In this document: piece after piece, positions 1 through 64,000 of the stretch
How positions within the stretch are numbered: position 1 is the stretch's first letter
How the letters are laid out: every line of letters begins with the position of its first letter
Virus record (IMG/VR): IMGVR_UViG_3300014039_000027
Location: 16,713-80,712 of that record
Direction: 5' to 3' (one strand)
Length of the DNA stretch: 64,000 nt
From: a virus
Lineage: Duplodnaviria > Caudoviricetes
The notes under the pieces: generated by a model
Databases searched by the model: none
Told to the model about the DNA's origin: nothing
What the model saw: the letters and a program-made list of their open reading frames with translations, nothing else
Program-made: the position numbers and the translations under genes

Positions 1-114
1 CCGCATCTCCTCCGCCAGTGCTGGGCGCGACGCGCGAAAGGCGTCCTTTACCTGCTTTTCCAGTGCGGCGATGTCCTGCTCGAACCCGCTGAACTGTCCC
101 ACCAGCTTCGCCAT
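1..114 (-). CDS. N-terminus of a probable tail-component protein (runs off the left edge)
   Basis: ATG at 114 with AGGGGAGG RBS; MAKLVGQFSGFEQDIAALEKQVKDAFRASRPALAEEMR; tail-module context. Confidence 0.6.
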   Translation of the reverse strand, partial: MAKLVGQFSGFEQDIAALEKQVKDAFRASRPALAEEMR

Positions 115-190
115 TTCCCGCGCCTCCCCTCTCTATCAACAAACAGCAAGAACCAATCCGCAAAATTTGCGTTCTCGTCCCCACTTTTTG

Positions 191-219
191 TTGCTTTCCT
201 TTTTGTTTTGTGGTATTAT
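191..219 (+). promoter_or_regulatory. sigma70-type promoter for the inverted HNH gene
   Basis: TTGCTT-17-TATTAT with an extended -10 TG. Confidence 0.55.
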
Positions 220-251
220 TATTGCAGGTACAACTTGCGGAGGTTTTCTGT

Positions 252-1145
252 ATGGAATCTATCGAAAATAACTTGCTTGGTCAGAAATTCGGACGTCTGT
301 CCCCTATCGCTTTTGAAAAATGCCAAGGTGGTCGCCGTGGATGGCGCTGCGTATGCGACTGCGGGAAAGAGGTCGTTGTACGAGAATCTGCGCTTCTCGG
401 CGGAGGACGCACATCTTGCGGTTGTAAGAAGCGGGAAAGCCACCCATATCGAGGTAAGCCTCGCCAAGATTTAACCGGCCAAAGGTTTGGGCGTTTGGTC
501 GTTGAATCTTGCGACCACTACGACAGCGCCGCCCGCGATTCTTATTGGTCATGTTTGTGCGATTGTGGGAAACGCACCATTGTCGCCGGCCATAGTCTCA
601 GGCGTGGATGTACAAAAAGCTGCGGGTGTTATCAACGCGATGTTGCGCGGGAATCGTTGAAGCAGTCCCCCCGCCCGGTTCCTGCGATTCGCACCGTACA
701 TGGTCTCCGACACACCCGGCTTTATGGCGTATGGCTTTCTATGAAGAACCGCTGCTACAATGAAAACGCGAAGTCCTACCATAGATATGGAGGACGTGGA
801 ATCGGCATCTGCGATGAATGGCGATCCGACTTCGAGGCTTTCTATAACTGGGCCATCCAGACCGGTTATAATGAAAACGCGCCAAAAGGAACTTGCACTT
901 TGGACCGGCGCGATAATGATGCGGATTATTCTCCGGATAATTGCCGCTGGATAACGCAAAAGCAGCAGTGCAACAATACAGCGTTCAATCTCTATCTCGA
1001 ATACAACGGTGAGCGTCACACTTTATCGGAATGGAGCCAAATCACCGGCATAGGTTCAGGTACGATTGAATCGCGTTTAAGACGCTATAAATGGTCTGTC
1101 GAAAAAGCACTAACAACTCCGGTCCGTCGGGGGAGGGGCGATTAG
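252..1145 (+). CDS. Free-standing HNH-type homing endonuclease with CxCDCG...SCGC repeats
   Basis: Two N-terminal FGRL..W.C.CDCG..SCGC repeats; RLY.VW..MK.RC..YGGRGI..C.EW and TLDRRDND..YSPDNCRW core; opposite strand to the tail operon; ATG 252 has GGAGG RBS. Confidence 0.8.
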   Translation: MESIENNLLGQKFGRLSPIAFEKCQGGRRGWRCVCDCGKEVVVRESALLGGGRTSCGCKKRESHPYRGKPRQDLTGQRFGRLVVESCDHYDSAARDSYWSCLCDCGKRTIVAGHSLRRGCTKSCGCYQRDVARESLKQSPRPVPAIRTVHGLRHTRLYGVWLSMKNRCYNENAKSYHRYGGRGIGICDEWRSDFEAFYNWAIQTGYNENAPKGTCTLDRRDNDADYSPDNCRWITQKQQCNNTAFNLYLEYNGERHTLSEWSQITGIGSGTIESRLRRYKWSVEKALTTPVRRGRGD

Positions 1146-1158
1146 CCCCTCCCCTTTT
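1130..1158. terminator. Hairpin terminator between convergent genes
   Basis: GGGGAGGGGC-GATTA-GCCCCTCCCC followed by TTTT. Confidence 0.75.
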
Positions 1159-1160
1159 CG

Positions 1161-2276
1161 TCAGGGCTCTTTAACGCTTACTGCACATTGATCCCTAAAC
1201 GTAATTCCTTCGTATACGAAGGTCACGTTAAGGTCTGCGTCACCAGCGGTGGCCCCTGCGGAGATCAGACCTGCGGCGCTCACGGTGGTGCCGCTGGGTG
1301 CGCCGGTCAGGCTGTAGGCGCACTTGGCGGGGTCCAGCACCGCCAGCTGGCCGTTCTCCAGCACCGCCTGGGGCTTCACCTGCACCGTGCCGCTGACCGG
1401 CACGTTGATAACGCCGCCGATGGCGGTCACAAGGCCCGTCACCACCTCAGCGCCGCTGTCAGGCACATACACGTACCAGCTCAGGGTGCCGCCGGCGCAG
1501 TCCTCGCACTTGTCGGAGATCACGCTCTCGTCGATGCTCAGTGCGCGGCCCACGATGGCCGTGGTGTCGTAGTTGCTCTGGCTTCCGGTCACGGTGGCGG
1601 TGTCCGCCTGCAGCTTCAGGGGCACGTTCAGGTACAGCCAGCCCTGGCGGGTGCCCTCGTTGGTCTTGGCGTTCACGTTGCCGTACACGGGCATCTGGGC
1701 TGTGAAAAGGCCCACCTTGCCGTTCATGCCGGTGGTCAGCTTGCCGCACATGGCGCTGAGCTTGTTTACGAAGTACCACACCTTGTACTCCGTGCCGCTT
1801 ACCGCGGTAAATCCGCTGATGGTGCCGTCCTCCGCGATCTCATAGGCAATGCCGCCCTGCTGGATGCCGGAGGCTTTCTTGGTCTCCTGCACGTAGGCGT
1901 AGGGCTTTGCCATCGCGTACTGCGCCACGGGAGCGCCGTCGGTCACGTCCACCTTCAGCACGGCGCTGTCCGCCGTCACCACCTGGCACACCGGGGCCAC
2001 GGCGTTGTAGGTCACAGCGCCCCCCACACCCGCCATCTTCGTCCGCAGGTCGAAGTTGGCCTGGGTGAAGTTCACCTGGATGTCCGGGTCGCTCTCGATG
2101 ATGGTGGCGATACCGTTGTTCAGTCCCGCACGCAGGGGGTCCGCGTTCACCGTCACGGTGATGTTGCCCTCCTGGAACTTATTGCTGCTCAGCAGGACCT
2201 GACCCGTTTCCATGTCGGCGAACTGCGCGGCGCAGATGCCGCGGGTATACAGTCTCGGATCGGTAAAAGTAATCAT
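1161..2276 (-). CDS. Probable major tail (tube) protein with C-terminal Ig-like domain
   Basis: 371 aa from MITFTDPRLY (GGAGTG RBS); beta-rich; C-terminal YSL..A..G.TVSAAGLI Ig-like segment; position in morphogenesis operon. Confidence 0.6.
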   Translation of the reverse strand: MITFTDPRLYTRGICAAQFADMETGQVLLSSNKFQEGNITVTVNADPLRAGLNNGIATIIESDPDIQVNFTQANFDLRTKMAGVGGAVTYNAVAPVCQVVTADSAVLKVDVTDGAPVAQYAMAKPYAYVQETKKASGIQQGGIAYEIAEDGTISGFTAVSGTEYKVWYFVNKLSAMCGKLTTGMNGKVGLFTAQMPVYGNVNAKTNEGTRQGWLYLNVPLKLQADTATVTGSQSNYDTTAIVGRALSIDESVISDKCEDCAGGTLSWYVYVPDSGAEVVTGLVTAIGGVINVPVSGTVQVKPQAVLENGQLAVLDPAKCAYSLTGAPSGTTVSAAGLISAGATAGDADLNVTFVYEGITFRDQCAVSVKEP

Positions 2277-2387
2277 TCTGCTTTCACTCCTTTTTGATAT
2301 AAAAAATGGAGGCAAAGCCCCGGTCTCCCGTTGGCTTCGCCCCACTTGGCGTTCCGCCCTGCCCGCTTGCAGGGTCTATTCCCTTCT

Positions 2388-3194
2388 CTATGCCTGTCCC
2401 ATGCCCCGCGTCGATTCCTCCACGGGCCGCAGTGCCGTGTTGCCCTCGCTCACCCGGTCATAAAACAGGCTCGGCCACGGGTTGCCCCGTTTCCACTGTG
2501 TTCCTCTCGCCTCCGCGATGGTGCAGGTCATATACCCCACTATCCGCTGCCACGTCCTCGCTTTCGTCTGCAGCTTCAGTACGGGCCACGACTCTATCTC
2601 TGTTTCCTCCGCGTGCTCCAGCGCCGCCACCGTCGCCACCCGTTCCCACAGGTCTCCGCTTAGTTTTGCGCCGCCGTTCATCTCCGCCAGCTCCCGCTGC
2701 GCCTCCACCAGCTCCGGGTTGGCCTCCGGGGGCGTCAGCTCTATGCCGTTCTGCGCGGCGATGATCTCCCGCAGGTACTGGAACTGCGCCGGCGTAATGC
2801 GCCACAGCTCCTCTCCGTGCATCACGAACTCTACCGCCGTCAACCGGCTGGGGTCCTTCGTGTCCACCTTGCAGCGGAATGCCCTCAAGCGCTCGTCCAA
2901 CGCCTTTCCTCTCCCCAGCCGCAGGGAGAGCGCCAGCATCAAAAGCGCCCTTGACAGCAGTCCCACTGTCTCCTCTCCGCGCTCCATCGCGTCGTACTCC
3001 ATCTTGTAGTAGGCCGCCAGCAGCGGCATCACAGCATACGCCACAGGGAGGCTCTGCTGCACGATGTCAATGCCCGGTCGTGCCAACTCGAATGTCTCCA
3101 TCTCCTCTACAAGGATGGGGTACAGCGTCAGTCCCTCCGCCTCTATCTCCTCATAGCGGCGGCAGGCCCTTTCTATGCTCTGTGAGATCGCCAT
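2388..3194 (-). CDS. Phage structural-module protein (possible tail assembly chaperone)
   Basis: 268-aa ORF with GGGAGG RBS; function from context only. Confidence 0.55.
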   Translation of the reverse strand: MAISQSIERACRRYEEIEAEGLTLYPILVEEMETFELARPGIDIVQQSLPVAYAVMPLLAAYYKMEYDAMERGEETVGLLSRALLMLALSLRLGRGKALDERLRAFRCKVDTKDPSRLTAVEFVMHGEELWRITPAQFQYLREIIAAQNGIELTPPEANPELVEAQRELAEMNGGAKLSGDLWERVATVAALEHAEETEIESWPVLKLQTKARTWQRIVGYMTCTIAEARGTQWKRGNPWPSLFYDRVSEGNTALRPVEESTRGMGQA

Positions 3195-3244
3195 ATAAAC
3201 TCTTTTCCTCCCTCACGAAACACCTTGTTGAATATGCAGTTTTC

Positions 3245-3547
3245 TTATAAATGGATCCCGGCCTGTACCAGCAGCGCCGTCACCGCGCCGCCCAGCACCA
3301 GCCATACCAGCTTTTCCACCACGTCGTTCCACCGCTTCGCCGGCAGGTTCGTCAGCGTCTTTACGTCCTTCTTGACCTCCGACAGGTCCTCCCGTATGTC
3401 CTTCTGCTCCCTGGTCATCAGCGCCACCGACGTGGCCAGCTCGTTCAGCGCCTTCTGCTCCTTGGCCAGCTCGTCTATGCGGTGCGTGTTGCTCTTGCTC
3501 CGCTGTTCCACCTCCGTCAGCCGGTGGTCAAAGGTCACTTCGTCCAT
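3245..3547 (-). CDS. XhlA-like holin-associated membrane protein
   Basis: MDEVTFDHRLTEVEQRSKSNTHRID coiled coil plus C-terminal TM helix (LVWLVLGGAVTALLVQAGI). Confidence 0.65.
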   Translation of the reverse strand: MDEVTFDHRLTEVEQRSKSNTHRIDELAKEQKALNELATSVALMTREQKDIREDLSEVKKDVKTLTNLPAKRWNDVVEKLVWLVLGGAVTALLVQAGIHL

Positions 3548-3567
3548 CTGCGCCGTCCTCCGTTCTC

Positions 3568-4260
3568 TCAGAATGTGGTCACGACGCTTCCTTCGTCGCT
3601 GTCCGCCCACGCAAGGCTCATGTGTACCCGCCGCCCCACGTTCATGCCCTGGTCGTATATGGCGTGAGAGCCGTTGTCCGGGTGCGCCCCTCTGTCGAAG
3701 GTCATCACCCCCGCCCCGCCTATGTTCACGCCGTTCAGCGCCTCTATGATGCACTGCTCCATGTCGTAGCTGCGGGAGTAATCGTCCGTCCGCGTGGTGG
3801 TCTCGTGCCCGTAGTTGCACAGGATGTCAAAGTACACCCCCACCGCCGCCGTAAACGGCGTCTTGGGTATCACCCGCCCGATGTACACCTTTACCACCGT
3901 CTGCGCCATGCTCTGCGCCTGTCCCCAGTATTCCAGCGGAAACAGCCTGTACCCCTTGGGGTGCTTCGCTTTCTGCTCCTCCGTGTCCACCGCCGGGGCC
4001 TCGCCGTCAAACAGGACGCTCAGCTTCTCCTCCGCCGTGGGCAGGGGCTGCGCCAGCGGGTTCGCCCCGTCATAGCAGATGTACTTCATCAGCCGCACCC
4101 GCGGCCTTGCGTTGTCATCCACCGGCGCGTACCCGTTCCTGTCCGGCAGATCCAGCAGGTAGTTCACGATCTTTTTCGGTATCTTCTCCGCGCCCTTAAA
4201 GGTGCCGTAACTCTGAATATGCTCAAATGGGTAGTACGGACTTTCAAAATCCACGCTCAC
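3568..4260 (-). CDS. Probable tail completion/terminator protein
   Basis: 230-aa ORF, GTG start with GGGGTGAGGG RBS; follows the head-closure gene block. Confidence 0.5.
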   Translation of the reverse strand: MSVDFESPYYPFEHIQSYGTFKGAEKIPKKIVNYLLDLPDRNGYAPVDDNARPRVRLMKYICYDGANPLAQPLPTAEEKLSVLFDGEAPAVDTEEQKAKHPKGYRLFPLEYWGQAQSMAQTVVKVYIGRVIPKTPFTAAVGVYFDILCNYGHETTTRTDDYSRSYDMEQCIIEALNGVNIGGAGVMTFDRGAHPDNGSHAIYDQGMNVGRRVHMSLAWADSDEGSVVTTF

Positions 4261-4289
4261 GCCCTCACCCCGCTTTCCGTTTTCGTCAT

Positions 4290-4305
4290 TGTTTCACATG
4301 AAACA
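4290..4305. promoter_or_regulatory. parS-like site (host ParB/Spo0J consensus with one mismatch)
   Basis: TGTTTCACATGAAACA versus consensus TGTTTCACGTGAAACA; intergenic. Confidence 0.6.
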
Positions 4306-4311
4306 TAGTCA

Positions 4312-4370
4312 TTTCCGTTGCGTTTCGAATATTTTTGCAACTTTTACTTCCGTTGCGTTTTGAATATCAC
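4312..4370. repeat. Two direct copies of TTCCGTTGCGTTT(C/T)GAATAT; third copy at 63119-63141
   Basis: Copies at 4312-4332 and 4348-4370; the second is identical over 23 nt to 63119-63141. Confidence 0.85.
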
Positions 4371-4924
4371 TTGCCGGTTTTCTGCGCCTGCTCCGCCAGC
4401 TCCGTCAGCTCCTTCATGCTCTCCGGCGTCATGGCGGCAGCGGCGCTCATGGCCATCCGCGCCACCACATCGTTCATCACCGCCAGATTGGCGTTGATCT
4501 CCGTGTTCAGCATCTTCTCCAGGTCCCGATAGTCCGCCAGCAGGTCATACGCCTTGTCCCGCAGCGCGTCGCTCTGCTTCTTCATCCGGTCGATCTGATT
4601 GACCAGCTGCACCCCGCCCACCAGGTCGTAGTCGTCGGCGCTCATCAGCCATTTGTCCTCCTCGCAGCCGTCGAAGTCCAGCCGCAGGTACGCCCGCGAT
4701 AGTATGCCCATCAGGTAACGGCGCTTCCGTTGCCCGTTCTCCCTATACATGGGCGGCACGTCGCCCCGGAATTTCTCCCCGGTGTTCACCACCACCCGGT
4801 CGATGCACCTCTCCGCGCAGTGGCTCACAATGGCCGCCTTCTCCATTAGCGGCACATAGGCGTTGGCCTTGGCGAATACCTCTTTCATGGTGATGGGCTT
4901 GCGCTCCTTGATGCTGTTTTCCAT
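4367..4924 (-). CDS. Hypothetical phage structural-module protein
   Basis: 185-aa ORF with AGGAGAG RBS. Confidence 0.65.
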   Translation of the reverse strand: MENSIKERKPITMKEVFAKANAYVPLMEKAAIVSHCAERCIDRVVVNTGEKFRGDVPPMYRENGQRKRRYLMGILSRAYLRLDFDGCEEDKWLMSADDYDLVGGVQLVNQIDRMKKQSDALRDKAYDLLADYRDLEKMLNTEINANLAVMNDVVARMAMSAAAAMTPESMKELTELAEQAQKTGK

Positions 4925-4969
4925 CTCTCCTGCTCCTTTCAGATTCCTAATGGAAATTCCCTCGCGTGT

Positions 4970-5149
4970 TTACTTTCTGTCCTTACACCGCAGTGAGCAG
5001 TTCCGCCACTGCGCCGCGTTTTCGTACCGTCCGCTGTCCGGGCAGTGGTACTGGTAGCAGCAGAAGTCGTGTGTCCCCGTCTGCTTCCCGCACCGTATGA
5101 TGATCTCCCCCACCTTCCGGTAGGCGTGCTCGCATATCGGCTTTGCCAT
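4970..5149 (-). CDS. Small Cys-rich hypothetical protein
   Basis: MAKPICEHAY..., 59 aa, GGAGGG RBS, 7 Cys. Confidence 0.6.
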   Translation of the reverse strand: MAKPICEHAYRKVGEIIIRCGKQTGTHDFCCYQYHCPDSGRYENAAQWRNCSLRCKDRK

Positions 5150-5154
5150 CGTCC

Positions 5155-6474
5155 TTACCACCCCTCCAGTGTGATGTCTGTGCTTACGCTCTTTCCCTTG
5201 CACCGGGCCGTCACCGTCAGGGGCTTCACACTGCCGCCCCAGCAGTACACGGCAGCGGTGTTCCCGTCTGCCTCTGCGGTGTAGCTGTCCTCCGCCGCCC
5301 CGGTGAAGGTCCATTCTATTGCGTCGCCGGTCTCCGCGCCGTTCTCGGTGTATATGGCCGTCAGCGTGGTCTTACCGTAGGCTTCCAGCCTCTCCACCGG
5401 GTCCGTCTGCCAGTGTACGCCGCTTACGCTCTCCGCCACCGTCACCGCATAGGTGCCATAGTGTTCCTCGTTCTGTACCAGCACCGCCGTTATGGTGCAG
5501 TCTCCCTCGCCCACCGCCGTCACGCTGCCCGTGGGGTCCACCCGGCATACGCTCTCATCGCTGCTGTACCACAGGTAGCGGGTGGGGTGCTCCGCGTCGC
5601 CGTCCGCCGCCTCTCCGTTCCGCAGGGACGCGGCGGTGAATTTTGCTTTTTCGCCCACGCTCATGGCCGCCCTGCCGCCCACGTTCACCTCCCAGGTGAA
5701 GGGGTAGGCGTTGGCCACCCGGCGCGTCAGGTCATCTTTCTCCTTGTCCGGCTCCGTCATCCGCGCCGTGAACCGCAGCAGCCGGCAGCTCTCGTCGTCC
5801 CCGGTGAACTCCTGCGCCACGTCGCTGTACCCGGTGATCTGATACGCCATCCGCCCCAGTATCAACCGGCTGTTCACGTCCAGGTCCTCCGTTTCACAGT
5901 TGCGCTGTATGATAATGTTGAAGTACCCCTGCATAATGAGCATGGTCTCCTGGAAGTCGTTGGCGCTGGCGTTCAGCTTCACGTTCTCCACCACCATCGG
6001 CTCCTTCAGCACGTTGCCGTACCAGTCCAGGTGGTTCCATGTGGCGTTGCACCGCCTTACGATGCCGCCGCCCACGGCGGAGGATATGTTGGCCGGGTTC
6101 GTCACCAGCCAGGTGGAGCCCATTGTCTCCATCTTTGCCCCTTCGGGCACATATTCGATGCGCTTGTCTACAAACAGGAACTCCTTGTAGTTGTCTATGG
6201 GCCGGTCTATGGCGTTGCCCTTCTTCCGCGCGTCGGCAAAGCGTATCAGCTGCTCGCTCCACTCGTAGAAGTTGTTGGGGTCGCTGTCCAGCCCCTGCAC
6301 CCGGCAGGCGGTGTAGTCGCTGGCGTACTTGCCGTATGCCTGCACGAACCGCGCCGTGGGGTCGCCGAAGTAGGGGTTCCGCCTGTCGTTGTACTGTGCG
6401 GGTCGGTTGGTGGGCGACTGGGGTCTCTCCGCCATCGCGGCGATATTGCTCAGATTTTTCCGTATGTCCGCCAT
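5155..6474 (-). CDS. Probable head-closure/connector protein with Ig-like (Big_2) domain
   Basis: 439 aa; WYSSDESVCRVDPTGSVTAVGEGDCTITA is a Big_2 motif. Confidence 0.65.
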   Translation of the reverse strand: MADIRKNLSNIAAMAERPQSPTNRPAQYNDRRNPYFGDPTARFVQAYGKYASDYTACRVQGLDSDPNNFYEWSEQLIRFADARKKGNAIDRPIDNYKEFLFVDKRIEYVPEGAKMETMGSTWLVTNPANISSAVGGGIVRRCNATWNHLDWYGNVLKEPMVVENVKLNASANDFQETMLIMQGYFNIIIQRNCETEDLDVNSRLILGRMAYQITGYSDVAQEFTGDDESCRLLRFTARMTEPDKEKDDLTRRVANAYPFTWEVNVGGRAAMSVGEKAKFTAASLRNGEAADGDAEHPTRYLWYSSDESVCRVDPTGSVTAVGEGDCTITAVLVQNEEHYGTYAVTVAESVSGVHWQTDPVERLEAYGKTTLTAIYTENGAETGDAIEWTFTGAAEDSYTAEADGNTAAVYCWGGSVKPLTVTARCKGKSVSTDITLEGW

Positions 6475-6494
6475 CGCCCTTCACCTCCCCTGTC

Positions 6495-7217
6495 TCACAG
6501 GAACTGGTATCGTCCATACCCGCCGCGCCCTCTCTGCACCGTGTTCAGGAACGTACAGTCCTGTTCGTACTTGTGCAGCTCGTCTGTCAGCCTTGCCCGG
6601 TTCTTCTCGTGCTTCGCCGCGCCCTCTCTCATGTAGGTGCCCTCGTTCACCGTGTCAAAGCTCGCGTCCTTTATCTTCATTTGGTCGTTCAGCCAGTTGC
6701 GGAAGAATCGCTCGTCCCACACGTTCGCCACGCACAGTCCCAATATCCGCTTCTGCTCCAGCGTCAGCTCGTGACCAAATTCACCGTCTGTGTAAAAGTC
6801 CAGCGTGTAGTTTATCCCCGCCATGTCCTGCATGGGGAACGTCACCACGCCCGTTTCGGCGTTGTAGCTCGCCCCGGTGTACGGCACCGCCGTCATGCCG
6901 CCCGTCACATCCTGCTCCACAATGGCGCAGGAGAATAGCTCGTAGCCCACCATCCCGGTGTCCACTTCCGTTTCGCCCATCAGGCTGCTTTCGTCACTGG
7001 TCCAGTAGAAGTCGCCGTACTGCGGCTCCACCAGTCCCTCCTTCAGGTACGCCCGCATCTGCACCGGCAGGGAGAATAGGGGGATGGCATTGGCCACATA
7101 CAGGCTCATCCGCCGCAGAAACGCCGCCGGGTCGTTGGCAGCCTCCTCCTGCAGCCGTACATCGTCTATGTCCACCATCGCGTGGTTCGTCACGATCTCG
7201 CTCCACTTCGTCCCCAT
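6495..7217 (-). CDS. Probable head-tail adaptor protein
   Basis: 240-aa ORF with RBS, directly upstream of the head-closure-like gene. Confidence 0.5.
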   Translation of the reverse strand: MGTKWSEIVTNHAMVDIDDVRLQEEAANDPAAFLRRMSLYVANAIPLFSLPVQMRAYLKEGLVEPQYGDFYWTSDESSLMGETEVDTGMVGYELFSCAIVEQDVTGGMTAVPYTGASYNAETGVVTFPMQDMAGINYTLDFYTDGEFGHELTLEQKRILGLCVANVWDERFFRNWLNDQMKIKDASFDTVNEGTYMREGAAKHEKNRARLTDELHKYEQDCTFLNTVQRGRGGYGRYQFL

Positions 7218-7229
7218 GTTCTCCCCTCC

Positions 7230-7757
7230 TTATGCCGGAATATAAATGGTTATCATCTCTCCCGCCGTGCCGTCTGTCAGCGCCACGCCGTCCGCGCCGG
7301 TCGAGTCTCCGCCCAGCCCCTCCACCAGCGGCGCGTTGCTGGGGTAGGTGTTTGCTCCGGGGTACAGGGTCGTGCTGGGCATCAGCCCGGTCTTTTCCGC
7401 CTGTGGGTACAGCGTTGCGGAGGGGTACAGTGTCTCTGAAGGGAATAGCCCCTTCGTTATCCGTACAAAGTCCCCCGCCTGTACCGCGGAGCCGGGGGCG
7501 ACGCGGTAGGCCGCCTCCCAGTCTCCGTTGCCGTACAGGTACAGGGCATAGCCCTCTCCGCTTGCCAGCGGAAGGCGTATCTGCCCCATATCGGGGTAGG
7601 TGGAGTTGTTTATCTTCACTCCCGCCTTCCACTTTTCCAGCGCTCCGGGCGCACCGTTGATCTGCATGAACCGTGCCGTGCCTCCTGCGGCCAGCGGCAC
7701 CTGCACGACGGAGATGCCCGTATAGGTCACGCCGTTGATCTTTACATCTCTCGCCAT
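7230..7757 (-). CDS. Virion fibre/decoration-type protein with LYP repeats
   Basis: LFPSETLYPSATLYP...TLYPGANTYP repeats; 175 aa. Confidence 0.55.
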   Translation of the reverse strand: MARDVKINGVTYTGISVVQVPLAAGGTARFMQINGAPGALEKWKAGVKINNSTYPDMGQIRLPLASGEGYALYLYGNGDWEAAYRVAPGSAVQAGDFVRITKGLFPSETLYPSATLYPQAEKTGLMPSTTLYPGANTYPSNAPLVEGLGGDSTGADGVALTDGTAGEMITIYIPA

Positions 7758-7775
7758 GCTTTCCGTTCCTCTCCG

Positions 7776-7961
7776 TCAGGCTATCGTCAGTACGCTGCCC
7801 GCCGCGGTGATCTGCGGCGTGGTCAGCGTCCCCACGATGGGTGCCCCACTCTTGTCGTGGGCGGTGGCGCCTTTCGCCAGCGTGTTGGCCGTCACGCTGT
7901 CCCCTGACAGGTCCAGCTTTACCGCGCCGTCCACCACGACCTTGTTCACGTTTTTTGCCAT
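7776..7961 (-). CDS. Small fibre-type protein, paralogue of the N-terminus of the next gene
   Basis: NKVVVDGAVKLDLSGDSV..KGATAHDKSGAPIVGT. Confidence 0.65.
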   Translation of the reverse strand: MAKNVNKVVVDGAVKLDLSGDSVTANTLAKGATAHDKSGAPIVGTLTTPQITAAGSVLTIA

Positions 7962-7989
7962 CGCCCTTTTACCTCGCTCTCTCCGCCTC

Positions 7990-8586
7990 TCAGGCGCCGA
8001 TGGTCAGCGTCACGCCGCCGGCCTCGTTGTCGGTCTCGCTGACGGGAATGGCGTTCACCGTCACGCTGGACAGGCAGTTATAGTCCTCGTCGGGCAGGAT
8101 CTCCTGGCTGGCGAAGGTGGGCGTCACGGTCTTGGCCTGCGCCTTCATGTCCTCGCTGCCGGACATGGTGCCCTCCACGCCCAGGATGGTCACACCCTCG
8201 CGGATGTTGGTCGCGATCAGCTTGGCCTGCTCCGCCTCGGCGATCTGCACGGTGCCGCTGCCGTCATGGAAGCCCAGGGGCACGGTATACACCTGCGCCT
8301 TGGTGGTGATGCTGCCGGCCACAGCGCCGTTGTTGGGCATGGTACCGGTGACCTCCACGCCCTTCACGAACGCGGTCTTGCCCAGCAGGATCTCCGCTGC
8401 GGACGCGGTAGCGCCGGAGGTGTCCGCATCATAGGTGCAGGTACCCACGATGGGTGCGCCGGTCTTGTCATGGGCGGTGATGCCCTTGAGCAGCTGGGCA
8501 GGCGCCACGCTGTCGCCGGTCAGGTCGATCTTTACCTGACCGCCCAGAATTACTTTGTTGATGTACTGATTAGCCATACTCCACAT
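7990..8586 (-). CDS. Phage fibre/structural protein
   Basis: NKVILGGQVKIDLTGDSV..KGITAHDKTGAPIVGT; ILLGKTAFVKG and NIREGVTILGV motifs typical of fibre proteins. Confidence 0.65.
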   Translation of the reverse strand: MWSMANQYINKVILGGQVKIDLTGDSVAPAQLLKGITAHDKTGAPIVGTCTYDADTSGATASAAEILLGKTAFVKGVEVTGTMPNNGAVAGSITTKAQVYTVPLGFHDGSGTVQIAEAEQAKLIATNIREGVTILGVEGTMSGSEDMKAQAKTVTPTFASQEILPDEDYNCLSSVTVNAIPVSETDNEAGGVTLTIGA

Positions 8587-8869
8587 CTCCTATCGTTAAA
8601 GTTTTTCCGCCGGCGGCATTGCTGACTTCGTACTGGGGAATCTTCTTCACCGTCACGTCGTCGTTCATGCGTTTGGCTTTTGTATGCAGCACAACAGGCT
8701 CGTCCACCTGTGGTGTTACCTCGTATTCGCCCTCGTAGGCGGGGATGATTTCTCCCCCGGTCTGTATCACTACATCCCGTATCTCTATCTCCACCACGGG
8801 CGTGCCCACCGGGGCGGTATTGGCGTTGGCGTTCTTTTTCTGTTCCGCCGCGAACTGCTGCAGCGCCAT
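8570..8869 (-). CDS. Hypothetical structural protein
   Basis: YEGEYEVTPQ...DDVTVKKIPQYEVSNAAGGKT motif; 99 aa. Confidence 0.6.
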   Translation of the reverse strand: MALQQFAAEQKKNANANTAPVGTPVVEIEIRDVVIQTGGEIIPAYEGEYEVTPQVDEPVVLHTKAKRMNDDVTVKKIPQYEVSNAAGGKTLTIGDVEYG

Positions 8870-9178
8870 TTACATCACCCCTTTTGACCGACTTGCGGAG
8901 ACATAGATGGTCTTGCCCTTCGCCCCCACCACGCTCTCGTCGTTGAATTTTATCCGCGCCTGCACCGGCGGCGTCCTCCCCGCCTTAAAGGCGAAGGTCT
9001 GCTCCTGCGTCAGCGGGAATAGCCACTGTCCGTTTTCCTCGTCGTAGCGCACCACGCCGGGGTACGTCCTCGTCAGGTTCCCTATGGTGATCTCCAGCCG
9101 CAGCACCATCTCCGGCGTTATCAGCAATTCGCCTTGCCGCAGCACGATGGGCAGCGAATAGGCGTCACCCTGCATCAT
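8870..9178 (-). CDS. BppU-N-like small structural protein
   Basis: MQGDAYSLPIVL...FPLTQEQT...QARIKF pattern; 102 aa. Confidence 0.5.
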   Translation of the reverse strand: MMQGDAYSLPIVLRQGELLITPEMVLRLEITIGNLTRTYPGVVRYDEENGQWLFPLTQEQTFAFKAGRTPPVQARIKFNDESVVGAKGKTIYVSASRSKGVM

Positions 9179-9220
9179 GGCCGTTCCCTCCTTCCGCTTG
9201 TATGGCCAAGGACTCCGCTT

Positions 9221-10027
9221 TTACTTGGCGTCCTTTTCGTTCATGTCCTCAATGATGGCAATAAAGTCGCCCTTCTCGTGTCCCTTGCGTTTGCTCAGCG
9301 CGTTCAGCTTCACCGTGCGCTCCCGCGTCACGTACCGGCTGCCCTGGCGATAGGCATCGGCGTACATCTGCGCCGCCATCACCTTGTGTCCCTCGCACAG
9401 CGCCGGGTAGATGTGCAGCAGCTCATCCCCCAGCTCCACCAGCTTGGCAAACGCCCGCTTGTCCAGCACCTCGCCGGGCTTGTAGTCCACGCCCAGCGCC
9501 TCGCGCTCCTCGTCCGTCAGGCCGCTTACCACCAGCAGCCACCGCTGCGCCATGAACCGGCGGTTCATCTCCGTCAGTATGCGGCTCAGGTCCGGCTTCG
9601 GCACATAAAAGCTCCCTGTCTTTCCCACGATGTTGCCGTACATTCCGCCCTCGCCGAACTGCACCACGTTGTCGTCCGCCACCGGCGCCATCCACAGGAA
9701 ATGTACCTGCTCCGCGCTGGTGCTCACCTGCACGATCTGCGGCGCCGCCTGCTGAGGAATGTTTTTCAGCGCCTCCGCCACGGCGGCGGCAGCGGCCTCT
9801 TTCATCATCTGCTGCACCTGCTCCGCGGTGTACATCACCGGCGCGGCGGGCGCTTCCGGGGCATCAGCCGCCGCCTGCGCGTTCTCCTGCGCCGCAGTGT
9901 TCACGTCCCCGCCCTCGTCGGGAGCGTCCGCGCTCACCTGGGGCGCCAGCATCACCTGGTCCTCCTCGCTCTCCTCCGCTGCGATCTGCGCGGCCAGCTT
10001 GCTTCCGCTTTTCTTCTGCTTACCCAT
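9221..10027 (-). CDS. Hypothetical protein with Ala/Glu-rich low-complexity N-terminus
   Basis: Start MGKQKKSG with AAAGGAG RBS; 268 aa. Confidence 0.65.
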   Translation of the reverse strand: MGKQKKSGSKLAAQIAAEESEEDQVMLAPQVSADAPDEGGDVNTAAQENAQAAADAPEAPAAPVMYTAEQVQQMMKEAAAAAVAEALKNIPQQAAPQIVQVSTSAEQVHFLWMAPVADDNVVQFGEGGMYGNIVGKTGSFYVPKPDLSRILTEMNRRFMAQRWLLVVSGLTDEEREALGVDYKPGEVLDKRAFAKLVELGDELLHIYPALCEGHKVMAAQMYADAYRQGSRYVTRERTVKLNALSKRKGHEKGDFIAIIEDMNEKDAK

Positions 10028-10059
10028 GCTTTCTGCTCCTTTCATATTCCTTTCATGGT

Positions 10060-10395
10060 CTGTTTCTGTCTGCCGCAATGCGTCAAGGCTCCCGCCGCTG
10101 CCCCGTTTACACGTCGGCGCATTGCATACCCTCCGGTCTCCCGGCACTTCCTTTTGAAAAAGTCCCCGCTGGGCCACATCGCTGAGAGGTGCGCGGGGTC
10201 CTATACACAAGCCCGCAGTATTGCGCCTTCCGGCCCGCGGGAATTGTTTTTGCAAGCCGCCTTTTTACACCGGACGGACGGCGTGTCTGCTGGCAACCGT
10301 GTTACTTTTAGGCGCTCAATACACGGATAAAGCGCCAATGCTGACACACTTTCAGGGCGGCGCTATGCCATTGCCCAACGGCAGTGTCCTCCGCT
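10060..10395 (-). ncRNA. Candidate structured non-coding RNA downstream of tRNA-Trp
   Basis: About 330 nt with no credible ORF and several stems (TGCCGTT/AATGGCA, GCGCC/GGCGC, CCGTGT/ACACGG, CCCCGC/GCGGGG). Confidence 0.4.
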
Positions 10396-10397
10396 TT

Positions 10398-10472
10398 TGG
10401 CACGGACGCGAGGACTCGAACCCCGAACTGCGGTTTTGGAGACCGCCGTTTTCCCGCTTAAACTAAATCCGC
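10398..10472 (-). tRNA. tRNA-Trp(CCA)
   Basis: GCGGT-CT CCA AA-ACCGC anticodon arm, GGTTCGAGTCC T arm, G73, encoded CCA; U7.C66 mismatch. Confidence 0.85.
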
Positions 10473-10477
10473 ATATC

Positions 10478-10515
10478 CGGGGAGGGGCTTTCGCCCCTTC
10501 CCCTGTGTGGTTTTT
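10478..10515 (-). terminator. Hairpin after the capsid gene
   Basis: GGGGAGGGG-CTTTCG-CCCCTTCCCC. Confidence 0.5.
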
Positions 10516-10517
10516 CC

Positions 10518-11735
10518 TTACACGGTGAAGTGCGCGATCTTGGACGCAAACGTGGCCACACTGTCCAGGGCGATGGTCAGGTTCAGGCCGATCTCGAAAT
10601 CCCCGGTGCGGGTGGGATCCATCTCAATAGAGATGGGTGTGCCGCTGGTGTAGCCGATGGTCAGCGGCTTTCTGCCGTTGCCCGCCAGCATCCAGATGTC
10701 GTTCTCGCTGAGCATGGTCTCCACGGTGGTGTTCTGGGTGCCGGGGATGATGACATCCCGCATGGGCATCAGGCGCACCGCCATGAACTCGCCCAGGTAG
10801 CCGGCCTTGGTGTAGTCCGCGCCCAGCAGGGTGGCGATAGCGGCGTCCATGTTCACGTTGGTGGAGCCGGTCACGGTGTTGGGCAGGACCTTGCTCAGGG
10901 CCACGGTGCTGCCGGTGGCAAACACGTCGGAGATGGTGGTGTTGTTCAGCGCGGCGATCTTGTTGGCGCCCTTCACCCAGTTCTGATTGTTGAAGGTGAA
11001 GTTCAGGTTGGTGGGGATCAGGCTGGTGTCCTCCGTAGCGGCGGTCATGGCCTCATTCCACATACCCATGGTCTTGGCGTACATACCTGCCACCATGTTG
11101 GCGAAGAAAACGCCGAAGTCCATGTTGGTGCCCACCAGCTGCATCCACTTGGCGGTGATCCAGCAGCTCTTGGGGGTGGGGTTCAGGGTATAGTCGCGGG
11201 AATAGAAGCGGTTGCGCGGCACGCTGCGGCTGGCGCCCCAGCTGGAGTCCTGGAAAACGGGGATGTCGTTGCTGCCGATGCTCACGGCGTAGGTCTGGCC
11301 CAGCTCGATCTCCACGGTCTCGGCGAAGTCGCTCAGCGCCTCGGAGTACACGGCGGGCAGAATGGGGATGATGACCTCCTGCCAGATGCCCTGCAGCACG
11401 GCGTAGAACCGGGCGTTGCCGTAATACTCGCCGCCGTTGCGCTTGAACTCCTCCCAGCTCTCGGGGGCCTTCTTGCCGGTGCTGGCGCAGGCCAGCTTGG
11501 CGGCGTACAGCAGGCTTTCCCGCTGGAACTGCTCGTTCAGCTGCTTGTAGCCCCGGTCGTTCATGGTGCGCTGCACGGGGGTGTTCTGCCCCTTGGCGCT
11601 CAGAACGGCCATCTTGCCCTTCAGGGCGTGTTCATAAAACAGCACGCGGCCCTTGGCCACGATGTCCTCGCGCTGGTCGTTTCCGTTGATGGCGAAAACC
11701 TCGTTGGAAACGCTGTTCAGGTTCAGCTTTGCCAT
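10518..11735 (-). CDS. Major capsid protein
   Basis: 405 aa; follows scaffold/protease-like and decoration genes in canonical head order. Confidence 0.7.
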   Translation of the reverse strand: MAKLNLNSVSNEVFAINGNDQREDIVAKGRVLFYEHALKGKMAVLSAKGQNTPVQRTMNDRGYKQLNEQFQRESLLYAAKLACASTGKKAPESWEEFKRNGGEYYGNARFYAVLQGIWQEVIIPILPAVYSEALSDFAETVEIELGQTYAVSIGSNDIPVFQDSSWGASRSVPRNRFYSRDYTLNPTPKSCWITAKWMQLVGTNMDFGVFFANMVAGMYAKTMGMWNEAMTAATEDTSLIPTNLNFTFNNQNWVKGANKIAALNNTTISDVFATGSTVALSKVLPNTVTGSTNVNMDAAIATLLGADYTKAGYLGEFMAVRLMPMRDVIIPGTQNTTVETMLSENDIWMLAGNGRKPLTIGYTSGTPISIEMDPTRTGDFEIGLNLTIALDSVATFASKIAHFTV

Positions 11736-11758
11736 TTCTTACTCACTCTCCTCTCTCA

Positions 11759-12352
11759 TTAGCCCGCCACGGTGCTGACCTTGCAGGCCCACACGTCGTA
11801 GTACACAAAGCTCTGCACGGTGCCCTCGGTGAAGTTGCCGGTGCCCTTCAGTTTGAAGTAGATGGCGCCGGTAGCGGTGGGGGCGGCAGCGGCGGGTACC
11901 AGCAGGCCGTTGGCGATGGTGAAGATGGTGTTCTCACCAATGGCGCCGTTCACGTTGCCCTCGCCGAAGCGATAGGCGTGCTTGCCGTCAAACACGATCT
12001 CGGTGAAGGTGCCGTCCCGTCCGGCGGGGATGCCCAGCCCCAGGGTGGCGGTGCCCACGGCGTAGTTGTTGCCGTTGCGTCCGCCCAGCATGGGCCACTC
12101 GTAGGTGTTGCAGGCGTACACGCCGGTGTCGGCGTTGGCGTCTGCGCCGGCGGCGCTCATGTAAAAGGCGTTCTCGTTCTTGATGCCCTTGAAGCCCGCG
12201 CAGGGCAGCTGCTCGCCGCGCACCACCAGCAGGCCCGCGGAGCAGTCCGCGTCCGCCTCGGACACCTGATAGCGTCCCGTGATGTTGCACAGTTCGTTGA
12301 ACTCGTTGTTGGTGATCCGCGGCTCAAACGCGGTTTTCTCGATGTATGCCAT
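11759..12352 (-). CDS. Probable capsid decoration/cement protein
   Basis: 197 aa, beta-rich, between scaffold and capsid genes. Confidence 0.55.
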   Translation of the reverse strand: MAYIEKTAFEPRITNNEFNELCNITGRYQVSEADADCSAGLLVVRGEQLPCAGFKGIKNENAFYMSAAGADANADTGVYACNTYEWPMLGGRNGNNYAVGTATLGLGIPAGRDGTFTEIVFDGKHAYRFGEGNVNGAIGENTIFTIANGLLVPAAAAPTATGAIYFKLKGTGNFTEGTVQSFVYYDVWACKVSTVAG

Positions 12353-12375
12353 GTTCGTTCACTCTCCTTTTCGTT

Positions 12376-13767
12376 TTACTTGCCGGCGTCGATGCCCCAC
12401 TTGTTCAGCAGAGCGTCCACACCCTCGCTGCCCTCGCCGCTGTTGCCGGCGATATGCTCCCAGGCGTAGGTGGTCTTGCGCTTCTGTGCGCTGCGCTTGT
12501 CGCTCTCCATCACGGCCTCGCCGCACACGGCCAGCACCGCCTCGCGCACCAGCTTCTCGCCCAGCCACGCGCCGTCCTTGTCGCAGCTGTTGGCGTACAG
12601 ACCGGACTCGATGTTCTCGTTCACGGCCTTGATGGCCTCCTCCGCCACCTTCTCCTCGCGGTTGGCGTTGAACGCCTCCAGCGTGGCCTTGGCGGTATTC
12701 TTGCAGGCGCTCAGCCGGCGCTTGCTCTCCGCCTCCTGCATGGCGCGGATCTGCTCGTTGGCAGCCTCCAGCTTGGCGTTCAGGCTCTTCACCTCGCCGT
12801 CGGTCTCCTTCACGGAGGCCACGGTGTAGTCCACCACGTCCGCCACATCGGCGTTCAGCTCCACCTCGCCCACGCTCAGCACGATGTGCGCCGCGCAGGG
12901 GGCGATCTTGCTGGCGATCACCTCGCCGTTGTCGTCCGCGTTGAAGGTGTAGCCGAAAAGATTGCCGGAAGCGTCCAGCAGCGCCACGTTCAGCCCGTCC
13001 TCGCTCATGGAGAGCACCTTGTGGTGGGGGAACTTGGTCTGCATCTGCTCCATCGCTCTCTTGTTCATGTTGCTTTTCACTCCTTTTTTCGTGTTTTTGT
13101 CGTTTCCGTTGCCCTCGCTGCCCTCTGCGGCTGTGTGCAGCGATGCGGCCCGCAGTTTCAATTCCTTAAATTCCTCCTGCATGGCCGCCAGTCTTGCGAT
13201 GCTCGCTCCCGGTATCGCCGGGTTCACCCTGTCTCCCAGAATGGTCACGCCTATGCCCGCCCATTTGGTAAACACGTCCACATCGCCCTCTTTGTGGCTC
13301 TCCGACACCATTGTCTCGGCGGAAACGTCCATCGTGCCCTGTTTCACGATCTTCCGCGTCAGCTCCGGGGCGTAAAAGGCAAACAGTCTCCCCTTCGCTC
13401 TGAGCCATGTATGACCGCCCCTCTCCACAAGGGTAAAGTCCTTTTCGTCGTCGGACAGCGTTCCCACGATGCGCTCCGCCGTCCCGTCCATGAAGGATTG
13501 GTACTCCTCCCCGGTCTGGGGGTCCCGGCGCTTGCTCATGTTGTGTCCGTCCCCCACCTGCTGCCCCACATAGGCGATCAGAATGGGCTGCCCGATGAAG
13601 GTCTTGTAGTACTTGTCCAAATTCTTGTACGACCAGTTGTTCCGATTTGGATCTTCTCTCATTACCCAGAGTTCGACACCAAATTCGTATTCACTGAGTC
13701 TTTGCAAAACCTTTAGAGACCCCGTTGCACGAGTCTTTTGGGGAATTTGCTTTGTCTTGATTCCCAT
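12376..13767 (-). CDS. Probable prohead protease/scaffold fusion
   Basis: N-terminal globular domain (DPNRNNWSY, GHNMS, VSAET, GVTILG) plus C-terminal coiled coil; GGAGG RBS at MGIKTK. Confidence 0.6.
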   Translation of the reverse strand: MGIKTKQIPQKTRATGSLKVLQRLSEYEFGVELWVMREDPNRNNWSYKNLDKYYKTFIGQPILIAYVGQQVGDGHNMSKRRDPQTGEEYQSFMDGTAERIVGTLSDDEKDFTLVERGGHTWLRAKGRLFAFYAPELTRKIVKQGTMDVSAETMVSESHKEGDVDVFTKWAGIGVTILGDRVNPAIPGASIARLAAMQEEFKELKLRAASLHTAAEGSEGNGNDKNTKKGVKSNMNKRAMEQMQTKFPHHKVLSMSEDGLNVALLDASGNLFGYTFNADDNGEVIASKIAPCAAHIVLSVGEVELNADVADVVDYTVASVKETDGEVKSLNAKLEAANEQIRAMQEAESKRRLSACKNTAKATLEAFNANREEKVAEEAIKAVNENIESGLYANSCDKDGAWLGEKLVREAVLAVCGEAVMESDKRSAQKRKTTYAWEHIAGNSGEGSEGVDALLNKWGIDAGK

Positions 13768-13768
13768 G

Positions 13769-14467
13769 TCACTCCCTCCTATGAATTTGCTTGTTTGCCG
13801 CCTGCTCCTGCCACGTTGCCCAGCGGACATTCCCCGGTTCGTAGTCCCCGTCAACATTGATTCTGTCAATGGTCATCCCCGGCTCTCCGTAATGCGGCAA
13901 TCTGCAAACGTAGTCGTAAAACGCTTCAAAACTGTCGCGCCATTCTTCGCAGACTCGGATGCCCCTGCCGCCATACCACTTGTATGCAGCGGCGTTTGGA
14001 TTTCCACACCGGTGCTTCATTCCGCACCATACGCCGTATATCTTTTCGGCAGACATTCCGTGCGTTGTAACTTTCTCTGCCGTCAATCGCGTTTCTACGC
14101 TCTTGCATCCGCAGCTCTGAGATGCTCCAAAATTCAACGCGCCGGTATGGACTACCGAAGTCCGCCCGCAATCGCAAATACAGTTCCATGCGGAGTTCCC
14201 TGCGTAAGAAAGAACCGTCAGTCGTCCAAACCGCCTACCGATCAGATTTTCTTTAGGCCCCTGCTCAAGTTTTGCGTTACGCTGCAATCTTTTTGCATCG
14301 CAACCGCAAGAGCGCGTCCCTCCGCTATTCAAGCTATCCGTTCGTACCGCTTTTTCTTTGCCGCACTCACACTTACACAGCCAGTATTTTTTACCCGCAG
14401 GGCGAATCAGTGTCCAAAGTCCATAGCGCTCTCCCGGCGCATTTTTTCTCGGTCTGCCCATATTCAA
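13769..14467 (-). CDS. Free-standing HNH-type homing endonuclease (paralogue 2)
   Basis: WLCKCECG..SCGC repeats; YGGRGIRVCEEW; TIDRINVDGDYEPGNVRW. Confidence 0.8.
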   Translation of the reverse strand: MNMGRPRKNAPGERYGLWTLIRPAGKKYWLCKCECGKEKAVRTDSLNSGGTRSCGCDAKRLQRNAKLEQGPKENLIGRRFGRLTVLSYAGNSAWNCICDCGRTSVVHTGALNFGASQSCGCKSVETRLTAEKVTTHGMSAEKIYGVWCGMKHRCGNPNAAAYKWYGGRGIRVCEEWRDSFEAFYDYVCRLPHYGEPGMTIDRINVDGDYEPGNVRWATWQEQAANKQIHRRE

Positions 14468-14559
14468 TTACCGCCTTTCGTAATCAGCCTTCTTTTCGAA
14501 ACAAGGGGAAGGCGGCAAGGCTAACCGCTTTTCGGGAGCTACCCTATCCCCATGTTTTT

Positions 14560-15093
14560 TCACTCATTGCCGCCTTCAAACAGTTCTCTGCACCAGCTGT
14601 CAAAGGTGGCGCGGCTCATCTGCCCGTTGTCCCACATGGTCCAGGCGTCCAGCAGCTTGCGCCGATCGTCGGTGTTGGCGATCTGCAGCTCCTCCGCCTT
14701 CAGCGCAAGCGCGTTGAACTCCCCGTCCGCCGCTGCACGGATAAAGCCGCCCAGCGCCTCGTTGATGCCGTCCACAATGGCCACGCACACCTCGAATACC
14801 CGGTCCAGGTCGTTGTCCAGCTCCTCGTCCAGCTCCGGCGTTCCGGGGTACATCAGCCGCAGGTGGTAGTCGTGGGGTATCTCCGCGAACTCGTCTATCC
14901 TCTCCGGCTGCCTGTGCTCCAGTTTGTGTATGGCGTCCGACAAAAACGGCATCCCCATGTCGCACAGCACTCGGTCCTTGATGTCTGCGAACCACTTTTC
15001 CCCGTTGCCGTAGGCTTCCATCACCCGGCGCATGGGTTCTTTTATGGGCGCGAACCGGGGGTTATCCCAGCTGGCGTATTCCTGTGCTCTCAT
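14560..15093 (-). CDS. Helical hypothetical protein, possibly ferritin-like
   Basis: 177 aa, all-helical pattern, HKLEHRQPERIDEFAE; GGAGTGAGG RBS. Confidence 0.5.
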   Translation of the reverse strand: MRAQEYASWDNPRFAPIKEPMRRVMEAYGNGEKWFADIKDRVLCDMGMPFLSDAIHKLEHRQPERIDEFAEIPHDYHLRLMYPGTPELDEELDNDLDRVFEVCVAIVDGINEALGGFIRAAADGEFNALALKAEELQIANTDDRRKLLDAWTMWDNGQMSRATFDSWCRELFEGGNE

Positions 15094-15237
15094 GTCCTCA
15101 CTCCCTCTCTCCGCAAAATGAAAATGGAGCCGCAGCCGGTGTTCTCCACTGGCGCAGCCCCATTTGGCCCTTCTCGCAGTCCCTTTACCGCGATTATTCG
15201 TTTTTCGGTCCCCACTGTCGCAGGGGCTCTCGCCGCC

Positions 15238-15414
15238 CTATCGCTCTGTCGGCAGCGGCATGGCCGCGCCTTTCTTTTTCTTCACCGTGTGCACGGTGTG
15301 TGCCTTTATGGCCAGCCCGTCCGCCGTCCGGCGTATCTCCACGTCGTTGCCGCGGGCCAGTTCCCGGTTGATCTCGTGCAGGTCGTCCGCCGTCAGTATC
15401 GCCGTCATGCTCAT
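15238..15414 (-). CDS. Small hypothetical protein
   Basis: MSMTAILTADDLHEINRELARGNDVEIRRT; GAGAGG RBS. Confidence 0.55.
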   Translation of the reverse strand: MSMTAILTADDLHEINRELARGNDVEIRRTADGLAIKAHTVHTVKKKKGAAMPLPTER

Positions 15415-15418
15415 CCTC

Positions 15419-17221
15419 TCAGTCTCCCGCGTCCTCTGACGCTTCCTGTCCCTCGGTCCCCGGCGCTCCCTCCGATGCCGGTCTCCCTCCGGGGTCTGTC
15501 GCTCTTTTGGCCTCCGGCGTCTGACCACCGTTTCCATTTCCGCCGTTCTTTGTCTCCGTGAATGTGGAACTAAGCGGTTTTCTCAGGTCCATGATCCCGG
15601 ATTCCGTCACCGCGCGGCTTATGGACATATCATCCAGCAGGGACATATTGTTCATAGCCAAATATTTCAGCGTTGCCGGCAATATGCCCAGCGTCATATC
15701 TTTTCTCAGGCTTTCTCTCAAATCATTGTCCGTGGCAATGTCCCCGAAACACTCAAATCGCCAGGAAAATTTCAGGTTCAGCCCGTCCATGATGCCCTGC
15801 ATCATGCGCTCGTAGCAGCGGTATATCTGCTCAGCGAATTTGCTCTCTATCTGCAAGCTGATGTTCGCCACACCCGCCCGCGGCTCGTCGCTGGTGGGTA
15901 TCAGGGCAGAAAGGCCCGCCTTCGCCATGGTGTAACCGTACCCGGCGGAGCTTATCTTTGTGGCGCTGGGCGCCTCGGCCAGCTGGTGCAGCGACATATT
16001 TTTCAGCGGCGCTGCGTACCAGCCTATGCCGCTGGTGTTGTTCTCCGCCAGCTCGTCGTAGAACCGCGTGCGGAAAAGCTCCCACCCCGCGTTGCTCAGC
16101 TTGTAGGCGTCGGACAGATTGCGGTTGCTGTCGTCCGCGTACTCTATCTCGCCCGTCAGCAGCGAGATCAGCGGGTTCTGTACCAGCTCCAGCTGTATCT
16201 GCTCGTACTGCGCGATCTGTATAAACGACAGGAAAAGCCCCGTCAGCGGCGATACCACCGCCGTCTGCGCGTCGTCTATCTCGAAGGGGTATACAGCGTC
16301 CACCGGCAGTGTCACCCAGTAGCACCACTTCCCGTTCTGATAGTACACGTCCGGGTCTCCCGGCAGCAGTCCGCCGTCACGCTCCGCCGCCGTTTTCAGC
16401 GCCGCAAACTTGTTCATGTTGATGGTGTTCTTCGCCGCGTATACATACCGGGTGCCCGCGCCCTTGGGCGGCCTTGCCGCCACCTGGGTGAATATCCCCC
16501 AGTACGGCTTAAACAGGTCTCCGAACTGCGCCGGTTCGCACCCCGGCTTCATGAAGTACATCATGTTGAAGGCCACCGTGTACTTCGACACACTGTTGAA
16601 CCCCACGATCTTTACCCAGTCGCTGGGCAGCTGCTGCATAAAGGCGTAGTTCACCTTGTTGTGGGGCTTGTCCACGCTTACGCGGGGGTAGTAGAATACC
16701 TTGCCCTCCTGCACCGCCTGTCCCGCCAGCTTATGGGCGGTGGCCTTTACGTCCATTTTCCGCCGCAGCTTCTCCAGCAGCTTCCACTCCCGCCAGAACT
16801 CGTCGTTCTTCGCCGTGTCCTTGTCGGTGAACTCCGGCGCGATGTAGCTGTGGTATGTCAGCAGATCCTGGTACATCTTCCGGGTGTGGAAAAGCGGGTA
16901 CGCGGTAAATTCCAGCCCGTGCTCCACCTGCCGCAGCCCCTGCTCGTTGCCCAGGGGGGCGGTCAGCATCTCCGCCACCTTGTTTTTCGTAAAGTCCTCC
17001 GGCAGCGAGGATATGGCCTGTACGCGGCGGTTCTGAATGTAGGGGTTCGCCCGCGCCGCCTGGCTCATGCTCACCCTGCTGAAGGCGCTGGCCAGCGCCC
17101 CTGCCGGCATATTGCCGTACTGCTCCGCCAGCGCGTTGAACCTCTTGAATATGTCGGGGTAGGTGCCGCAGGCCACGCTCTGCAATTCACTTGTCAGGTT
17201 TCTCCGCTTCTCCTGCTCCAT
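15419..17221 (-). CDS. Portal protein
   Basis: 600 aa, immediately downstream of the terminase and upstream of the head genes. Confidence 0.7.
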   Translation of the reverse strand: MEQEKRRNLTSELQSVACGTYPDIFKRFNALAEQYGNMPAGALASAFSRVSMSQAARANPYIQNRRVQAISSLPEDFTKNKVAEMLTAPLGNEQGLRQVEHGLEFTAYPLFHTRKMYQDLLTYHSYIAPEFTDKDTAKNDEFWREWKLLEKLRRKMDVKATAHKLAGQAVQEGKVFYYPRVSVDKPHNKVNYAFMQQLPSDWVKIVGFNSVSKYTVAFNMMYFMKPGCEPAQFGDLFKPYWGIFTQVAARPPKGAGTRYVYAAKNTINMNKFAALKTAAERDGGLLPGDPDVYYQNGKWCYWVTLPVDAVYPFEIDDAQTAVVSPLTGLFLSFIQIAQYEQIQLELVQNPLISLLTGEIEYADDSNRNLSDAYKLSNAGWELFRTRFYDELAENNTSGIGWYAAPLKNMSLHQLAEAPSATKISSAGYGYTMAKAGLSALIPTSDEPRAGVANISLQIESKFAEQIYRCYERMMQGIMDGLNLKFSWRFECFGDIATDNDLRESLRKDMTLGILPATLKYLAMNNMSLLDDMSISRAVTESGIMDLRKPLSSTFTETKNGGNGNGGQTPEAKRATDPGGRPASEGAPGTEGQEASEDAGD

Positions 17222-17558
17222 GCGCCGCCTCCTCGTCTATGCGGGAGCGTTCCTTTTCCAGCTCCCTCTCCCACGCATCCAGCAGCTCGTTCAGCCGCTT
17301 CTGCGTGTCAGCCCTGTTCTTCTTCACGCCGTCCGCCAGCGCCGCCGCTATGCAGTCCGCCAGCCACAGCCGGTCTCGCTCCGTCAGGCGCTTCAATTCC
17401 GCGCCCCGTATCTCCACCGTTTGTATCTTTTTCGGCGCCGCAGTGCGGTACAGCAGCATATATCCCGCCGTTATCCGCACAAAGCGTTCCTTCTCCGCCA
17501 GCGCCACGGTCTCTCCTGTCACCCGCGCCGCGTATAGCTTGTACTTCCTTGCCGCCAT
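17187..17558 (-). CDS. Hypothetical protein
   Basis: 123-aa ORF coupled to terL and portal. Confidence 0.6.
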   Translation of the reverse strand: MAARKYKLYAARVTGETVALAEKERFVRITAGYMLLYRTAAPKKIQTVEIRGAELKRLTERDRLWLADCIAAALADGVKKNRADTQKRLNELLDAWERELEKERSRIDEEAAHGAGEAEKPDK

Positions 17559-17559
17559 T

Positions 17560-19212
17560 TCAGCATATCCTCCCGCCGCGCCGCGCCGTCACCGTGCGGC
17601 CTCCCGCGCCCGTCGCCGCCGTTCTGTGCTGGGCGGCTACGCGGTTTTTGTATTTTGCCAGCTCCTCGTCCCAGTCGCTCTTGTGCCGCACCGCCTGTGC
17701 CAGCTCCTCGCGCTCCAGTATCTGCGCCACCCGCAGCGCATATTTCAGCGCCGACCATATATCGCGCTGTATGTGCTTGGATATGCGCTCCTCTTTCTGT
17801 GTGGTGCCGCTGGCCACCTTTTTCAGGTTCTGTATCTGCCCCACCAGCTCGCGGGTCTTTATGTAGGGGTCTGCCAGCATGGCGTCCATGCTGTCGTCCT
17901 TGATCCGGTGATACTTCTTGTAGTTCTCCACGCCCTCGTTCACGTTGGAGCACAGCAGCTCCACGTTTCGGTTCTCAAACTGCAGCTCCGCGTACCGCAC
18001 CATCTCCGCGTCCGGGTCGGTCACGCCCGCGCCGCCCGCTTTGATGGGGTACAGGCACGGCACGGCGTTCTCCTGCTCCAGCTCCGTGAAGCTTGCGTGG
18101 TTCCGCACGCACAGCGGCGCAAGGCCGTCGCCCAGGTCCATCATCAGGTTCTCCACCACGCTGGTGCCGTACTGCCATGCGTCTATGGCCAGATAGGTAG
18201 GCGCTCCGCCGTCGCAGCAGAACCGGCTCCACACGTCCTTGATGCGCTGGGCCTGCATCATGCTCTTCACCGGCGGGTTCCACACGTCCACATAGACCAC
18301 CTGCTTCAAATAGCGGTCCCGCTTCAGCCAGTCCGTCTGTCTCGTGCATTTCAGCACCACGCAGGCGCATTTCGCGTTCTTCTTATCGTCGGCGTAGCTC
18401 ACGTCGTACCCCACGATGTAGATCACGTCCTCCGGCTTCAGTTTGTTGCCCACGTCGTAGGCGCAGTGCCGGTTCTCCGCGATCATCAGCTTTCGGCTCT
18501 CCGTCAGCACCTCGTCCCGCACGATGGGATTGCTGTCCGCCCCGGTATAGCGTGATTCCATTTCGCGCATCCATCGCTCCGGTGTCAGCTTCGTCCGCAG
18601 CTTCTGTGCCCAGGAGTAGGGCCGCATTTGCTGCAAAACTACGCATTGCCACGGCACGTCCATGGTAAAGGCGCTTTCCCCGCGTCCCATCTCCTTCATC
18701 ACCTCACAGCGGACTTGAAATGCGTGGTTCTGCTTCCGCCCTGCGCTGGTGATAGAGTGGTTTTTATAGGCCACAAAGTTTGGATCGGGTTCCCCGTTCA
18801 CGTTGTGCCGCAGACGTACTGCCGGCAGCACAACGGTGGTGTATTCGTCAAAATCGAAAGCGGGCTGTTCTTCCTGCGCGAACTCCTCTGCGGTAGCCGC
18901 GTGCAGGTTGTCGCCGCGCTTTTCTCCGATGTAAAAGGCGCTGCCGTAATCGGTCTCTATCTTGAAGTCGTCCTTGCTCTCCGCCGTCACCCGCCAGTGC
19001 TTCGCAAGCGCTGAGTAGTCATGCTCTATGGCGTGGAACGTCTTTCCGCCTATGGACGCCAGCTGCTTCAGCGAAGGCCCGGTATATATCACCTGCGTCC
19101 CCGGCCACGCGACACCATTCATCATTTCGGAGATCATCTTGGTGTACGTCTTGGTCATGCCTCGCGTACCCGTTATCGCCACGTCCGTATACCGGGCATA
19201 GGCTCTCAGCAT
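17560..19212 (-). CDS. terL: Terminase large subunit, main part
   Basis: Walker A-like TGTRGMTKT, Walker B-like ATAEEFA, ITSAG coupling motif, nuclease YIVGYDVS, YLAIDAWQYG, QRDIWSALKYA. Confidence 0.85.
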   Translation of the reverse strand: MLRAYARYTDVAITGTRGMTKTYTKMISEMMNGVAWPGTQVIYTGPSLKQLASIGGKTFHAIEHDYSALAKHWRVTAESKDDFKIETDYGSAFYIGEKRGDNLHAATAEEFAQEEQPAFDFDEYTTVVLPAVRLRHNVNGEPDPNFVAYKNHSITSAGRKQNHAFQVRCEVMKEMGRGESAFTMDVPWQCVVLQQMRPYSWAQKLRTKLTPERWMREMESRYTGADSNPIVRDEVLTESRKLMIAENRHCAYDVGNKLKPEDVIYIVGYDVSYADDKKNAKCACVVLKCTRQTDWLKRDRYLKQVVYVDVWNPPVKSMMQAQRIKDVWSRFCCDGGAPTYLAIDAWQYGTSVVENLMMDLGDGLAPLCVRNHASFTELEQENAVPCLYPIKAGGAGVTDPDAEMVRYAELQFENRNVELLCSNVNEGVENYKKYHRIKDDSMDAMLADPYIKTRELVGQIQNLKKVASGTTQKEERISKHIQRDIWSALKYALRVAQILEREELAQAVRHKSDWDEELAKYKNRVAAQHRTAATGAGGRTVTARRGGRIC

Positions 19213-19288
19213 GATCCGCTGTACGATCTCCAGCGTCTTGAAGTCGCTGTCATCGCTCCGCAGGATGTCCGCCAGTTTGTCAGGGCAA

Positions 19289-19423
19289 CTAATACCAACG
19301 TGCGACCCAGACCAGCCATGCCCACCAGCTGTCCGCCATGTTCTCGTAGTTCCGTTCCTGCGTGGGCTTTTTTGTTACCCAGCCAAGTCCGGTCACATAC
19401 GCCTTGCCTGTCCGTCGCGCCAT
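19289..19423 (-). pseudogene. Detached N-terminal fragment of the terminase large subunit (44 aa)
   Basis: MARRTGKAY...WVARWY-TAG; the terL frame resumes 7 nt later as PDKLADIL. Confidence 0.7.
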
Positions 19424-19459
19424 TGGTTCAGATCACCTCGCCCGCCGCCGTGCGGCTTC

Positions 19460-20407
19460 TTATTTTTTGTGCTTCCGCAGCAGCCCCATCTTTTCATAGG
19501 CTTCCTGCTCCGCCTCGTTGGGTTCTTCAGCGAACTCGTCCAGTTCGTCCTCGATCTTCGCGTCCTCCGGCAGTTCCACCAGCTCCGGCAGCCCATCGTT
19601 TATGCGGGCCTGATTGATGATCGCCAGCAGCATTTTTTCCGCTGCGTCCGCCGTATAGGTGTACTTGCACGGTCTGCCAAATATCAGCTGAAACGCCTCA
19701 TCCGGCGTACACTGCTTTCCGTTTTTCATCAGGCCCGCTTTTTCCAGCCTGTCCACTATGCCGTCCAGCCGCAGGTCCTCCACCGGCTTCGTGTCCTTCT
19801 TCCGCAGGTTTTCCGACGCCAGGTTCTCCTGTATCATGCTGGACAGCTTCTTGGCCTTGTCTATGGCGCCCATCTCCGCCGCGTCGTTCATCTGCTTTGT
19901 CCACTTCGCCACGTTGCGGAGTATCAGCTGCTGCTTGGCGCTCACCGCCTGCTCCCCGCCGAAGTCGGCGCACAGCGCGTTGTATATCCGGTCAAACTCG
20001 TTGTAGTCCTCGCTGGTGTAGGGCGCTTTTCCCGTGCCCTCGCCCCAGTCGGCGGCCTGCCGCTTCGTGCCCTGCTTGCCCTCTCTGGCGCTTTTCTCCG
20101 CGCTCACGGATCTCGTGAAGGTGCCGCTGTCCAGCCCCTCTCCGAATATCTTGGTGACGTCCGTCAGCCCGTCCAGAAAGCCCAGCTCCCCGCCGCCCGG
20201 CGTCCGGTCCAGCTTTTTCTTGGTCAGTTTCTCGCAGTAGGCGCTCCACTTGTTCTTCGCCCCGCCTCCCGGCAGCGCGTTCATGTCAAAGGGCTTGTTG
20301 AACCGTATGCACGCATAAAAATAAGCCAAACTCTCCCCCACCGCGTCCTTGAGTAGGTCGTAGTACGCCTGCTGCTTCTCTGCGCTCATCGGTTCCAGTT
20401 CGGCCAT
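19460..20407 (-). CDS. Hypothetical protein upstream of terL (possible terminase small subunit/accessory)
   Basis: 315 aa from MAELEPMS with AAGGAG RBS; position only. Confidence 0.55.
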   Translation of the reverse strand: MAELEPMSAEKQQAYYDLLKDAVGESLAYFYACIRFNKPFDMNALPGGGAKNKWSAYCEKLTKKKLDRTPGGGELGFLDGLTDVTKIFGEGLDSGTFTRSVSAEKSAREGKQGTKRQAADWGEGTGKAPYTSEDYNEFDRIYNALCADFGGEQAVSAKQQLILRNVAKWTKQMNDAAEMGAIDKAKKLSSMIQENLASENLRKKDTKPVEDLRLDGIVDRLEKAGLMKNGKQCTPDEAFQLIFGRPCKYTYTADAAEKMLLAIINQARINDGLPELVELPEDAKIEDELDEFAEEPNEAEQEAYEKMGLLRKHKK

Positions 20408-20523
20408 GCTGCTCTCCTTTCGGAAACAAAAATGGTACATGGTAGAGTTTGCCACTCTCTCATGTACCATTTTCGCAGGTTCTCCGCCATGTGAGGGACT
20501 TTTAAGTCCCTTTCTGAATTTTT

Positions 20524-20733
20524 TTATTCACGGCCCAGAAGATAGTCCACCGTCACCTCGAAGTAGTCCGCCAGCACCTCCAGTGATGAGGCTTTCGGCT
20601 CCATCTCCCCCTCCTCGTACCGGCGTATCATGTGCTGGCTCAGTCCACACAGCTCCGCCAGCACCCGCCGCTTGATCTGCTTCCTCTCCCGCAGCGCCCG
20701 CAGCCTTTTGGGGAATAGCTCGTTGCCCGCCAT
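20524..20733 (-). CDS. XRE-family HTH regulator
   Basis: RLRALRERKQI..LAELCGLSQHMIRRYEEGEMEP..LADYFEVTVDYLLG. Confidence 0.85.
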   Translation of the reverse strand: MAGNELFPKRLRALRERKQIKRRVLAELCGLSQHMIRRYEEGEMEPKASSLEVLADYFEVTVDYLLGRE

Positions 20734-20734
20734 C

Positions 20735-21010
20735 TCACTGTCCCTCCGTGTCCGGCTGCTTCACCGCCTCCAGCAGCATCTGCGCCTCCGTGTCCGATAT
20801 GGGCACGCCCATGCGCTTCCGCCGCTGTATGCTCTTTATCCTGTCCGCCAGAGCCCTTTCCCTCGTCTTGAAGAACGGGCACTTCCCCTTTGCGCTGCAC
20901 ACCAGCTCCCGCAGCCCCGCGCACTCGTTCTTGATGGGTATGTACAGGTCGCACCCGCCCTTGGGGCGGTACGGTCCCTGCGGCGGCGGTGCCTTTCTTC
21001 CCTTGTTCAT
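20735..21010 (-). CDS. Small Cys-containing hypothetical protein
   Basis: CDLY..ECAGLRELVC..KCPFFKT. Confidence 0.6.
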   Translation of the reverse strand: MNKGRKAPPPQGPYRPKGGCDLYIPIKNECAGLRELVCSAKGKCPFFKTRERALADRIKSIQRRKRMGVPISDTEAQMLLEAVKQPDTEGQ

Positions 21011-21216
21011 GTCTCCCGCCACCCCTCTTTCCACAGGTACGCGCTGCCCACGATCAAAAACGCCATGTCCGCTACCACCACGATGATGCACAGCACGCCC
21101 ATCAGCGTTTTATATACGCCCGCCACTATCAGCAGTACCTCCGCCGCCTGCATCAGCAGCGCCAGCAGTATGTACACCACCGCCCACCGGCGGTATTTTG
21201 CCCTTGTGTCCCTCAT
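21007..21216 (-). CDS. Small two-TM membrane protein
   Basis: Two hydrophobic helices, 69 aa. Confidence 0.6.
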   Translation of the reverse strand: MRDTRAKYRRWAVVYILLALLMQAAEVLLIVAGVYKTLMGVLCIIVVVADMAFLIVGSAYLWKEGWRET

Positions 21217-21220
21217 GCGC

Positions 21221-21829
21221 TCATCGCTCCTTCCAGCCCTCCGGCTCCGCCTGTCCCTCTCCGGGCTTCAGTATCGTCATGCCGTCCTCTGTCTCTCCGT
21301 CGATGACGAATACGCCGGGCTCCGCCTTGTCCTCCGGGGCGATCACGCCCACGTCCACCTTGGGCGTCAGCAGCTGCACGTCCAGGCCGCGGCCCGTCAC
21401 CAGCACCTGCGCCATGCCCTTCTGCGCGTACCCGATGACCGGCGACAAGCGCACCGTCCTCTCCTCCTCATAGGCTTGCAGTCTTACGTAGTTGGCCACC
21501 GCACTGGTGTACGCGCCCACGTTCATGGTGCTTTCCGCGGCCACGTCCAGCACCTTCCGGTAGTTCTTCGAGTCTCCCTCTTTGTACAGCGTGTCTATCG
21601 TGTAGCGTATGCACCTCTCCACGCCGTGCCAGTCGCTCATGCCGAACTTTTCTGCCACCTTGTCGTACACGCCGCCCTTCTTCGTCCACTGTATCGGCCT
21701 GTCCACGCCGCCCTCCAGCACCAACCGCACCGCCTCCACCGTGTAGTCGAAGCCTGCCAGGTCCTCCCTTACGCCCATCGTCCGCAGCGCCTTTATGGCG
21801 TATGCCTCATATTTGCTGATATTCTCCAT
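21221..21829 (-). CDS. Spo0A C-terminal DNA-binding domain protein
   Basis: LRTMGV...GFDY..EAV...YDKVAEKF....VERCIRY.I matches the Spo0A_C pattern; no receiver domain. Confidence 0.75.
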   Translation of the reverse strand: MENISKYEAYAIKALRTMGVREDLAGFDYTVEAVRLVLEGGVDRPIQWTKKGGVYDKVAEKFGMSDWHGVERCIRYTIDTLYKEGDSKNYRKVLDVAAESTMNVGAYTSAVANYVRLQAYEEERTVRLSPVIGYAQKGMAQVLVTGRGLDVQLLTPKVDVGVIAPEDKAEPGVFVIDGETEDGMTILKPGEGQAEPEGWKER

Positions 21830-21832
21830 GCG

Positions 21833-22171
21833 TTATCTCTCCTTTTCCGGTTCTTCTTCGTAGTATTCCGCCAGTACCAGTTCCTCGTCCCGTACCTGGC
21901 AGTGTATGATGCCGCACTTCCTGCACTTCCGTTTTCGCAGGTCGAGCCATGCGTCCTCCGTCACCTCGTCGCCCCACTCATGGCTGCAGCCGTACACTTT
22001 TTTCAGGAACGCCTCATACTCGCTTCCCGGCGCGTCCTCGCCGCCTACAAAGCGGTCATATTCCGCCAGTTTCTCCAGTTCCACGCTCTCCCGTGACGGC
22101 AGAAAGCTTTTCAGCAGCTCCAGCGGCGCGTACAGTTTCGCCACCGGTGCATGGTTATTTTTGTTCTCCAC
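21833..22171 (-). CDS. Hypothetical protein with Zn-ribbon-like end
   Basis: CSHEW...CRKCG. Confidence 0.55.
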   Translation of the reverse strand: MENKNNHAPVAKLYAPLELLKSFLPSRESVELEKLAEYDRFVGGEDAPGSEYEAFLKKVYGCSHEWGDEVTEDAWLDLRKRKCRKCGIIHCQVRDEELVLAEYYEEEPEKER

Positions 22172-22373
22172 GCCGCCTGTTCAGCTCCTTTCCGCCCATG
22201 ATCTGCACGTCCCTTGTCCACGCGCACAGGTGCTTGTATCTGCACTCCTCCGGGCATCTCGTCGTCCCCGCGCAGCCCAGATACTGGTGCAGCTTCACCC
22301 GCATGGCCGTCACCACGCCGTTCCACCTCTCCAGCTCCGTGTCTCCCCACTTCGCGGGGTCAAACGCGAGCAT
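22155..22373 (-). CDS. Hypothetical protein
   Basis: 72-aa coupled ORF. Confidence 0.55.
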   Translation of the reverse strand: MLAFDPAKWGDTELERWNGVVTAMRVKLHQYLGCAGTTRCPEECRYKHLCAWTRDVQIMGGKELNRRRGEQK

Positions 22374-22578
22374 AGCTTCCGCCTCCCGCCATGTGCCACA
22401 CCGGCGGCTTGTACGACGTGCCGCACTTGCTGCACTTTATCCAGCTCTCACCCGGTGCCTGGGCGTCCGGGTAGCGCACCGGGCTTTGGCTCTCCGGCGT
22501 GCCGCACATCGGGCAGCATAGTTCATATCCCTTTGCATATTTCAACGTGATCTCAGCCATCGCTCCGTACCTCCTCAA
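22360..22578 (-). CDS. Zn-ribbon small protein
   Basis: CPMCG...CSKCG. Confidence 0.55.
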   Translation of the reverse strand: MRRYGAMAEITLKYAKGYELCCPMCGTPESQSPVRYPDAQAPGESWIKCSKCGTSYKPPVWHMAGGGSYARV

Positions 22579-22775
22579 TAATCCGTGACCACGACCGGCA
22601 GCCGCCTGAATGGGTCAAACACCACCTTGTCAACCTCGAACGGCTTTACATCGTCGTACAGCTGGCCGAACCTCTTAATAGCCTGTTTCTTTGTCCAGCA
22701 GAAGCAGTACGCCACATCGTCTGTAAATTCGTGGTCCTCCATTTGTGAAGCGCGGGTGAATATCCAGCAGAACAC
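22575..22775 (-). CDS. Hypothetical protein
   Basis: 66-aa coupled ORF. Confidence 0.5.
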   Translation of the reverse strand: MFCWIFTRASQMEDHEFTDDVAYCFCWTKKQAIKRFGQLYDDVKPFEVDKVVFDPFRRLPVVVTDY

Positions 22776-23347
22776 TACTTCGCACCTCCGTCCATCTTTT
22801 TGGTATTCCGTTTATTTCGTTGTTGAATGTCCATGCCAACCCAGCGGCAATTTTCAGGACAGTAGTTGCCATTTACATCAATTCTATCTATTGTGCATTT
22901 CCCAAACTTCGCCGCATATGAATATCCATTTGTAACCGCCCATTCTTTGAATACCGCAAAATCGTCCCACTCCTTGCAGATGGTGATGCCGCGACCTCCG
23001 TAATTTTTATAGTCTTTACAAGATTTCGTAAAGCAGCGCTTTCGCATAGATGTCCAAATCTTGTAAAGGCGGTCTATGTTGCTATGATTGCCACTTGCCC
23101 CATGCTTAAACTTGGCTCGGCTTGTTCGTTCTTTTTGGAGACATCCACATGATTGCGTCTTTTTAGAAACGAGTTGGTTGCTCGATGCAATAGTTTCACA
23201 TCCACAGTCACACAAACACTTCCAAAGAATATGCCTGTCTTTTGTTCGCCCCGCTTCGCACAAAACAATAAGTTTCCCAAATCTTTCCCCTTGCAAATCA
23301 TTGTGCTTATACATCGGCCTAATCCCTAATATCCATCTTTGCCCCAC
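22775..23347 (-). CDS. Free-standing HNH-type homing endonuclease (paralogue 3)
   Basis: WKCLCDCG..SCGC; YGGRGITICKEW; TIDRIDVNGNYCPENCRW; AT-rich. Confidence 0.8.
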   Translation of the reverse strand: MGQRWILGIRPMYKHNDLQGERFGKLIVLCEAGRTKDRHILWKCLCDCGCETIASSNQLVSKKTQSCGCLQKERTSRAKFKHGASGNHSNIDRLYKIWTSMRKRCFTKSCKDYKNYGGRGITICKEWDDFAVFKEWAVTNGYSYAAKFGKCTIDRIDVNGNYCPENCRWVGMDIQQRNKRNTKKMDGGAK

Positions 23348-23588
23348 AGTGTGGGCAGTAGTCCGTCTTGGCCGCGAACCCTATCTCACAGGCGGAGCAA
23401 TACTGAATATCTCCCGCGACCTCACTATGGAACGGCACCCATCGTCCATGCACTTTCTGCGTTTCCTCTTTCAGCTCGTCATACAGCTCACCGAACTTCT
23501 TGTTCCAATGCTTCAACCAGACAAGAACCTGAATGCCTATCACAATCCATAGCGCTGAAGCCAGATTCTGTAACAGATTGTCCATCAT
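23319..23588 (-). CDS. Hypothetical membrane/Zn-ribbon protein
   Basis: TM helix plus CSAC...YCPHCGAKMD. Confidence 0.55.
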   Translation of the reverse strand: MMDNLLQNLASALWIVIGIQVLVWLKHWNKKFGELYDELKEETQKVHGRWVPFHSEVAGDIQYCSACEIGFAAKTDYCPHCGAKMDIRD

Positions 23589-23938
23589 CTCACTACCTTT
23601 CTCCAGAACTCACGACGGCACTTATAGCAGTTTGTTCCACGACATTCGGCTATAAGCTTGGTAAGTTCTTCACCCTTACACAGTTGTCTGGGGCAGATGA
23701 TTACACTGCCCTCTCTATCAAGTTGTGTATCAGGCCACTGTTCCAGAAAAACACTCTGACGTGTCTTGCGGGGATGTGCGGCAGACCACTCCTCTACAGC
23801 TGCAACCATCCGTCCTGCGTCTGCGTCGGTTGTGTTCATATAGCCGCCGCGCGGTGTTCCCTTCAACGGGCAATTCGTACAGTATCCCTGACTTTTACAC
23901 AGTCTTTTGCGTTCTTCGATGAACCTCACAGCATCCAT
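23585..23938 (-). CDS. Cys-rich phage hypothetical protein
   Basis: MDAVRFIEERKRLC..VEEWSAAHPRKTRQSVFLEQWP. Confidence 0.65.
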   Translation of the reverse strand: MDAVRFIEERKRLCKSQGYCTNCPLKGTPRGGYMNTTDADAGRMVAAVEEWSAAHPRKTRQSVFLEQWPDTQLDREGSVIICPRQLCKGEELTKLIAECRGTNCYKCRREFWRKVVR

Positions 23939-24124
23939 TTACTTCTCCTCCTGCCGTTTTGCATCAATACTGGCGCAAAGCATTTCCCAGCATTTATCAT
24001 GAACATCCAGCCGTACCCACCATCTCTCGTGGAAACTGTATTCTCGCTTTTTGAGTTTGTATTCGCTCCATTCAGAAGGGAATTCAATTTCTCTCCCGCA
24101 AATGTCGCAAAACTTTTTGTTCAT
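23939..24124 (-). CDS. Small hypothetical protein
   Basis: FCDICGREI...DVHDKCW. Confidence 0.6.
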   Translation of the reverse strand: MNKKFCDICGREIEFPSEWSEYKLKKREYSFHERWWVRLDVHDKCWEMLCASIDAKRQEEK

Positions 24125-24490
24125 TTACTTCGCCCTCCATCTGCACCCGTCACAGGCGCCCTCGTGTGCTTGTTTGTACTTCCCGCAGTATTGGCATAGC
24201 TCGTTGATAAGGGCCTTGCGGTCTGCGCCCAGCTTCATGTTGCTGCCAAACAGCGTTTCATTGATGGCCGCGTATTGCTCGGCGGTGTTCTTTGCGCCCT
24301 GCAATTCTTCTTTCAGCTTCACGATTTCACAAATTGCATTGCCGTTTGCCGCCATCATGTCGGTCACATCGTTTGGCATCAGGCCGGTGTCCTCGTAGGC
24401 GGCCAATCGGTCAACAAACTCCGCTTGGTATTGGACGCCTTCAAAGTCCAGTCTCCAATATCCGTCCTTGAAATATGTCAGCCTGTTCAT
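24125..24490 (-). CDS. Hypothetical protein
   Basis: DRLAAYEDTGL.P motif; GGAG RBS. Confidence 0.6.
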   Translation of the reverse strand: MNRLTYFKDGYWRLDFEGVQYQAEFVDRLAAYEDTGLMPNDVTDMMAANGNAICEIVKLKEELQGAKNTAEQYAAINETLFGSNMKLGADRKALINELCQYCGKYKQAHEGACDGCRWRAK

Positions 24491-24786
24491 TCCTGCTCCC
24501 CCTTGTACTTTGGCATAGCTGCCCACGCTTTCACACCGTCCCAATCTCCGTGGCTTTCCAACCCGATCAGGTTGTTGCACCCATCGCTGTCCATGCAGCA
24601 AATATCTTTATCCACGCCCCAGCTGGTGGCGATCAAAATCTCCTGTCCATCCTCCGGCATTTCGCAGTCCAGAATGTACGCCGGAAGCTCATAGCCCGCA
24701 TACCCTCGTTCAGCAAAGTCAGCCTTTTCCTCCTCAGTAACCGGCCTTTCTGTGATCTCATGCCAAATGATTTTCTCCTCAAACAT
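24487..24786 (-). CDS. Hypothetical protein (DUF551-like)
   Basis: MPEDGQEILI...VKAWAAMPK. Confidence 0.55.
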   Translation of the reverse strand: MFEEKIIWHEITERPVTEEEKADFAERGYAGYELPAYILDCEMPEDGQEILIATSWGVDKDICCMDSDGCNNLIGLESHGDWDGVKAWAAMPKYKGEQE

Positions 24787-25078
24787 CCTGTTCCTCCTTC
24801 ACCGCCACAGCCTTTGTCAGCTGTGCCATGCCTTGCTTCATGTCCTCTATCTGCCTGTCCCGCCGTGCAATAGCGTCTTTCAAGCTGTCGTTGGCTTTCA
24901 TCAGCGCCTCTATGTGCCGCTGCTGGTTCTTGATCAGGTCAGCGGCGGGTCCTGCCATTTTTTCAATGCAGTCTGGGTCGTCAAGCCCAATCGGGCAATC
25001 GTAGCATTTGGCGATTTCAGCACAGCACCGCAGCGCCGCCACGATCTCGTCTTTGGTCATGTTGTCCCTCCTCTCCAT
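24779..25078 (-). CDS. Hypothetical protein
   Basis: EIVAALRCC...C.DCP...AADLI; coiled coil. Confidence 0.6.
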   Translation of the reverse strand: MERRDNMTKDEIVAALRCCAEIAKCYDCPIGLDDPDCIEKMAGPAADLIKNQQRHIEALMKANDSLKDAIARRDRQIEDMKQGMAQLTKAVAVKEEQDV

Positions 25079-25503
25079 ATCACTACCATGCTTGGGAACG
25101 GCGCTGTCCCCATTGGCTTACCGTCCAGTTCAAATTTCAGCCTACCGCGCAGAAAGCGTATTTCCGCCTTGCCCAATATGTAGTCGTGAAAGCTGGCGCG
25201 GTCTGTCCGGGCCGGTATCAACAGCGCCACCGTTGTCCCCGGCTTCTGTCCCTCCCGGCAGCACTTCTCCGTCCAAATCCCGGTTTCCTTGCTCCCATAG
25301 GGTGGATTGCAAAACACTGTTTCACCCCCCCAATTTTGCCGTAAACCGTCCTCTTTCTGCGTGAAATACCGCTTGCACTTGTGGTTTTCGTCACTGGCCG
25401 CGGCATCCAGCGTAAAATGAAACTCCGCGTCCAGCTCGTCAAACAGTTTTTGCGGTGTCTCCCAGTAGTTCTTGTCACTGGAAAACATGACTTCTGTGTT
25501 CAT
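25057..25503 (-). CDS. Phage DNA N6-adenine methyltransferase (Dam-like)
   Basis: WETPQ.LFD.LDAEF.FTLDAAA, VFCNPPYG, LIPARTD, EIRFLRGRLKF. Confidence 0.85.
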   Translation of the reverse strand: MNTEVMFSSDKNYWETPQKLFDELDAEFHFTLDAAASDENHKCKRYFTQKEDGLRQNWGGETVFCNPPYGSKETGIWTEKCCREGQKPGTTVALLIPARTDRASFHDYILGKAEIRFLRGRLKFELDGKPMGTAPFPSMVVIWRGGTT

Positions 25504-25507
25504 GCGT

Positions 25508-27196
25508 TCATTCCTCCCCAAACCATTTCTTCGTCACCACGATGGGAAACTGCTCGATCTCGCTTGCCCACCGCGCCATGCCTCTGCCGTGTATTCTCTC
25601 GAAAGCTAAGGGGAAACCCCCTATGCCATCAAACAAGCTCCCCAGCGTCGCGCCCTCCGGCAGATACCGCGCCATACGCCGCAGCATCCACTCCCAGAAA
25701 GGCAGGGCGATGGAGTTCCCCAGCGCCTTGTACTTGGGGCTGTCCGCGTCCTTGTGCTTCTTGCCCTTCTCGTCCACCCAGTCGCCGATGTCCACCCAAC
25801 CGTAAGTGCTCACAATTTGCTGAACCCTGCTTTTGCAAATTCCGTATTTTTCGGAAAGCTCTTTCGTCGTCATTTCACCGCTTCTGTACAGTTCAACAAC
25901 TTCCTTTCTCTTTGAAACTGGCAATTTTGTGGATGGGTTGTCATCGCCAACCAAGTATCGCCCATCACGGTGCGCTTTGTGTGAGTTTTCCTCCGGCGTT
26001 AATAGCTGTAAATTGCTAATCCGATTGTCCGCTTTGTCGTTGTTTATATGGTCAATAACATAGCCTTCGGGGATAATTCCATTCTTTGCAATCCACACCA
26101 CGCGGTGTACCCGGCATTGCAATTTTGTGTCACCATTCCTAATGCTTACAACTCTGTACCCGTTGACGTTAGTCCCCGCAAGAAGCCTCGGTTCAGAAAG
26201 CCTTTTACCTCCCGGTCCTTTCGTTGTATATATCTTCCCATTCTCGCAATCAACCACAATTTGCCCGGAGGCAATATTGGCTGCAATATATTCGTCTTTC
26301 GTCATTTCTTCTATGTTCATCTCCATAAACTCCGGATACCCCTGCAGCCGGGTACATTCCAGCGGCGTCAACCGGCGCACCACCATGTTCTGCACCGGGT
26401 ATGTCTCCGCATCCTCCCGGTACGCGCAGTTGGCTTTTGCCCGCAATGTTTTCGACACATCCGGATTCTCTGCGCCGAAAACAAGCATATCATTATAGGC
26501 ATCCTGACCGTTGTAGCTTCCCGCATGAGCGCCGGGAGATAGCGTTCCCGCAACGTCCTGATATGTAAGCGGTATCTGATTGCCGCCCGTGCCCATTCGT
26601 GCCTGTAATGCCGGTGCCTGCTCTCCGCAGTCGCGTATCACATCGCAGGCGTGGGACATATCCAGCACCGCGCAGGGTACATGGGCGTTCGCATTCAGCG
26701 TATGGCACGGCTTGCCAAACTCCGGCTGGCTTCCGTTTTCCTTGCTGGTAATCTGCGTAGTGTCAAAGGCCATCACCGCTGGGGTTTGGTTCGTCCCGCT
26801 GGGTGTAGCCGCCAGTGTGGGCGAAACTTCTTCGCTGTACCCGATACCCCCCGCCTGTGCGCCCTGTCCCGCTTTGAACCCAGCACATAGCACGGCTTCA
26901 CGGTTCAGCCCGCTGTTTTCGCGGGAGCTCAGCGTGGGCGAGATGCCGTCCCCATCGTACACACGCTGGCTCTGCGCGTCCCAAGGCGTCATGCACATCA
27001 CCCCGTGTCGGTCGCCTGCGGTCAGCGTTGGGGAGGGATCGCCCTCTTTACCCACGCCCAGCCCATTGCCGCTTCCATCGTGATTGCGGTTCTCTCCGCC
27101 ACCCTGCCACCGCGTGGCTTTGTCGTTGATGGGAATTGCCGTAAATATCGTCTGATCGTTTCCCGTGCCCAGCGTCCCGCTTCTCTCCGTCTGCAC
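25508..27196 (-). CDS. DNA cytosine-5 methyltransferase, C-terminal part (TRD array, motifs IX and X, HNH insert, permuted motif I-like FDGIGGF)
   Basis: RRLTPLECTRLQGYP, KYKALGNSIA, GSLFDGIGGF, WASEIE. Confidence 0.8.
   Translation of the reverse strand: MQTERSGTLGTGNDQTIFTAIPINDKATRWQGGGENRNHDGSGNGLGVGKEGDPSPTLTAGDRHGVMCMTPWDAQSQRVYDGDGISPTLSSRENSGLNREAVLCAGFKAGQGAQAGGIGYSEEVSPTLAATPSGTNQTPAVMAFDTTQITSKENGSQPEFGKPCHTLNANAHVPCAVLDMSHACDVIRDCGEQAPALQARMGTGGNQIPLTYQDVAGTLSPGAHAGSYNGQDAYNDMLVFGAENPDVSKTLRAKANCAYREDAETYPVQNMVVRRLTPLECTRLQGYPEFMEMNIEEMTKDEYIAANIASGQIVVDCENGKIYTTKGPGGKRLSEPRLLAGTNVNGYRVVSIRNGDTKLQCRVHRVVWIAKNGIIPEGYVIDHINNDKADNRISNLQLLTPEENSHKAHRDGRYLVGDDNPSTKLPVSKRKEVVELYRSGEMTTKELSEKYGICKSRVQQIVSTYGWVDIGDWVDEKGKKHKDADSPKYKALGNSIALPFWEWMLRRMARYLPEGATLGSLFDGIGGFPLAFERIHGRGMARWASEIEQFPIVVTKKWFGEE
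25802..26329 (-). mobile_element. In-frame HNH endonuclease plus HTH insertion within the methyltransferase
   Basis: RVHRVVW...IDHINNDKADNRISNLQLLT...NSHK; AT-rich; splits QGYPE|GWVDIGDW. Confidence 0.75.
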
Positions 27197-27840
27197 TAAC
27201 GCGCCTTTTCCTCCGCCGTCACAGCCCCCCCCCTGATGCGGACTGCATAAGAAGTACTTGTTTCAGCAGCTTCGGCAGATCCTTCCCCCGCCGTTCCGCC
27301 CTCCGCAATATCCCCTGACACGCTTTTGCGGTCAAATTGTATTTCGGATGCGGTGTCTCCTCCAAAATCTGCGACAACCGAGATACGACGGCGGCGTTGG
27401 GGCACTCCCCAGTATTGCGCGTCGTGAGTTCGCCACACCACGCTCCATCGTCCTCCCACTTCATCGTGGTAGCCCCCCCAGGTAGGCCAGCCCTTTTCAG
27501 GCACTTCAATACCGGGGGCTTCCGGCTCGACGATTTTGATGATTTCTTCGAGCACGGCTGCGAAGTCTTTTCCTTTGTTGCTGCTAAAGGCTCCGACCAC
27601 GTTTTCCCACACGAGATACCGAGGTCTGACCATGTCACCTGTCCGTCCATTCCTTTTGTCCGCCTCCCTCATTTCTTTTACAATGCGTACCTGCTCCATA
27701 AACAGGCCGCTTCGCGCACCGGCAAGCCCTGCGCGTTTTCCCGCGATACTAAGGTCCTGGCATGGGCTTCCGCCGGTGATGCACCACACCGGCTCGATCT
27801 CCGCGCCGTTGATCTTCGTTATATCTCCAAGATGTACCAT
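27196..27840 (-). CDS. DNA cytosine-5 methyltransferase, N-terminal catalytic part
   Basis: HLGDI, ITGGSPCQDLS (motif IV), VWENV (VI), QRRRRI (VIII); ends just after the G9 tract. Confidence 0.85.
   Translation of the reverse strand: MVHLGDITKINGAEIEPVWCITGGSPCQDLSIAGKRAGLAGARSGLFMEQVRIVKEMREADKRNGRTGDMVRPRYLVWENVVGAFSSNKGKDFAAVLEEIIKIVEPEAPGIEVPEKGWPTWGGYHDEVGGRWSVVWRTHDAQYWGVPQRRRRISVVADFGGDTASEIQFDRKSVSGDIAEGGTAGEGSAEAAETSTSYAVRIRGGAVTAEEKAR
27219..27650 (-). CDS. Nested alternative-frame ORF, probable methyltransferase beta-type polypeptide
   Basis: NTGECP....SRLSQILE...KYNLTAKACQGILRRAERRGKDLP, lying essentially within the catalytic gene in another frame. Confidence 0.65.
   Translation of the reverse strand: MDGQVTWSDLGISCGKTWSEPLAATKEKTSQPCSKKSSKSSSRKPPVLKCLKRAGLPGGATTMKWEDDGAWCGELTTRNTGECPNAAVVSRLSQILEETPHPKYNLTAKACQGILRRAERRGKDLPKLLKQVLLMQSASGGGL
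27225..27233 (-). repeat. G9 homopolymer causing a frameshift between the two MTase parts
   Basis: ATC AGG GGG GGG GCT; G7 or G10 would fuse the frames as IRGG(G)CDGGGKGALVQTE. Confidence 0.8.
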
Positions 27841-27843
27841 GTT

Positions 27844-28125
27844 CTAATCTCCAAACACCACGCCGCACTCGTCCTTCAGCACGTCCTTGATGTGCCTCCG
27901 CTTGATGCGGCCTTCGTTTATCTCCTCTGCCAGCTTCTCCAGGCACTCATACAGGTACGCGATGCTCTGCGTGTCTCGGCTGTCCGCTGTCTCCTCAAAG
28001 ACGTGCCAGCCGCACTTGTCTATCAGCACCATCGCCACCATGTCCATGTTCTCCCGTGTGCCTTGCAGCTTGCCTTTCATAAATAACCGTTCGTCCCGGC
28101 TCAAATGCTGCTTGCCCATCGTCAA
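27844..28125 (-). CDS. Hypothetical protein
   Basis: 93-aa ORF in the operon. Confidence 0.6.
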   Translation of the reverse strand: MTMGKQHLSRDERLFMKGKLQGTRENMDMVAMVLIDKCGWHVFEETADSRDTQSIAYLYECLEKLAEEINEGRIKRRHIKDVLKDECGVVFGD

Positions 28126-28313
28126 TCGTCCTCCGAAATACGCACGATCTCATAGCACCCGAACCGTCCGCCGTTTCGGTATGCCTTACATATCGCGCTT
28201 CGTGTGCTGGCGTAGGATCTCCCGGACCGATGTGCCAGTTCCGCCGTGGTGGTGCCCCACCATCGCGGCAGCCGATATTTATCCCGCGACACGATCATAT
28301 ACACCGTCGTCAT
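28122..28313 (-). CDS. Small HTH-like hypothetical protein
   Basis: YMIVSRDKYRLP...AELA..SG. Confidence 0.6.
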   Translation of the reverse strand: MTTVYMIVSRDKYRLPRWWGTTTAELAHRSGRSYASTRSAICKAYRNGGRFGCYEIVRISEDD

Positions 28314-28317
28314 GGCC

Positions 28318-28635
28318 TTACACCTCCCCGCACCGGCGCAGACGCAGGCTGTCCGCCAGCTCCTGTGCCGACCGCTTTCCCCTGTGCCGTCTGTCCTTTT
28401 TGCTCTCCCAGCAGTTGCGGCACTCCGGGTACGGGCAGTTCATGCACTTGTCTATCCTTGCCTGCGGTTCCCGCTGCTCGTCCACCAGCGCCCCGCTTAA
28501 AAATCGTCCCGTTTCTCCGCAATGTTCCTGCCTGTGGCTCTCCGCCGCGGCATCCACCGTCAGCCACGGCGCCTTGGCGTTTCCAAGGCTCCGTACAAAC
28601 GCGCCGACGCTCATCGTTCCCTGCATTGCGTACAT
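28318..28635 (-). CDS. Hypothetical protein with CxxCPYPECxxC
   Basis: 105-aa ORF. Confidence 0.55.
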   Translation of the reverse strand: MYAMQGTMSVGAFVRSLGNAKAPWLTVDAAAESHRQEHCGETGRFLSGALVDEQREPQARIDKCMNCPYPECRNCWESKKDRRHRGKRSAQELADSLRLRRCGEV

Positions 28636-28641
28636 GATGTT

Positions 28642-29148
28642 CTATACCTCCCTCACCTCGATGCCGTGGAAATACAGCATCATCTTCCGTTTCATCACGA
28701 ATAGCCTGTATGCGGCGGCGCTGGTACCGCGGAAGCCCTTGCTGTCCTCCACCACCGTTTCCCCGCCCTGCTCATACACGAAGTCGGCCACATAGTCTAT
28801 GGCTCTCTCTTTCTTGCCGTCCTTGCGCTCCTGCTTCGGTATCAGCTCGTACTTTACCTGTGTCCGCAGTCCGGATATTTCTCCGGCCCTTTGCATCAGC
28901 CACAGGTCCATGTACCGCCGCGCCTCCCGCTTGCTGTCGAAGTGCATCAGCGTGCCGTCCGGCATGGTCATGTCCACCTTTTCCGCGTGCAGCTTGTTGC
29001 CTTTCTTCGATTTTGCAGCCTTCTCCGCCTCCTGCGCTGCTTTCTGTGCCGTCTGCTGCGCCTGGACCTTCTGCAATATCTGCGCCTGTGCCCTTTGGCC
29101 GAAGCGGCCTATGTCCTCCATCGTCAGTCCCATCGGTTCAATCCTCAT
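28642..29148 (-). CDS. DUF1064-family protein (nuclease-like)
   Basis: FDSKREARRY..L..GEI..L..QVKYELIP..YVADFVY..VVEDSKG. Confidence 0.8.
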   Translation of the reverse strand: MRIEPMGLTMEDIGRFGQRAQAQILQKVQAQQTAQKAAQEAEKAAKSKKGNKLHAEKVDMTMPDGTLMHFDSKREARRYMDLWLMQRAGEISGLRTQVKYELIPKQERKDGKKERAIDYVADFVYEQGGETVVEDSKGFRGTSAAAYRLFVMKRKMMLYFHGIEVREV

Positions 29149-30517
29149 CCCCGCGGCTCATGTCCAGCCGCTTCCGTCTTGGCCGCTGGTGGAACTTGTC
29201 TGTCGGCTCATCGTCGTATGTCCGATAACTCAGTTCCGTGAAAGTCATCTTCGACCCGTCGAAGTAGAAGTTCACGTCCCCGGTGCGGCCCCGCCGGTTC
29301 TTTGCCACCGTGCAGCCCACCTGTGTCTCGTCCCCGGGGGCGGTTTTCCAGAGGAATATGACCTTCACCGCGTTCTGCTCCAGCTCGCCGCTGTCCCGTA
29401 GCGAGCTCAGCTTCGGCTTGTCCGTTTCGTTCACCGTGCGGCTCAGCTGCGCCGCCGCCACAATGGGTATCTCCAACTCCGACGCCAGCAGTTTCAGCTC
29501 CCGGCTTATGCCGCCCAGCTCCAGGTTGCGGTTCTCAGCCTTCCTATCCTTTTCGCCGATCATCAGCCCCAGGTAGTCCACCACGATCATCTTCAGGTCG
29601 TCTATGCCCAGCGCCAGTTCCCGTATGCGGCTCACCGTCACGTCCGGCCCGTCGTAGAAGTACACCGGCAGCCGGCTCTCCCAGCTGGCGGCCTCCGCCA
29701 CGCTGGCCCACAGTCCCTCGTCCTCCGGCATCCCGTCTATGAGCTGGTCCATCGTCACGCCGTCTGCCCGCTTGGCCAGCAGTCGCTCGCCCACTTCGCC
29801 AGCCAGCATCTCCGCCGTGATGTGCAGCACCGTCTTGCCCTTCATGGCGGCGGCCTCTGTCATCTCCATGCACATGGCGCTCTTGCCGCAGCCCGGCCTT
29901 GCGCCCACCAGTATCAGCTGTCCCGGCCACAGCCCCTTCAGCGTCGCGTCCAGCAGAGGGAACCCCGTGTCTATCCGCCCCTCCTTTTTGCCGCTGATGC
30001 TGTTCATGGCCTCGCTCATGGCATCCGACATGGTTTTCAGCCTTCCGCCCCGCCGCGCCTTCATCTTTTGGTGGCATATCGCCGCCACCGCCGCCTGCGG
30101 GTCCTCGTCCTCGCTCAGCGCTTCCAGCACCGCCTTGGTGAAGCGGCGCTTCTCCGCCTTTTTACGCACGATCCCGGCGTACTCCATCACGTTGGCGCTG
30201 GTGGGGGTGATCTCCATGCACTGCAGCAGGTAGTTGCGTGTTTCGCTGCTGTACAGGCCCTCGCGCTCCAGCTCGCTGGCCACGGTCACGCCGTCTATGG
30301 GCTTTGCCGCCACGTGCATCCGCCGTATGGCGGTGAATATCTCCTGGTTGGTGCTGATGTAGAAGTCGTCCGCCTCCACCGCGCCCAGCACGTCCTTTAC
30401 GCAGTCCGCGTCTATCAGCATCGAGCCGATCACCGCCCTCTCCGCGTCCCCGGAGTAGTCCTGCTGCCACAGCGCCGTGCCCGCGGTGGGGGCTTTCTCG
30501 ATCACGCCTATCTCCAT
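29138..30517 (-). CDS. dnaB: Replicative DNA helicase
   Basis: AERAVIGSML, IDTGF..LD, GARPGCGKS, IVVDYLGL, AAQLSR, LRDSGELEQNA, AKNRRG. Confidence 0.93.
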   Translation of the reverse strand: MEIGVIEKAPTAGTALWQQDYSGDAERAVIGSMLIDADCVKDVLGAVEADDFYISTNQEIFTAIRRMHVAAKPIDGVTVASELEREGLYSSETRNYLLQCMEITPTSANVMEYAGIVRKKAEKRRFTKAVLEALSEDEDPQAAVAAICHQKMKARRGGRLKTMSDAMSEAMNSISGKKEGRIDTGFPLLDATLKGLWPGQLILVGARPGCGKSAMCMEMTEAAAMKGKTVLHITAEMLAGEVGERLLAKRADGVTMDQLIDGMPEDEGLWASVAEAASWESRLPVYFYDGPDVTVSRIRELALGIDDLKMIVVDYLGLMIGEKDRKAENRNLELGGISRELKLLASELEIPIVAAAQLSRTVNETDKPKLSSLRDSGELEQNAVKVIFLWKTAPGDETQVGCTVAKNRRGRTGDVNFYFDGSKMTFTELSYRTYDDEPTDKFHQRPRRKRLDMSRGDED

Positions 30518-30524
30518 GTGTTCC

Positions 30525-31619
30525 TCACTCCTTCACCGCGCCCTGCTCCTTCACCATGTCGGCGAATATCTCGTTGAAGTACCGCTTCAGGTCGTAGGCG
30601 CTCTGCACCTTCTTCCCCCACCACTGGCTGTTCAGCGCAAAGTACAGCACGTTGTCCATCGTGTCCCACGCCACGCCGTTCTGCTCATGCAGTTCGTTCA
30701 GCGCCACGGCCTGCTTCTGCATTTCCGCCTCCGTGGGCTGCGCCCTGCCGGGGTTGTCGCGGGCTTTCTCCTGCGCCAGGTACTTGGCGATCTGATAGGC
30801 TTCGCTGGTGTGGTCAACGGCGGGGCCGTCGTTTTCAGGGGCAAACTCCTGCGTGTAGTTCCCCTCAAGTGTTTTCTGGAAGTTGTCCGGGCTGGTAATG
30901 AGCCAGTCGAAGCTGGCCACAAACCCCCGCTTGTTTTTGCCTTTCAGGAACGGGCTGTTCTTCACGTTCTCAATGGCTTTCAGCACACCGTCCACGCCGT
31001 TTTCCCGTATGCGGGCTTTCAGCGCCCTGCCCCGTTTTGTCTCCGCCGTCACCTTCATCACCTGTGTCAATCCGGTGTCGTTCCACGCCGCCACAATGCG
31101 TCGGACATCACTTGTCCGACACACAGGCTCTTTAGAGCCTGTAGATATATCTAACCTATCCTCACCTACACTATCCTTACCTAACCTATCCTGTGGCAGA
31201 CAGGCGGCAACCACTTGGCAACCATCCGGCAACCATTTGGGCACTACGTTGTACCCGCTTTTCTCTGCTACGTTGTCATCCACCGTGTATGCTCCGTTTG
31301 CTTCAAGCGTGAGCAGCGATAATTCCTCCTTGAAACGGGTCTGCGTGTACCGGTCTTTTCGCAGCGCGTTCGCCATGCGCCAGTGCTTGATAACGATCAC
31401 ACCGTTCTCAAACTGGTAGATATAGCGGCATTTCAGCAGAGTTTCGAGGTCCGATACACTGGCGTGCGCCTTAAACATGGACGCGGAGACCTGATTGCAA
31501 AAACCGTCATCGTCTGCGGCCATCGAGAGGTGAAGGTAAAGGGCTTGGGCGGAAGATGACATTTCCATGAAATGGTCATCATCCGTGACGCTCTTTGTAA
31601 ACATCCTCCGGGTCGCCAT
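30525..31619 (-). CDS. Phage replication initiator/replisome organizer
   Basis: MATRRMF.K.V..DD.F.EM..SAQALY.HL N-terminus; ASFDWLI..NFQK.LEGNY. Confidence 0.75.
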   Translation of the reverse strand: MATRRMFTKSVTDDDHFMEMSSSAQALYLHLSMAADDDGFCNQVSASMFKAHASVSDLETLLKCRYIYQFENGVIVIKHWRMANALRKDRYTQTRFKEELSLLTLEANGAYTVDDNVAEKSGYNVVPKWLPDGCQVVAACLPQDRLGKDSVGEDRLDISTGSKEPVCRTSDVRRIVAAWNDTGLTQVMKVTAETKRGRALKARIRENGVDGVLKAIENVKNSPFLKGKNKRGFVASFDWLITSPDNFQKTLEGNYTQEFAPENDGPAVDHTSEAYQIAKYLAQEKARDNPGRAQPTEAEMQKQAVALNELHEQNGVAWDTMDNVLYFALNSQWWGKKVQSAYDLKRYFNEIFADMVKEQGAVKE

Positions 31620-31996
31620 CAGCTTTTCTCCCCCCAGACCTTCAAAAATTCTCCGATGTCCGCAGGTTTTCCGGTGCCCTCCTCGTCCTCTCCGCCTCCG
31701 CAAAGCCCACGCAGAACACAGCATTTGCAGTTGTCCTCATACTGGTCGCTGACGCACTGGCAAAGCAGCATTTCCTTCACCTCGTGGTCACAGCACACAA
31801 TGTCGAAAATGCCGGGCTGTTCGTCGTACTGTCCCTGCGGGCAATCCACTTCGCCGATCTCACACAGTTTCACGATGCCCTTCTCGCCGCCGCAAGCGCT
31901 GTACAGCGGGCACGCTTTACAGTCGTTCCCCTTTACTCTGCCGCCGCAGACCTCCAGCATCGCGGCAAATTCTTCCTTGGTGCAGATAATTTTCAT
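31619..31996 (-). CDS. Cys-rich hypothetical protein (two repeats)
   Basis: CTKEEFAAML..C / CDHEVKEML..C. Confidence 0.55.
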   Translation of the reverse strand: MKIICTKEEFAAMLEVCGGRVKGNDCKACPLYSACGGEKGIVKLCEIGEVDCPQGQYDEQPGIFDIVCCDHEVKEMLLCQCVSDQYEDNCKCCVLRGLCGGGEDEEGTGKPADIGEFLKVWGEKS

Positions 31997-32009
31997 TTCA
32001 TTACCTCCC

Positions 32010-32570
32010 TCAAATGCCCAGGTCGTAGTCCTCGTCCCCGCCGTCCCGGTCCCAGGGCAGCGGCTCGTCCTCCTCGATCTCCTGAAAGCCCGCCGCGCTC
32101 TGCGGCGCGGTGTTCTGCGTCCCGCAGGGCTTACCGGTGGCCATCTCCCCGGCGCACAGTTTTTCCAGCTGCGGCAGCAGATCCGCCAGCCGCAAAAATA
32201 CCTCCACCGGCACCTGCAGCAGCGTTTCCAGCGCCCCCAGCGGTATCACCAGGTCGGCGCGGAGCTCGCTCCACACCTTGGCCTCGCCGTCCTTGGTGGT
32301 GTACGGCCTCTGCCGCCATGTGCCCACCACGCACACCGCGTCGCCCTTTTCCAGGCAGGCGCTCAGCTTCGTGGCGGCGTTGTCTCCCACGGCGCACACG
32401 TTCATGAACTGCTTGCTGTCGTAGCCCATGCCGAACTCCACCTTCGGCAAATTGTTCTTGGGTATCGCGCCTATCCGGGGGTCCCGGCTGACGGAGCCGG
32501 TACAGATCATGTACTGGCTCCCGTCAGCCTTACCCTCTCCGTCCAGACGCTTCCGGACGAATAGCGGCAT
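32010..32570 (-). CDS. ssb: Single-stranded DNA-binding protein
   Basis: OB-fold pattern (LEKGDAV.VVG.W..R.Y...DG) and acidic tail EDEPLPW...DYDLGI. Confidence 0.75.
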   Translation of the reverse strand: MPLFVRKRLDGEGKADGSQYMICTGSVSRDPRIGAIPKNNLPKVEFGMGYDSKQFMNVCAVGDNAATKLSACLEKGDAVCVVGTWRQRPYTTKDGEAKVWSELRADLVIPLGALETLLQVPVEVFLRLADLLPQLEKLCAGEMATGKPCGTQNTAPQSAAGFQEIEEDEPLPWDRDGGDEDYDLGI

Positions 32571-33598
32571 TACTGCTCACCCTCCCCGAAGAACCCTGCG
32601 GAGTAGTCCTTTGCCTCCGCCTTTGTCTCTGTTTTGGCTTCTGCGGCGCTCTGTGCGCGTTTGCGGGTGGGGGCGGTGTCGTTGCCCTCCTTCGGCCCTG
32701 CGTCGCTGTGAGCGACCTCTGTGTGGCCGACGGGAGGGTTTACCGCCGTTTCCTCGTCCACCACATAGCCGGAGGTGGTGATGACCGGCTCAGTCACCGT
32801 CCCGTCCTCTGCGGCGATCACGGCATCCTCGCCGTCCTCGCTGAAGTAGCCGCGTACCTCGTTACTCAGCGGGGCATAACCGCTGTTCAGCAGCTGGCGG
32901 ATCATGGTCTTACGGCACATCTTGTCCTGTCCGCCGTTCACGTCGTACCAGGGCGTGCCGTTCAGCAGCTTCTTCACCTCACCGGCGTCCAGTTCGCCCG
33001 CCTCCATCGCCTTGTACTTGTCCAGCTTAAATGCCGGGGAGTACCGGTCCGCGTGCTGCAGCAGCCGGTCCATCGACCAATAGATCGACCGGAACGTGCC
33101 GTCCTTCAGCTCGTAATAGGCGTAGTAGCCGATGATCTTGTGGCTCTCGCGCTCCTCGTCCGTGTCATACTTGGCCAAGTTCACCACCGGCTTGCCCGTG
33201 CGGCGGTCGCGGCTCTCCAGCTCACCCTCGCGCACCTCAAGGCAGTCGATGTCCGCGTAGTACCCGGTGGACATGGCCAGCTGTATGTAGCCCTTGTACG
33301 CCAGCAGGTATGCCGCCGTGCTGCCGTAGGGCACGATGTAGTAGCCGTGGCCGTAGATCAGGCCCATGCCCTCGCCCCGCAGACCGGCGGCAATGATGGT
33401 GCCGGGGTCGCAGGCTTTCAGTGTCTCGCTGGCGCTCACCGCGCCGATCAGGGTGCTGGTGAACCGCGCCGCCATCTTGTCGTTCTTCAGCGCCCGCTGT
33501 ATCATCTGCTGGGTGTTGGGCGCCGTGATCGCCATGCTGAATGTGGGCTTCTTGGCCTGTGCCATCTGCGTGAAGCCCGCCTGATTCTGTACTTTCAT
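32570..33598 (-). CDS. recT: RecT/Bet-family recombinase
   Basis: G.YYIVPY...YKGYIQLA.STG.Y, GYYAY.EL, M.RKT..RQLL. Confidence 0.85.
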   Translation of the reverse strand: MKVQNQAGFTQMAQAKKPTFSMAITAPNTQQMIQRALKNDKMAARFTSTLIGAVSASETLKACDPGTIIAAGLRGEGMGLIYGHGYYIVPYGSTAAYLLAYKGYIQLAMSTGYYADIDCLEVREGELESRDRRTGKPVVNLAKYDTDEERESHKIIGYYAYYELKDGTFRSIYWSMDRLLQHADRYSPAFKLDKYKAMEAGELDAGEVKKLLNGTPWYDVNGGQDKMCRKTMIRQLLNSGYAPLSNEVRGYFSEDGEDAVIAAEDGTVTEPVITTSGYVVDEETAVNPPVGHTEVAHSDAGPKEGNDTAPTRKRAQSAAEAKTETKAEAKDYSAGFFGEGEQ

Positions 33599-33613
33599 TC
33601 CGTTTCTCCTCCC

Positions 33614-34573
33614 TTACTCCTGCGGCACCGGCATAAACCGGATGCCGTTTTTCTGCATATAGGCTTTCAGTCCGTCCAGCTGCCGCGCCGTTCCGAATGC
33701 GCGGAAGTCTACCTTGTACTCCGGCTCCTGTACCTGTGCGGGCATCTCGTGGCTGTCCTCGTCCACCAGGTCGTTGACCGGCTGCGCCTGCTGGGGTTCT
33801 ACCGTTCCTGCGATGCCGATCACCTCGTACCCGTCAGACTCGCCGATGCACTCCGGCTTCAGCGGCGCTGTCTTTTGCTGCTGTGCCGCTGCGTACTTCG
33901 CTGCGGCCTCCGCCTCCTTACGCTTGCGCTCCTCCTCGGCGGCTTTCATCCGTCCCAATGTCTCGTTCTTCACCAGCACCGCGCTGATGTTACGGGTCCG
34001 GGTGTACTCGTCCAGCAGCGTGGTCTCGAACTCGCTGTGCAGCGCACGGATGGCGTTCAGGTCTGCGCGGCAGCGGTCAATGGCGGCGCAAATATCCATC
34101 TGCGCCGTGCTCTCGGCATAGGTGGCGTTCAGCCACTTGGGGTTAAAGCAGTCGTCAAAGGTCAGCCACTCCGTCATGTCGCCCACCACCTGGGCGAAGT
34201 ACGCAGCCAGCCGGTCCTTCTTCTCCTGCTTCGCCGCCTCCTCCATCGCCTTGATCTGCACGTCCAGCGCTTGGACACCTCGCTCAAAGACTGCCTCCAA
34301 ATCCTTGCAGTTGCTTTCTTCTGCGGCGCAAGTTGACAGTGCGGCGGCACGCATCTCCTTCCTCACGTCGCTTACTCCGCTTTGCGCCTTGCGGAGACTT
34401 GCTCTGTCGGCCTTTGCCTGTGAAATCGTATCGGGCGTCACAACGATGTTCTCGTACTGTGCCACAACGCTTTCCGCCCACTTTTTTACGGCAGGATAGT
34501 TGGTCGTAATAACCTGCTTCCGCACCTCCTGCAAATCGCTTGTAATGCAGAACTCCATAAGTTCTCCGGTCAT
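33614..34573 (-). CDS. DUF1351-family protein
   Basis: NY..VK....Y..IVVT.D....AK.DRA.L; KWLNATY; typical neighbour of recT/yqaJ. Confidence 0.75.
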   Translation of the reverse strand: MTGELMEFCITSDLQEVRKQVITTNYPAVKKWAESVVAQYENIVVTPDTISQAKADRASLRKAQSGVSDVRKEMRAAALSTCAAEESNCKDLEAVFERGVQALDVQIKAMEEAAKQEKKDRLAAYFAQVVGDMTEWLTFDDCFNPKWLNATYAESTAQMDICAAIDRCRADLNAIRALHSEFETTLLDEYTRTRNISAVLVKNETLGRMKAAEEERKRKEAEAAAKYAAAQQQKTAPLKPECIGESDGYEVIGIAGTVEPQQAQPVNDLVDEDSHEMPAQVQEPEYKVDFRAFGTARQLDGLKAYMQKNGIRFMPVPQE

Positions 34574-35298
34574 GCAATGATTTCCTCCTTTGCCTTGTAT
34601 TTTTCGGATGTTCGCTTGTTGGCAGCCTGTGTTTTCATATCCACCCAGCGGCAGTTCTCCGGGCAGTAATTGCCGTTTACATCGATACGGTCTATGGTGC
34701 ATTGCCCACGCGGCGCATTTTCGTCGTAGCCGGTTGCAAGCGCCCAGTCTCGGAACGCTTCGTAGCTATTGCGCCACTCATCACAGACAGTGATCCCTCT
34801 GCCGCCGTAGTTGTGAAAGCTCTTGTTCTGTGGGTGATAACATCTCGCCAGCATCGCGGTCCAAATCGGATAGAGCCTGCTGCCGTGACCTCCGTGTGTC
34901 CGGTTCAAATAGCCCATTTCTCGCACTCGCTCCAAATTCAGGCATCCGCACGACCTCGTATGACCGGAGCGCAGGTCGTGAGCTGTGGAAAGACACTCAC
35001 CTCCACAATCACAGGCGCAGCGCCAAATATGGTCGCCCCACCTGTTCTGCCCAACTCTTTCGACTGGGCGCAACCTCCCAAAAACGCAGCCTTTCAAATC
35101 GGCGGTCCTTCTTGCTGCGGATAACTCCCGAAACAGGCACCCACACGATTGCGAAGCGCCGCTTTTCAATGAATTGACATAGACCTCGCGTTCTGTCCCG
35201 CAATCGCACTTGCAAAGGTAATACTTCTTGGTTCCGCGCTTTGATGCAGGCGCCACAACCGTCCACCGGCCAAACCTCGCATCCACGAGGTCGCTCAT
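34570..35298 (-). CDS. Free-standing HNH-type homing endonuclease (paralogue 4)
   Basis: CKCDCG..SCGC x2; YGGRGITVCDEW; TIDRIDVNGNYCPENCRW. Confidence 0.8.
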   Translation of the reverse strand: MSDLVDARFGRWTVVAPASKRGTKKYYLCKCDCGTEREVYVNSLKSGASQSCGCLFRELSAARRTADLKGCVFGRLRPVERVGQNRWGDHIWRCACDCGGECLSTAHDLRSGHTRSCGCLNLERVREMGYLNRTHGGHGSRLYPIWTAMLARCYHPQNKSFHNYGGRGITVCDEWRNSYEAFRDWALATGYDENAPRGQCTIDRIDVNGNYCPENCRWVDMKTQAANKRTSEKYKAKEEIIA

Positions 35299-35531
35299 GC
35301 CGTCACCTCCGCGTCGTACTTGGTGATGTGCTTCACCCTGTCCGCCCACGCCGGGTCAATGGCGCTCTCCGGCAGGTCCACCTCGGTGATGATGGCCTTC
35401 TTCTCCGCCCCCTCGCCGCCGGGGACAAGTACCTTGTCTCCGGGGCGCAGCGGCAGGTCGGTCAGGAAGGTGTATGCCTGCCCGCCGTAGCCGTTCAGCT
35501 TCGGCTTGTGGTACATGGCCTTTACGATCAT
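35295..35531 (-). CDS. Hypothetical protein
   Basis: AYTFLTDLPLRPGDKVLVP. Confidence 0.65.
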   Translation of the reverse strand: MIVKAMYHKPKLNGYGGQAYTFLTDLPLRPGDKVLVPGGEGAEKKAIITEVDLPESAIDPAWADRVKHITKYDAEVTA

Positions 35532-35866
35532 CCCTGCTCACCCACCTTCCCGGCATCGGCAGCGCCATTTCCCGGCTGCGCTTCTGCGCTCACGTCCACG
35601 ATCTTTCCAAGAACGCCCAGTTTGACGAGCCCGTAGGCTATACACACGGCCTTGTTGTCGCGGAGATTCTTTTCCACGGCACTGTCAACGCCAGCCAGAC
35701 AATGGGCGAAGTCGGCCGCGGTCATGTTTCCTCCCCGCGTCACAGAGTGGAAGTCCACGCCCTCCTCCGTCTTGCGCCCGAAGCACATCATGGCAAAATC
35801 CAGGTTGGCTTCCTCGTGCAGCGCCTCGCCGGTCTCGGCGTTGGTCATCGTCAGCTTCAGTTTCAT
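35528..35866 (-). CDS. Hypothetical protein
   Basis: Start MKLKLTM, coupled to the upstream stop. Confidence 0.6.
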   Translation of the reverse strand: MKLKLTMTNAETGEALHEEANLDFAMMCFGRKTEEGVDFHSVTRGGNMTAADFAHCLAGVDSAVEKNLRDNKAVCIAYGLVKLGVLGKIVDVSAEAQPGNGAADAGKVGEQG

Positions 35867-36222
35867 CACTTGCCCTCCTTCTTGGCCGTGCGCTTGCCGC
35901 CCTTTCTGGCGGCGGGCTTCTTCGGGACGGCTTCCTGCGCCGCCTGTGCCGCGGCCCACGCCGCGTCGTCCTCGTTCATCTTCTGCCGGATGCGGCTGTC
36001 CTTTTCGGTCACGAGCTTTACGGCGTTCTCCGTCAGACGCACCAGCAGCCCCGCCGTTCCGATGGGCACGTTCTCAGCTACGTTGGCGGCGGCCACGCCG
36101 TCATACTTGTCCTCCTCGCCCTCCTTGGGCATCACCGCCGCGCATATCACGCCGCAGGCGTTCCGCACGAATACGCGCTCCTCTCCCGTTTCCATGTCCA
36201 GCACGGTCACTCGAAATGCCAT
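35866..36222 (-). CDS. Hypothetical protein (distant paralogue of the neighbour)
   Basis: MAFRVTVLDMETGEE versus MKLKLTMTNAETGEA. Confidence 0.6.
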   Translation of the reverse strand: MAFRVTVLDMETGEERVFVRNACGVICAAVMPKEGEEDKYDGVAAANVAENVPIGTAGLLVRLTENAVKLVTEKDSRIRQKMNEDDAAWAAAQAAQEAVPKKPAARKGGKRTAKKEGK

Positions 36223-36246
36223 TTCATTTCTCCTTTCGTTTTTCAC

Positions 36247-36909
36247 TTAAAGTCGTAATATTGCCGCCGGGGGAACCCCGTTGAGCACGTTGTTTTGGTA
36301 GAAGTCCGTTTCCTTTTCCAGCAGCCACGCCATGTCCGCTTCCTGTTCCGCCCTCTCGAAGTGATAAGTGCGTATGCTCAGGTCACCGTCCATGTTCTCC
36401 AGGCTTGCCATCAGGTCCGCAAACTCATACCCGGTGGCCAGCATTTGGTGCAGGATCTGCGCCATATAATGGCTGGGGATCTGCCCGTCCCACTTCGCCC
36501 AGCCCGCCTTGCCGTTGGGTGTCGCTGTCTTGATCTCCAAAATGCCCCTCCGCCCTCGCTCGTCAGTGATCTCGCCGTCCAGCGTGGCGAATATAAATGG
36601 CCGTTCTTTCTGATACAAAATGTCGTAGGGGTAGTAGTCCACCGTGCGCCCCGGGTGCATAGCGGTGTACAGCCCCCGCAGCGCCGGTTCCATCCGCACG
36701 CCGCGGCTCACCGCCGCGCTGCCGCTTAGGTCCTTGGGCTTGTCCGCCCCCACCTTCAGCCGCCACAGTTCCAGTTTCGACAGCCACGGGGACATTCCCA
36801 CTACCGCTGCGGCTTCGCTGGCGCCTATTCCCTGCATACGTCCGGCCAACCAGTCCTCCCGGTTCTCAAAGTGCAGCCGTTCCAGTTCTTTTCCATCTCC
36901 TTCCCACAA
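36247..36909 (-). CDS. YqaJ-like viral recombinase exonuclease
   Basis: WL..R..GIGASEAAAVVG.SPW, ATLDG, LEIKT, Y.AQ..HQM. Confidence 0.9.
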   Translation of the reverse strand: MWEGDGKELERLHFENREDWLAGRMQGIGASEAAAVVGMSPWLSKLELWRLKVGADKPKDLSGSAAVSRGVRMEPALRGLYTAMHPGRTVDYYPYDILYQKERPFIFATLDGEITDERGRRGILEIKTATPNGKAGWAKWDGQIPSHYMAQILHQMLATGYEFADLMASLENMDGDLSIRTYHFERAEQEADMAWLLEKETDFYQNNVLNGVPPAAILRL

Positions 36910-37136
36910 ACAAAAAGAGCGCCGCCAAGCGGTCCGGTTTTCCGAACCACTCGACGACGCTCCGCCCTTCCCGCCAACTGACTTAGGCGGGGTACGCTAT
37001 TTGGTCTTTACCTCTGCTCTGCTGACCTTGACGATTTTCACGCCATCCTTCAGGGGTATCAGCTCAATGCGAAAGTTCTTCGCCAGTGCCGCGTTGATAA
37101 CGGCGATTTGTTCTGTTGTGATATGCGCGGTTTCTT

Positions 37137-37535
37137 TCATGCGTCTCTCTTCCCCAAGAATGATTTTGCTGCCTCATAAATTTCGTTTACAAAGTCATCA
37201 ACATCTTTCCAGTCGTAGACACAAAGGTACTTCCCCCGATTTACCACTACAGAACAATCTGGAAGATCTTTCCTCCGAGGTTTGCCTGCGTGGGATTTTA
37301 TATATATCGTCCCTTTTCTGTTAGGATCTTCATCTCCCCGCCTCTCTACATTGGATGGTTTCCCACGCTCCACAAATACATAATACCCTTCGTAAAGAAG
37401 CCTGTTCTCCGCATTGAGGTCAGCAGCTGTTTTGGGCGCAATACCGCGCTTTAACCTGTCGAGTTCTTCTTCGAGTTTTGCTATCTGCGTCTCTCTGATC
37501 GCAATTTTTTTCTCTACCGATTTAATTCTACCCAT
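37137..37535 (-). CDS. AT-rich hypothetical protein (moron-like)
   Basis: 132-aa ORF of lower GC. Confidence 0.6.
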   Translation of the reverse strand: MGRIKSVEKKIAIRETQIAKLEEELDRLKRGIAPKTAADLNAENRLLYEGYYVFVERGKPSNVERRGDEDPNRKGTIYIKSHAGKPRRKDLPDCSVVVNRGKYLCVYDWKDVDDFVNEIYEAAKSFLGKRDA

Positions 37536-37565
37536 AACTAAAAGAACCTCTCATTAAAATTTTGT

Positions 37566-37754
37566 TTATTTATAAAGCCCCATGGCTTTACAGCTTGTCC
37601 ACACGCCCACAAGGGCGGCTCCCGCGAGAAGCAGCAGCCACAGCGAGCCGCCGTTCTCCACTTCTCCGATGACGCCCCACGCCAGGAAGGCACTCACGCC
37701 CAGCAGCCATTTCCACTTTCGGCTCCGCCGGCGCTCATTCCGCGTCTTGCTCAT
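37566..37754 (-). CDS. Small membrane protein
   Basis: Two hydrophobic segments. Confidence 0.55.
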   Translation of the reverse strand: MSKTRNERRRSRKWKWLLGVSAFLAWGVIGEVENGGSLWLLLLAGAALVGVWTSCKAMGLYK

Positions 37755-37908
37755 CGTCCTTCACTTCCTCCATGTGGTCCTCTCCGCACACCGGGCAATA
37801 CACCTCCCGGCGCACCTCGATGCCGTTCTCACCGTCCAGGTTCTCTTTCCTCTCCCGGACCACCGGCGCGTCGAACTTCACGCCGCATATCCTGCACCGA
37901 TAGCTCAT
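37735..37908 (-). CDS. Small Zn-ribbon protein
   Basis: MSYRCRICG...YCPVCG. Confidence 0.55.
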   Translation of the reverse strand: MSYRCRICGVKFDAPVVRERKENLDGENGIEVRREVYCPVCGEDHMEEVKDDEQDAE

Positions 37909-38147
37909 AGCGTGATGGCCGACCGCAGGTCATCAATGGGGATGTGCAGCTTCCGGCACGCCGCCTGAAGCTCCCGCACCGTGAAGTCCAGCGGGCTTTT
38001 CTTCCGCCGCAGCAGCGTCATGGTGGTCATGTTCATGGCCTCCGCCAGCTCCTGCTTTTTCACGCCCTCTGTTTCCAGTGCGCCATACAGCAGCGTCACG
38101 ATCTTCTGCTCTGTGGGGTTCACCCCCAGCGGCTTCACTCTCGGCAT
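37905..38147 (-). CDS. HTH protein
   Basis: KQELAEAMNMTTMTLLRRKKSPLDFTVREL. Confidence 0.7.
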   Translation of the reverse strand: MPRVKPLGVNPTEQKIVTLLYGALETEGVKKQELAEAMNMTTMTLLRRKKSPLDFTVRELQAACRKLHIPIDDLRSAITL

Positions 38148-38947
38148 TTTCTCCCCTCCCTGTTGCTTAAAAACCTGTCCACGAAGTACGTCTGCCCGCG
38201 GCCCGTTACCTTCACTGTTTTGCTGACGGTAACGGAACCGTCCGACCGGGTAATGGCCGTTTCCTTGATGCTGAAAAGCCCCATTTCCATCGACCGCTGC
38301 GTGGGCATATTGTAGTCTGTTCCATTGCGGCGGATCAGATAGCCGTTGTCCCGGAGCCATCCAAACAATCGGTTCTGTCCGATGTTCACGCCGTTCTGCC
38401 GCAGCAGCTTCGCCAGCTCACCCACCAGGATGGAGGTGTGGGACGCGCTTACAGCATCCGCAAACAGTACCTTTGGCCTGTCCGCTTCCGCCTGCTGCTC
38501 CAGCGCCCTGCGCTTCTGCTGCTCCTGCTTGAGTGTTGTGGCCAGCTGGATAATGTAGTCCGGGTCTGTCAGCGTCCGTTCGATGACCTCCGGCGTCATG
38601 TAAGCGCCGTTGCGCCGAATGGAGGGCAGGACTTCCTCCGTTACCCAGTCGGTGAACTTCTCCGCCGTCGGCAGCTTCGAACCAAACACCAGCCGGTAAA
38701 TGTCGCTTTCGGGGATAAATGACATTCCCGTTGCTCGCGTCGCCGGCGTTCCATCCGCCCTTTCTCCGGTTTGTACCCATGCGTCGCGTTTCACGACACC
38801 CCTGCAATGGCGCAAGATGGCATCACGAGGGTTGCTATATCCCAGCGCCCGTGCTACGTCTGTAGCGCAAAAAAGAATCCTGCTGTTTTCCTCGATAGTG
38901 CGAATGCTGCCGAACTCCGGATTGCTGAAAACCTGCATCTCGTTCAC
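38135..38947 (-). CDS. Antirepressor, Bro-N plus KilA-C/ANT domain
   Basis: FCATDVARALGYSNPRDAI, IPESDIYRL, WVTEEVLPSIR.NGAY, PKVLFADAV, IGQNRLF.WLR..GYL. Confidence 0.9.
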   Translation of the reverse strand: MNEMQVFSNPEFGSIRTIEENSRILFCATDVARALGYSNPRDAILRHCRGVVKRDAWVQTGERADGTPATRATGMSFIPESDIYRLVFGSKLPTAEKFTDWVTEEVLPSIRRNGAYMTPEVIERTLTDPDYIIQLATTLKQEQQKRRALEQQAEADRPKVLFADAVSASHTSILVGELAKLLRQNGVNIGQNRLFGWLRDNGYLIRRNGTDYNMPTQRSMEMGLFSIKETAITRSDGSVTVSKTVKVTGRGQTYFVDRFLSNREGRKCRE

Positions 38948-39156
38948 TTTCGCCCCTCCCCCTTCATCAGCTCATCCAATGTGCAGCGGTACAGCGCAGA
39001 CAGTTTATGCAGGATTGCTACGGAAGGATCGGACTTTCCTGTCTCATAAAGACTCACCGCCGAAACGCTTACTCCCAGCAGGTTCGCCACTGTTTTCTGC
39101 GAATACCCCGCTTTCTTTCTCTGCTCCTTGTAGCTCAATTTCTCATCTCCCATCAA
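38944..39156 (-). CDS. Cro-like XRE HTH protein
   Basis: QKTVANLLGVSVSAVSLYETGKSDP; divergent from cI. Confidence 0.85.
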   Translation of the reverse strand: MMGDEKLSYKEQRKKAGYSQKTVANLLGVSVSAVSLYETGKSDPSVAILHKLSALYRCTLDELMKGEGRK

Positions 39157-39173
39157 AAATAATTGAGAAATAC

Positions 39174-39202
39174 TTGACTTTTTCTGAAATTCGCCTTATT
39201 AT
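39174..39202 (+). promoter_or_regulatory. Rightward (cI) promoter
   Basis: TTGACT-17-TATTAT. Confidence 0.65.
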
Positions 39203-39291
39203 GTGTTTGCCTACACGAATAACTTAGCAAATTTCGCTTAATAAAAGCGGTTGTTTTCTCCATGTTTGCTCGAATTATTTTGCGTAGCTTT

Positions 39292-39320
39292 ATATTAACT
39301 CAATATTCACTCAATATCAA
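39292..39320 (-). promoter_or_regulatory. Leftward (lytic/cro) promoter
   Basis: TTGATA-17-TAATAT on the minus strand. Confidence 0.55.
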
Positions 39321-39380
39321 GAGCAATCTGCTTCATTTCTCAATGTTTGTAGCAATGCACAATTTTGGAGGTATACTTTT

Positions 39381-39734
39381 GTGAATGGTGAACTGTTCGT
39401 TTACAAGATTTGGCAATTATGCAAAGCCAAGGGGCTGACAAAGGCCGAGTTCTACGAGGCTGCCGGCATCACTCCGTCGGCAATGGCTCTCTACAAAAAG
39501 GGAAAAACAAAGCCGTCAATGGACACACTTCGTACTATTGCGCGTGTTTTGGAAATCGACGTTTCTTATTTACTGGCTGAACTTTACGGCGATGAAACAG
39601 AAAAAGAGCCCGCTTCCCAACTGGAAAGCGAACTCGATTCCGCCCTGGTGAAATTGTTGTGCTCTCTTACCCCGACTGAACTGGCGCAGGTGCAGGGCTT
39701 TGCCGCAGCGCTGATAGCAGCTCGTAAAGCCTGA
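39381..39734 (+). CDS. CI-like XRE repressor without a protease domain
   Basis: HTH GITPSAMALYKKGKTKPS..IARVLEIDVSYLL; short helical C-terminus. Confidence 0.8.
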   Translation: MNGELFVYKIWQLCKAKGLTKAEFYEAAGITPSAMALYKKGKTKPSMDTLRTIARVLEIDVSYLLAELYGDETEKEPASQLESELDSALVKLLCSLTPTELAQVQGFAAALIAARKA

Positions 39735-39789
39735 CCTTTTCCTCCATCGTCAAGGTGGAGACCAACTTCCTTGCTTCCTGTTCGTTCAT
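39667..39789 (-). CDS. 40-aa antisense peptide resembling the repressor C-terminal helices
   Basis: MNEQEARKLVSTLTMEEKVRLYELLSALRQ; GAGGGG RBS. Confidence 0.45.
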   Translation of the reverse strand: MNEQEARKLVSTLTMEEKVRLYELLSALRQSPAPAPVQSG

Positions 39790-39999
39790 TTCTCTGTGCC
39801 CCCTCATTTGTCGTTTCGTGTCGTCTGCCTGGTTTGATCGTACTCCCTGTATGCCTCGGTGTCTATACTCATTTCGGGGAAACGCTCCCCAATTTGGGGA
39901 AATGCTGCCCGGTCGCTTATCCATATTTGGCTGTCTGCCACCCAAATATGGATTTTTGGGGGATGAAATATCATCCGTTACCGATAGAAAGGGGAAATC

Positions 40000-40620
40000 A
40001 TGTCTATATCAGAGATCCAGCACATCGCACCGTATATCCAGAAATTCCCGGAGCTTGTCCGCCACGCCAAAACCGCTGCCGGACTGACCAACGAGGAGCT
40101 GTCCGACCTGTCCGGCGTTCCTTACTCCACCGTCTGCAAGATCCAGTCCGGTGAGCGCGATCCCAAGCTATATGACGCCATCGCCATCATGCAAGCGCTT
40201 GGCATCTCCCCCTATCAGGCGTTTGCCATCCCGTCGGATGGGGACGCCGACGCCGCTGCCGCCCAGGAGCGCATACACGAGCTGGAATTGGATAACGCCG
40301 TTGCCTCCGGTGATGTGGCGCGGCTGGAGCAGGTCAACGGCCTCTGCACAGAGCGTCTGGATGCTGTCATTCACCAGCGCGACTACTACAGGCGCCGGTC
40401 CATCTTTGCTTCGATCTTTTCTGCCGCACTCTCGCTGTTCCTGGTCGTTTACCTGTTCTTCGATTTCCGCACCCCCAACTTCGGCTTTGTTCTCCAGGGC
40501 AGCCCAACGGCCTTTGCGTGGCTCGTTATTCTTCTCGTGGCTATCTCCGTCGGTGGGTGCGGCATCGTCGGGTATCGGGCGTTGCTTAAAACCGCAAAAG
40601 AGACCGTCTTGCGGAAATAG
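40000..40620 (+). CDS. HTH plus coiled coil plus two-TM protein
   Basis: LTNEELSDLSGVPYSTVCKI HTH; two C-terminal TM helices. Confidence 0.75.
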   Translation: MSISEIQHIAPYIQKFPELVRHAKTAAGLTNEELSDLSGVPYSTVCKIQSGERDPKLYDAIAIMQALGISPYQAFAIPSDGDADAAAAQERIHELELDNAVASGDVARLEQVNGLCTERLDAVIHQRDYYRRRSIFASIFSAALSLFLVVYLFFDFRTPNFGFVLQGSPTAFAWLVILLVAISVGGCGIVGYRALLKTAKETVLRK

Positions 40621-40828
40621 AACGCACGTTCGACTGTGTTCTACATTATACGTCACAAGTTTCTTGTTTTCAATACACACATTTAACAAGTTTCTTGAGA
40701 TTTTTTGTTGAAAAAAGAAAAAGCCGCCCAATCGGACGGCTTTTCCATATAAGTTCCATTCCCACCAACACCATCACGAGTCTTAAAGAAAGGAGCCTAC
40801 AACAGTAGGGTAACACGAAAATATCAAA

Positions 40829-41947
40829 ATGTCAACGAAATGCAAGTCCTGCAAGCGCGAAGTTCCCGACAACGCCACCTTCTGCCCCTGGTGCGGCCAC
40901 AAGCAGGTGCGCGAGCGCAAAAAGGACGGCGTTATCAAAGTGCCGGAACCGAAACAGCTCCCCTCCGGCAGCTGGCGCATTTACCTTCGCGCGGAGCAGC
41001 AGTCTGTTACCGAACCTACCAAAGACCGCTGCATCGCCAAGGCCAAGGCCATCCGCGCCGGTTTTGTGGAGCAGCAGAAAAAGGCCAAGGACGAGCCCCT
41101 TCTGCTCTCCGAGGCCATTGAGAATTATATCACACGCCGCGCCCTGCTCTCCCCCAACACCATCCGCGGCTACCGCATCTATCAGAAAAACCGGTTCAAA
41201 TCCTGTCAGGGCGTTAATATCCGCGAGCCGGTGGATTGGCAGTCGTATATAAACGAAGAGGCCGCGCTCTGCGCCCCTAAAACGCTGAAGAATGCCTGGG
41301 GCTTTATAAAGTCCGTCTTAGAGGAAAACGGCATCGCTGTTCCAAAAGTAACACTGCCGAAGCTTCCCGTTTCCGAGCATAAGTGGCTCACGCCGGAGCA
41401 GATCATCGTATTCTGCAAGGCCATCGAGGGCAAGCCCTTCGAGAAGGAAGCGCTTTTTGCCCTCCACAGTCTGCGCCGCGGAGAACTGCTGGCCCTCAAA
41501 TGGGAGGACATAGATTTCAAGTCCGATTCCTTCCGCGTTCATGCCGTCATCGCGCAGAACGAAAAAAACGAGTACGTGGAGAAAATAACGCCCAAAACAC
41601 AAAAGTCCAACCGCGTCGTCCCCTTTATGATCCCGCGCCTCCGCCAGCTCCTCAAGGAGGAAAATGGCCCCAAAGGCAAGCGCGTGTCCTATCAGCCGCC
41701 AAACGGCCTCTGGCGTAAGTTCAACGATGTCTGTGAAGCAAACGGGCTCCCCAAGGTCGGTGTGCATGGCCTGCGCCACAGCTTCGCCTCCCTGGCCTAC
41801 AGCCTCGGCTTCAAGGAGGAGGAATGTATGCGTATCGGCGGCTGGTCAGATTACAGGGTCATGCACGAAATATATACCCACCTCGCCGCCCGCGATATAA
41901 ACGCCCGCGTCAAGGAGATGGAAAATTTCTATAAAGAAAACCTGTGA
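40829..41947 (+). CDS. int: Tyrosine integrase with N-terminal Zn ribbon
   Basis: LRRGELLALKWEDID, HGLRHSFAS, GGWSD...IYTHL; CKSC..CPWCG. Confidence 0.93.
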   Translation: MSTKCKSCKREVPDNATFCPWCGHKQVRERKKDGVIKVPEPKQLPSGSWRIYLRAEQQSVTEPTKDRCIAKAKAIRAGFVEQQKKAKDEPLLLSEAIENYITRRALLSPNTIRGYRIYQKNRFKSCQGVNIREPVDWQSYINEEAALCAPKTLKNAWGFIKSVLEENGIAVPKVTLPKLPVSEHKWLTPEQIIVFCKAIEGKPFEKEALFALHSLRRGELLALKWEDIDFKSDSFRVHAVIAQNEKNEYVEKITPKTQKSNRVVPFMIPRLRQLLKEENGPKGKRVSYQPPNGLWRKFNDVCEANGLPKVGVHGLRHSFASLAYSLGFKEEECMRIGGWSDYRVMHEIYTHLAARDINARVKEMENFYKENL

Positions 41948-41964
41948 CCCCGCCAGGCCATACC

Positions 41965-42000
41965 CGTGTGTAAATTCGTGTGTAAATCCGTGTGTAAAAA
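41965..42000 (+). repeat. Three 12-nt direct repeats (integrase arm-type sites)
   Basis: CGTGTGTAAATT CGTGTGTAAATC CGTGTGTAAAAA. Confidence 0.75.
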
Positions 42001-42094
42001 CGCCCAAAAAGCCTGTTTGTAAAGCAACAAAAGCATAGCAAAGCAAACGCAGAAGTTATGCCGCAAAAACGCCAAAACCCATTGAAATAACAAG

Positions 42095-42126
42095 AAATCC
42101 CGCAGTCTCAACGACTGCGGGATTTC
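42095..42126. terminator. Hairpin terminator next to the att core
   Basis: GAAATCCCGCAGTC-TCAAC-GACTGCGGGATTTC. Confidence 0.75.
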
Positions 42127-42134
42127 CCTTCACT

Positions 42135-42158
42135 TGGCAGCGGGAGAAGGATTCGAAC
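42135..42158 (-). other. att core: 3' end of a tRNA (T arm plus acceptor, G73-CCA)
   Basis: Reverse complement GTTCGAATCCTTCTCCCGCTGCCA with no 5' half of the tRNA present. Confidence 0.8.
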
Positions 42159-42204
42159 GCTCACTTTTCCTTATAAACCCGCTGTGCCACAACACTTTTG
42201 AAAT

Positions 42205-42230
42205 CCGTGTGCATTTTCGTGTGTAAAATT
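42205..42230 (+). repeat. Two further arm-type repeats on the other side of the core
   Basis: CCGTGTGCATTT TCGTGTGTAAAA. Confidence 0.7.
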
Positions 42231-42307
42231 GCATACTTACAACCCTGCTTGCCTCGCTGCGCCCGTTGTCGAATAATGTAAAAATACATTATATAATATG
42301 TAGGGTT

Positions 42308-42937
42308 TTATTCCTCACACCACCACACCGTTTCCCTTCTGGCTCCCGCCACAGCGGCCTCCTCGTGGGTCATCAGTATGTCAACGTGCTTGCCTATTAC
42401 GCCCACGTCCAGGGCGATGTATGTCTTGTCTCCGATAATGACCGTGCTGCCGGTCGGTATCACATCCGGATCCGTCGCCACGCAGGAACCAGGGTACACC
42501 CACTGGCCGCTGGCGGTCAGGACGCGCCCAAACTCGTCCTGGTTCATGTGCGCGTACTTCTCCACGCAGTCGGCGCAGTAGCCGGTAATGATGCAGTCCT
42601 CCAGCACGTTGCTTTTGGCCTTGATGGCTTCCAGTATGCGTTCCGACTCATCGGGGTCCTCTTCTACGATTGTATCATGGCTGTCAACATCTTCGCCCCA
42701 CTCCACCCGCAGGACAGTGTTCGGCGTGTCCGCGCTGGCTCTCCACGGGGCGATCAGCGCGAAGATCAGCAGCGCCAGCAGCATGAACTCCAGCAGAAAA
42801 TGTGTCTGCTCCCGCCGCACCACGCGCCGGTACTCTGCCCGCATGGACACGAATGGACCGGGGCATAAACCGAACTCCCCGGCGCGGGCTATGTTCTCGC
42901 TCATCGCCTTATATACTATCTGCTCTCTTTTGGTCAT
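42308..42937 (-). CDS. Membrane-anchored 3D-domain (MltA-like) protein
   Basis: TM helix; TASG..VYPG..VATDPDVIPTGS.VII....YIALDVG..IG.HVDI. Confidence 0.8.
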   Translation of the reverse strand: MTKREQIVYKAMSENIARAGEFGLCPGPFVSMRAEYRRVVRREQTHFLLEFMLLALLIFALIAPWRASADTPNTVLRVEWGEDVDSHDTIVEEDPDESERILEAIKAKSNVLEDCIITGYCADCVEKYAHMNQDEFGRVLTASGQWVYPGSCVATDPDVIPTGSTVIIGDKTYIALDVGVIGKHVDILMTHEEAAVAGARRETVWWCEE

Positions 42938-42952
42938 TGATTATATCGCTCC

Positions 42953-43360
42953 TCACGAATAGTACAGGTTTACTCTGCGGTCAGCGCAGTGCTTGAATAT
43001 CGCTTTCCAGTGTTCAAACATATTGTAGGGCTTCATCACATGGTAATTGTGCCCCATCATATCGGATTTCAAATCCTTCATGGCGTTGTATATCTTGCGG
43101 CACTCCTGCGGAGTGAATTTTCCTCCGCAGTCTGAATGGAAAATCAGGATGTCCAGATCATCGTTGCAATGCGCGTCCCAGTATTTCGCTTCTGCGTCAG
43201 AGAAGGGCGTACCGCGGAGCATATTCCTCTTGAAAATGTCGTGGCACTGTTGCCCGTAGGCAACCTTTATCAATTCAAGGATAAACGTTCCGTATGTAAG
43301 ATAGCCGCAGTCGAAGCCGGCTCCATCAGGCAATCCTTTCGCATGAGCGCAAAGTCCCAT
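42953..43360 (-). CDS. Hypothetical protein
   Basis: 135 aa; HSDCGGKFTPQECRKI. Confidence 0.65.
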   Translation of the reverse strand: MGLCAHAKGLPDGAGFDCGYLTYGTFILELIKVAYGQQCHDIFKRNMLRGTPFSDAEAKYWDAHCNDDLDILIFHSDCGGKFTPQECRKIYNAMKDLKSDMMGHNYHVMKPYNMFEHWKAIFKHCADRRVNLYYS

Positions 43361-43503
43361 TATTCTTCACCGTCCTTCTCTTCTTTCTCATACAGCGGGC
43401 ACCCGCAGTTTACAAAGTCGGCACAGTGGGGGCTGTCCCCATTGAAGCACGCCCACGTCCACTCCTCGTGCCATTTGCAGCCGACACAGCATTTGTTCTT
43501 CAT
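43360..43503 (-). CDS. Small Cys-rich protein
   Basis: MKNKCCVGCKWH..., 47 aa. Confidence 0.5.
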   Translation of the reverse strand: MKNKCCVGCKWHEEWTWACFNGDSPHCADFVNCGCPLYEKEEKDGEE

Positions 43504-43703
43504 GCTCTCACCTTCTTGCTCAGTCTGTTCCAGCTTGCCGTAGCCGCACTCTGGCTCCACCCAGACAAGGTGAACCCACAGCTTGCACAGCGGACGTAAT
43601 ACCGTTCCGGCACATGGACGCCGATCTTGCGCTCTCCGCTGTCCCTGCCGCAGTGGGGGCACACCTCCAGCTTCCCGCGGGGCTTTCTGTTGTACTGGTT
43701 CAT
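43500..43703 (-). CDS. Lar-like restriction-alleviation Zn-finger protein
   Basis: L..CPHCG...YYVRC.SCG....A...WNR. Confidence 0.6.
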   Translation of the reverse strand: MNQYNRKPRGKLEVCPHCGRDSGERKIGVHVPERYYVRCASCGFTLSGWSQSAATASWNRLSKKVRA

Positions 43704-43951
43704 CCTAAATACTCCTTCATCTTCTTATCCAGCCCCTTCTCCCGCAGCGTCCTGCCGTTCATGGTGTACTGCCGCAGCCGAAGCATGAGGCTTTCCTCAT
43801 GGCAGCGGTCGCAGTAGCCCCGCATCGCTCTGTCCCGCATCGGGTCTCTCTGCTGCTCGTGTGTCAGATACACGATGTACTCCGCCTCCATCTCCTTGAT
43901 GCACTTGGGGCACAGTTTGGCAGTGCGGACCGTCCAAATGGCCTTATCCAT
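43700..43951 (-). CDS. Zn-ribbon hypothetical protein
   Basis: LCPKC...CDRC. Confidence 0.6.
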   Translation of the reverse strand: MDKAIWTVRTAKLCPKCIKEMEAEYIVYLTHEQQRDPMRDRAMRGYCDRCHEESLMLRLRQYTMNGRTLREKGLDKKMKEYLG

Positions 43952-44312
43952 TATGGCGCTCTCTTCTTTCGCGTATACTCTTTTCGGTGGAAGCTACGGC
44001 GCGGAGGATGTCGTAAGAGTCAACCCTCGAAAGAGTGTCAACGGCAATAACGTCTTTCCCGATGTATCTCGCATAGTCGTACTCCAATTTTGCGCCCTTG
44101 CTTACCTCCCATCCGCGCTGAAAAAGCACCACATCCGCGCTCTCCAGCATGGCAAAGCATATACGCATATAGTCCGCCGGCTTCATGCCCTCCGGCAGCT
44201 CCGCCGGGTTCAGGACGGTGTGCCCCGCCTCCTGCAGCACGGCTTTCGTTTCCTTAAACTCTGCCTTATAATCCGGGTTTCCGTTGATCCGGCCCGCTAT
44301 GTAGATCTTCAT
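43944..44312 (-). CDS. DUF4406-family protein
   Basis: MKIYIAG.I.G...Y...F......L...GH.VLNPA; YMRICFAML..AD; SKGAKLE. Confidence 0.85.
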   Translation of the reverse strand: MKIYIAGRINGNPDYKAEFKETKAVLQEAGHTVLNPAELPEGMKPADYMRICFAMLESADVVLFQRGWEVSKGAKLEYDYARYIGKDVIAVDTLSRVDSYDILRAVASTEKSIRERRERHNG

Positions 44313-44884
44313 TTCTCCGTTTCCTCCTTCTCCAGCTTGTCCAGCGCCTTCCCGATAAGTTTCCAGCGGTCTACGCCAATGTCCCTCGCCTCGATCAAGC
44401 CGAAGCGCACCACATCGGGTGCCACCTTGCCGCCGGTGGCATCAGACACTCTCTGCGCCCATCCCAGCTTCGTTTTCTGCTGGTAGGCTTGCAGTCGTAT
44501 AAAAACCTCGCGTTTGATCTCCGCCATCGCGCCCTTGGGCTTAAACGGTGTAGCGGGTTCCGTCAGCTGCGGTGCGGGAGCTGGCGGGGCATCCTTGCCC
44601 TCCGCCTGTTCGCCATCCTCCTGCACCTGCACATACGCGCCGACGGGACGTATATCTTCCTTGTTGAGTATCTTTATCGCTTGTACGCCGTCAGGCACGA
44701 CCGCAAATATCGTGTCCTCATTCTCCACGCCCAGCGCAGGAAACTCCTCGACGGCGTAGGACGTGACTTCCTCCGGCAGCACCAGCACACCACGCACCAG
44801 TCCCTCCATGATGTGGTTGGTCACACCCTGCGCTATCTGCATACCGCCTTTCACGCGGACGATCAGCACCTTTCGTTCCGTCAT
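44309..44884 (-). CDS. Hypothetical protein
   Basis: 191-aa coupled ORF. Confidence 0.6.
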   Translation of the reverse strand: MTERKVLIVRVKGGMQIAQGVTNHIMEGLVRGVLVLPEEVTSYAVEEFPALGVENEDTIFAVVPDGVQAIKILNKEDIRPVGAYVQVQEDGEQAEGKDAPPAPAPQLTEPATPFKPKGAMAEIKREVFIRLQAYQQKTKLGWAQRVSDATGGKVAPDVVRFGLIEARDIGVDRWKLIGKALDKLEKEETEK

Positions 44885-45537
44885 TTCTGCATCCCCTTTC
44901 GTAGTTCGTTCACCGCATCCACCAGTTCGTTGATTTTGGCGACAACGCCATCGTCGCTAAAACTCACGTTCCAACCACGAGGCGGCAACTTGCCAATTTC
45001 TTTCGGCTGCTGTGTCTCTTGGGTCTCATCCGCGTTCGTCCACCGTCCGATGCGCTTATAGCCCTTGAAGCCGTTTTCCGCCTCGTACTTGGTGATGCAG
45101 TCCTCCTCACCGTCCGTAAAATGTACGGTCGGCTCATAGAACCCGCGCTTCCGGCATTTTTCGCACCGGCAGACACTCTTGATATACCCCACGCGGCCAT
45201 CCGCGGTCTCCACAAAGTCTCCTTCGTGCAGGTTTCCCGGCACCATCATCAGTTTCGTGGAGCTCATCTTGTCGAGCTCATCCTTTTCTGCATATCCGCA
45301 ATCCCTGATCGCTCTGATCCACGCAAAGTCGTACTTGCCAATGCGAGTAAAATTCTGCGGCAGATCCTCTATATTGCCACTCCAGCCCGTCTGCGTCCCA
45401 TCGTCCCACTTGAAAATGAAACTGTGCCCGGACACTAATCGCTGGTGAGACGACACATATCCGGTAAGCGTTTTGGATGATGTGCCATCGGCACGTTCCA
45501 GCCTCACATAATCTCCCACATGAAATGTGTATATCAT
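44881..45537 (-). CDS. Hypothetical protein with two SH3/KOW-like repeats
   Basis: FHVGDYVRL... and LHEGDFVETADGRVGYI. Confidence 0.6.
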   Translation of the reverse strand: MIYTFHVGDYVRLERADGTSSKTLTGYVSSHQRLVSGHSFIFKWDDGTQTGWSGNIEDLPQNFTRIGKYDFAWIRAIRDCGYAEKDELDKMSSTKLMMVPGNLHEGDFVETADGRVGYIKSVCRCEKCRKRGFYEPTVHFTDGEEDCITKYEAENGFKGYKRIGRWTNADETQETQQPKEIGKLPPRGWNVSFSDDGVVAKINELVDAVNELRKGMQK

Positions 45538-46061
45538 TTCTGCTCGCCCTCCTGCAGCGCTTTCTCCGCCTCCTCGCTGGTGAGGAATACGGTTCGCCCA
45601 ATGGCAAACCGTAGCGGCGTGATAATCGGCGCAAGGGTGTCTGTAGCCAGAACCGCGCTCACTCCCGGTTTTGAAAATCCGTTCACGCGGAACTCGATAG
45701 CGGTTTTCTCTACGACCTCACCGCAAAGGATCGTATATACCTTGTCCCCCACCCTGAATGGAAGTACCACCAATCTTTTATCTTTGTTTGCCTTGCAGAT
45801 TTCTCGTATCATATCGATCCCACCGCACTCCCCCACAGCGGTGCATAGGTCGCTCCAGTCTTTAATCAGCTCAGACACCTCCGCTGGCGTTAGCCCCGTG
45901 TCCTCATATTCCACCAGCCGGTCTAACAAACGATTGCGGCAATACAGCGCAGTGCAGTCAGCCATTGGCTTACCATGCTTACCCGTCCAATCCGCTTCGC
46001 ACTTCTGGCAGTCCATCATTGCTTGTCCATCGGTGTCACGCTTCGTCATTCTTTTGTTCAT
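45534..46061 (-). CDS. Hypothetical protein
   Basis: DRL.EYEDTGLTP; RLVVLPFRVGDKVY; GRTVFLT.EEAEKAL. Confidence 0.65.
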   Translation of the reverse strand: MNKRMTKRDTDGQAMMDCQKCEADWTGKHGKPMADCTALYCRNRLLDRLVEYEDTGLTPAEVSELIKDWSDLCTAVGECGGIDMIREICKANKDKRLVVLPFRVGDKVYTILCGEVVEKTAIEFRVNGFSKPGVSAVLATDTLAPIITPLRFAIGRTVFLTSEEAEKALQEGEQK

Positions 46062-46588
46062 TTCTGCTCCTCCACATAGCACCAGCTCTGGGGCGGGCGC
46101 TTAATATGACCGCCATTTTCGCAAGATGCACAGCCAAACTCATCACACACTTTGTCTATGCAGTGTTCAAACGGGTGTGAAAACTCGCTCAGATTCTTCG
46201 GCTTATCGTAGATTTTCATTTCGGAGATGTGCCAGCCGTAGCCCTTTGCCGCTTTCAGATATTCGTGCATATCTCTGAGGGTCAGGCACGACTGCTGCGC
46301 CACATCGTTTGTTGTCGGCTGATCTTCTCCATTGACGTAGTAGCTGCCGCCGGGTAAGCGCGTTTCCAGCTCGTAGATGCGGTCGCAGGTAAACTCACCA
46401 ATAACACGCCCTCCGACTCTGAATACCATGATGCCGTCCTTCTCCACAAATCCCCTTGTCTCATAGATGTAGCACTTGAACGGCGTTTGCAGTTTCGGGC
46501 GGGTCTTTCTGACCTCGATAGTTTTTTCACCGCTGGCAATCCTCTCGCACCACTTCGGGCGTATGCTTATCATCACGGCCTTGCTCAT
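46058..46588 (-). CDS. ASCH-domain protein
   Basis: MISIRPKWCERIASGEKTIEVRKT.P; G.VIGEF. Confidence 0.75.
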   Translation of the reverse strand: MSKAVMISIRPKWCERIASGEKTIEVRKTRPKLQTPFKCYIYETRGFVEKDGIMVFRVGGRVIGEFTCDRIYELETRLPGGSYYVNGEDQPTTNDVAQQSCLTLRDMHEYLKAAKGYGWHISEMKIYDKPKNLSEFSHPFEHCIDKVCDEFGCASCENGGHIKRPPQSWCYVEEQK

Positions 46589-47019
46589 GTCTTTTCCTCC
46601 TCCCACGGCGTATTCACGCACTCCGGTTTCTTACACCGCATCTCAATGGCCCACAGCAAATTCCATGCCGCTGCCAGCAGGTGGTCCTCGTCGGTCTGAC
46701 CGTCCAGATACTTCGCCGCGTGGCGCATGGCGCTGTCCAACAGGCTGCTGGTGGGGATGCCCTTATCGACGTTGTGTTCCCCATATTTCAGTGCCCCGGC
46801 CTCACAGTGCTTACTTACCTCGATGATCGCCGCCCAGGGCAGAAGATCCATGCGGCCTTTCCCGCCGTGCATATCCCGCTGCGCCCCGGTGCTGAAGGTG
46901 GTACGCTCTCCGCTGTCCTTGATACCTGTGTGAAGGCTCGCCGCATAACACTCCGGGCACAGCTCTGAATTAACGCTGTTTGTAGTAAATTCCCTTCCGC
47001 ATCGTGTACACACGCTCAT
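46585..47019 (-). CDS. dATP/dGTP diphosphohydrolase-like (DUF5664) protein
   Basis: TGAQRD..GGKGRMDLLP; GALKYGE.N..KGIP; DHLLAAAWN. Confidence 0.75.
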   Translation of the reverse strand: MSVCTRCGREFTTNSVNSELCPECYAASLHTGIKDSGERTTFSTGAQRDMHGGKGRMDLLPWAAIIEVSKHCEAGALKYGEHNVDKGIPTSSLLDSAMRHAAKYLDGQTDEDHLLAAAWNLLWAIEMRCKKPECVNTPWEEEKT

Positions 47020-47243
47020 TTCTCTTCCTCCCGCTTCAATATTCCCATGTCAACACACAGGTCGATCAGTTTGTCATCGTTCAGTTCTATGGCTCGCTTC
47101 GCAATTTCTGTCAGATAGCCGTTGAGCAGAGCAAGTCCAATGCCTATGCTAAGAGCGTTTTCTCTTGCCGCATTGCTCCTGCTTGCACTCACCGTCCTGT
47201 CGATCTTCTCGACCAAGTTGTTGTAGTCCATTTTCACTCTCAT
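47016..47243 (-). CDS. Hypothetical protein
   Basis: 75-aa coupled ORF. Confidence 0.55.
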   Translation of the reverse strand: MRVKMDYNNLVEKIDRTVSASRSNAARENALSIGIGLALLNGYLTEIAKRAIELNDDKLIDLCVDMGILKREEEK

Positions 47244-47638
47244 GCCCGTTCCTCCATCATCCTTGCCATCCTCATATCCAGCGGTTCCCCGCGGAACTTT
47301 ATCTCCGGCGCAAAGGTCGTCATGCTCTTTGGCCTGCTGCTCACGCGCATCTTGTAGCGCTTCTCAAATTCTCTCGCATACCACTCCCAGAAGATATACC
47401 CGTAAGGATTTCCTTCGTTGTGGCTCTGCAGCGCAAGCAAATGGCACATTCTCCGGTTCCATATAACGGCGACATCACCATCTCGCGGTGCAGGAATATA
47501 CGCCGCCGGTTCCCAGCCGTATAACCGCCTGGTGTGCAAGCACCACGCCTTAGTAAAGATCAGGCGGCTCATACCGCCCATGCCGGTCGTGTAATACTCT
47601 CTCAGGTTCTCAGTAAGCCTACGGTTTATTGATGGCAT
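47240..47638 (-). CDS. Hypothetical protein
   Basis: 132-aa ORF with GGAGGTG RBS. Confidence 0.55.
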   Translation of the reverse strand: MPSINRRLTENLREYYTTGMGGMSRLIFTKAWCLHTRRLYGWEPAAYIPAPRDGDVAVIWNRRMCHLLALQSHNEGNPYGYIFWEWYAREFEKRYKMRVSSRPKSMTTFAPEIKFRGEPLDMRMARMMEERA

Positions 47639-47675
47639 ATCATCTCACCTCCAAGCGATAGCGCCAGTGCCCATC

Positions 47676-48749
47676 TCAATACATCACTCCTATGTAGTCC
47701 AGCACCCGCGCATAGCCCAGGCCGTCCTTCGTGGGCTTCCACAGCCCGTCCGTGTCAAACGCCCCGCCGCCGATGCAGAATTGGTAATGCTTCGGATGCG
47801 TCAGTTTCATGCGCTCAAAGCGGTTAATTCCCTTTTCCAGATGCGCACCGAACCCACAGAACATACACCCTGTGCGTTGGCACCCCGTGCAGTGCAGCGG
47901 GCAGTCCACCAGCGTCGCGTCATAGTCGTTCTCGCCGTCGCTGGCCACGATGTCACCGTACACGCTGGCGTAGGGGAGTTGGTGGTCAACGATAAACCGC
48001 AGCACGTCCTGCTCCGTCCAAAAGCTCATGGGCTTGCCCATCGGTCGCTTGCCTTCAAAGGCGTTGCAGCCAGTTTCGCGCCATTTTTGCATCCGCAGCA
48101 TGCTTTCTTCCGCCATTGTTGCCGTCATTGGTTTGACATTCGCTCGGTGCTCATAGCTCTTGGCGGGGGACTTTTTCATAATCCCACAGCACTTGTCTGA
48201 TATGAGAAAAGGAGCCGAAAGCAAATACTCCCACTTTTCACAGTTGTACATACTCTTTTCCCCATCGGCGCGTAAGACTTCCCCACGCAATAGCTTCATA
48301 CTGCGGCTATCCGGGGAACGCCGTGCGGTCTCTATTCTGAGCGCTACGTTTTTACCGATGATGCTGTACCCGTACTTCGTCACCACCTGCGTGATGTTCA
48401 TTTTTGGCCGCAGGCGAATGAGGTTGACAGTGATGCGTGGGAACTCCCTGCGGAGCCAGTCGGCGTACTCATTCACGAACCGCTGTATCTCCGGGTACTC
48501 CAGCCCAGTGTTCACAAAAACCAGGTTCAGCGGCCATATCGGTGTTCTGTAGCTTGCCAGATACCGTGCCGCCAGATACGCCAGCACTGTGCTGTCCTTC
48601 CCGCCGGAGAAGCTGACGTAGCACTGTCCGCCCCATGCGGTGTACCACTCGTCCAGCTTTTCGTAGGTCAGTATCTCCTTGTCCTGCACGTCCAGCGCCA
48701 TCAGTTTCTTCGCCGCCTCATTCGTCAGCGGCTGGTTCATCCTTCCCAT
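47676..48749 (-). CDS. PAPS-reductase-family (PP-loop ATPase, probable Fe-S) protein
   Basis: VSFSGGKDSTVL, NTGLEYPEI, DKCC, RTGCMFCGFG. Confidence 0.85.
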   Translation of the reverse strand: MGRMNQPLTNEAAKKLMALDVQDKEILTYEKLDEWYTAWGGQCYVSFSGGKDSTVLAYLAARYLASYRTPIWPLNLVFVNTGLEYPEIQRFVNEYADWLRREFPRITVNLIRLRPKMNITQVVTKYGYSIIGKNVALRIETARRSPDSRSMKLLRGEVLRADGEKSMYNCEKWEYLLSAPFLISDKCCGIMKKSPAKSYEHRANVKPMTATMAEESMLRMQKWRETGCNAFEGKRPMGKPMSFWTEQDVLRFIVDHQLPYASVYGDIVASDGENDYDATLVDCPLHCTGCQRTGCMFCGFGAHLEKGINRFERMKLTHPKHYQFCIGGGAFDTDGLWKPTKDGLGYARVLDYIGVMY

Positions 48750-48759
48750 CGGCATCACC

Positions 48760-49068
48760 TCACAGGCAGAACTGAAGGTAGTCCCGCAAAGTCTGCTTCG
48801 CACGGTTCACGCTCCGGCTGACCGTGCTCTTATTCACGTCGTGCAGCTCCGCGATCTCCGTCACGCTCATGCCACCCTCGTACATCTCGCTCAGATACAC
48901 CCACTGCTCATCGCCCAGTTTCAGAGCCGCTTTCGGGAAGTGCCGCCGCAGCCGAAGCAAAACGCCGCGGTTCGCCTCCTGGTCCAGTTGCAAAACATCC
49001 AGACGCCCCTCCAGCACTTCGTCCAGCAGGACCTCCGTAGCCACGCCCCCCATCTTCCGTGTAGTCAT
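48760..49068 (-). CDS. Sigma-70 region 4-like HTH protein
   Basis: MSVTEIAELHDVNKSTVSRSVNRAKQTL. Confidence 0.7.
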   Translation of the reverse strand: MTTRKMGGVATEVLLDEVLEGRLDVLQLDQEANRGVLLRLRRHFPKAALKLGDEQWVYLSEMYEGGMSVTEIAELHDVNKSTVSRSVNRAKQTLRDYLQFCL

Positions 49069-49070
49069 GT

Positions 49071-49490
49071 TCACACATCCTCCCTGCCGTGGTAGCTCCT
49101 CACGAACTCGCACTGCGCCTCGGCATAGCTTTCCGGTAACGACACCACGAAAGAAGCGATTGAGAAATAGTAGCCACCATTGCCCCCATCCGCATTGGCC
49201 TCGATCATACAGATTGCGTTACGGTTGTGCATGATAGTCACTCGCGCCTTGCAGCCATAGGTATCATCATCTTCCCACGGCTCATATTCTATGTCAGATA
49301 CCGCGGTAATGGCCGCATCCAGTTTCACGCCTGAGAACTCCGAGTCAACTCCTGCACAGCAGTCCCAGTCTGTCCTTTCAACTTGCAATTTCAGCCCTGT
49401 ATCTAATTCAATGTGATACTCACCCCATGCCACGATTTTCCGGTACAGTAGCAATTCTTTCAGTTCTTCAAAGTTGATTATTTTTCTCAT
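49071..49490 (-). CDS. Hypothetical protein
   Basis: DWDCCA...NADGGNGGYYFS; start MRKIINF. Confidence 0.6.
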   Translation of the reverse strand: MRKIINFEELKELLLYRKIVAWGEYHIELDTGLKLQVERTDWDCCAGVDSEFSGVKLDAAITAVSDIEYEPWEDDDTYGCKARVTIMHNRNAICMIEANADGGNGGYYFSIASFVVSLPESYAEAQCEFVRSYHGREDV

Positions 49491-49504
49491 TTCACGGTCC
49501 CTCC

Positions 49505-50143
49505 CTATACTTCGTCGCCCCAACAGTCCCAGCCGTCCGCCTGCTGTCTGGCAAACAGCTCGATGCGGGATATGTCTCCCATCAATTCCACGATCCGGTC
49601 TCTTACCTCGTCTGGCTTCCGGCTGTGCTCTCTCACATGGTTCAGCACCACACTGTGTACGCCCTTGCTCAAACGCTTCGGCTTGCCCCTTGTCGCCAGC
49701 AGGCACAGCTCCGCGTTGGCCCTGGTCCAGAACCCCAGCCCCCAAAACAGCCCGTCCGACTTCCGGTTCTGCTTTACCCATGTAAACGCGCAGGTCTTAT
49801 AGGTAAAGCCCCATTTGCGTATCAGCTCTAAGCCCTCTTCCAAACACGGCATCGTCACCCACAGAAACAGTACGCAGTCCTCCGCCGCTATGCCCTGCAC
49901 CGGCAGCGCCTGAATGTCCTCTTTACTCATGCAGGCGTAGTGGTTTTCCGCAGACTTCTTTTCCTTGCCCTTCGCGCTGTATGTCTTAAACGTCCACGGC
50001 GGGTCCGCATAGATCACGCTGTGCTTCTTATCAGTCTCCAAAATGTCTACTACCATATCCAAAGCACTCCCTCGATCTAACTTGCCGATCATTCGCTCCC
50101 GGCCCTTTGACAAAAGGTAGTCTAATCGCCGTGTCAAGGACAC
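49505..50143 (-). CDS. MT-A70-family adenine methyltransferase (true start uncertain)
   Basis: IYADPPW, LFLWVT, WGFTYKT, TRAN.E.CL, HSRKPD, RIELFAR. Confidence 0.88.
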   Translation of the reverse strand: MSLTRRLDYLLSKGRERMIGKLDRGSALDMVVDILETDKKHSVIYADPPWTFKTYSAKGKEKKSAENHYACMSKEDIQALPVQGIAAEDCVLFLWVTMPCLEEGLELIRKWGFTYKTCAFTWVKQNRKSDGLFWGLGFWTRANAELCLLATRGKPKRLSKGVHSVVLNHVREHSRKPDEVRDRIVELMGDISRIELFARQQADGWDCWGDEV

Positions 50144-50149
50144 TCCGGA

Positions 50150-51250
50150 ACTTTTTTACCTGCTCCGCACATACACCCCGCCGCAAGACCACAGCACTTC
50201 CACCGCCGCCGCACAAAGGCCGTACCTCTCCATCACATATATGGCGCTTGCGCCCGCCGAAATTTTAATTTTTCGACCCCGCCCCTTTGGCCGTTTCGTT
50301 TTTTCGCTCCGGTTTCAAAACCACCCCCCTACCCCCTAACTTGCCGGTAACTTGCGCGAGCAGCGCTAATGTGTGTCGGGGAGAGGATCGTGGGAGAAAC
50401 AGGGAGGGAACGTGTACGGGAGGGGGAGAGTTGCGTAGCAGAGAGAAAAGGCTTCGCCCTTCCGGTTTGTAAACCTCCCCCGGGGGCTGCCCTGGGGCGG
50501 TCAGGTGGTGCCGGTGGTAGTCAGCGGGTGCCGCTGGCCGTCATTCCTTCCGGGTTTTGCAGGAAAAGCGCCCGCCGCCGGGGAACATTCCTTTCCATAT
50601 TGCCCTAATATGGAAAGGGATGTCCCGATTTTCGCAAGTTTGCCTTCATTTTGCATTTTTTCGACGTTTTTAGCGCCTGCCGCTGGCCCTGGCGGTGGTC
50701 CTCGCTGGTGGTCAGATTGTCCAGTTCATAGGCCGGGGCGCTCGCCGCCGCTGCCGGTCGCCGCCTGTCAGCCGTTCGGCCCGGAACATAGGCCGCCGGG
50801 TGACTCTCCTTCCCTCCCCTCGCCGCTGCTCTTTTCTTCCGGTCAGCGCTTCCCGCTGATGGTCTCCGTCCTGCTCCGGTGTTCTTCTGCTTTGGGCGTT
50901 CTGCTGGGGGCTTTGGCGTCCGGTTCTTCTCTGCTGGTGGTGTTGTATACGGGAGTATATTTTTCTTTAATTCAACCGCGCCCGGAATAAACGCGCGCGC
51001 ACGCGTAAGGGCTGGCGGTGGTCTTTCCTGCTTCTTTGCCCTCTGCGGGGCTGCTGGTGGCGTTTTTCTTTGGGGGCTGGTGTCGGGGTATTCCCTCGAC
51101 GCTGCAAAAGCGTAGCGGGGCGTTTCTGTTCGATTTCTTTATTTCCGGAGGTAAATTCCTTCCAGCGAAAACGGCATAAAATAAGTACCTACGGGGCCGG
51201 GGGTTTCGGGCCGTAGGTACTGGCGGGGGCTTCTTCTGTTGTCTGCTCAT
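50150..51250. other. Largely non-coding region, candidate packaging/genome-terminus zone
   Basis: No credible ORFs; C-rich to G-rich switch at about 50350; AAAACCACCCCCCTACCCCCT and GAAATTTTAATTTTTCG tracts. Confidence 0.45.
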
Positions 51251-51253
51251 GGG

Positions 51254-51529
51254 TCAGGCGGTGACGATCTCGGCGGGGCTGGGGCTGCCGTAGAAGTCTC
51301 CGGCCCACGCCTGGAAAATGCCGCCTTTAGCGCTTACAGCTGTTACCCATCCGGCCACATTGGCGGCGACGCGGCACGGGACGCGGGGGAAGTGCTGGCC
51401 CACGTCAAGCCAAACGGGCACGCCGTGCGCTGCTGCGGCTCTGATCTCGGCGGCGGTGTAAAGCCGCGCTTTTCCCTCTGGGGCGATGTTGTACAGGTTC
51501 TCCGGGCTGGTGGTGTTGTTGGTCGTCAT
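51254..51529 (-). CDS. Hypothetical protein
   Basis: MTTNNTTSPENL, AGGAG RBS. Confidence 0.55.
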   Translation of the reverse strand: MTTNNTTSPENLYNIAPEGKARLYTAAEIRAAAAHGVPVWLDVGQHFPRVPCRVAANVAGWVTAVSAKGGIFQAWAGDFYGSPSPAEIVTA

Positions 51530-51572
51530 GGTGTCTTGTCTCCTTCCTGCGCCCTGCTGGGCGCGTCCGTGG

Positions 51573-52175
51573 TCAGTCCTGGGCGTCCTCCTGCTGCGCG
51601 TGGTAGCGGTCGCGCATGGCGTACAGGCGGCGCGAAATGGTGGACCGGTCAACCATCAGCGCGGCGGCGATCTCCGCCGTAGTGTACCCGCGGGCGGTCA
51701 TGGTCAGGGCTACGCGGTCCACCTGGTCGCGGGCGACGCTCTCCACGCTCTCGCGCAGGATCGCGGCGGCCTCCGGGCTGGGTGCTATCGCGTTGCAGTC
51801 CGTCCCGCCTTCGGTGTCGATCTGCCAGCGCTCCGCGCCGTCGTCGTCAATGGTGGCGGAAATGGCGCGGGCGTGTCTCTGCTCGGCTCTGCTGATACTG
51901 TGCGCGGCCTGGGCTGCTGCCCGGTACAGGATCACCGTCAGCGGCGCGGGCGCGTCCTGGGCTTCGTTGCGCGTCAGCGCGGCGCCCATCCGCGTCCATG
52001 CGTCCGCGGCTACGGTCTGCGCGTCGTCCTCGGTCTCGATCCACGCGGCGCCGGTCTGGTTGCGGGCCTCTGCCTTGCGGCGCACAGTCCACGCCATCGC
52101 CACAAGCGCCCTATACTGTTGTTCCCCGGTCATGGTCTCCCACTCGGCGCGGGCGGTCTTGGTGTTCTCGTTCAT
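51573..52175 (-). CDS. ECF-like sigma-70 factor
   Basis: Region 2-like EDDAQTVAADAWTRM; region 4 GYTTAEIAAALMVDRSTISRRL. Confidence 0.6.
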   Translation of the reverse strand: MNENTKTARAEWETMTGEQQYRALVAMAWTVRRKAEARNQTGAAWIETEDDAQTVAADAWTRMGAALTRNEAQDAPAPLTVILYRAAAQAAHSISRAEQRHARAISATIDDDGAERWQIDTEGGTDCNAIAPSPEAAAILRESVESVARDQVDRVALTMTARGYTTAEIAAALMVDRSTISRRLYAMRDRYHAQQEDAQD

Positions 52176-52248
52176 GGTCTGTTGTCCTCCTGTATAGTAG
52201 TTATAGGGCGGGGCTGATACGCTCAACCCCTCCGGAAGCGCCAGGCGG

Positions 52249-52449
52249 CTACCCTTCCACCGTTTCCACGGTCAGCCGGACCGCCTCGAAATCTGTAATT
52301 AGACCGCGGGCGCAATCCTCTAAAATCGTTTGTAGTTTCCCGGCCTTCCGTGCCCATTCCCGAGCGTCGCCGCCCTGCTTCCAGACTTCCAGCAGCTGCC
52401 GCCGTTCCGCTGTAATAAATTCCCTGGTGTATCGCTTCATTTTCTCCAC
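52249..52449 (-). CDS. Small hypothetical protein
   Basis: 66 aa with AAGGAGG RBS. Confidence 0.6.
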   Translation of the reverse strand: MEKMKRYTREFITAERRQLLEVWKQGGDAREWARKAGKLQTILEDCARGLITDFEAVRLTVETVEG

Positions 52450-52453
52450 CTCC

Positions 52454-52630
52454 TTAAAAACTGGGCTGCAGCCGAATTTCCCACGTTCCGCAGATGTCGC
52501 CCGCGGCGTTCTTCCGGGCCTTCTTCAGGGCCTTATCGATCGCCGCCGCCTTGTCCGGGGCGCTCACGGTAAACGCCTGGTGTTTGCCGCCGTTGTCCAC
52601 GCAGTGAAAAGAGAATTTGTAGTTTGTCAT
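52454..52630 (-). CDS. Small hypothetical protein
   Basis: MTNYKFSFHCVDNGGKHQAF; GGAGG RBS. Confidence 0.6.
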   Translation of the reverse strand: MTNYKFSFHCVDNGGKHQAFTVSAPDKAAAIDKALKKARKNAAGDICGTWEIRLQPSF

Positions 52631-52677
52631 CGTCTGTACCTCCAAAAAATTATTGTTGCCTTTGATTTACATATACA

Positions 52678-52706
52678 ATTATAATTGTAAAACATGATAA
52701 AATCAA
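52678..52706 (-). promoter_or_regulatory. Leftward sigma70 promoter
   Basis: TTGATT-17-TATAAT on the minus strand. Confidence 0.65.
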
Positions 52707-52748
52707 TATGCGATATTATACAAGAAAATGATAATATCATTGTAAAAA

Positions 52749-52777
52749 TTGACAAAATCAAAAAATCGTGTTATCAT
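52749..52777 (+). promoter_or_regulatory. Rightward sigma70 promoter
   Basis: TTGACA-17-TATCAT with extended -10 TG. Confidence 0.7.
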
Positions 52778-52841
52778 ATGCACAATTTCAGCCCATGCCG
52801 GTAGACTATACAGCGACACGGGCACAAAGAGAGGTGATACA

Positions 52842-53087
52842 ATGGACGCAAGCCGCGCAACTCGTCATTTGCTCGTTGATTCCGGCATCCGTGAAGCCGA
52901 ACTTGCAAGGCGTATTGGCGTCGCCCCGCAAAACCTCAACACCCGGCTAAAGGCTCCGCAAAATTGGCGTGTTGACGACCTGGGCAAAATTGCCGCCGCC
53001 TGCGGTGCCCGTTTTGTTTGCGGGTACGAGACCGCCGCCGGGGATTTTATCGAGATCACCCCGACCGCCAACACCCCCACCACCTGA
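52842..53087 (+). CDS. XRE-like HTH regulator
   Basis: REAELARRIGVAPQNLNTRL; GAGGTG RBS. Confidence 0.75.
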   Translation: MDASRATRHLLVDSGIREAELARRIGVAPQNLNTRLKAPQNWRVDDLGKIAAACGARFVCGYETAAGDFIEITPTANTPTT

Positions 53088-53190
53088 ACAGCCGCCCCGG
53101 AAAAATGCGGGGCAAAACACGAACAGCGCCCCCGGAGATTTTCCGGGAGCGCTTTTTTCATGCCCTGAACAGGGCGGAAAGGAGAACACC

Positions 53191-53403
53191 ATGCAAGAGA
53201 AGATCGAAATCCGCGGACGCTTTACCCCCTGGCACGAGGCCACCAAGGAACAGGCCGCCCAGCTTGCCCGCCACCATTTGCACAATCTGCCCGCCATCCC
53301 GGAGGCCCAGCGCCCCGCATACATCGAGGCGCATTTCCTGCGCGGCGCGACCTGCGCGGAAGTCCTGCCGGAACTGACCACGAAGGAGGCCACCGCCCTA
53401 TGA
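53191..53403 (+). CDS. Small hypothetical protein
   Basis: AAAGGAG RBS; 70 aa. Confidence 0.65.
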   Translation: MQEKIEIRGRFTPWHEATKEQAAQLARHHLHNLPAIPEAQRPAYIEAHFLRGATCAEVLPELTTKEATAL

Positions 53404-53501
53404 CCGTCTTTTCCTACATCGTCACCGCCACCGGCGCCGCCACCCTGGCGGCGCTTTTTGTTCGCCTGCTGGACCGGATCGACCGCCCCGGCAAGCGCTG
53501 A
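53400..53501 (+). CDS. 33-aa single-TM peptide
   Basis: ATGA-coupled; MTVFSYIVTATGAATLAALFVRLLDRIDRPGKR. Confidence 0.45.
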   Translation: MTVFSYIVTATGAATLAALFVRLLDRIDRPGKR

Positions 53502-53619
53502 ACAGCCGCGGCGCCGCCTCTGGGGAGTTGGGCGCACCAGCTCCACCCCATCGAGAAAAGTAAAATTCACTCCGCCATTGACACGGGCGGCAGACTACAC
53601 AACAGGAGGAACAAACGAC

Positions 53620-54900
53620 ATGAACACCAACAAAACCGAGTCCATCCGCTTTTTCTGGAACGGCATCAAGGTAAACGGCGGGAAGCTGATCCGCTGTTTC
53701 TACCTCACCGACAGCAGCAGCGACAGCGTGACCATCAGCGCCCGCGATTATGACCATCTCCCCCGCGACCTGTTCACCGTCAAGAACGAAACCGACCTTT
53801 ACACCGACTATTTCGACAGCGACAGCGCCACCATCACCCCGGCGCACCCCCTCTACAAGTACGCCCGCGCCGCCGCCCTCAAATCCGCCATGCGCGGCGA
53901 GCCTGAGTATATCGCCAAGCTGGAACAGGAGGCCCAGGACGCCCAGCGGCCGGGCCGCTACCACTGGCGCACCGTGGACAGCATCCGCGCCGAGATCGAC
54001 CGGCGGCAAGCGCAGCTTGACCGCAACGCCGTCGAGCTGGCCACCCTGCCCAAGGGCCACCCCACCGCCGCCGACGTGGCAGCCGTCCACGAGATGAACA
54101 CCGCCGCCGAGTCGGCGCGGCTGGCGCGTGAACACGCCGCCGAGCTGGAACGCCGGGAAAAGGCCATCCGCACCCGCAACGAAAACCGCGCTTTCATCGA
54201 GCAGACCGCCGCCGCGCACCCCATCCAGGACGGCGCCCCGGTCGTCACCGTGGAATGGAGCGAAAACGGCGCTTTTGTGGACGGCGAAAAATTCTCCGTC
54301 GCCGCCGCTGAGATCATCTTCAAGACCATTGACGAGAAGATACACAGCGACCCGGAGCGCGGCTACGACAAAACCAGCTTTTCCATTGAGTACACCAACG
54401 CCGACGGCGAACAGGACACATATAAAGGCCGTTATGACCTGGGCGACAATGACGGCGGCCTGATCGCCCACATTCGCAGCTTCGGCGAGATGTACCGCGA
54501 CAGGGGCAGCCGCAACGACGGCAAACCCACCGCCGACGAACAGGAGACCGGCGCGGCCATCGTCGCCGTGGCCGATCTGCTGGAGCAGTACACCGAGGGC
54601 GGGCGCGTGGTCTCCGTCATGCCAGCGCCTTGGCTGGAAGAATACCAGCGCCGCAAGGCCGAACAGGCACAGCAGGAGCAGAAACAGGCCCGCCAGGACT
54701 TCGCCGACATCCTGGAATCCGTGGAAATGCTGACAGATGAACAGATCGAGCGCGTGATCTTCGCCATCAGCCCCACCGATAAAGAGAAAATCGACGTGGC
54801 CCGCTTCTTCCTACAGGAGCTCAGCCGCCGCGACGAGGCAAACGCCCTGGCGGTGTTCCGCCGCTGGAAGCGCGGGGAAACTCCCGAACAGCCCGACTAA
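53620..54900 (+). CDS. Large polyvalent-type protein with LPD25-like domain
   Basis: PVVTVEWSEN...GYDKTSFSIEY....Y.GRYDLGD..GGLIAHI; AGGAGG RBS. Confidence 0.65.
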   Translation: MNTNKTESIRFFWNGIKVNGGKLIRCFYLTDSSSDSVTISARDYDHLPRDLFTVKNETDLYTDYFDSDSATITPAHPLYKYARAAALKSAMRGEPEYIAKLEQEAQDAQRPGRYHWRTVDSIRAEIDRRQAQLDRNAVELATLPKGHPTAADVAAVHEMNTAAESARLAREHAAELERREKAIRTRNENRAFIEQTAAAHPIQDGAPVVTVEWSENGAFVDGEKFSVAAAEIIFKTIDEKIHSDPERGYDKTSFSIEYTNADGEQDTYKGRYDLGDNDGGLIAHIRSFGEMYRDRGSRNDGKPTADEQETGAAIVAVADLLEQYTEGGRVVSVMPAPWLEEYQRRKAEQAQQEQKQARQDFADILESVEMLTDEQIERVIFAISPTDKEKIDVARFFLQELSRRDEANALAVFRRWKRGETPEQPD

Positions 54901-54946
54901 ACCGAACAGGGGCGGCCCAGCGCCGCCCCGGAAAGGAGCCGACAAA

Positions 54947-55123
54947 ATGAACACCTACCAGCGCCGCAAGGACGCCGCCCGCGCCCAGGCCATCCAATGG
55001 CAAGCCGACTTTTCCGACCGTTCCATGCCGTGGGCGGCCATTGCCGCCGAACAGCAGCGCCTTGAACAGCTGGCCCGCCGCTATGGCCTGGTCCGCGAGT
55101 TCCGCGAAAACGCCATCATCTGA
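54947..55123 (+). CDS. Small hypothetical protein
   Basis: MNTYQRRKDAARAQAIQWQ...RYGLVREFRENAII; AAAGGAG RBS. Confidence 0.65.
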   Translation: MNTYQRRKDAARAQAIQWQADFSDRSMPWAAIAAEQQRLEQLARRYGLVREFRENAII

Positions 55124-55142
55124 ACAGCAGGGAGGAAACCGC

Positions 55143-55376
55143 ATGAACAGCCAGAACAGCAGCGCCGCACAGCCTATTGTAAATGTGATCGTATGCGTCA
55201 AGGGCGGCCTGGTGCAGAGCGCCTATACAAACGCCCACGGCGTAACCGTCAATTTTGACGTGGTCGACCTTGACATGAGTAATTCCCCGGATGATGCCGA
55301 ACTGGACGAGCAGGGGCAAAATCTGGAAATGATTGCCCGCATTGAACACGATCCCAACTGGAGAGCCATCTACTAA
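55143..55376 (+). CDS. Small hypothetical protein
   Basis: VIVCVKGGLVQSAY..V..DVVDLD; GGAGG RBS. Confidence 0.65.
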   Translation: MNSQNSSAAQPIVNVIVCVKGGLVQSAYTNAHGVTVNFDVVDLDMSNSPDDAELDEQGQNLEMIARIEHDPNWRAIY

Positions 55377-55439
55377 ACCGATCAGGGGCGGCCACGCCGC
55401 CCCTCCACAAACTGAACAGCCACGAAAGGAGCCCACACA

Positions 55440-56270
55440 ATGTCTACCATCGAAAACGCCATCCCGGAGACGACCGCCGTCCGCGCCCACTGCGACACCA
55501 TCGCCGCCCTTGCCGCCATGCTGAAAAACGTTGTCACCAGTGACCCCACCGGCGACACCGCTACCAACGCCCTTTCCGCCATCCGCAACAGCCTGAACGA
55601 GCTGGAGACCTACGCCGAACAGCGCCGCCAGCAGAACAGCGAAAAGCGCGACGATACCCCCTATAAGCACGTCTATTTCCGCCTGAACTCCGGCTACGAA
55701 TGGGGCAGCGGCATGAGCCAGGACAAAACCGAAAACTTCTACAGCGACATTCTGGCCCTGTTTGCCGCCGAGGGCTGGACGATCACCCAGCCGTACCGGC
55801 AGGGCAGCGGCGCCACCGTCGCCAACGGGAACAGCTCCCTTTACATCCACCCCCAGAACGCCAGCGGCTACGTCACCGAGGATCTGATCCCCGCCGTTTC
55901 CGCCGCGCTGGAACACGGCTGCACCTTCAAGCACTACGCCACCGACATCTACAATACCGCCTATAACTGGACGGCGCAGCAGTACCGGGACTACCTGAAC
56001 AGCAAGCGCGGCTACATCAACGCCGCCCTGCTGGAAGTTTTCAAAACGCCCCGGCGAAACCTGTATAAATTCGACTACAACGCCCTGCCCGTGGTCATCA
56101 GCAAATTCCACGTCCAGCGCCTGGACGGTCAGAACGGCCATTGCACCGGCGACGTCACCGAGCAGGTCATCCGCGAAATGTTCACCGCCCTTGTGAACAC
56201 CGGCAAGATCGACAAGGGCGAGACTAAGCACGGCACCGCCTACCGCACCGCCCCCAGGCGGCGCACCTGA
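55440..56270 (+). CDS. Hypothetical protein
   Basis: 276 aa; AAAGGAG RBS. Confidence 0.7.
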   Translation: MSTIENAIPETTAVRAHCDTIAALAAMLKNVVTSDPTGDTATNALSAIRNSLNELETYAEQRRQQNSEKRDDTPYKHVYFRLNSGYEWGSGMSQDKTENFYSDILALFAAEGWTITQPYRQGSGATVANGNSSLYIHPQNASGYVTEDLIPAVSAALEHGCTFKHYATDIYNTAYNWTAQQYRDYLNSKRGYINAALLEVFKTPRRNLYKFDYNALPVVISKFHVQRLDGQNGHCTGDVTEQVIREMFTALVNTGKIDKGETKHGTAYRTAPRRRT

Positions 56271-56286
56271 GCAGAAAGGAGCCATC

Positions 56287-56508
56287 ATGCCCACACGGAT
56301 CAAAACCCGCGCCGCGTCCACGGAGCAGGAGCGCCAGCAGCTTCTTTCTGCCGCTGCCGCCCTCCGCACCGCCGCGCCGTACCTCAACGCCGAACAGCGC
56401 CAGCGCGTCTGTCAGGCGGCGGAGCGCTGCATTGAACAGCACCGCCGCACCACCCACACCGCCGAGCTGGCCGCGCTTATCGCCCAGCGCGACGCCCTCT
56501 CCGCCTGA
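56287..56508 (+). CDS. Small hypothetical protein
   Basis: 73 aa; AAAGGAG RBS. Confidence 0.6.
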   Translation: MPTRIKTRAASTEQERQQLLSAAAALRTAAPYLNAEQRQRVCQAAERCIEQHRRTTHTAELAALIAQRDALSA

Positions 56509-56536
56509 CCCCCCCACACGAAAGGAGCGCCCCACC

Positions 56537-57283
56537 ATGACACCCGAAAAGCTTTTGGAAAATCTCTACGCCATCGCCTACTCCCTCCCGGAGACCGAGC
56601 GCCGTTTCTTCTGCGCTCTCGAACCCGCCATCGACACCGGCACCTACGGCGAGATCAACGCCGGTCATCAGCTGGCGCTCCTGGTCCGCGCCATCCGTAC
56701 CGACATGGCCCAGCAGTACCAGCGGGACGACAAGCGCCGCACCAGCGCCGCCGCCATCCGCCGCATCGGCAGGGCCTCCGCATCCAAGCAGGGTAAACTC
56801 CGTCCCCACTTCGCTGGCGCGTTTCTGGACGAACAGGGCCGCCAGTGCATCACGGACGGCTTCACCCTCCTGCGCCTGAACAAGCCCTCCAATGCGCTGC
56901 AATGGGCGCCGCAGCCCAACGATTCCCACGTCTACGACACCATCCCGGAGCTGCTGAACGCCGACGGCGCCACCGTCACCCTCAACCTCCCCACGGCGGC
57001 AGAGGTCCGCGCCAAGATCGCCAGCGACAAGGCAAAATTCAAAGCCTCATCCCCTCCCAAATACGAAATCTTCTCCACCTGCTTCAGCTGGGGCGACGGC
57101 CTTCCGCTGGTCAACGCCCTTTACCTTCTGGACATTCTGGAGGCGCTTCCCGGCTGCACCGCCGCCTGCCGCCCCGGTGAACTGTCCTGCGTCTACTTCC
57201 ATAGCCCGGACGGCGACGCCCTCATCATGCCCATCCGCAGACACATCGCCAACAACGCCGACGAACAGGAGGAACAGGAATAA
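56537..57283 (+). CDS. Protein with sliding-clamp (DnaN)-like motifs
   Basis: RPHFAGA....GRQCITDGFTLLRL and VNALYLLDILEAL...DALIMPIR. Confidence 0.5.
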   Translation: MTPEKLLENLYAIAYSLPETERRFFCALEPAIDTGTYGEINAGHQLALLVRAIRTDMAQQYQRDDKRRTSAAAIRRIGRASASKQGKLRPHFAGAFLDEQGRQCITDGFTLLRLNKPSNALQWAPQPNDSHVYDTIPELLNADGATVTLNLPTAAEVRAKIASDKAKFKASSPPKYEIFSTCFSWGDGLPLVNALYLLDILEALPGCTAACRPGELSCVYFHSPDGDALIMPIRRHIANNADEQEEQE

Positions 57284-57591
57284 TGTCACACATCTGCAAA
57301 ATGACCGGAATGGAGGCCGTGCTGCCCTGCGCCGCGCCCCAGTGCCCCGCTTACGGCGATTGCGCCGCCGCCTACGAAAAGTCCCAACAGGGCTTCCATC
57401 TGGAACAGCACCCCAAAACAAACCTGGAACACTTCCGCGAAATGACCGCCGAGCAGCTGGCGGCGTGGATCATGTGTCCCTACTCCATCGATCCCGACAC
57501 CTGCCGTGGCAAGGAATGCCTCAAATGCTGCACCGACTTCCTCAACGAACCCTATCAGGGCTTCGACCTCGCCCCCGAACAGCAGCCCTAA
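57283..57591 (+). CDS. Cys-rich hypothetical protein
   Basis: TNLEHFREMTAEQLAAWI..CPY...C...C..FLNEP. Confidence 0.65.
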   Translation: MSHICKMTGMEAVLPCAAPQCPAYGDCAAAYEKSQQGFHLEQHPKTNLEHFREMTAEQLAAWIMCPYSIDPDTCRGKECLKCCTDFLNEPYQGFDLAPEQQP

Positions 57592-57713
57592 AACAGCGAA
57601 CAGGAGCGCCAAAAGCGCTCCTGTTTTGTCGTAATTTCCACAAAACGCCCTTGCCATTGCCGCCTGAATGTGCTATTCTGACGGTAACAACAGCAAGGAG
57701 GCCAACAACGCCT

Positions 57714-58163
57714 ATGACACGAGAAGAATTTATTTTTGCCGCCCACAGCATCCTGCCCTACAGCTTTGAGGACACCAACGCCGCCCTGGACCGTGCCTTT
57801 GCCACCTCCCCGGAAAAACAGGCGTACACGCCCCACGACGTACAGGCGCTGGACATCGCCCTCCGCCTTTCCGGGGCATCGCCCGAGCTGTCCGGTATCG
57901 TCATGGACGAGCTGGACATTGAACCGCTTTCCGCCCCCGAACAGCAAATGACCGCCGCGCAGTTCATCGACGAGGCGGAGCGCCAGGGCTTCCCCCGCCG
58001 CCTTGCGGAGCTGGTGACGCAGCACAGCGAACAGGAGACCTACGACATGGCGGACCTGGACGGCCTCGGCCTTCTCGATCTCGTCATCACCCCGGACCGC
58101 TACGACGACCCGGAGATCCACAAAACCATGCAGACCATTTTCTCCGTTTTCGACGGGGAGTAA
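57714..58163 (+). CDS. Acidic hypothetical protein
   Basis: 149 aa, about 30 D/E versus 9 K/R; AAGGAGG RBS. Confidence 0.65.
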   Translation: MTREEFIFAAHSILPYSFEDTNAALDRAFATSPEKQAYTPHDVQALDIALRLSGASPELSGIVMDELDIEPLSAPEQQMTAAQFIDEAERQGFPRRLAELVTQHSEQETYDMADLDGLGLLDLVITPDRYDDPEIHKTMQTIFSVFDGE

Positions 58164-58195
58164 TGATAATTCAAAACCGAAAGGGGAACAAAACT

Positions 58196-58684
58196 ATGAC
58201 CACAAACTACACTTGCCCGGAATGCGGCGCATCCATTACGCAGGATTATCTCTGCGTGCACGATATGTGCCCGTCCTGCGGCTGTCCCGCCGCCACCATC
58301 TACGCCGCCCAGCAGGAAAAGGACGCGCAGGAACGTCGCGAAAGCCTCGCTAAAGAGGCCGCCGCAGCCGCCGCCCTGCCCAAGACCTCCGATGTTCGCT
58401 ACAAAACCAGCGCCGCCAATATGCTTGAGGTGTTTGCGTACATCGTCTGGGTGTGCGGCGGTATCAGCGTCATCGCCATCGCCATTTTGGCCAGCCAGCT
58501 TCGCTACTCCTACTATTCCTCCGGGACAACAGGCACCACTATGTTTTTCTTGGCCGTTGCCGTCGCCACCTCCGCCTTGTTTTTTGGAGGTCTGCTCTAC
58601 GGAGCGTCTAAACTGCTCATCGACGTTCACGCCACCCGCGTAAATCTGGAACAGCTCAACGAGAAGAAGGAGGCGCAGCAGTAA
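58196..58684 (+). CDS. Zn-ribbon membrane protein
   Basis: CPECG..CPSCG plus two TM helices. Confidence 0.7.
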   Translation: MTTNYTCPECGASITQDYLCVHDMCPSCGCPAATIYAAQQEKDAQERRESLAKEAAAAAALPKTSDVRYKTSAANMLEVFAYIVWVCGGISVIAIAILASQLRYSYYSSGTTGTTMFFLAVAVATSALFFGGLLYGASKLLIDVHATRVNLEQLNEKKEAQQ

Positions 58685-59505
58685 TGGCCCTCAAGACCTG
58701 TCCCCACTGCGGCCACAGCGTCAGTGACCAGGCCACAAAGTGCCCCTCCTGCGGCAAGGACCCCCGCTACACCGATTTCCAGCTTGAGCAGCAGGAACAG
58801 CAGCGCAAGAAAAAGCGCAAAAAGAATTTCCTCATTTTGGGATCGGCCCTTGCGGTCGTTTTGGCGGTTCTCTGCGTTATCTATATTCCTCGTTACATCG
58901 AGTATTCCCAAAAGATGAAGGCATACAGCGAGGCGCAGGCTTTTTACGATTCCAGCGAATATGTCTCCGCGGTCAGCTCATTTGAAGCCTTGGGAGATTT
59001 CAAGGATTCCGCACAGAAGGCATTGGATTCCCGGTATCAGTACATACGTGCAACCAAGAGCCGCACAGATCCTGTCACAGAAAAATATATAGAATACCTT
59101 ACCTCAAAAAACTACCCCGACATCCAATCTCTCGCAGACAGCATCTACGGCTGGAAATTCAAAGCCTATGTTACCGACTCCGCATATGGATACCCTGTAT
59201 ACAGCACATTTGGGAAGGACAGCCCTTTGTACGTCAGGTTTACGGCTTTCGGTGGGAAACAGGGCGAGGAGATTTCGGTAGAATATTGGGCCGATTATTA
59301 TGTATCTCCCTACGCTGCCAGTTTGGGATACTCCGATAAAACAGAAAGCGGCGCGATTCCTTATAAAATCAGAAATGGCGACAGTTTCTGGGTTGGTTGG
59401 GAACGCGGAGTCGGCACGATCAAATACAGCCGAGTAAAATTTACGTTTTATAATGCCGCTACACTCGAAACGCTTGCCATCGCCGAAGCTTATATCTCTG
59501 GATAA
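58684..59505 (+). CDS. Zn-ribbon, single-TM protein with extracellular domain
   Basis: CPHCG..CPSCG; KKRKK then TM; AT-rich 3' half. Confidence 0.7.
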   Translation: MALKTCPHCGHSVSDQATKCPSCGKDPRYTDFQLEQQEQQRKKKRKKNFLILGSALAVVLAVLCVIYIPRYIEYSQKMKAYSEAQAFYDSSEYVSAVSSFEALGDFKDSAQKALDSRYQYIRATKSRTDPVTEKYIEYLTSKNYPDIQSLADSIYGWKFKAYVTDSAYGYPVYSTFGKDSPLYVRFTAFGGKQGEEISVEYWADYYVSPYAASLGYSDKTESGAIPYKIRNGDSFWVGWERGVGTIKYSRVKFTFYNAATLETLAIAEAYISG

Positions 59506-59562
59506 AACAGCACACCCCGCACGGCATCCGCCGCGCGGGGGTTCTTTTCTCAAAAATTTCTC

Positions 59563-59611
59563 TTGACATTTTGGGCTACATAAACTATAATCATTTTATG
59601 GGCTACATAAA
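59563..59611 (+). promoter_or_regulatory. Consensus promoter overlapped by a direct-repeat operator
   Basis: TTGACA-17-TATAAT; TGGGCTACATAAA at 59572 and 59599. Confidence 0.8.
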
Positions 59612-59625
59612 GTGAGGTGAATAAT

Positions 59626-59793
59626 TTGAGTCCACGCACAGGACGCCCGAAAGCCGAAAATCCGAAGTCTAATCCTCTCCACGTCCGCCTTGACGACAAA
59701 ACACTGGCAGTTCTGGACGAATACTGCAAGCGTACCGGCAAGAAACGCACGGAGGGCATACGCGACGGTATCATGCTGCTTCCGGGTAAATAA
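59626..59793 (+). CDS. Ribbon-helix-helix (CopG-like) regulator
   Basis: TTG start with GAGGTG RBS; SPRTGRPK...VRLD......LDEYC...G..R.E.IR.GI. Confidence 0.7.
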   Translation: MSPRTGRPKAENPKSNPLHVRLDDKTLAVLDEYCKRTGKKRTEGIRDGIMLLPGK

Positions 59794-60011
59794 AAAAGCA
59801 GAGCGCTCCATCCGACCAAAGATCAGCGCTCCGCTTTCCGCCAGCACCGCATGGGTGCCGTCTAAATCTCATTATAGACGCCGCCCCTGCGAAAGTCAAC
59901 AGCTTTCCGCAGGGGATTTTTGCGCTCATTTTTGGAAATCCACCTTCGGAGTCCCTTGACACGGCGGGTAGCATACTGACTACCAAAGATAAACCGAAAG
60001 GAGATAACCCC

Positions 60012-60806
60012 ATGAATGAGTTATTGACCATTAGCAACGGCCAGCCTACCGCCAGCAGCCGCGACATCGCGGAGCACTTTGGCAAGGAACACAAGAATGT
60101 ACTGCGCGACATTGACACGCTCAAAAAAGATGTGCTCAATTTTGAGCAGATGTTCTTCGAGACTGAAATTCCCGACAGCTACGGCAGACCGCAGCGAGCC
60201 TACCTCATGAACCGCGACGGCTTCACGCTCCTTGCTATGGGCTTCACCGGCAAGGAGGCACTGGCGTGGAAGATGAAGTACATCAACGCTTTCAATGCGA
60301 TGGAGCAGGAATTGCGCTCCCAGCAGCAGGGCCTGACCGAGGCGGACTTCTCTGCCCTCTCCTACGAAGCCCGCGCCATCATCAAGATGGAGCTTCAGCA
60401 GAAGCAGCAGGCGAAGCAGATCGCCGAATTGACCACCCAGCAGCAGGAAACGCGCACGATGGTGAATCAGACGCTCTCTGCTATTACCCGCCCCTCCACC
60501 TCCGATGCGGAGGAATGGAAAGAAGACGTCAACCACACTATCCGCCAGATGTGCGAGGAATACGGCCTGAACTACCACACTACCATCGGAGATATGTACG
60601 CGGAGTTGGAGAAACTGGGCAGCGTTGATCTCACCCGGCGGCAGGCAAACCTACAAACCCGTATGCGCCGCGGAGGCGCTACAGTTGCCGAGTGCCGAGG
60701 CGTCAGCAAACTCCATGTCATTTCACAGGACAAGAAACTGCGCTGGTTTTACGAGGGCATCATTCGTGCCCACCGCGCCCAGCTTGCCGCCTCCCGTATG
60801 TGCTGA
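60012..60806 (+). CDS. Rha-family phage regulatory protein
   Basis: SSRDIAEHFGKEHKNVLRDI; YLMNRDGFTLLAMGFTGK.A..WK.KYI.AFN.ME. Confidence 0.9.
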   Translation: MNELLTISNGQPTASSRDIAEHFGKEHKNVLRDIDTLKKDVLNFEQMFFETEIPDSYGRPQRAYLMNRDGFTLLAMGFTGKEALAWKMKYINAFNAMEQELRSQQQGLTEADFSALSYEARAIIKMELQQKQQAKQIAELTTQQQETRTMVNQTLSAITRPSTSDAEEWKEDVNHTIRQMCEEYGLNYHTTIGDMYAELEKLGSVDLTRRQANLQTRMRRGGATVAECRGVSKLHVISQDKKLRWFYEGIIRAHRAQLAASRMC

Positions 60807-60869
60807 TTACGCCCCGTATACCCCGCTATTCATCCCACACATCACTTATACAATAGGAGGAAACCTACC

Positions 60870-61088
60870 ATGACAGTCCGAGAAATCTGCGCCGTCCTTG
60901 AATTTGCCGATGCCGAAAAGTCTCGCATCGATCTTACGTTCGGCGCGAACTCAGTTCCCTTTAACCCTGCCAACGACCTTGAGGTGCTGGCCTACGGCGA
61001 TTTTGTTATTGACTCCTGCCACGTCTGGGAGGGCGGCGTTGAACTTGTCCTCAAGCAGCAGTTCGTCAAGAAAGGCGGCGCAGCATGA
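60870..61088 (+). CDS. Small hypothetical protein
   Basis: 72 aa; AGGAGG RBS. Confidence 0.65.
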   Translation: MTVREICAVLEFADAEKSRIDLTFGANSVPFNPANDLEVLAYGDFVIDSCHVWEGGVELVLKQQFVKKGGAA

Positions 61089-61249
61089 TCCCCTCCACCA
61101 TCCACCTGGGCGATACCGTCACCCGCCGTATCGCCGACACCGAGAAAAAAGCCACCGGCACGGTGGTCTACATCCATCCGGAGCGCCGCTATTATGTGGT
61201 CGAGTTCCGCATGAAATACGGCAGCTTCCGTGAGGGCTACAACGCCTGA
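61085..61249 (+). CDS. Small hypothetical protein
   Basis: ATGA-coupled; GTVVYIHPERRYYVVEF. Confidence 0.6.
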   Translation: MIPSTIHLGDTVTRRIADTEKKATGTVVYIHPERRYYVVEFRMKYGSFREGYNA

Positions 61250-61507
61250 AAAATTTTTTCAAAAATCTGCAAAAGTGTCCTTGACACGGGGCGCATACTT
61301 AAAATTGCCGAAGGGGACACCCCTCCCCAACGGCTTCGGTGTACCCCCCGAATTATATATGCCCGTCCGTAAGAAGGGCAGCGCCGGTCTTACATCCATT
61401 CTTCCGGCGTCCCCAGCGCAATTCTGGCCGGAACGCGGCCACGGGGGCGCGAGCCCCTTCCGCCGCACGTCAGCTCGCCCACCAGGACGTAAACAAGGTG
61501 GGGATCC

Positions 61508-61583
61508 GGTGTCGTAGCTCAGCTGGCAGAGCAGCCGCCTTGTAAGCGGCAGGTCGTGGGTCCGATCCCCACCGATACCTCCA
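61508..61583 (+). tRNA. tRNA-Thr(UGU), atypical T loop
   Basis: GCCGC-CT TGT AA-GCGGC; acceptor GGTGTCG/CGATACC, U73, CCA; T loop TCCGATC. Confidence 0.85.
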
Positions 61584-61767
61584 AGCCGCCCGTTGGGGTT
61601 CTCGTGCGAGTATCATAACATGGCAGATAGGCCCGCCGCCCAGTCCCGCCCACTATCGGGCACCAGGAGAAGCGTCGGGGCTGCCGGCTAAATGGCGTCA
61701 CCCAGCGCCATAAGAGAACGAGGCTTCCGCCGCGCCGCTAAAGCGGGATATGGCGCGGCACCCATCC

Positions 61768-61840
61768 GCAGACGTAGCTCAGCCGGTAGAGCACCGCGCC
61801 AGGAGGTATGTCGTTGGTTCGAGTCCAACCGTCTGCACCA
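61768..61840 (+). tRNA. tRNA-like RNA with collapsed anticodon arm (pseudo-tRNA)
   Basis: Perfect acceptor GCAGACG/CGTCTGC, D and T arms and CCA, but no canonical 5-bp/7-nt anticodon arm. Confidence 0.7.
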
Positions 61841-61847
61841 ATAGGCG

Positions 61848-62150
61848 TGACCTCTTGCCTCGCAGCCGCACGGAGCGTAAGCCTGCGAAAGTGGTCTTTC
61901 CTGTGCGCTGTACGAAAGCGGCAGGACGAAGTAATTTATTTATTGGCTGGCACCGGCCTTGTAAAGATGAACGGATGCGACCGACGTACCGGCGCAGGGC
62001 TGAAAAGTTCCGTGGTTGGTTCGGGCGCCGGCGTGTGCGGCGAAAATCCGAGGCGAAAATAGCAGATATGGACGCGGCGTGGTAGCGGCTGCCTTCGGGC
62101 AAGGCCGCTGTGTAGGTCAGTAGCTACCCGCGCCGGTGCCCCGCCAACTG
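61848..62150 (+). ncRNA. Candidate multi-branched structured RNA
   Basis: Long-range GGCACCGGC/GCCGGTGCC helix, nested stems, GNRA- and UUCG-type loops. Confidence 0.55.
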
Positions 62151-62166
62151 TGTCCCAACAAAACTC

Positions 62167-62240
62167 GCAGCGTTTGTGTAATGGTAGCACATCGGTCCTC
62201 CAAACCGATAGTGGCGGTTCGAATCCGCTACGCTGCTCCA
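62167..62240 (+). tRNA. tRNA-Gly(UCC) with C33
   Basis: TCGGT-CC TCC AA-ACCGA; acceptor GCAGCGT/ACGCTGC, U73, CCA. Confidence 0.85.
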
Positions 62241-62310
62241 GCCCGGTCTATCCGGGCGCCCACCCCCACCGGGGAGGCGGGCATCCCCCAGCCCCCTCCC
62301 CACTCTCTAC

Positions 62311-62455
62311 GCAGGATCGCCGTCGGGGCGCTTGCACGGCACACACAGAGATCTCCTTTCTGCTGCTGTTTGGACACATCAACACCTCCATTGTTCATGT
62401 CATCTTTTCCGTGTGCCGGCAAGCCATGCGGGTTCGACTCCCGCCTCCTGCTCCA
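62311..62455 (+). ncRNA. 145-nt tRNA-like RNA with extended anticodon helix and 66-nt loop
   Basis: Acceptor GCAGGA/TCCTGC-U-CCA, mini D arm CGCC/GGCG, T arm GCGGG-TTCGACT-CCCGC, helix CTTGC-A-CGGCACAC/GTGTGCCG-GCAAG. Confidence 0.7.
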
Positions 62456-62629
62456 CCGGGCGCGACAGGCGCCCGCGGTCCAGATAGGACCTCCTTTATA
62501 GATGCCGCGGCTGTAAGAAGCGGCACCGGGTTTTGTTCATTTTCCCCGGCTCCTGTTGGAATACAGGCAGGCCAAGCGATTTCTCCTTCCGGGCGGCGCG
62601 GTCTGGGCAGCCGCGCCGTCCAACCCCCT

Positions 62630-62705
62630 GGGGGATTAGCTCAATCGGCAGAGCAGGCGGCTCATAACCGCCCGGTTCCGGGTTCAAGTCCCCGATCCCC
62701 CACCA
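62630..62705 (+). tRNA. tRNA(CAU), probably Ile2 (lysidine type); elongator Met not excluded
   Basis: GGCGG-CT CAT AA-CCGCC; acceptor GGGGGAT/ATCCCCC, A73, CCA. Confidence 0.85.
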
Positions 62706-62758
62706 GCCGCAAGGCGATAAAACATTTCAGCTATTTTAACAGAAAGGAGGCACATCCC

Positions 62759-63034
62759 ATGACCAAGAGCGAGTTCATCACCACTCTGGCAGCAGCGACC
62801 GACATGAAGAAGTCCGACGTCGAGCGCGTGATCGCCGCCGCTACCAACACCCTCACCGGCGTCATGCGTTCCGGTGACAGCGTGAATATCTCCGGCTTCG
62901 GCATCTTCACCAGCAAGGTCCGCGACGCCCACCCCGGCAAGAACCCCGCCACCGGCGAGACCATCACCATCCCCGCCAAGCGCGTGGCCATCTTCAAGCC
63001 CGCCAAGCAGCTCAAGGACGCCGTCAACAGCTGA
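62759..63034 (+). CDS. hup: HU-family DNA-binding protein
   Basis: MTKSEFI...GDSVNISGFGIF...GKNPATGETITIPAKRVAIFKPAKQLKDAVN. Confidence 0.95.
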   Translation: MTKSEFITTLAAATDMKKSDVERVIAAATNTLTGVMRSGDSVNISGFGIFTSKVRDAHPGKNPATGETITIPAKRVAIFKPAKQLKDAVNS

Positions 63035-63066
63035 CGGCGCAGGGCCGTACCCACACAAAATATCCC

Positions 63067-63108
63067 ACAGAACCAGCCGGACGGCACACCGCCCTCCGGC
63101 TTGTTTTG
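63067..63108 (+). terminator. Probable terminator after hup
   Basis: AGCCGGA-CGGCACACCGCCC-TCCGGCT followed by TGTTTT. Confidence 0.55.
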
Positions 63109-63118
63109 TAAGCCATAT

Positions 63119-63141
63119 TTCCGTTGCGTTTTGAATATCAC
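63119..63141. repeat. Third copy of the 23-nt motif found at 4348-4370
   Basis: TTCCGTTGCGTTTTGAATATCAC, exact match. Confidence 0.85.
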
Positions 63142-63196
63142 AACGCAGCTTCACAACAAAACTTGCGAAACCTCTTACGAAAAGGAGAAACACAAC

Positions 63197-64000
63197 ATGA
63201 TCTACTTCGACAATGCCGCCACCACGCCGGTCCTGGACTGCGCGTGGGAAGCTATGCAGGAAGCCCCATTTGCCAACCCCTCCAGCAGCCACGCGGAGGG
63301 CCGTGTAGCGAAAGCCGCCCTTGAGAACGCCCGCAGCACCATTGCGTCCTGTCTGAACTGCCGCCCCAGCGAGGTCTACTTCACCAGCGGCGCCACCGAA
63401 GCGTGTAATTGGATGGTTAGGTTCCTTCGTCTTTCCTCCGACGGCATTATTTACAGCGACACCGTTCATCACGCCGTCAGCGAGGCTATCCACGCCTATT
63501 CATCCCCCAACGCGCCCCGCGGCAAGCCCTCCGCCATCCTCTCCCTTGTCAACAATGAAACCGGGCAGATAAGCGATGTGTACGCTTTCCGCCGTCAGAA
63601 CCGCCTCCACCGCATCGGCATAGACGCCACCGCCGCCGTTGGCCACATCCTCGTGAACTTCCGCGCTCTGGGCGCGGACTACATGGCCTTTGGCGGCCAC
63701 AAATTCGGCGCTCCCAAGGGAATCGGCGCACTGATCGTCCGGGAGGGCTGCCCCATCTCCCCCATGATCTTCGGCGGCGCACAGGAGCGTGGTATGCGCG
63801 GCGGCACGGTCTCCGTTCCTCTGGCCGCAGCTATGGCCGCTGCCCTTGCGTGGCACACGAAAAACATGGCCGTCAACGCCATACAGATTCACAAGGTCCG
63901 CACCCAGCTCATTTTCGACCTGGCCCAGCTGGGCGTGGACCACATTGTCAACCTCAACGACGGCCACCGCCAGTTTGCCGACCACATCCTCTCCCTCCGC
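63197..64000 (+). CDS. iscS: Cysteine desulfurase (IscS/NifS family), divergent, truncated by the window end
   Basis: MIYFDNAATT, ANPSS.H..G, FTSGATEA.N, VNNETG, DA.AAVG, GHKFGAPKGIGAL, RGGT; AAAGGAG RBS. Confidence 0.9.
   Translation, partial: MIYFDNAATTPVLDCAWEAMQEAPFANPSSSHAEGRVAKAALENARSTIASCLNCRPSEVYFTSGATEACNWMVRFLRLSSDGIIYSDTVHHAVSEAIHAYSSPNAPRGKPSAILSLVNNETGQISDVYAFRRQNRLHRIGIDATAAVGHILVNFRALGADYMAFGGHKFGAPKGIGALIVREGCPISPMIFGGAQERGMRGGTVSVPLAAAMAAALAWHTKNMAVNAIQIHKVRTQLIFDLAQLGVDHIVNLNDGHRQFADHILSLR

Follow-up and report, generated by a model that had tools for sequence, protein, structure and literature searches.

This locus raises the question of why a tailed phage should repeat one asymmetric hexamer, GAACAG, on one strand of one short block of its genome. 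The window analysed here is a stretch of 64,000 nucleotides from a virus of the Caudoviricetes (positions 16,713 to 80,712 of the 80,712-bp record IMGVR_UViG_3300014039_000027). By searching both strands for the motif, we found 34 plus-strand copies of GAACAG at 53086..58800, which confirms the original prediction of 34 same-strand copies in 5.7 kb and all of its start positions except one (55414 rather than 55413). The base 3' of the hexamer was C in 21 copies, G in 12 and A in one, so 33 are followed by C or G, as had been counted, and the flanks are not conserved. Base composition, first-order Markov and second-order Markov models predicted 1.7, 1.8 and 4.2 copies, respectively, and GAACAG was the most enriched hexamer of the region, with a local excess of about 19-fold. 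All 34 plus-strand copies of the whole record lie inside this block, and the 36 minus-strand copies are scattered over the record at background level. Only one of the latter falls in the block (53770..53775, minus strand; about one expected), so the motif is indeed polar and confined to one region. The spacing between copies ranged from 9 to 620 bp, no larger repeat unit was found around them, and a search for a longer motif or a promoter partner yielded no information beyond the hexamer within ±40 nt in four lineages. A literature search for the word returned primers and unrelated matches only, and the earlier statement that no description is known holds for the literature searched.

The copies could be a by-product of Glu-Gln-rich acidic proteins combined with codon bias, as 21 of them are in-frame Glu-Gln codons and the EQ dipeptide occurs 29 times against 7.7 expected. 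The same explanation wholly accounts for the apparent GAACAG enrichment in the giant LPD25 polyvalent proteins of eight host-family genomes, which disappeared under synonymous shuffles. However, five copies of the array lie in frame +2, three over TGA stops and five in intergenic DNA, and the non-coding part is the densest, its roughly 550 bp containing 8 copies where about 0.2 are expected (P=5e-11). The 26 in-gene copies exceeded both the 15.2±2.7 given by synonymous shuffling and the 4.4±2.0 given by shuffling codon order, and none of 2000 shuffles of either kind attained 26. GAA was favoured over GAG ahead of CAG (21:8, against 57:62 elsewhere; Fisher P=0.02). The original prediction held that Glu-Gln codons do not fully explain the array, and proposed a shuffle preserving codons or dipeptides as the test; the excess stayed under both of our shuffles, showing selection at the nucleotide level. 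The array is not a coding by-product: this reading, whose probability we consider negligible, is already refuted by the shuffles together with the intergenic copies, and it also leaves unexplained both the copy-free unit of the same composition and the opposite-strand purge described below.

The array fills exactly one transcription unit, which is a new observation of this analysis. The unit is headed by a sigma-70-like promoter (52749..52777, plus strand; TTGACA-17-TATCAT with TG before the second hexamer) in an AT-rich divergent control region (52630-52841). Its first gene (52842..53087, plus strand) encodes an 81-aa Cro/C1-type HTH protein, and the TGA stop of this gene overlaps the first GAACAG copy. 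A terminator-like hairpin with a T run stands 3' of the HTH gene (53125..53160, plus strand) with copies at 53121 and 53167 on either side, the gene of a 426-aa LPD25-domain protein occupies 53620..54900 (plus strand), and a second internal terminator-like hairpin (57598..57632, plus strand) contains one GAACAG in its 5' stem. Just past the last gene of the unit lies a GC-rich hairpin that is terminator-like on both strands (59515..59545), followed by a promoter with a perfect 12/12 sigma-70 consensus (59563..59591, plus strand) that opens the next co-oriented unit. This downstream unit (59563..64000, plus strand; a Rha-like gene, tRNAs and a cysteine desulfurase-like gene) contains no copies; together with its continuation at the record start (6,294 bp) the count was 0 against 1.4 expected. 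It has the same C-rich third-position bias as the array unit and serves as an internal control. The array operon holds fast-shuffling genes around the LPD25 domain, and PADLOC found no match for ten proteins of the block. The description of the locus as an early region was not supported, since the first gene of the unit is of the Cro/C1 HTH type and the replication and virion operon runs in the divergent direction, so that the unit may be accessory or lysogeny-linked. Its supposed position beside a genome end proved to be an assembly artefact: the two record ends share an overlap of 99 bp (98/99 identical), so the record end is where the assembly cut a circular or permuted genome. The portal and likely terminase genes (15.4-19.2 kb) are some 33 kb away from the array.

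Outside the array, plus-orientation GAACAG is purged and the opposite orientation is neutral, which is also new in this analysis. The minus-strand gene domain (1..52630; virion, replication, recombination and methylase genes) contains no plus-strand copy. In its 79 minus-strand genes (52 kb), the sense word CTGTTC occurred 0 times against 19.5±3.3 under synonymous shuffling (minimum 11 in 200) and 16.4±3.9 under codon-order shuffling. Sense GAACAG in the same genes was neutral (23 against 28.7), and minus-strand copies were neutral in both gene domains. Among the 43 Leu-Phe pairs of these genes, 18 were CTG-TTT, 13 CTA-TTC, 6 CTT-TTC and none CTG-TTC, although CTA is rare (45 of 1305 Leu codons). 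On the plus strand, C is favoured at third codon positions regardless of gene direction, so the two strands are told apart genome-wide. A close relative (G405) has 50 copies in its array and none of the same orientation in the remaining 68 kb or so; the purge is incomplete in the diverged GAACAG lineage G403, where the 21 kb beyond the array include 4 copies of that orientation.

A missing orientation brings restriction to mind. All EcoP15I sites of T7 lie in one orientation, the classical picture of such a bias, and in its asymmetry and its A at position 5 GAACAG seems to us to resemble the site of a Type III, Type IIL or BREX-style system. Like the Type III sites of T7, one orientation of this asymmetric hexamer is missing from a long co-oriented gene stretch. 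A Type III-like host enzyme that cuts only inversely oriented pairs could have left such a footprint, with each gene domain purging one orientation and the array arising as a side effect or counter-measure. Restriction pressure on the phage is heavy, as other sites are purged in both orientations (GAGCGG 0 against 65 expected) or strongly avoided (GAGACG 4 against 41, GAAGAC 1 against 30), and several palindromes are missing altogether. However, T7 shows avoidance only, which cannot yield a 19-fold local excess of the missing orientation in one block, and the 34 plus and 36 minus copies do not match a Type III-type avoidance of one orientation genome-wide with no enrichment. On a circular genome, the array also makes head-to-head pairs with 35 opposite copies, and the word is constant over many relatives, lineages and samples, unlike strain-variable specificities. 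A restriction footprint is thus very unlikely. Decoy sites for a classical restriction or BREX enzyme, as once suggested, are unlikely as well, because GAGCGG is purged both ways and yet the 35 minus-strand GAACAG copies are neutral.

Absence from homologous regions of relatives would have spoken against a functional array, and we found that the arrays are kept there. About 27 close relatives maintain the array density while single copies come and go, lineages L009-L034 carry 4-9 GAACAG copies per kb, gene content is mosaic among the array relatives, and individual sites turn over. Diverged lineages were likewise enriched, with 25 copies against 1.6 expected in L036, 18 against 2.2 in L080, 37 against 2.7 in L234 and 15 against 3.3 in L238; in L240, TGAACAG occurred 8 times against 0.3. 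These five diverged array-bearing lineages have only the LPD25-protein gene in common, and it is the only gene common to all array-bearing lineages. Two other LPD25 lineages bear arrays of different words that hold one DNA strand across convergent genes, which is new here. In L241, a TCCCGC array keeps to its strand as it extends into real convergent genes (10 copies there against 1.05 expected, P=2e-7), and elsewhere the word occurs 0 times against 3.1 expected; in L235, the word is AGTCG, with 1 copy outside the array against 7.5 expected. Since these words stay on one strand across convergent genes, they follow the absolute strand and not the sense strand. The repeats of L244 (GAACCAT, 38-51 nt ahead of each gene) and L243 were ordinary intergenic regulatory repeats and not such arrays, and when viral contigs were scanned for three closely spaced copies, most of the matches listed were collagen-like or other peptide repeats.

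The word could also act in the transcript, with GAACAG in the nascent or mature operon RNA as a recurrent target of an RNA-binding factor, for example one that acts in antitermination, against Rho, in stabilisation or as a sponge; plus copies elsewhere would then mark antisense transcripts of essential genes, which would explain their purge. The array spans one promoter-to-terminator unit and ends where the new perfect promoter starts, arrays are promoter-bounded in L030, L036 and L080 too, and GAACAG is always on the sense strand in the window. The two internal terminators need read-through, and the sense RNA is unusually C-rich and G-poor, like a Rho loading site. On the other hand, the predicted RNA accessibility of the copies was no higher than that of composition-matched control hexamers, the next unit has the same composition and no copies, and no fixed distance to start codons or hairpins was found, only a broad 2-3-fold excess upstream of genes. 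An Rfam search of the block detected no RNA family. If many copies are packed together, each should act only weakly, which is hard to square with lone antisense copies being purged completely, and in L241 convergent coding genes have had to take up ten words on their antisense strand. The earlier proposal of an RNA tag for antitermination or protection therefore survives as a rival but is less economical than a DNA signal; we regard it as rather unlikely, and the array is probably not an RNA signal. A transcript-linked signal would nevertheless explain the exact match between array and transcription unit at least as well as a DNA signal does, and the two readings separate only in sister lineages with other words, where numbers are small (L235: 6 against 1.4).

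Alternatively, the copies might be static sites at which a DNA-binding protein coats, silences or organises the accessory operon, as in the case of stoperators, ParB or a nucleoid protein; uniform orientation would then be needed for head-to-tail assembly. The words vary by lineage (GAACAG, TCCCGC, AGTCG) beside one shared gene, and the phage encodes several candidate DNA binders, so that the LPD25 protein, an HTH, an ECF-sigma-like or a Spo0A_C-like protein might be the putative reader. A precedent for asymmetric sites oriented with transcription is given by the stoperators of Cluster A mycobacteriophages, 13-mers with at least 20 asymmetric sites that are bound by a monomeric repressor of the L5 gp71 type, lie in short intergenic gaps genome-wide downstream of a repressor-type switch, follow transcription in orientation, are active one way only and co-vary in sequence with the repressor (PMC9283540). 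The GAACAG copies are also asymmetric and oriented with transcription, but they are 6 bp long, lie in genes in 26 of 34 cases and are confined to one unit; moreover, the orientation purged elsewhere is opposed to transcription, not co-oriented with it. The word has stayed constant while the HTH gene at the head of the unit, present in only 4 of 27 relatives, was exchanged, and the LPD25 lineage L232 (54% identical) has no GAACAG array. The LPD25 structure model (pLDDT 92.7) gave generic helical-hairpin matches only, with no solved-structure fold and no DNA-binding fold. No extra Pfam domain was found in longer LPD25 homologues, an Atlas search on the protein gave no functional lead, and a literature search on 'LPD25' returned nothing relevant. 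An MT-A70 methylase, a further candidate reader, is present in close relatives; the diverged lineages are known as fragments only. Six base pairs make a very short target for a specific binder, and stray single sites would be harmless for a cooperative one, yet they are purged. A static array is thus decidedly unlikely.

We therefore propose, at about an even chance, that plus-orientation GAACAG is a strand-specific, position-restricted DNA signal for a putative one-way machine. We infer that the reader would track along DNA, and the candidate machines named below are likewise inferred. Such a machine, moving one way on the phage chromosome, would meet GAACAG from its 3' side, i.e., leftward, as late transcription also runs. 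The replication fork would move the same way, judging by the GC skew, whose constancy along the phage genome points to replication in a single direction, toward the 3' side of GAACAG. At each copy the machine would have a moderate chance of recognising the word, whereupon it would halt or switch state, so that 34 copies would make the event certain within the accessory operon. Same-orientation copies elsewhere would be removed so that it is not triggered in essential genes, and opposite-orientation copies, never read, would drift neutrally. The incomplete purge in G403 argues against this DNA-signal reading.

Several directional systems are comparable. Like Tus-Ter, RTP-Ter, KOPS and SRS, GAACAG would be a one-orientation signal against a moving machine whose misplaced copies are counter-selected. 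However, Ter sites, at which a specific bound protein arrests a fork coming from one side, are 20-30 bp long and few, whereas GAACAG is 6 bp and concentrated in 6-10 kb of phage DNA. One doubtful candidate for the machine is a barrier, formed by a bound protein, that would act in one direction on forks or RNA polymerase and whose putative reader would be phage-encoded; we know of no 6-bp polar barrier, which counts against it, and the L241 and L235 words would face the transcription of convergent genes. KOPS and SRS are chromosome-wide and strongly host-skewed. The only candidate host is a Dysosmobacter MAG with a related contig, and this assignment is weak; in the 260 kb examined, GAACAG ranked 99th in excess, and its fraction on the G-rich strand was 0.59, the same as for GAGCAG, GAAGAG and GAACGG and at the 88th percentile of hexamers. 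The suggested host Chi or KOPS signal thus found no support in this weakly assigned host.

A Chi-like switch of an AddAB/RecBCD-type helicase-nuclease is doubtful to the same degree. Chi is overabundant in the host chromosome, where it is oriented with replication, and on recognising it the helicase-nuclease degrades less DNA and loads RecA. Firmicute Chi sites are 5-7 nt long, and GAACAG, at 6-7 nt, is likewise a short asymmetric word, nearly all in one orientation, clustered, the top oligomer and subject to copy turnover. Chi, read by RecBCD/AddAB, is abundant in temperate phages such as E. coli LLS and P1 and Pseudomonas MD8 (Zheng et al. 2025, PMC12315714), where it is the commonest oligomer of its size, clusters in one genome part with strong orientation (20/23 in LLS, 32 to 0 in MD8) and is expected to turn over; the sites of this class gather at the DNA end by which the nuclease enters, and the Chi-rich lambdoids have neither a recombination module of their own nor a nuclease inhibitor (PMC12315714). 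Unlike these phages, the present one carries GAACAG at about tenfold higher density (6 per kb against about 0.5 per kb), has its array away from the likely terminase, and possesses RecT-like (32570-33598) and RecE-like exonuclease (36247-36909) genes, besides an SSB-like protein and a Holliday junction resolvase. The purge of one orientation from the rest of the genome is not predicted by Chi function, and the word has neither Chi-like excess nor Chi-like polarity in the weakly assigned host. A packaging motor is a still less probable machine, as the likely terminase of the present phage lies so far from its array; small-terminase genes adjoin the LPD25 unit in three small relatives (L235, L239 and L241).

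More broadly, and tentatively, we suggest a new class of phage cis-element, a 'one-way zone' of 3-10 kb holding dozens of lineage-specific words (GAACAG, TCCCGC, AGTCG) whose orientation is excluded elsewhere. With a phage-encoded factor, possibly the LPD25 protein, whose gene is always inside the zone, it would halt forks, nucleases or polymerases entering an accessory or anti-defence operon from one side. The oriented words Chi, KOPS, Ter and stoperators each exposed a directional DNA-reading machine, and no known reader fits GAACAG, although selection has been strong enough to rewrite Leu-Phe codons genome-wide and to place the word every 170 bp in one operon. If the proposal is true, a single synonymous change creating the word should be deleterious. 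An array with a purge of the same orientation is a simple computational signature that can be searched for in all phage genomes. The LPD25 domain characteristically occurs in proteins delivered into new hosts by mobile elements, and the fast-shuffling genes around it suggest that the signal may be tied to the establishment of gut Clostridia phages in infection, or to the protection, isolation or diversification of their accessory genes.

Recounting confirmed the 34 same-strand GAACAG copies that the original prediction had placed at 53086-58800 (+), with every listed position correct except 55413, whose true start is 55414. The window corresponds to positions 16713-80712 of an 80,712-bp virus record; no other plus-strand copy was found in the whole record, and the 36 minus-strand copies are dispersed across it. 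GAACAG is the top enriched hexamer of this block, with 1.7 to 4.2 copies expected under background models of different order. The motif is followed by C in 21 copies, by G in 12 and by A in one, and apart from this next base no conservation was found within 40 nt on either side.

The block holds 13 genes, called by start codons, ribosome-binding sites and stops. The results showed that 21 copies are in-frame Glu-Gln codons, five lie in frame +2, three cross TGA stops and five are intergenic. In the non-coding DNA of the block (about 550 bp), eight copies occur where about 0.2 would be expected (P=5e-11), and GAACAG is denser there than in the coding DNA. The 26 copies in genes exceed the 15.2±2.7 expected by synonymous shuffling and the 4.4±2.0 expected by codon-order shuffling, and none of 2000 shuffles reached 26. 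The Glu-Gln dipeptide is enriched 3.8-fold in the block proteins, several of which end in ...PEQPD, ...DEQEEQE or ...PEQQP, and before CAG the GAA:GAG ratio is 21:8 compared to 57:62 elsewhere (P=0.02). The shuffle excess, the Glu-Gln enrichment and the preference for GAA together indicate that GAACAG moulds both codon choice and protein sequence. Because the excess outlasts both kinds of shuffling and non-coding DNA is densest, the earlier view that Glu-Gln codons are insufficient was borne out, and an array arising as a by-product of coding is hardly credible.

Outside the block, GAACAG is purged in one orientation, which is a new finding. Sense CTGTTC (that is, plus-strand GAACAG) does not occur in the 79 minus-strand genes (52 kb), against 19.5±3.3 expected by synonymous shuffling (200 shuffles, minimum 11) and 16.4±3.9 by codon-order shuffling. 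The 43 Leu-Phe pairs of these genes include CTG-TTT 18 times, CTA-TTC 13 times, CTT-TTC 6 times and CTG-TTC never, while CTG makes up 999 of the 1305 Leu codons and CTA 45. Since TGTTCG and TGTTCC are likewise missing and plus-strand GAACA is scarce outside the block, the core of the purged word may be GAACA. The close relative G405 carries an array of 50 copies and has none in array orientation across its remaining ~68 kb; in G403, from a diverged GAACAG lineage, the purge is weaker, with four same-orientation copies in 21 kb.

An unbiased scan showed very strong avoidance of restriction sites, of the classical kind that affects either orientation, across the whole phage: GAGCGG is absent where 65 copies would be expected, and GAGACG (4 found, 41 expected) and GAAGAC (1 found, 30 expected) are rare. 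Among palindromes, the minus-strand genes hold two CGGCCG (48 expected) and two GCGCGC (34 expected), and no CGTACG, ACGCGT, AGGCCT or GGGCCC. In these minus-strand genes GAACAG on the sense strand stands at a neutral level (23 found, 28.7 expected) while the restriction sites are avoided both ways, which argues against an ordinary restriction target and makes the proposed decoy for a classical restriction or BREX enzyme unlikely. A Type III-like logic behind the GAACAG pattern is considered very improbable.

The array had been described as lying beside a candidate genome end. However, the last 99 bp of the record (window 63902-64000) repeat its first 99 bp (record 1-99) with 98 of 99 bases identical, so that this end is an assembly cut, and the sequence recorded as "linear" was assembled from a circular or permuted genome. 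By gene calls that are heuristic outside the block, the minus-strand genes run, taken from the right, through ECF-sigma-like, MT-A70 methylase and PAPS-reductase-like genes, then Ant, RecE-like exonuclease, RecT, SSB, DnaD-like loader, DnaB helicase and an HNH-interrupted C5-methylase, to a gene for a Spo0A_C-like protein followed by portal and virion genes. The plus strand carries an integrase at 40.8-41.9 kb. A divergent, AT-rich control region (52.63-52.84 kb) splits this domain from the rightward unit, which opens with a promoter at 52749 and continues with a Cro/C1-type HTH gene, a terminator and about 12 small genes, mostly of no assigned function, including that of the 426-aa LPD25-domain protein. 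A hairpin at 59515-59545 ends this unit, and a perfect (12/12) promoter at 59563 (+) opens a second co-oriented one.

Several other features were observed. ECF-sigma-like, 104-aa and Spo0A C-terminal-domain proteins, encoded at 51573-52175 (-), 48760-49074 (-) and 21221-21829 (-), are candidate phage transcription regulators; the homologue of the 104-aa protein in the diverged lineage L080 forms part of an ORF that matches sigma-70 region 4. The host is likely spore-forming. The C5-cytosine methylase (25508-27840, -) is in two reading frames with an inserted HNH endonuclease and HTH. The neighbouring PAPS-reductase-like and MT-A70 methylase genes (47676-50056, -) and a cysteine desulfurase-like gene spanning the record junction (63101-64000, +) are, taken together, reminiscent of components of systems for sulphur or base modification of DNA. 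The region 50060-51250 (~1.2 kb; GC 0.62, local GC skew ~0), with a convincing gene call on neither strand, could be a non-coding element or origin. Rfam searches gave a match to int-alpA sRNA among the virion genes (14488-14554, -) and, in the tRNA cluster, a fourth tRNA-like match (61768-61837, +) absent from ARAGORN output.

The plus strand is C-rich at third codon positions in genes of either orientation (C3 0.54 in block genes and 0.58 in the second unit; G3 0.45 in minus-strand genes), so the two strands are told apart genome-wide. GC skew keeps one sign throughout, and AT skew changes sign with gene direction. This asymmetry suggests one-way replication, the simplest account, or that one of the strands is exposed as single-stranded DNA for long periods. 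In the second co-oriented unit, a composition-matched control, GAACAG occurs 0 times against 1.4 expected.

The array is kept in relatives: in the GenBank relative MT835520, 50 copies share one strand within 9 kb, and about 25 IMG/VR relatives (LPD25 protein 85-90% identical) carry the word at 4-9 copies per kb across 6-10 kb. Gene content in these relatives is mosaic (genes 1, 2 and 5 in 4-5 of 27, gene 6 in 0 of 27), and individual GAACAG sites are gained and lost. Five diverged lineages also carry arrays; they have the LPD25 gene alone in common (46-55% identity), with 25 copies against 1.6 expected in L036, 18 against 2.2 in L080, 37 against 2.7 in L234 and 15 against 3.3 in L238, and with TGAACAG as the array word in L240 (8 against 0.3). 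A GAACAG array was looked for and found absent in L232 (LPD25 protein 54% identical). Strong promoter-like sites bound the array in four lineages.

Arrays of different words in sister lineages are a second new finding. In L241 (39% identity, GC 62%), 3 kb hold 35 TCCCGC on one strand and three on the other; 10 of the 35 lie antisense within real convergent genes, where 1.05 would be expected (P=2e-7; synonymous shuffle 3.9), and outside the array the word occurs 0 times against 3.1 expected. L235 (41% identity, GC 45%) has 9 copies of AATAGTCG (0.1 expected) and 21 of AGTCG (4 expected); the copies extend into convergent genes (6 against 1.4), and outside the array one same-orientation copy was found against 7.5 expected. 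Two further candidates, L244 and L243, were rejected as ordinary intergenic repeats: each of seven genes at L244:352-5376 is preceded at 38-51 nt by GAACCAT (within AGAACCATC), GATGTAATGAA occurs five times in L243, and both repeats resemble promoter or operator elements specific to the phage.

These sister lineages, with their small counts, carry the discrimination between DNA and RNA. An RNA-level signal would fit an array that is coextensive with one transcription unit, but we regard it as unlikely; predicted RNA accessibility, the composition-matched control unit and the arrays crossing convergent genes all fail to support it. That GAACAG is a DNA-level polar positional signal has about an even chance of being right; that the copies form a static binding array is rather less plausible than the RNA reading.

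In small phages the LPD25 gene lies in a short unit that adjoins, and is divergent from, the small-terminase gene (L235:9000-10000, L239:8959-10001, L241:701-3116), so that it lies where packaging probably begins and hence close to a physical DNA end. A confident model of the LPD25 protein gave no fold match among solved structures.

For a Chi-like reading, the sole published precedent is the Chi-rich phages LLS, MD8 and P1 (PMC12315714). However, such a reading does not predict the purge of the same orientation seen in the present phage, and it conflicts with the RecT and RecE-like genes. No polarity of the word was found in the only candidate host, a Dysosmobacter tentatively linked by a single MAG bin, so the suggested host Chi or KOPS-type signal gains no support there.

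For the DNA-level polar signal, one description fits all the data: a duplex word in one absolute orientation, wanted dense in one zone. The same-orientation word would be harmful outside that zone, and the opposite orientation would be invisible. Such a distribution is to be expected if a machine tracks along the DNA in one direction and reads each copy with moderate probability; it would approach plus-strand words from their 3' side. This approach would match the direction of late transcription, that of the fork implied by GC skew, that of packaging if packaging follows late-gene transcription, and that of an enzyme of the AddAB type that reads the 3'-ended strand. A protein-bound one-way barrier, with a putative reader, would explain the purge.

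Follow-up and report, generated by a model that had tools for sequence, protein, structure and literature searches.

In the tRNA cluster of phage T4, two stable non-tRNA RNAs, species 1 and 2 (rnaC and rnaD; about 120-140 nt), whose function is not known, arise from tRNA precursors and are matured by the tRNA-processing enzymes. GOLLD and ROOL are large structured RNAs of phages and prophages, often located in tRNA islands or next to them, and are thought to be co-transcribed with the tRNAs (PMC5737381; bioRxiv 10.1101/2024.12.08.627333), and a tRNA is sometimes contained within GOLLD (bioRxiv 10.1101/2024.12.08.627333). In the TMERs of MHV68, a tRNA-like element is followed by pre-miRNA hairpins and is processed by tRNase Z (PMC4838037).

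The tRNA islands of phages tend to be interpreted as a cargo that supplies codons, whereas the island analyzed here, from a phage of gut bacteria, consists mostly of conserved structured RNA. It lies in a 64,000-nt stretch of DNA from a virus of the Caudoviricetes (positions 16,713 to 80,712 of IMG/VR record IMGVR_UViG_3300014039_000027), which is referred to as the window and whose numbering is used throughout.

Organization of the array

The units of the array share one strand (+) with the flanking genes and were assigned as follows.

61281..61305, + strand: promoter-like TTGACA, 13 nt, TAAAAT (read from the sequence; weak)
61287..61507, + strand: S0, hairpin-rich leader 5' of the tRNA-Thr, length about 220-258 nt (conservation)
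61508..61583, + strand: T1, tRNA-Thr(UGU) with encoded U73-CCA (ARAGORN, tgt; Rfam tRNA model, 63.9 bits)
61584..61767, + strand: S1, movable 184-nt spacer module of family s5 (copies in sister loci)
61768..61840, + strand: T2, tRNA-like unit without a proper anticodon arm, A73-CCA (Rfam tRNA model)
61841..62166, + strand: S2, two-domain structured RNA of about 310 nt within a 326-nt spacer (covariation)
62167..62240, + strand: T3, tRNA-Gly(UCC) with U73-CCA (ARAGORN, tcc; Rfam, 61.7 bits)
62241..62309, + strand: S3a, spacer of about 70 nt with two GC hairpins
about 62311..62455, + strand: T4L, tRNA-Gly-derived unit with a long arm, U73-CCA, 145 nt (fold and compensatory pairs)
62456..62629, + strand: S3b, 174-nt string of six hairpins (identity, covariation and fold)
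62630..62705, + strand: T5, tRNA with anticodon CAU (ARAGORN, tRNA-Met(cat); Rfam, 60.7 bits)
62706..62758, + strand: S4, short hairpin and, 3' of it, the ribosome-binding site of HU, CAGAAAGGAGG (read from the sequence)
62759..63034, + strand: gene for an HU-family DNA-binding protein (Pfam Bac_DNA_binding, E = 1.1e-27)

The array was present in more than 25 independent contigs and is therefore not an assembly artefact. At its 5' side, the spacing between TTGACA and TAAAAT is non-canonical and a promoter scan gave no call at 61281..61305; the block conserved in MT835520 starts at this promoter-like element. All five CCA-ended units listed in a preliminary description of the locus were found, with the CCA encoded in each of them (5/5 by sequence inspection), and they comprise three real tRNAs and two non-decoding tRNA-like units. 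A 5-bp anticodon stem, a 7-nt loop, and U33 are present together in T1, T3, and T5 and not in T2 or T4L. As T5 has a G1-C72 pair, it is not an initiator and represents either an elongator tRNA-Met or a tRNA-Ile2.

The spacers had been described as hairpin-rich and 180-390 nt long. S1 (184 nt) and S2 (326 nt) agree with this range, and the "390-nt" spacer was resolved into S3a, T4L, and S3b. By folding energy, the hairpin richness exceeds chance in only part of the array: the region 62241-62629 gave z = -4.4, and S0 (z = -1.6, with a terminator-like hairpin at 61335-61352), S2 (z = -1.0), and S1 (z = -0.4) did not stand apart from shuffled sequences. The absence of credible ORFs was confirmed for S2 and for T4L plus S3b, as no open frame was preserved among their homologues; this includes an 84-codon frame from an ATG inside T2 and a 47-codon minus-strand frame in T4L.

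Conservation and shuffling of the spacers

The spacers were 91-95% identical to those of about 25 sister phages, compared with 77% for nifS and 82-83% for the IG2 and S4 intergenic regions. Against the possibility, raised beforehand, that the spacers are not conserved, they thus exceed the local neutral level of identity. The median identity was 91% for S0 (21 sister phages) and 94.8% for S3b, and just 83% for S4. Conservation among the sister phages could partly come from recent module exchange rather than from selection.

Exchange of modules was seen among the sister loci. Copies of S1 that were 96-97% identical occurred in six sister loci at differing positions of the array, each of them directly 3' of the CCA end of a tRNA-Thr or tRNA-Arg. 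S3a is about 100 nt shorter here than in the sister phages. The spacer families s3, s5, s6, s7, and S2 were swapped among sister phages, with a tRNA or tRNA-like unit at every boundary.

T2, a tRNA-like unit with a collapsed anticodon arm

T2 (61768-61837) scored 50.6 bits against the Rfam tRNA model, which is above the gathering threshold (29 bits), the 15 inner anticodon-arm positions of the model being covered by 12 nt; it was not called by ARAGORN. Its anticodon arm has shrunk to ACC/GGU around a 9-nt loop (GCGCCAGGA), and the 7-bp acceptor stem, the D and T arms, and A73-CCA are retained. More than 117 viral contigs contained the T2 scaffold pattern. The collapsed core was common to 46 of the 73 distinct variants, and the T stem covaries and was fully paired in 67 of the 73. 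As the collapsed core is kept while the T stem covaries, T2 is under selection and not decaying.

The S2 RNA family

S2 consists of domain 1 (~61869-62014) and domain 2 (~62015-62149) and closes on itself via its own outer helices. In alignment A4, 97.9% of the cells were paired over 76 pairs, and 21 pairs were changed on both sides, compared with 5-7 in slid controls; the observed value was reached in none of 500 shuffles. The covariation rests on A4, and the RNAalifold structure of the widest set, A6, in which the 5' ends align poorly, was fragmentary. The folding energy of S2 did not go beyond that of shuffled sequences, and its structural support is thus covariation and not folding energy.

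More than 114 viral contigs contained the S2 core pattern, as did two Oscillospiraceae/Oscillibacter MAGs and a third MAG labelled Staphylococcaceae. In a separate search with domain 1, three of 301 sampled Oscillospiraceae genomes matched. An Rfam search, which had been proposed as a check, left the spacers without a match at the gathering threshold and at permissive E-values in the window and 22 related loci; for S2, neither the gathering threshold nor a cutoff of E = 10 gave one in the window region, and six divergent S2 loci had none at E up to 5. On the basis of these sequence comparisons, S2 belongs to a two-domain RNA family of about 300 nt that is widespread and has not been catalogued.

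No RNA-binding or RNA-modifying protein was found as a partner of S2 among the ORF clusters within ±3.5 kb of 139 S2 loci; these clusters contained only an upstream HTH gene, terminase and portal genes, or HU, nifS, and integrase genes. Terminators were located 3' of S2 in only five of 105 copies.

Junction between the CCA end and S2

In a sample drawn by S2 alone, N-CCA directly abutted the S2 5' motif in 72 of 83 distinct upstream contexts. A strict test (acceptor stem 7/7 plus T stem) was passed in 36 of 59 S2 contexts, compared with eight of 241 control positions. The units 5' of S2 were of several unrelated kinds (T2 scaffold, Trp-like, Thr-like, and acceptor-only mimics), and S2 and the tRNA-like unit were co-oriented in every locus where both were located. 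The proposal that the tRNAs act as punctuation thus gains strong genomic support from the module boundaries and from the position at which S2 begins. At the other end, a canonical tRNA was found within ~45 nt downstream in only 28 of 102 S2 copies, so that a tRNA does not in general define where S2 ends.

In Firmicutes, it is normally exonucleases that trim precursors bearing a CCA. As an encoded CCA blocks RNase Z in Bacillus-type systems, the tRNA-like handle may stay attached to S2.

T4L and S3b

The predicted fold of T4L (z = -3.6) comprises an acceptor stem of 6-7 bp, a mini D hairpin, a 13-bp arm that ends in a 66-nt loop, and a perfect T arm. T4L was missed by both ARAGORN and the Rfam tRNA model (no Rfam match at E up to 10). 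In a divergent clade (L028), its acceptor stem differs by two compensatory changes, and S3b is kept at ~71% identity with compensatory changes in four hairpins; for T4L and S3b together, nine compensatory pairs were counted across two clades. Covariation in related phages, another check that had been suggested, was accordingly found as compensatory base-pair changes in S2, T4L, and S3b.

Both T4L and S3b bear anti-Shine-Dalgarno-like loops. The 66-nt loop of T4L is pyrimidine-rich (CUCCUUUCUG, CACCUCC), and S3b contains GGACCUCCUUU, on the 3' side of hairpin 2, and UUUCUCCUUCC, between hairpins 5 and 6. CTCCT occurred five times in T4L plus S3b, compared with 0.42 expected, in a test made after the motif had been noticed. 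In the T4L loop, the 10 nt at 62354-62363 are an exact complement of the HU ribosome-binding site (62740-62749). Of the "small-RNA arsenal" proposed in the preliminary description, only T4L and S3b resemble base-pairing sRNAs. Outside this lineage, the T-arm/acceptor pattern of T4L corresponded to ordinary tRNA-Gly genes: two viral scans for distant relatives of T4L/S3b returned only the same lineage and such genes, and one metagenome scan, with too loose a pattern, added only L028-like copies.

Proposed processing of the array

We consider it somewhat probable (roughly 55%) that the array forms one polycistronic operon of RNAs in a temperate phage of the Oscillospiraceae, in which the tRNA-shaped units serve as processing handles. 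From the observed conservation, covariation, exact CCA-S2 junction, and module shuffling, we infer co-transcription, cleavage, stability of the RNAs, and all downstream functions. The three decoding tRNAs (Thr-UGU, Gly-UCC, and CAU) would be interleaved with structured non-coding RNAs in one operon. Bacterial RNase P recognizes its substrates by the acceptor stem, the T/D elbow, and the RCCA end, and these are exactly the parts retained in T2 and T4L, which have lost decoding. The features of an RNase P substrate are complete in T2; in T4L, which has the acceptor stem, the T arm, and U73-CCA, the D arm is represented only by a mini hairpin. As handles, the tRNA-shaped units would most likely set the ends of the neighbouring RNAs, with RNase P cutting at the 5' end of each tRNA or tRNA-like unit and a putative further cut at the CCA end freeing or defining the downstream RNA. 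T4L and S3b may form a lineage-specific pair, a tRNA-Gly scaffold and a string of hairpins displaying copies of the 16S rRNA 3' tail (anti-Shine-Dalgarno), which probably act on Shine-Dalgarno sites or on factors binding the 16S 3' tail.

A more far-reaching version, which we regard as doubtful, takes decoding-dead tRNA shapes as a general device of gut Firmicutes phages for loading or maturing effector RNAs, with S2 as a new large functional RNA and T4L/S3b as tRNA-scaffolded mimics of the 16S tail. S2 would then need the adjacent CCA end, either free or read by RNase P, and could, for example, be a ribozyme cutting its own 5' junction or could capture tRNAs, ribosomes, or tRNA-targeting defence nucleases. 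T4L/S3b would divert the initiation of translation or serve as decoys for defences directed at the rRNA tail.

Alternative explanations

The exact and conserved junction between CCA and S2 is equally compatible with cleavage at this point and with a fused RNA. It is conceivable, though on the unlikely side, that the tRNA-like unit stays on as the 5' domain of one chimeric T2+S2 RNA of ~400 nt, where it would be a protective cap, a docking module for tRNA-binding factors, or cargo. In favour of such a chimera, we know of no endonuclease that cuts after an encoded CCA in Firmicutes. GOLLD with covalently linked tRNAs provides a precedent (bioRxiv 10.1101/2024.12.08.627333). However, near-identical S2 was found behind T2, Trp-like units, and acceptor-only mimics, which argues against a co-adapted two-part fold; S2 closes by its own outer helices, and the strict retention of CCA is more readily explained by an end that is exposed or read by RNase P. 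The location of T2-S2 between a small HTH gene and the terminase/portal genes in unrelated 40-kb phages, the lack of a terminator between the array and the downstream genes, and the 10-nt match of the T4L loop to the HU ribosome-binding site would agree with spacers that are cis-acting leaders and not trans-acting RNAs. Such leaders would affect antitermination, processing, stability, or translation of the genes downstream, which are HU and nifS here and terminase in other phages. We find this improbable, as the sequence of S2 is constant while the downstream genes vary (HU/nifS; terminase or Tad2-like) and the adjacency to a tRNA CCA is left unexplained. Known cis antiterminator RNAs are also much smaller.

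The presence of near-identical S2 behind unrelated tRNA or tRNA-like units in unrelated phages, together with the shuffling of modules among sister phages, could be explained if S2 and the other modules were selfish or recombination-driven cassettes landing at tRNA 3' ends, whose spread would come from mobility rather than from a benefit to the phage. We judge this quite improbable, as S2 has no spare 3' end of a neighbouring tRNA, lacks terminal repeats, and has no closing helix that fits its neighbour. No repeat of the T2 3' end was detected in or 3' of S2 (the best match, 70% over 27 nt, was at chance level), the closing helices of S2 did not track the type of upstream unit, and, shared tRNA arms aside, repeats between spacers and tRNAs were limited to chance-level matches of 13-30 nt. 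Furthermore, the many compensatory changes reflect selection on the RNA fold, the orientation relative to the tRNA-like unit is the same wherever both were located, and no recombinase was consistently linked. Less credible still is the view that the locus is a normal tRNA cluster of a phage, in which tRNA pseudogenes decay and the spacers are non-functional or contain overlooked small protein genes. Normal tRNAs for A-ending codons, three of which are encoded here, are typical phage cargo, and the folding energies of S0, S1, and S2 are unremarkable; the conservation, the covariation, the T2 core shared by 46 variants, and the lack of preserved frames in S2 and in T4L plus S3b largely refute this explanation.

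Implications

The S2 family, which is absent from Rfam, present in over 100 viral contigs, and supported by strong covariation, is a candidate for structural and functional study beside GOLLD and ROOL. The CCA-S2 junction and the gutted tRNA scaffolds offer a testable rule for the possible maturation of phage non-coding RNAs by host tRNA enzymes. More such RNAs can be searched for through a simple pattern, namely, a tRNA-like unit that lacks an anticodon arm and precedes a conserved stretch free of ORFs. The anti-Shine-Dalgarno loops on a tRNA scaffold suggest a possible new form of phage interference with translation initiation.

Comparison with known systems

T4L resembles tmRNA in its 3' end and in its acceptor stem and T arm, a long helix standing where a tRNA has its anticodon arm. 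Its assignment as a tmRNA was rejected: ARAGORN called none, the pair is A3-U70 (G3-C70 in L028) and not G3-U70, position 73 is U, and the 145-nt unit is short, with no tag frame ending in a stop within the loop. Y RNAs (YrlA) are likewise modular non-coding RNAs with a tRNA mimic and occur in phages. The tRNA-like domain of Y RNA is an internal module, whereas the acceptor ends of T2 and T4L would be RNA termini. YrlA was also rejected; no Ro60/TROVE gene was found in the 80.7-kb record (the controls were positive), and T2, T4L, and S2 matched nothing but tRNA in 4227 Rfam models, which may or may not include that of YrlA.

The TMERs share with T2-S2 a viral, non-decoding tRNA shape directly 5' of a non-coding RNA, which here would act as a handle. 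They differ in belonging to a eukaryotic virus and in depending on Pol III and Dicer with microRNA cargo, so that the likeness is one of working principle only and not of family. The T4 stable RNAs come from a phage of another host phylum and were compared by description, without a sequence model; we know of no series of decoding-dead tRNA handles in T4.

GOLLD and ROOL, whose function is not known, resemble S2 in their phage or prophage location and in adjoining tRNA genes. S2 differs in matching no Rfam model and in its size (~310 nt, compared with ~580 nt for ROOL and ~800 nt for GOLLD). Unlike GOLLD and ROOL as described, it is joined base-for-base to a tRNA-like CCA end, a junction that, to our knowledge, has not been described for either of them. 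Given the precedent of GOLLD and ROOL as large structured RNAs of phage tRNA islands, the earlier designation of the locus as an undescribed system was overstated; the array is a variation on the known RNAs of phage tRNA islands (GOLLD, ROOL, and the T4 stable RNAs) and not a new kind.

Organization and conservation of the tRNA array

The window spans bases 16713–80712 of an 80.7-kb IMG/VR record rated complete. The array is encoded on the + strand; two small ORFs and the gene of a Rha-type regulator lie upstream of it, and an HU gene and then a class-V aminotransferase (cysteine-desulfurase-like; nifS) gene lie downstream. A leader of ~220 nt (S0) precedes five units separated by spacers of 184, 326, 70, and 174 nt (S1, S2, S3a, and S3b), and a further stretch (S4) leads to HU.

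Units of the array (window coordinates)
61508–61583 (+), tRNA-Thr(UGU); ARAGORN and Rfam agree
61768–61837 (+), T2, tRNA-like; Rfam tRNA model 50.6 bits, rejected by ARAGORN
62167–62240 (+), tRNA-Gly(UCC); ARAGORN and Rfam agree
~62311–62455 (+), T4L, long-arm tRNA-like; missed by ARAGORN and Rfam, identified by fold (z = −3.6)
62630–62705 (+), CAU tRNA; ARAGORN and Rfam agree

These calls, the T4L fold, and the CCA read in the sequence of all five units confirmed the preliminary description of five CCA-ended tRNA or tRNA-like units. In the Rfam tRNA alignment, the T2 anticodon arm has 12 nt in place of 15 inner model positions. In the predicted fold of T4L, the acceptor stem encloses a mini D hairpin, a 13-bp arm bearing a 66-nt loop, and a perfect T arm, and is followed by U73-CCA. 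The claim that the spacers hold no credible ORFs stood for S2 and T4L/S3b, where no frame of at least 25 codons was intact across homologues. That of hairpin-rich spacers was narrowed to 62241–62629, which folds better than shuffles (z = −4.4); the folding energies of S0, S1, and S2 were no better than those of shuffled sequences.

An HU-based search and BLAST retrieved approximately 25 phages with the same array, plus GenBank MT835520.

Median nucleotide identity of sister phages to the window
nifS, 77%
HU–nifS intergenic region, 82%
S4, 83%
Upstream ORF, 88.5%
S0, 91%
T4L, 92.6%
S2, 93%
HU, 94%
S3b, 94.8%

The high identities of S0, S2, and S3b versus nifS mean that the spacers are not the unconserved sequences that the preliminary description had allowed for. 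Over its first 200 nt, S2 hardly varies among 20 distinct sister sequences.

The tRNA-Thr anticodon is UGU in the window (61508–61583) and CGU in all sisters (L002 1776–1851 and sister loci), with different, fully compensated anticodon stems (GCCGC/GCGGC against CUCAU/AUGAG), which looks like an anticodon-arm swap within an otherwise identical tRNA. Approximately 100 nt between tRNA-Gly and T4L, present in all sisters, are absent from the window (62241–62309 compared with L004 3373–3544). At this position, two related loci (L008 and L027) carry an additional aberrant tRNA-like unit with a 2-nt "anticodon" (ARAGORN).

Array core sequences were also found in Oscillospiraceae and Oscillibacter MAGs, which places the host probably within the Oscillospiraceae. 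The start of the record (bases 1–16,712) carries two further genes:

906–1952 (+), tyrosine integrase
4899–6200 (−), reverse transcriptase

A DUF6273 protein adjoins the reverse transcriptase, and this region is possibly a diversity-generating retroelement. Window positions 14488–14554 (−) contain an int-alpA RNA motif (Rfam RF02996, 50.5 bits); this motif and DUF3800-VIII RNA also occur near S2 copies in two other loci (L220 and L204).

S2, an RNA family fused to CCA ends

Divergent copies of S2 (73–86% identity) were found in unrelated viral contigs of ~40 kb. The RNAalifold consensus of a 21-sequence alignment has 76 pairs in two domains, and 97.9% of the cells are paired on this structure, which was derived from the same alignment on which it was tested. 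The covariation check in related phages proposed in the preliminary description was positive: 21 of the 76 pairs remained paired despite changes on both sides, versus only 5–7 in slid controls, and the observed covariation was reached by none of 500 shuffles. Domain 1 is strongly conserved in sequence, and domain 2 occurs in several interchangeable versions. No Rfam family matched S2 in the window and 22 related loci. From these comparisons, S2 can be considered to be a genuine structured RNA family. Its 26-nt core pattern was present in at least 114 viral contigs among the matches listed and in three MAG contigs; in a separate search, of 301 genomes sampled from the presumed host family, 3 had a match to domain 1 (146-nt query), which points to a mainly phage-borne family.

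The junction was sampled by S2 alone, ignoring tRNAs. Of the 83 distinct upstream contexts so obtained, 72 have N-CCA immediately before the S2 5′ motif (AUAGGCGUG or GAUGUAU), and the remaining 11 mostly have CCA or ACA displaced by 1–2 bases. When all 7 acceptor pairs and at least 4 of 5 T-stem pairs were strictly required, 36 of 59 contexts passed, versus 8 of 241 control positions. The upstream units were diverse: among them were T2 scaffolds differing in their inner domains, tRNA-Trp(CCA)-like genes whose D arms are unusual, Thr-like units in which loops are enlarged, and units reduced to hardly more than CCA, a single hairpin, and an acceptor stem. Conservation upstream of S2 lies in the tRNA-shaped end and not in the part that decodes. 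Downstream, a canonical tRNA was found within ~45 nt in only 28 of 102 copies and a terminator in 5 of 105.

Trp(CCA)-like units precede many S2 copies in other phages; the window has a separate tRNA-Trp(CCA) gene at 10398–10472 (−), on the opposite strand and distant from the array. Directly 5′ of differing tRNA-like units preceding S2 (L168, L175, L182, L237, and others), there is repeatedly a GC hairpin, GGCGGGGCUUCGGCUCCGCC, with GGAGGGAGCAAUAU after it; this element might represent the end of a gene, a leader for RNase P, or a promoter element.

The T2 scaffold pattern (GCAGAYGUASCUCAG ... CGUCUGCACC) was detected in more than 117 viral contigs by pattern scan. The collapsed core ACC-GCRCCRGGA-GGU-AUG occurs in 46 of 73 distinct variants, and the T stem, which alternates among GCUGG/CCAGC, GUUGG/CCAAC, and GCAGG/CCUGC, is fully paired in 67 of the 73. 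The scaffold also bears other non-standard inner domains (81–90-nt forms and anticodon loops without U33), while the acceptor stem, D/T elbow, and RCCA persist; these are the parts recognized by bacterial RNase P. We consider T2 to be under selection and not decaying.

Six loci (L136, L043, L131, L132, L044, and L104) have tRNA-like genes with formally complete anticodon arms but no U33 on this scaffold, with the loops CACAUAA (CAU) and CCAAUAA or CAAAUAA (AAU). The collapsed core reads AGGAGGUAUG, i.e., a Shine-Dalgarno sequence, 1 nt, and AUG. An 84-codon frame from this AUG into S2 (61808–62062, +) was rejected, as it is lost in relatives and its Shine-Dalgarno spacing is too short for initiation.

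T4L and S3b

In pattern scans, the T arm and acceptor 3′ strand of T4L elsewhere mark ordinary tRNA-Gly genes, which have U73, G1-C72, and C2-G71, and T4L is thus a tRNA-Gly that has been remodelled. Its occurrence is limited to the lineage of the window phage and one divergent clade (L028, L282, and L327), between which nine pairs changed on both sides, two of them in the acceptor stem of T4L and the rest distributed over four hairpins of S3b. The T4L loop contains CUCCUUUCUG and CACCUCC, and S3b contains GGACCUCCUUU and UUUCUCCUUCC, which together reproduce the 16S rRNA 3′ tail. In a post hoc test, CTCCT occurred five times in T4L and S3b, where 0.42 occurrences were expected, and the rearranged loop of the L028 clade retains CCUCC and UCCUUUCU. 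Loop positions 62354–62363 (CUCCUUUCUG) are complementary at all 10 nt to the HU ribosome-binding site at 62740–62749 (CAGAAAGGAG), which lies on the same strand, 380 nt downstream. Complementarity of ~10 nt to the HU ribosome-binding region is also retained in the L028 clade despite its rearranged loop.

Modular architecture and interpretation

Units were mapped and spacers clustered in 27 arrays. The layout is Thr, a spacer (s3, S1, or s6), a T2 variant or tRNA-Arg, and a spacer (S1, s7, or S2), followed by Gly, a spacer, T4L, S3b, CAU, and HU (s3, s6, and s7 being other spacer families of the sisters). Spacer modules are exchanged among phages, with a tRNA or tRNA-like unit at every boundary. 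In unrelated 40-kb phages, comparable arrays (T2, spacer, Trp-like unit, S2, and tRNA-Gln) have a small HTH gene on one side and the terminase and portal genes on the other. In one unrelated phage (L088), genes for Lar (restriction alleviation) and a Tad2-like (anti-Thoeris) protein (9975–10367 and 12136–12585) flank a T2-S2 module that lies shortly before the small terminase, an anti-defence neighbourhood.

The multi-RNA array is genuine and conserved, and junk DNA or small protein genes are largely excluded. The evidence fits best with a co-transcribed RNA operon whose structured RNAs have their ends defined by tRNA-shaped units, two of them without decoding. Conservation, covariation, the exact CCA-S2 junction, and module shuffling are directly supported by the data. 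The array would be transcribed as one precursor, RNase P would cleave at each tRNA-shaped unit, a further cut would fall at CCA, and the products would be stable and functional. The chief weak point of this reading is that we know of no Firmicute endonuclease that cuts after an encoded CCA, and the tRNA-like handle may therefore stay attached to S2. The spacers could possibly be cis-acting leader elements, or the exchanged modules selfish cassettes, but each of these readings fits fewer facts than the RNA operon.

Comparison with known systems

The tRNA cluster of phage T4 encodes two stable RNAs whose role is unknown. GOLLD and ROOL are large structured phage RNAs, often near tRNAs and possibly co-transcribed with them (PMC5737381; bioRxiv 10.1101/2024.12.08.627333), and GOLLD is sometimes covalently linked to tRNA (bioRxiv 10.1101/2024.12.08.627333). 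The likeness of all three to the present array is that of structured or stable RNAs beside phage tRNAs, and the suggestion of an undescribed system was too broad in this respect. The MHV68 TMERs, in which a viral tRNA-like element is the processing handle for a downstream non-coding RNA (PMC4838037), would share this working principle with it. Phage structured RNAs near tRNAs and viral tRNA-like processing handles are thus already known; S2, T2, T4L, and S3b are outside the GOLLD, ROOL, and TMER families and probably distinct from the T4 stable RNAs. New here are the S2 family, the fusion of S2 to CCA ends with single-base precision, conserved tRNA scaffolds that lack an anticodon, and the tRNA-scaffolded anti-Shine-Dalgarno loops.

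Follow-up and report, generated by a model that had tools for sequence, protein, structure and literature searches.

A conserved phage RNA, very probably derived from tRNA-Gly, carries motifs complementary to Shine-Dalgarno sequences

RESULTS

A 145-nt element in the tRNA array of a gut phage genome

The window analysed here, a stretch of 64,000 nt, belongs to an 80.7-kb IMG/VR virus record. The ends of this record overlap by ~99 bp, which means that the genome is either circular or complete. Among its genes are those for a portal protein, a DnaB helicase, a DnaD-like helicase loader and a CHAP/amidase endolysin; the closest bacterial look-alikes of the endolysin are found in Bacillota. Relatives of the phage come from human-gut samples, and its only relative in a cultured collection is an unannotated faecal 'Bacteriophage sp.' record. 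The window contains a non-coding tRNA array on the + strand, made up of tRNA-Thr(UGU), which starts at 61508, an odd tRNA-like unit (61768-61838), tRNA-Gly(UCC), which starts at 62167 and has the anticodon loop CCUCCAA with an unusual C33 allele, and tRNA-Met(CAU), the last tRNA of the array, which starts at 62630. A 145-nt element (62311-62455, + strand) lies between tRNA-Gly(UCC) and tRNA-Met(CAU). When the window was searched with ARAGORN, four tRNAs were found, and the element at 62311-62455 was not among them. Directly 3' of the array is an HU gene (62759-63034). A NifS-like gene comes next, and a tyrosine integrase lies beyond the genome junction. A promoter-like sequence, TTGACA...TAAAAT at ~61283, has a spacer of 13 nt and was not called by the promoter scan; we claim no promoter there. 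Relatives hold further non-decoding tRNA-like units.

The element folds as a tRNA with a long helix in place of the anticodon arm

The minimum free energy (MFE) fold of the element has a predicted energy of -55.8 kcal/mol (z = -4.0), and none of 200 shuffled sequences was equally stable. It consists of an acceptor stem, one linker nucleotide, a mini D arm, a long helix, a variable region of 3 nt, a canonical T arm and UCCA. A first-pass annotation of this DNA had described a cloverleaf with an acceptor stem, a mini D arm, a T arm and U73-CCA, and the MFE fold bears this out. In the acceptor stem, 62311-62316 pair with 62446-62451. The 5' strand, GCAGGAU (62311-62317), is mismatched at position 7, where most relatives have G, and pair 7-66 is thus a U.C mismatch that leaves the window's stem at 6/7 pairs as against 7/7 in the relatives. 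GCAGGAG with a full 7-bp acceptor stem is found in relatives that include near-identical phages. Since the GCAGGAU allele was seen again in five independent assemblies, it is a real polymorphism. The mini D arm, GCC/GUCGG/GGC (62319-62329), has a 3-bp stem and a 5-nt loop that ends in GG, similar to G18/G19. Right after the D stem, where the anticodon arm would be expected, a long helix begins: its 5' strand, GCUUGC-A-CGGCACAC (62330-62344), pairs with its 3' strand, GUGUGCCG-GCAAGC (62411-62424). Previously counted as 13 bp, this helix is actually made of 14 pairs (6 + 8 bp) with one bulged A (A62336). The variable region, CAU, separates it from the T arm, GCGGG/UUCGACU/CCCGC (62428-62444), and the 3' acceptor strand CUCCUGC with U73 and a genome-encoded CCA (62445-62455; U73 and CCA at 62452-62455) completes the element. 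All of these parts lie on the + strand.

The long helix, hereafter the stalk, is capped by an insert of 66 nt (62345-62410, + strand; C 30%, U 36%, G 14%) that contains no stop codons. The insert had been annotated as a pyrimidine-rich loop; its composition is as described, but two hairpins are predicted within it, with the motifs of interest in their loops. Hairpin 1 (62346-62362, + strand) has a 6-bp stem and the loop UCUCC (62352-62356). It carries CUCCUUUCU, a run of 9 nt that is identical to the 16S 3' tail and invariant in subfamily A (see below), and its stem is kept through changes of G.U to A-U and of C-G to U.G. Hairpin 2 (62377-62399, + strand) has an 8-position stem with one C.C mismatch and the 7-nt loop CCUCCAU (62385-62391), which is CCUCCAA in most relatives; this hairpin carries CACCUCC. 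As originally noted, CUCCUUUC starts at 62353 and CACCUCC at 62383. Two CAU 'anti-start' motifs had also been pointed out; CAU occurs four times, however, and is uninformative.

The scaffold is conserved in three diverged subfamilies

The element was traced in >60 gut-phage contigs, both by exact-pattern scans of viral and metagenome contigs and by looking up the HU protein encoded next to it, and it falls into three diverged subfamilies. Subfamily A (145-148 nt) comprises about 20-30 haplotypes, nearly all of which have GCAGGAG and a full 7-bp acceptor stem. Subfamily B (131 nt; L055 and L064) lies upstream of an HU gene 76% identical to that of the window, and subfamily C (195 nt; L063 and L067) was found through its shared T arm and acceptor stem. 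In all three the tRNA array is directly upstream of the HU gene. An ordinary tRNA-Met stands between the element and the HU gene in A and B; in C the element itself lies 40 nt before HU.

All three subfamilies fold the same scaffold. Between A and B/C, pair 3-70 changes from A-U to G-C and pair 5-68 from G-C to A-U, both sides changing each time. The five proximal stalk pairs are GCUUG/CAAGC in A, AAACG/CGUUU in B (where the stalk reads AAACGAC/GUCGUUU) and GUCGU/ACGAC in C, so that the sequences differ while the pairing is kept. The D stem GCC/GGC is invariant across all subfamilies, the D loop being variable except for its terminal GG, and the T arm is invariant across A, B and C. These compensatory pairs were read from sequences and folds, as a MAFFT alignment of all three subfamilies misaligns the stalk and therefore gives no formal pair count across them. 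Covariation is absent within subfamily A alone because its sequences are too similar, and we have therefore taken the evidence from the comparison between subfamilies. Within A, only 5 of 84 paired columns are variable, compared to 24 of 64 unpaired ones (Fisher P = 1.8e-6), and variable columns make up 21% of the element but 85% of the upstream spacer. The pattern of substitutions indicates that the scaffold helices are under purifying selection.

A covariance model, R1, built from 14 subfamily-A sequences only, scored subfamily C at 43.9 bits (E 1e-6) and subfamily B at 42 bits (E 3e-6); ordinary tRNAs reached at most 31.5 bits in about 570 kb of test sequence. R1 found one copy of the element per phage. 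Searches for the element elsewhere gave the following. A blastn search against 50,697 phage records returned only T-arm-sized matches to ordinary tRNAs. A pattern scan of a genome collection gave a single chance match (Ottowia), with no prophage and no host. In a wider structural pattern scan of viral contigs, seven of the eight matches were due to chance and the eighth was the known subfamily-B locus L064. No Rfam family covers the element, either at the gathering score or at E <= 10. Homologues with a constant scaffold and a variable loop, which the first-pass annotation had proposed to look for, do exist. We conclude that the element represents an undescribed RNA family of human-gut Bacillota phages, akin to tRNA mimics and to C-rich anti-Shine-Dalgarno (anti-SD) small RNAs.

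The scaffold derives from tRNA-Gly and does not decode

The T arm and 3' acceptor strand of the element (GCGGGUUCGAnUCCCGC-CUyCyGC-UCCA) are those of ordinary phage tRNA-Gly(UCC/GCC) genes, and tRNA-Gly genes with the same T arm and 3' acceptor strand are found at L005, L020, L060, L061, L065 and L069. All subfamilies have retained G1-C72, C2-G71 and U73, which form the bacterial acceptor-side identity set for Gly (PMC9976931). Moreover, the hairpin 2 loop CCUCCAA of most subfamily-A members equals the anticodon loop of the phage's own tRNA-Gly(UCC), and for this reason hairpin 2 may, judging by sequence, have descended from the ancestral anticodon arm. A tRNA-Gly origin of the scaffold had not been mentioned in the earlier annotation.

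The element has the 7-bp acceptor stem (6/7 in the window), the T-psi-C-type loop and the discriminator and CCA by which a tRNA is recognized. In place of the 5-bp anticodon stem and 7-nt loop, it has the stalk and the insert, and the Rfam tRNA model (RF00005) gave no match over 62311-62455 even at E <= 10. In none of A, B and C can a 7-nt anticodon loop be formed where it should be, and there is no candidate anticodon common to them; the element therefore does not decode. The insert sits in the anticodon arm, as tRNA introns do, and one could imagine that it is spliced out to leave a normal tRNA. This is exceedingly unlikely: the flanks of the insert cannot make a 7-nt loop with U33, the stalk is conserved as a helix, and no common anticodon emerges from the three subfamilies. 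A group I intron core (P3-P9) takes ~200 nt or more. The 66-nt insert is too small for this, as had been remarked at the outset, and Rfam detects neither a group I nor a group II intron in it.

Could the element be a decaying tRNA-Gly pseudogene, or an attP site holding the 3' part of a tRNA-Gly gene? Its 3' 28 nt equal those of real tRNA-Gly genes, and a tyrosine integrase is encoded ~2.5 kb downstream on the circular genome. However, the 5' acceptor strand co-varies with the 3' strand, and the helices are under the purifying selection described above, so that we consider decay or an attP function very improbable. Among 21 contigs with the same HU protein, none of them >200 kb, the element is intact in all 21 and the split attL/attR form occurs in none. 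In addition, an attP would usually be expected beside int, ahead of the convergent endolysin gene, and that place is a separate gap of 300 bp. With no split forms in the 21 contigs and a separate gap by int, we rejected attP as the main explanation. Altogether, these results make it very probable that the element is a conserved, non-decoding RNA gene derived from tRNA-Gly.

The upper half of the molecule raises the question of a protein partner. Its architecture is that of the tmRNA tRNA-like domain (TLD) continued by helix P2, and the acceptor/T-arm elbow might act as a decoy that titrates SmpB, GlyRS, EF-Tu or a tRNA-Gly toxin that marks U73/G71, such as a TacT-type acetyltransferase. The combination of U73 and G71, found only in tRNA-Gly, is what TacT reads (PMC9976931), the Gly set G1-C72, C2-G71 and U73 is invariant in the element, and tmRNA is strongly inhibited by a molecule that consists of the TLD only, perhaps through titration of SmpB (PMC4131195). 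Nevertheless, the scaffold originates from tRNA-Gly and not from tmRNA, it has a 3-bp D stem unlike tmRNA, and a decoy of this kind would leave the conserved anti-SD motifs unexplained; we regard it as quite unlikely. The first-pass annotation had also offered a mini-tmRNA as an alternative, while recognizing that the G3.U70 pair and an evident tag ORF were lacking. Both observations are correct, and they tell against that alternative: G3.U70 is replaced by A3-U70 in A and by G3-C70 in B and C, and no tag frame is conserved, the A insert containing no stop codon and a short GCA...UAA frame occurring in B only. In line with this, the Rfam tmRNA model (RF00023) did not match the element at E <= 10, and no smpB gene was found in the phage genome. 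We rejected tmRNA and a tmRNA-like tag on these grounds.

A conserved trailer follows the element

The 3' trailer (62456-62555, + strand) contains conserved hairpins, among them GGUCC-AGAUA-GGACC followed by UCCUUUAUAG, a third anti-SD-like tract. It is conserved like the element itself, with 6-7 variable columns per 50. Subfamily B also has the trailer hairpin, with ACCUCCUU, and GGUCC..GGACC followed by UCCUUU is common to A and B. The conserved trailer is possibly linked to the element.

That the trailer is as conserved as the element is one of several features which would fit another view, namely that the tRNA-like fold is only a cutting signal for RNase P and 3'-end enzymes. It would punctuate a long non-coding and HU-encoding transcript, and the insert would be a passive cargo with no role in trans, in a manner likened to plant mitochondrial t-elements and mascRNA. 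In the array, tRNAs and tRNA-like units follow each other in alternation, separated by long conserved spacers, relatives hold other tRNA-like units that do not decode, and in C the position of the element 40 nt before HU could set the 5' end of the HU mRNA. On the other hand, a tRNA-Met already stands between the element and HU in A and B, and a further mark would be unneeded there. Nor would such a mark need a 14-bp stalk, or anti-SD motifs kept across inserts that cannot be aligned. We therefore consider a pure processing signal fairly unlikely.

The inserts share motifs with the 16S rRNA 3' tail

No alignment is possible between the inserts of A, B and C. All of them are pyrimidine-rich (C 25-30%, U 36-40%, G 12-15%), and all three contain ACCUCC, together with UCCUUUCU in A and B or CUCCUU in C. 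ACCUCC and UCCUUUCU/CUCCUU are the sole features of the insert that survive the divergence of the subfamilies. We take these motifs to be pieces of the Bacillota 16S 3' tail, GAUCACCUCCUUUCU, which may not be the exact tail of the host. The number of 6-mers shared with GAUCACCUCCUUUCU exceeds that of 5000 dinucleotide shuffles with P = 0.002-0.013 per subfamily, values that are post hoc and come from subfamilies related by descent and hence not independent. Both motifs lie in predicted hairpin loops in subfamily A. In subfamily C, one motif lies in a similar hairpin, AACACA-CCUCCUAU-UGUGUU, and in subfamily B the motif region is predicted to be unstructured. The element thus has the conserved, unpaired C-rich motif complementary to the Shine-Dalgarno (SD) sequence (CCUCC, CUCCU; in predicted loops) that characterizes C-rich anti-SD small RNAs.

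Copies of the 16S 3' end could be addressed to a protein instead of to mRNAs. Era reads the AUCACCUCC tail, and the element might titrate or misdirect a reader of the AUCACCUCCUUUCU tail, be it Era, the RNases of 3'-end maturation, a hibernation factor or a ribosome-targeting toxin. The matches are longer than the CCUCC core and take in UUUCU and AUCA from the flanks of the 16S tail; the third copy after the trailer hairpin (GGUCC..GGACCUCCUUU) recalls helix 45 and the tail; and no specific mRNA target was found for the element (see below). Yet the tail is copied only piecewise and split over two loops, the AUCAACA part of hairpin 2 is paired, and no partner protein is encoded nearby. Such a mimic, inferential as a whole, appears rather improbable.

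Predicted pairing with ribosome-binding sites

The extended HU ribosome-binding site, CAGAAAGGAGG, is complementary to the motif CUCCUUUCUG. Duplex energies with the cognate HU ribosome-binding site were no better than with non-cognate ones, and a duplex scan of the whole phage genome gave no outstanding site. The first-pass annotation had suggested duplex prediction as a check for targets, and this check singled out neither a site genome-wide nor the cognate HU gene. The phage's own genes have strong SD sequences, with 21 GGAGGTG within the window, and a general SD competitor would therefore hit the phage too.

DISCUSSION

Our best reading of the element is that of a tRNA-scaffolded small RNA that pairs with SD regions, a reading which we hold tentatively and with somewhat less than even confidence. 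It retains much of what the first-pass annotation had put forward, a tRNA-shaped guide that occludes ribosome-binding sites: the RNA ends in CCA, it does not decode and its anti-SD motifs are conserved. The duplex predictions singled out no specific mRNA target. Expression, processing, pairing with ribosome-binding sites and an effect on translation are steps that we infer, and they could be connected as follows. The starting point is a molecule that evolved from a phage tRNA-Gly; it retained the acceptor stem, T arm and CCA, along with a D arm in reduced form, and its anticodon arm gave way to a 14-bp stalk with an RNA cargo. The element would be co-transcribed with the neighbouring tRNAs, and its tRNA-like top half would provide for precise excision by RNase P and the 3'-end machinery and for protection from decay. 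Two motifs rich in C and U, each a copy of part of the 16S rRNA 3' tail, would be exposed by the cargo and most likely pair with the purine-rich SD regions (GGAGG, AGAAAGGAG) of mRNAs. Through this pairing the element would compete with the 30S subunit, and translation initiation might be dampened or retimed. We propose this mechanism because it is the simplest one and combines two documented principles, the stability given by a tRNA scaffold and the binding of SD sequences by C-rich loops.

Two features of the molecule qualify this proposal. The CCUCCAA loop may in part be left over from the anticodon loop of the ancestral tRNA-Gly(UCC). Furthermore, the full Gly acceptor identity and the elbow-forming D/T pair exceed what a stabilising handle needs, which hints at a protein or ribosome partner. 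A more far-reaching idea, possible but doubtful, is that the element is one member of a broad and undescribed class of phage RNAs. In these RNAs the tRNA top half would be a natural scaffold for expression and stability, and might also offer a handle to the ribosome or a synthetase, while a cargo that copies the anti-SD tail of 16S rRNA would let phages compete with the ribosome for mRNA starts and so reprogram initiation globally.

The tRNA clusters of phages are generally seen as aids to codon usage or as a counter-defence against anticodon nucleases. Our results show that conserved RNA genes, missed by standard tRNA and Rfam annotation, are found in them as well. If the cargo does compete for SD sites, a virus would have a new means of tuning translation, both its own and that of the host, by an RNA alone, and the element would also offer a compact scaffold of natural origin for expressing regulatory RNAs in gut Bacillota. 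The element is also a testable candidate explanation for the long-known orphan stable RNAs of phage tRNA clusters, such as T4 RNA C.

T4 RNA C (species 1 RNA, rnaC) resembles the element as a stable RNA of 139 nt that is encoded at the end of the T4 tRNA cluster and has, close to its 3' end, a hairpin like a T arm, GGGUUCGAAUCCC. Its fold is different, having no 7-bp acceptor stem and no CCA, and the sequence read by eye contains no CCUCC motif. When R1 was run on the T4 tRNA region, it matched T4 tRNA-Leu only and not rnaC. T4 rnaC is thus an analogue in position and size and not a relative, with no detectable homology. YrlA, a bacterial Y RNA, ends in a Ro-binding stem and has its tRNA-like part internally. 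The element shows the reverse topology, with the acceptor stem and CCA at its ends, and the phage genome gave no TROVE match; the Y-RNA alternative voiced in the first-pass annotation was rejected for these reasons, the phage lacking a Ro gene. Like the element, bacterial Y RNAs are non-coding and have a tRNA-like module, and some are phage-encoded (PMC4201824).

The TLD of tmRNA is similar in shape: it likewise combines an acceptor stem and T arm with a reduced D region and a long helix for the anticodon arm, and has no anticodon. The TLD-only tmRNA of mycobacteriophage DS6A is also phage-encoded and without an anticodon, and titration of SmpB has been proposed for it (PMC4131195). Compared to tmRNA, the element lacks G3.U70, a conserved tag frame, pseudoknots and an Rfam match, and its ancestry is in tRNA-Gly.

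For the cargo, the nearest counterparts are RsaE/RoxS and RNAIII. In Bacillota, RsaE and RNAIII use unpaired UCCC motifs and C-rich loops to bind SD sequences and to block initiation (PMC2790875). These RNAs share with the element unpaired C-rich motifs complementary to the SD sequence, often in hairpin loops and in several copies per RNA. They differ in having intrinsic terminators and no tRNA shape, and in their motif, UCCC as against CCUCC/UCCUUUCU. Moreover, their binding and their inhibition of initiation in toeprints are experimental, whereas the element is known from its sequence and from predicted duplexes.

For the scaffold, the closest parallel is the engineered 'tRNA scaffold' of Ponchon and Dardel, in which a tRNA whose anticodon arm is replaced by a cargo is processed and stable in bacteria (PMC3753655). 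This design gives precise processing and protection from nucleases (PMC3753655). In both molecules the acceptor, T and D arms are kept and the anticodon stem-loop gives way to an insertion site that is continued by a hairpin (PMC3753655). The 'tRNA scaffold' is a laboratory construct made from human tRNA-Lys3. The element, by contrast, is a phage gene that arose naturally from tRNA-Gly; its D arm is reduced to 3 bp and its cargo is conserved. The tRNA-like top half of the element would be the natural counterpart of that construct, a tRNA handle with a functional cargo, which is a design that RNA engineers have invented independently.

A tRNA-like unit with an SD-like sequence

The array that contains the anti-SD-like element (62311-62455) also includes an odd tRNA-like gene on the + strand at 61768-61838, which scored 50.6 bits against Rfam and received no ARAGORN call. 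It has normal acceptor, D and T arms; the anticodon region is unpaired, 3 nt short, and holds CCAGGAGGUAUG, in which a perfect SD-like AGGAGGU adjoins AUG. Counterparts are present in two contigs of related phages (L002:8047-8117 and L055:2844-2920). In phages with subfamily B, a diverged version of the element, AGGGGUAU occupies the position equivalent to CCAGGAGGUAUG, and ARAGORN reports a 4-base anticodon, 'ggta'. The array accordingly combines an SD-like tRNA mimic with an anti-SD-like one.

Relatives' versions of the array have additional non-canonical units. One, a 113-nt tRNA-like RNA with a 10-bp extra arm (L002:8293-8405), matches the tmRNA model weakly, at 30.4 bits, under the 47-bit cut-off, and its counterpart is absent from the window. 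Another is a tRNA-shaped RNA (L014:3223-3297) in which a 4-nt loop closes the anticodon stem and for which ARAGORN calls a 2-base anticodon.

Long, hairpin-rich spacers separate the tRNA units on the + strand (61839-62166 and 62456-62629), and neither holds a credible ORF. Conservation across the first 100 nt 3' of the element equals that of the element itself; this stretch contains a hairpin with ACCUCCUUU behind it, both of which are also found in subfamily B.

Phage tRNA-Gly(UCC) and the cysteine desulfurase

The anticodon loop of the phage tRNA-Gly(UCC) (62167-62240, + strand) reads CCUCCAA, with C33 replacing the near-universal U33. This allele was seen in 16 of the loci compared; most relatives have the canonical CUUCCAA. 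Selection on the gene is evident from compensatory changes in its anticodon stem.

In subfamily A, that of the window, and in subfamily C, the tRNA array and HU are followed by a gene for a NifS/IscS-like cysteine desulfurase (Aminotran_5; 63101-64000, continuing into genome positions 1-530). Speculatively, this enzyme could contribute sulfur for tRNA thiolation.

Other features of the phage genome

An int-alpA RNA motif (14488-14554, - strand; Rfam, 50.5 bits, over the cut-off) is distant from the integrase at genome positions 906-1952. In the ORF at 25511-27196 (- strand), the two terminal regions match DNA methyltransferase families and the central region matches HNH endonuclease families; it may represent an HNH insertion within a methylase gene.

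Genome positions 1-16800 (L192) carry a diversity-generating retroelement, with a reverse transcriptase (4899-6200, - strand) and a 131-nt template repeat (6245-6375). The variable repeat (6916-7046) lies within a DUF6273 gene (6912-7889, - strand), at its 3' end. Template and variable repeats differ at 14 positions, all 14 of them template adenines.
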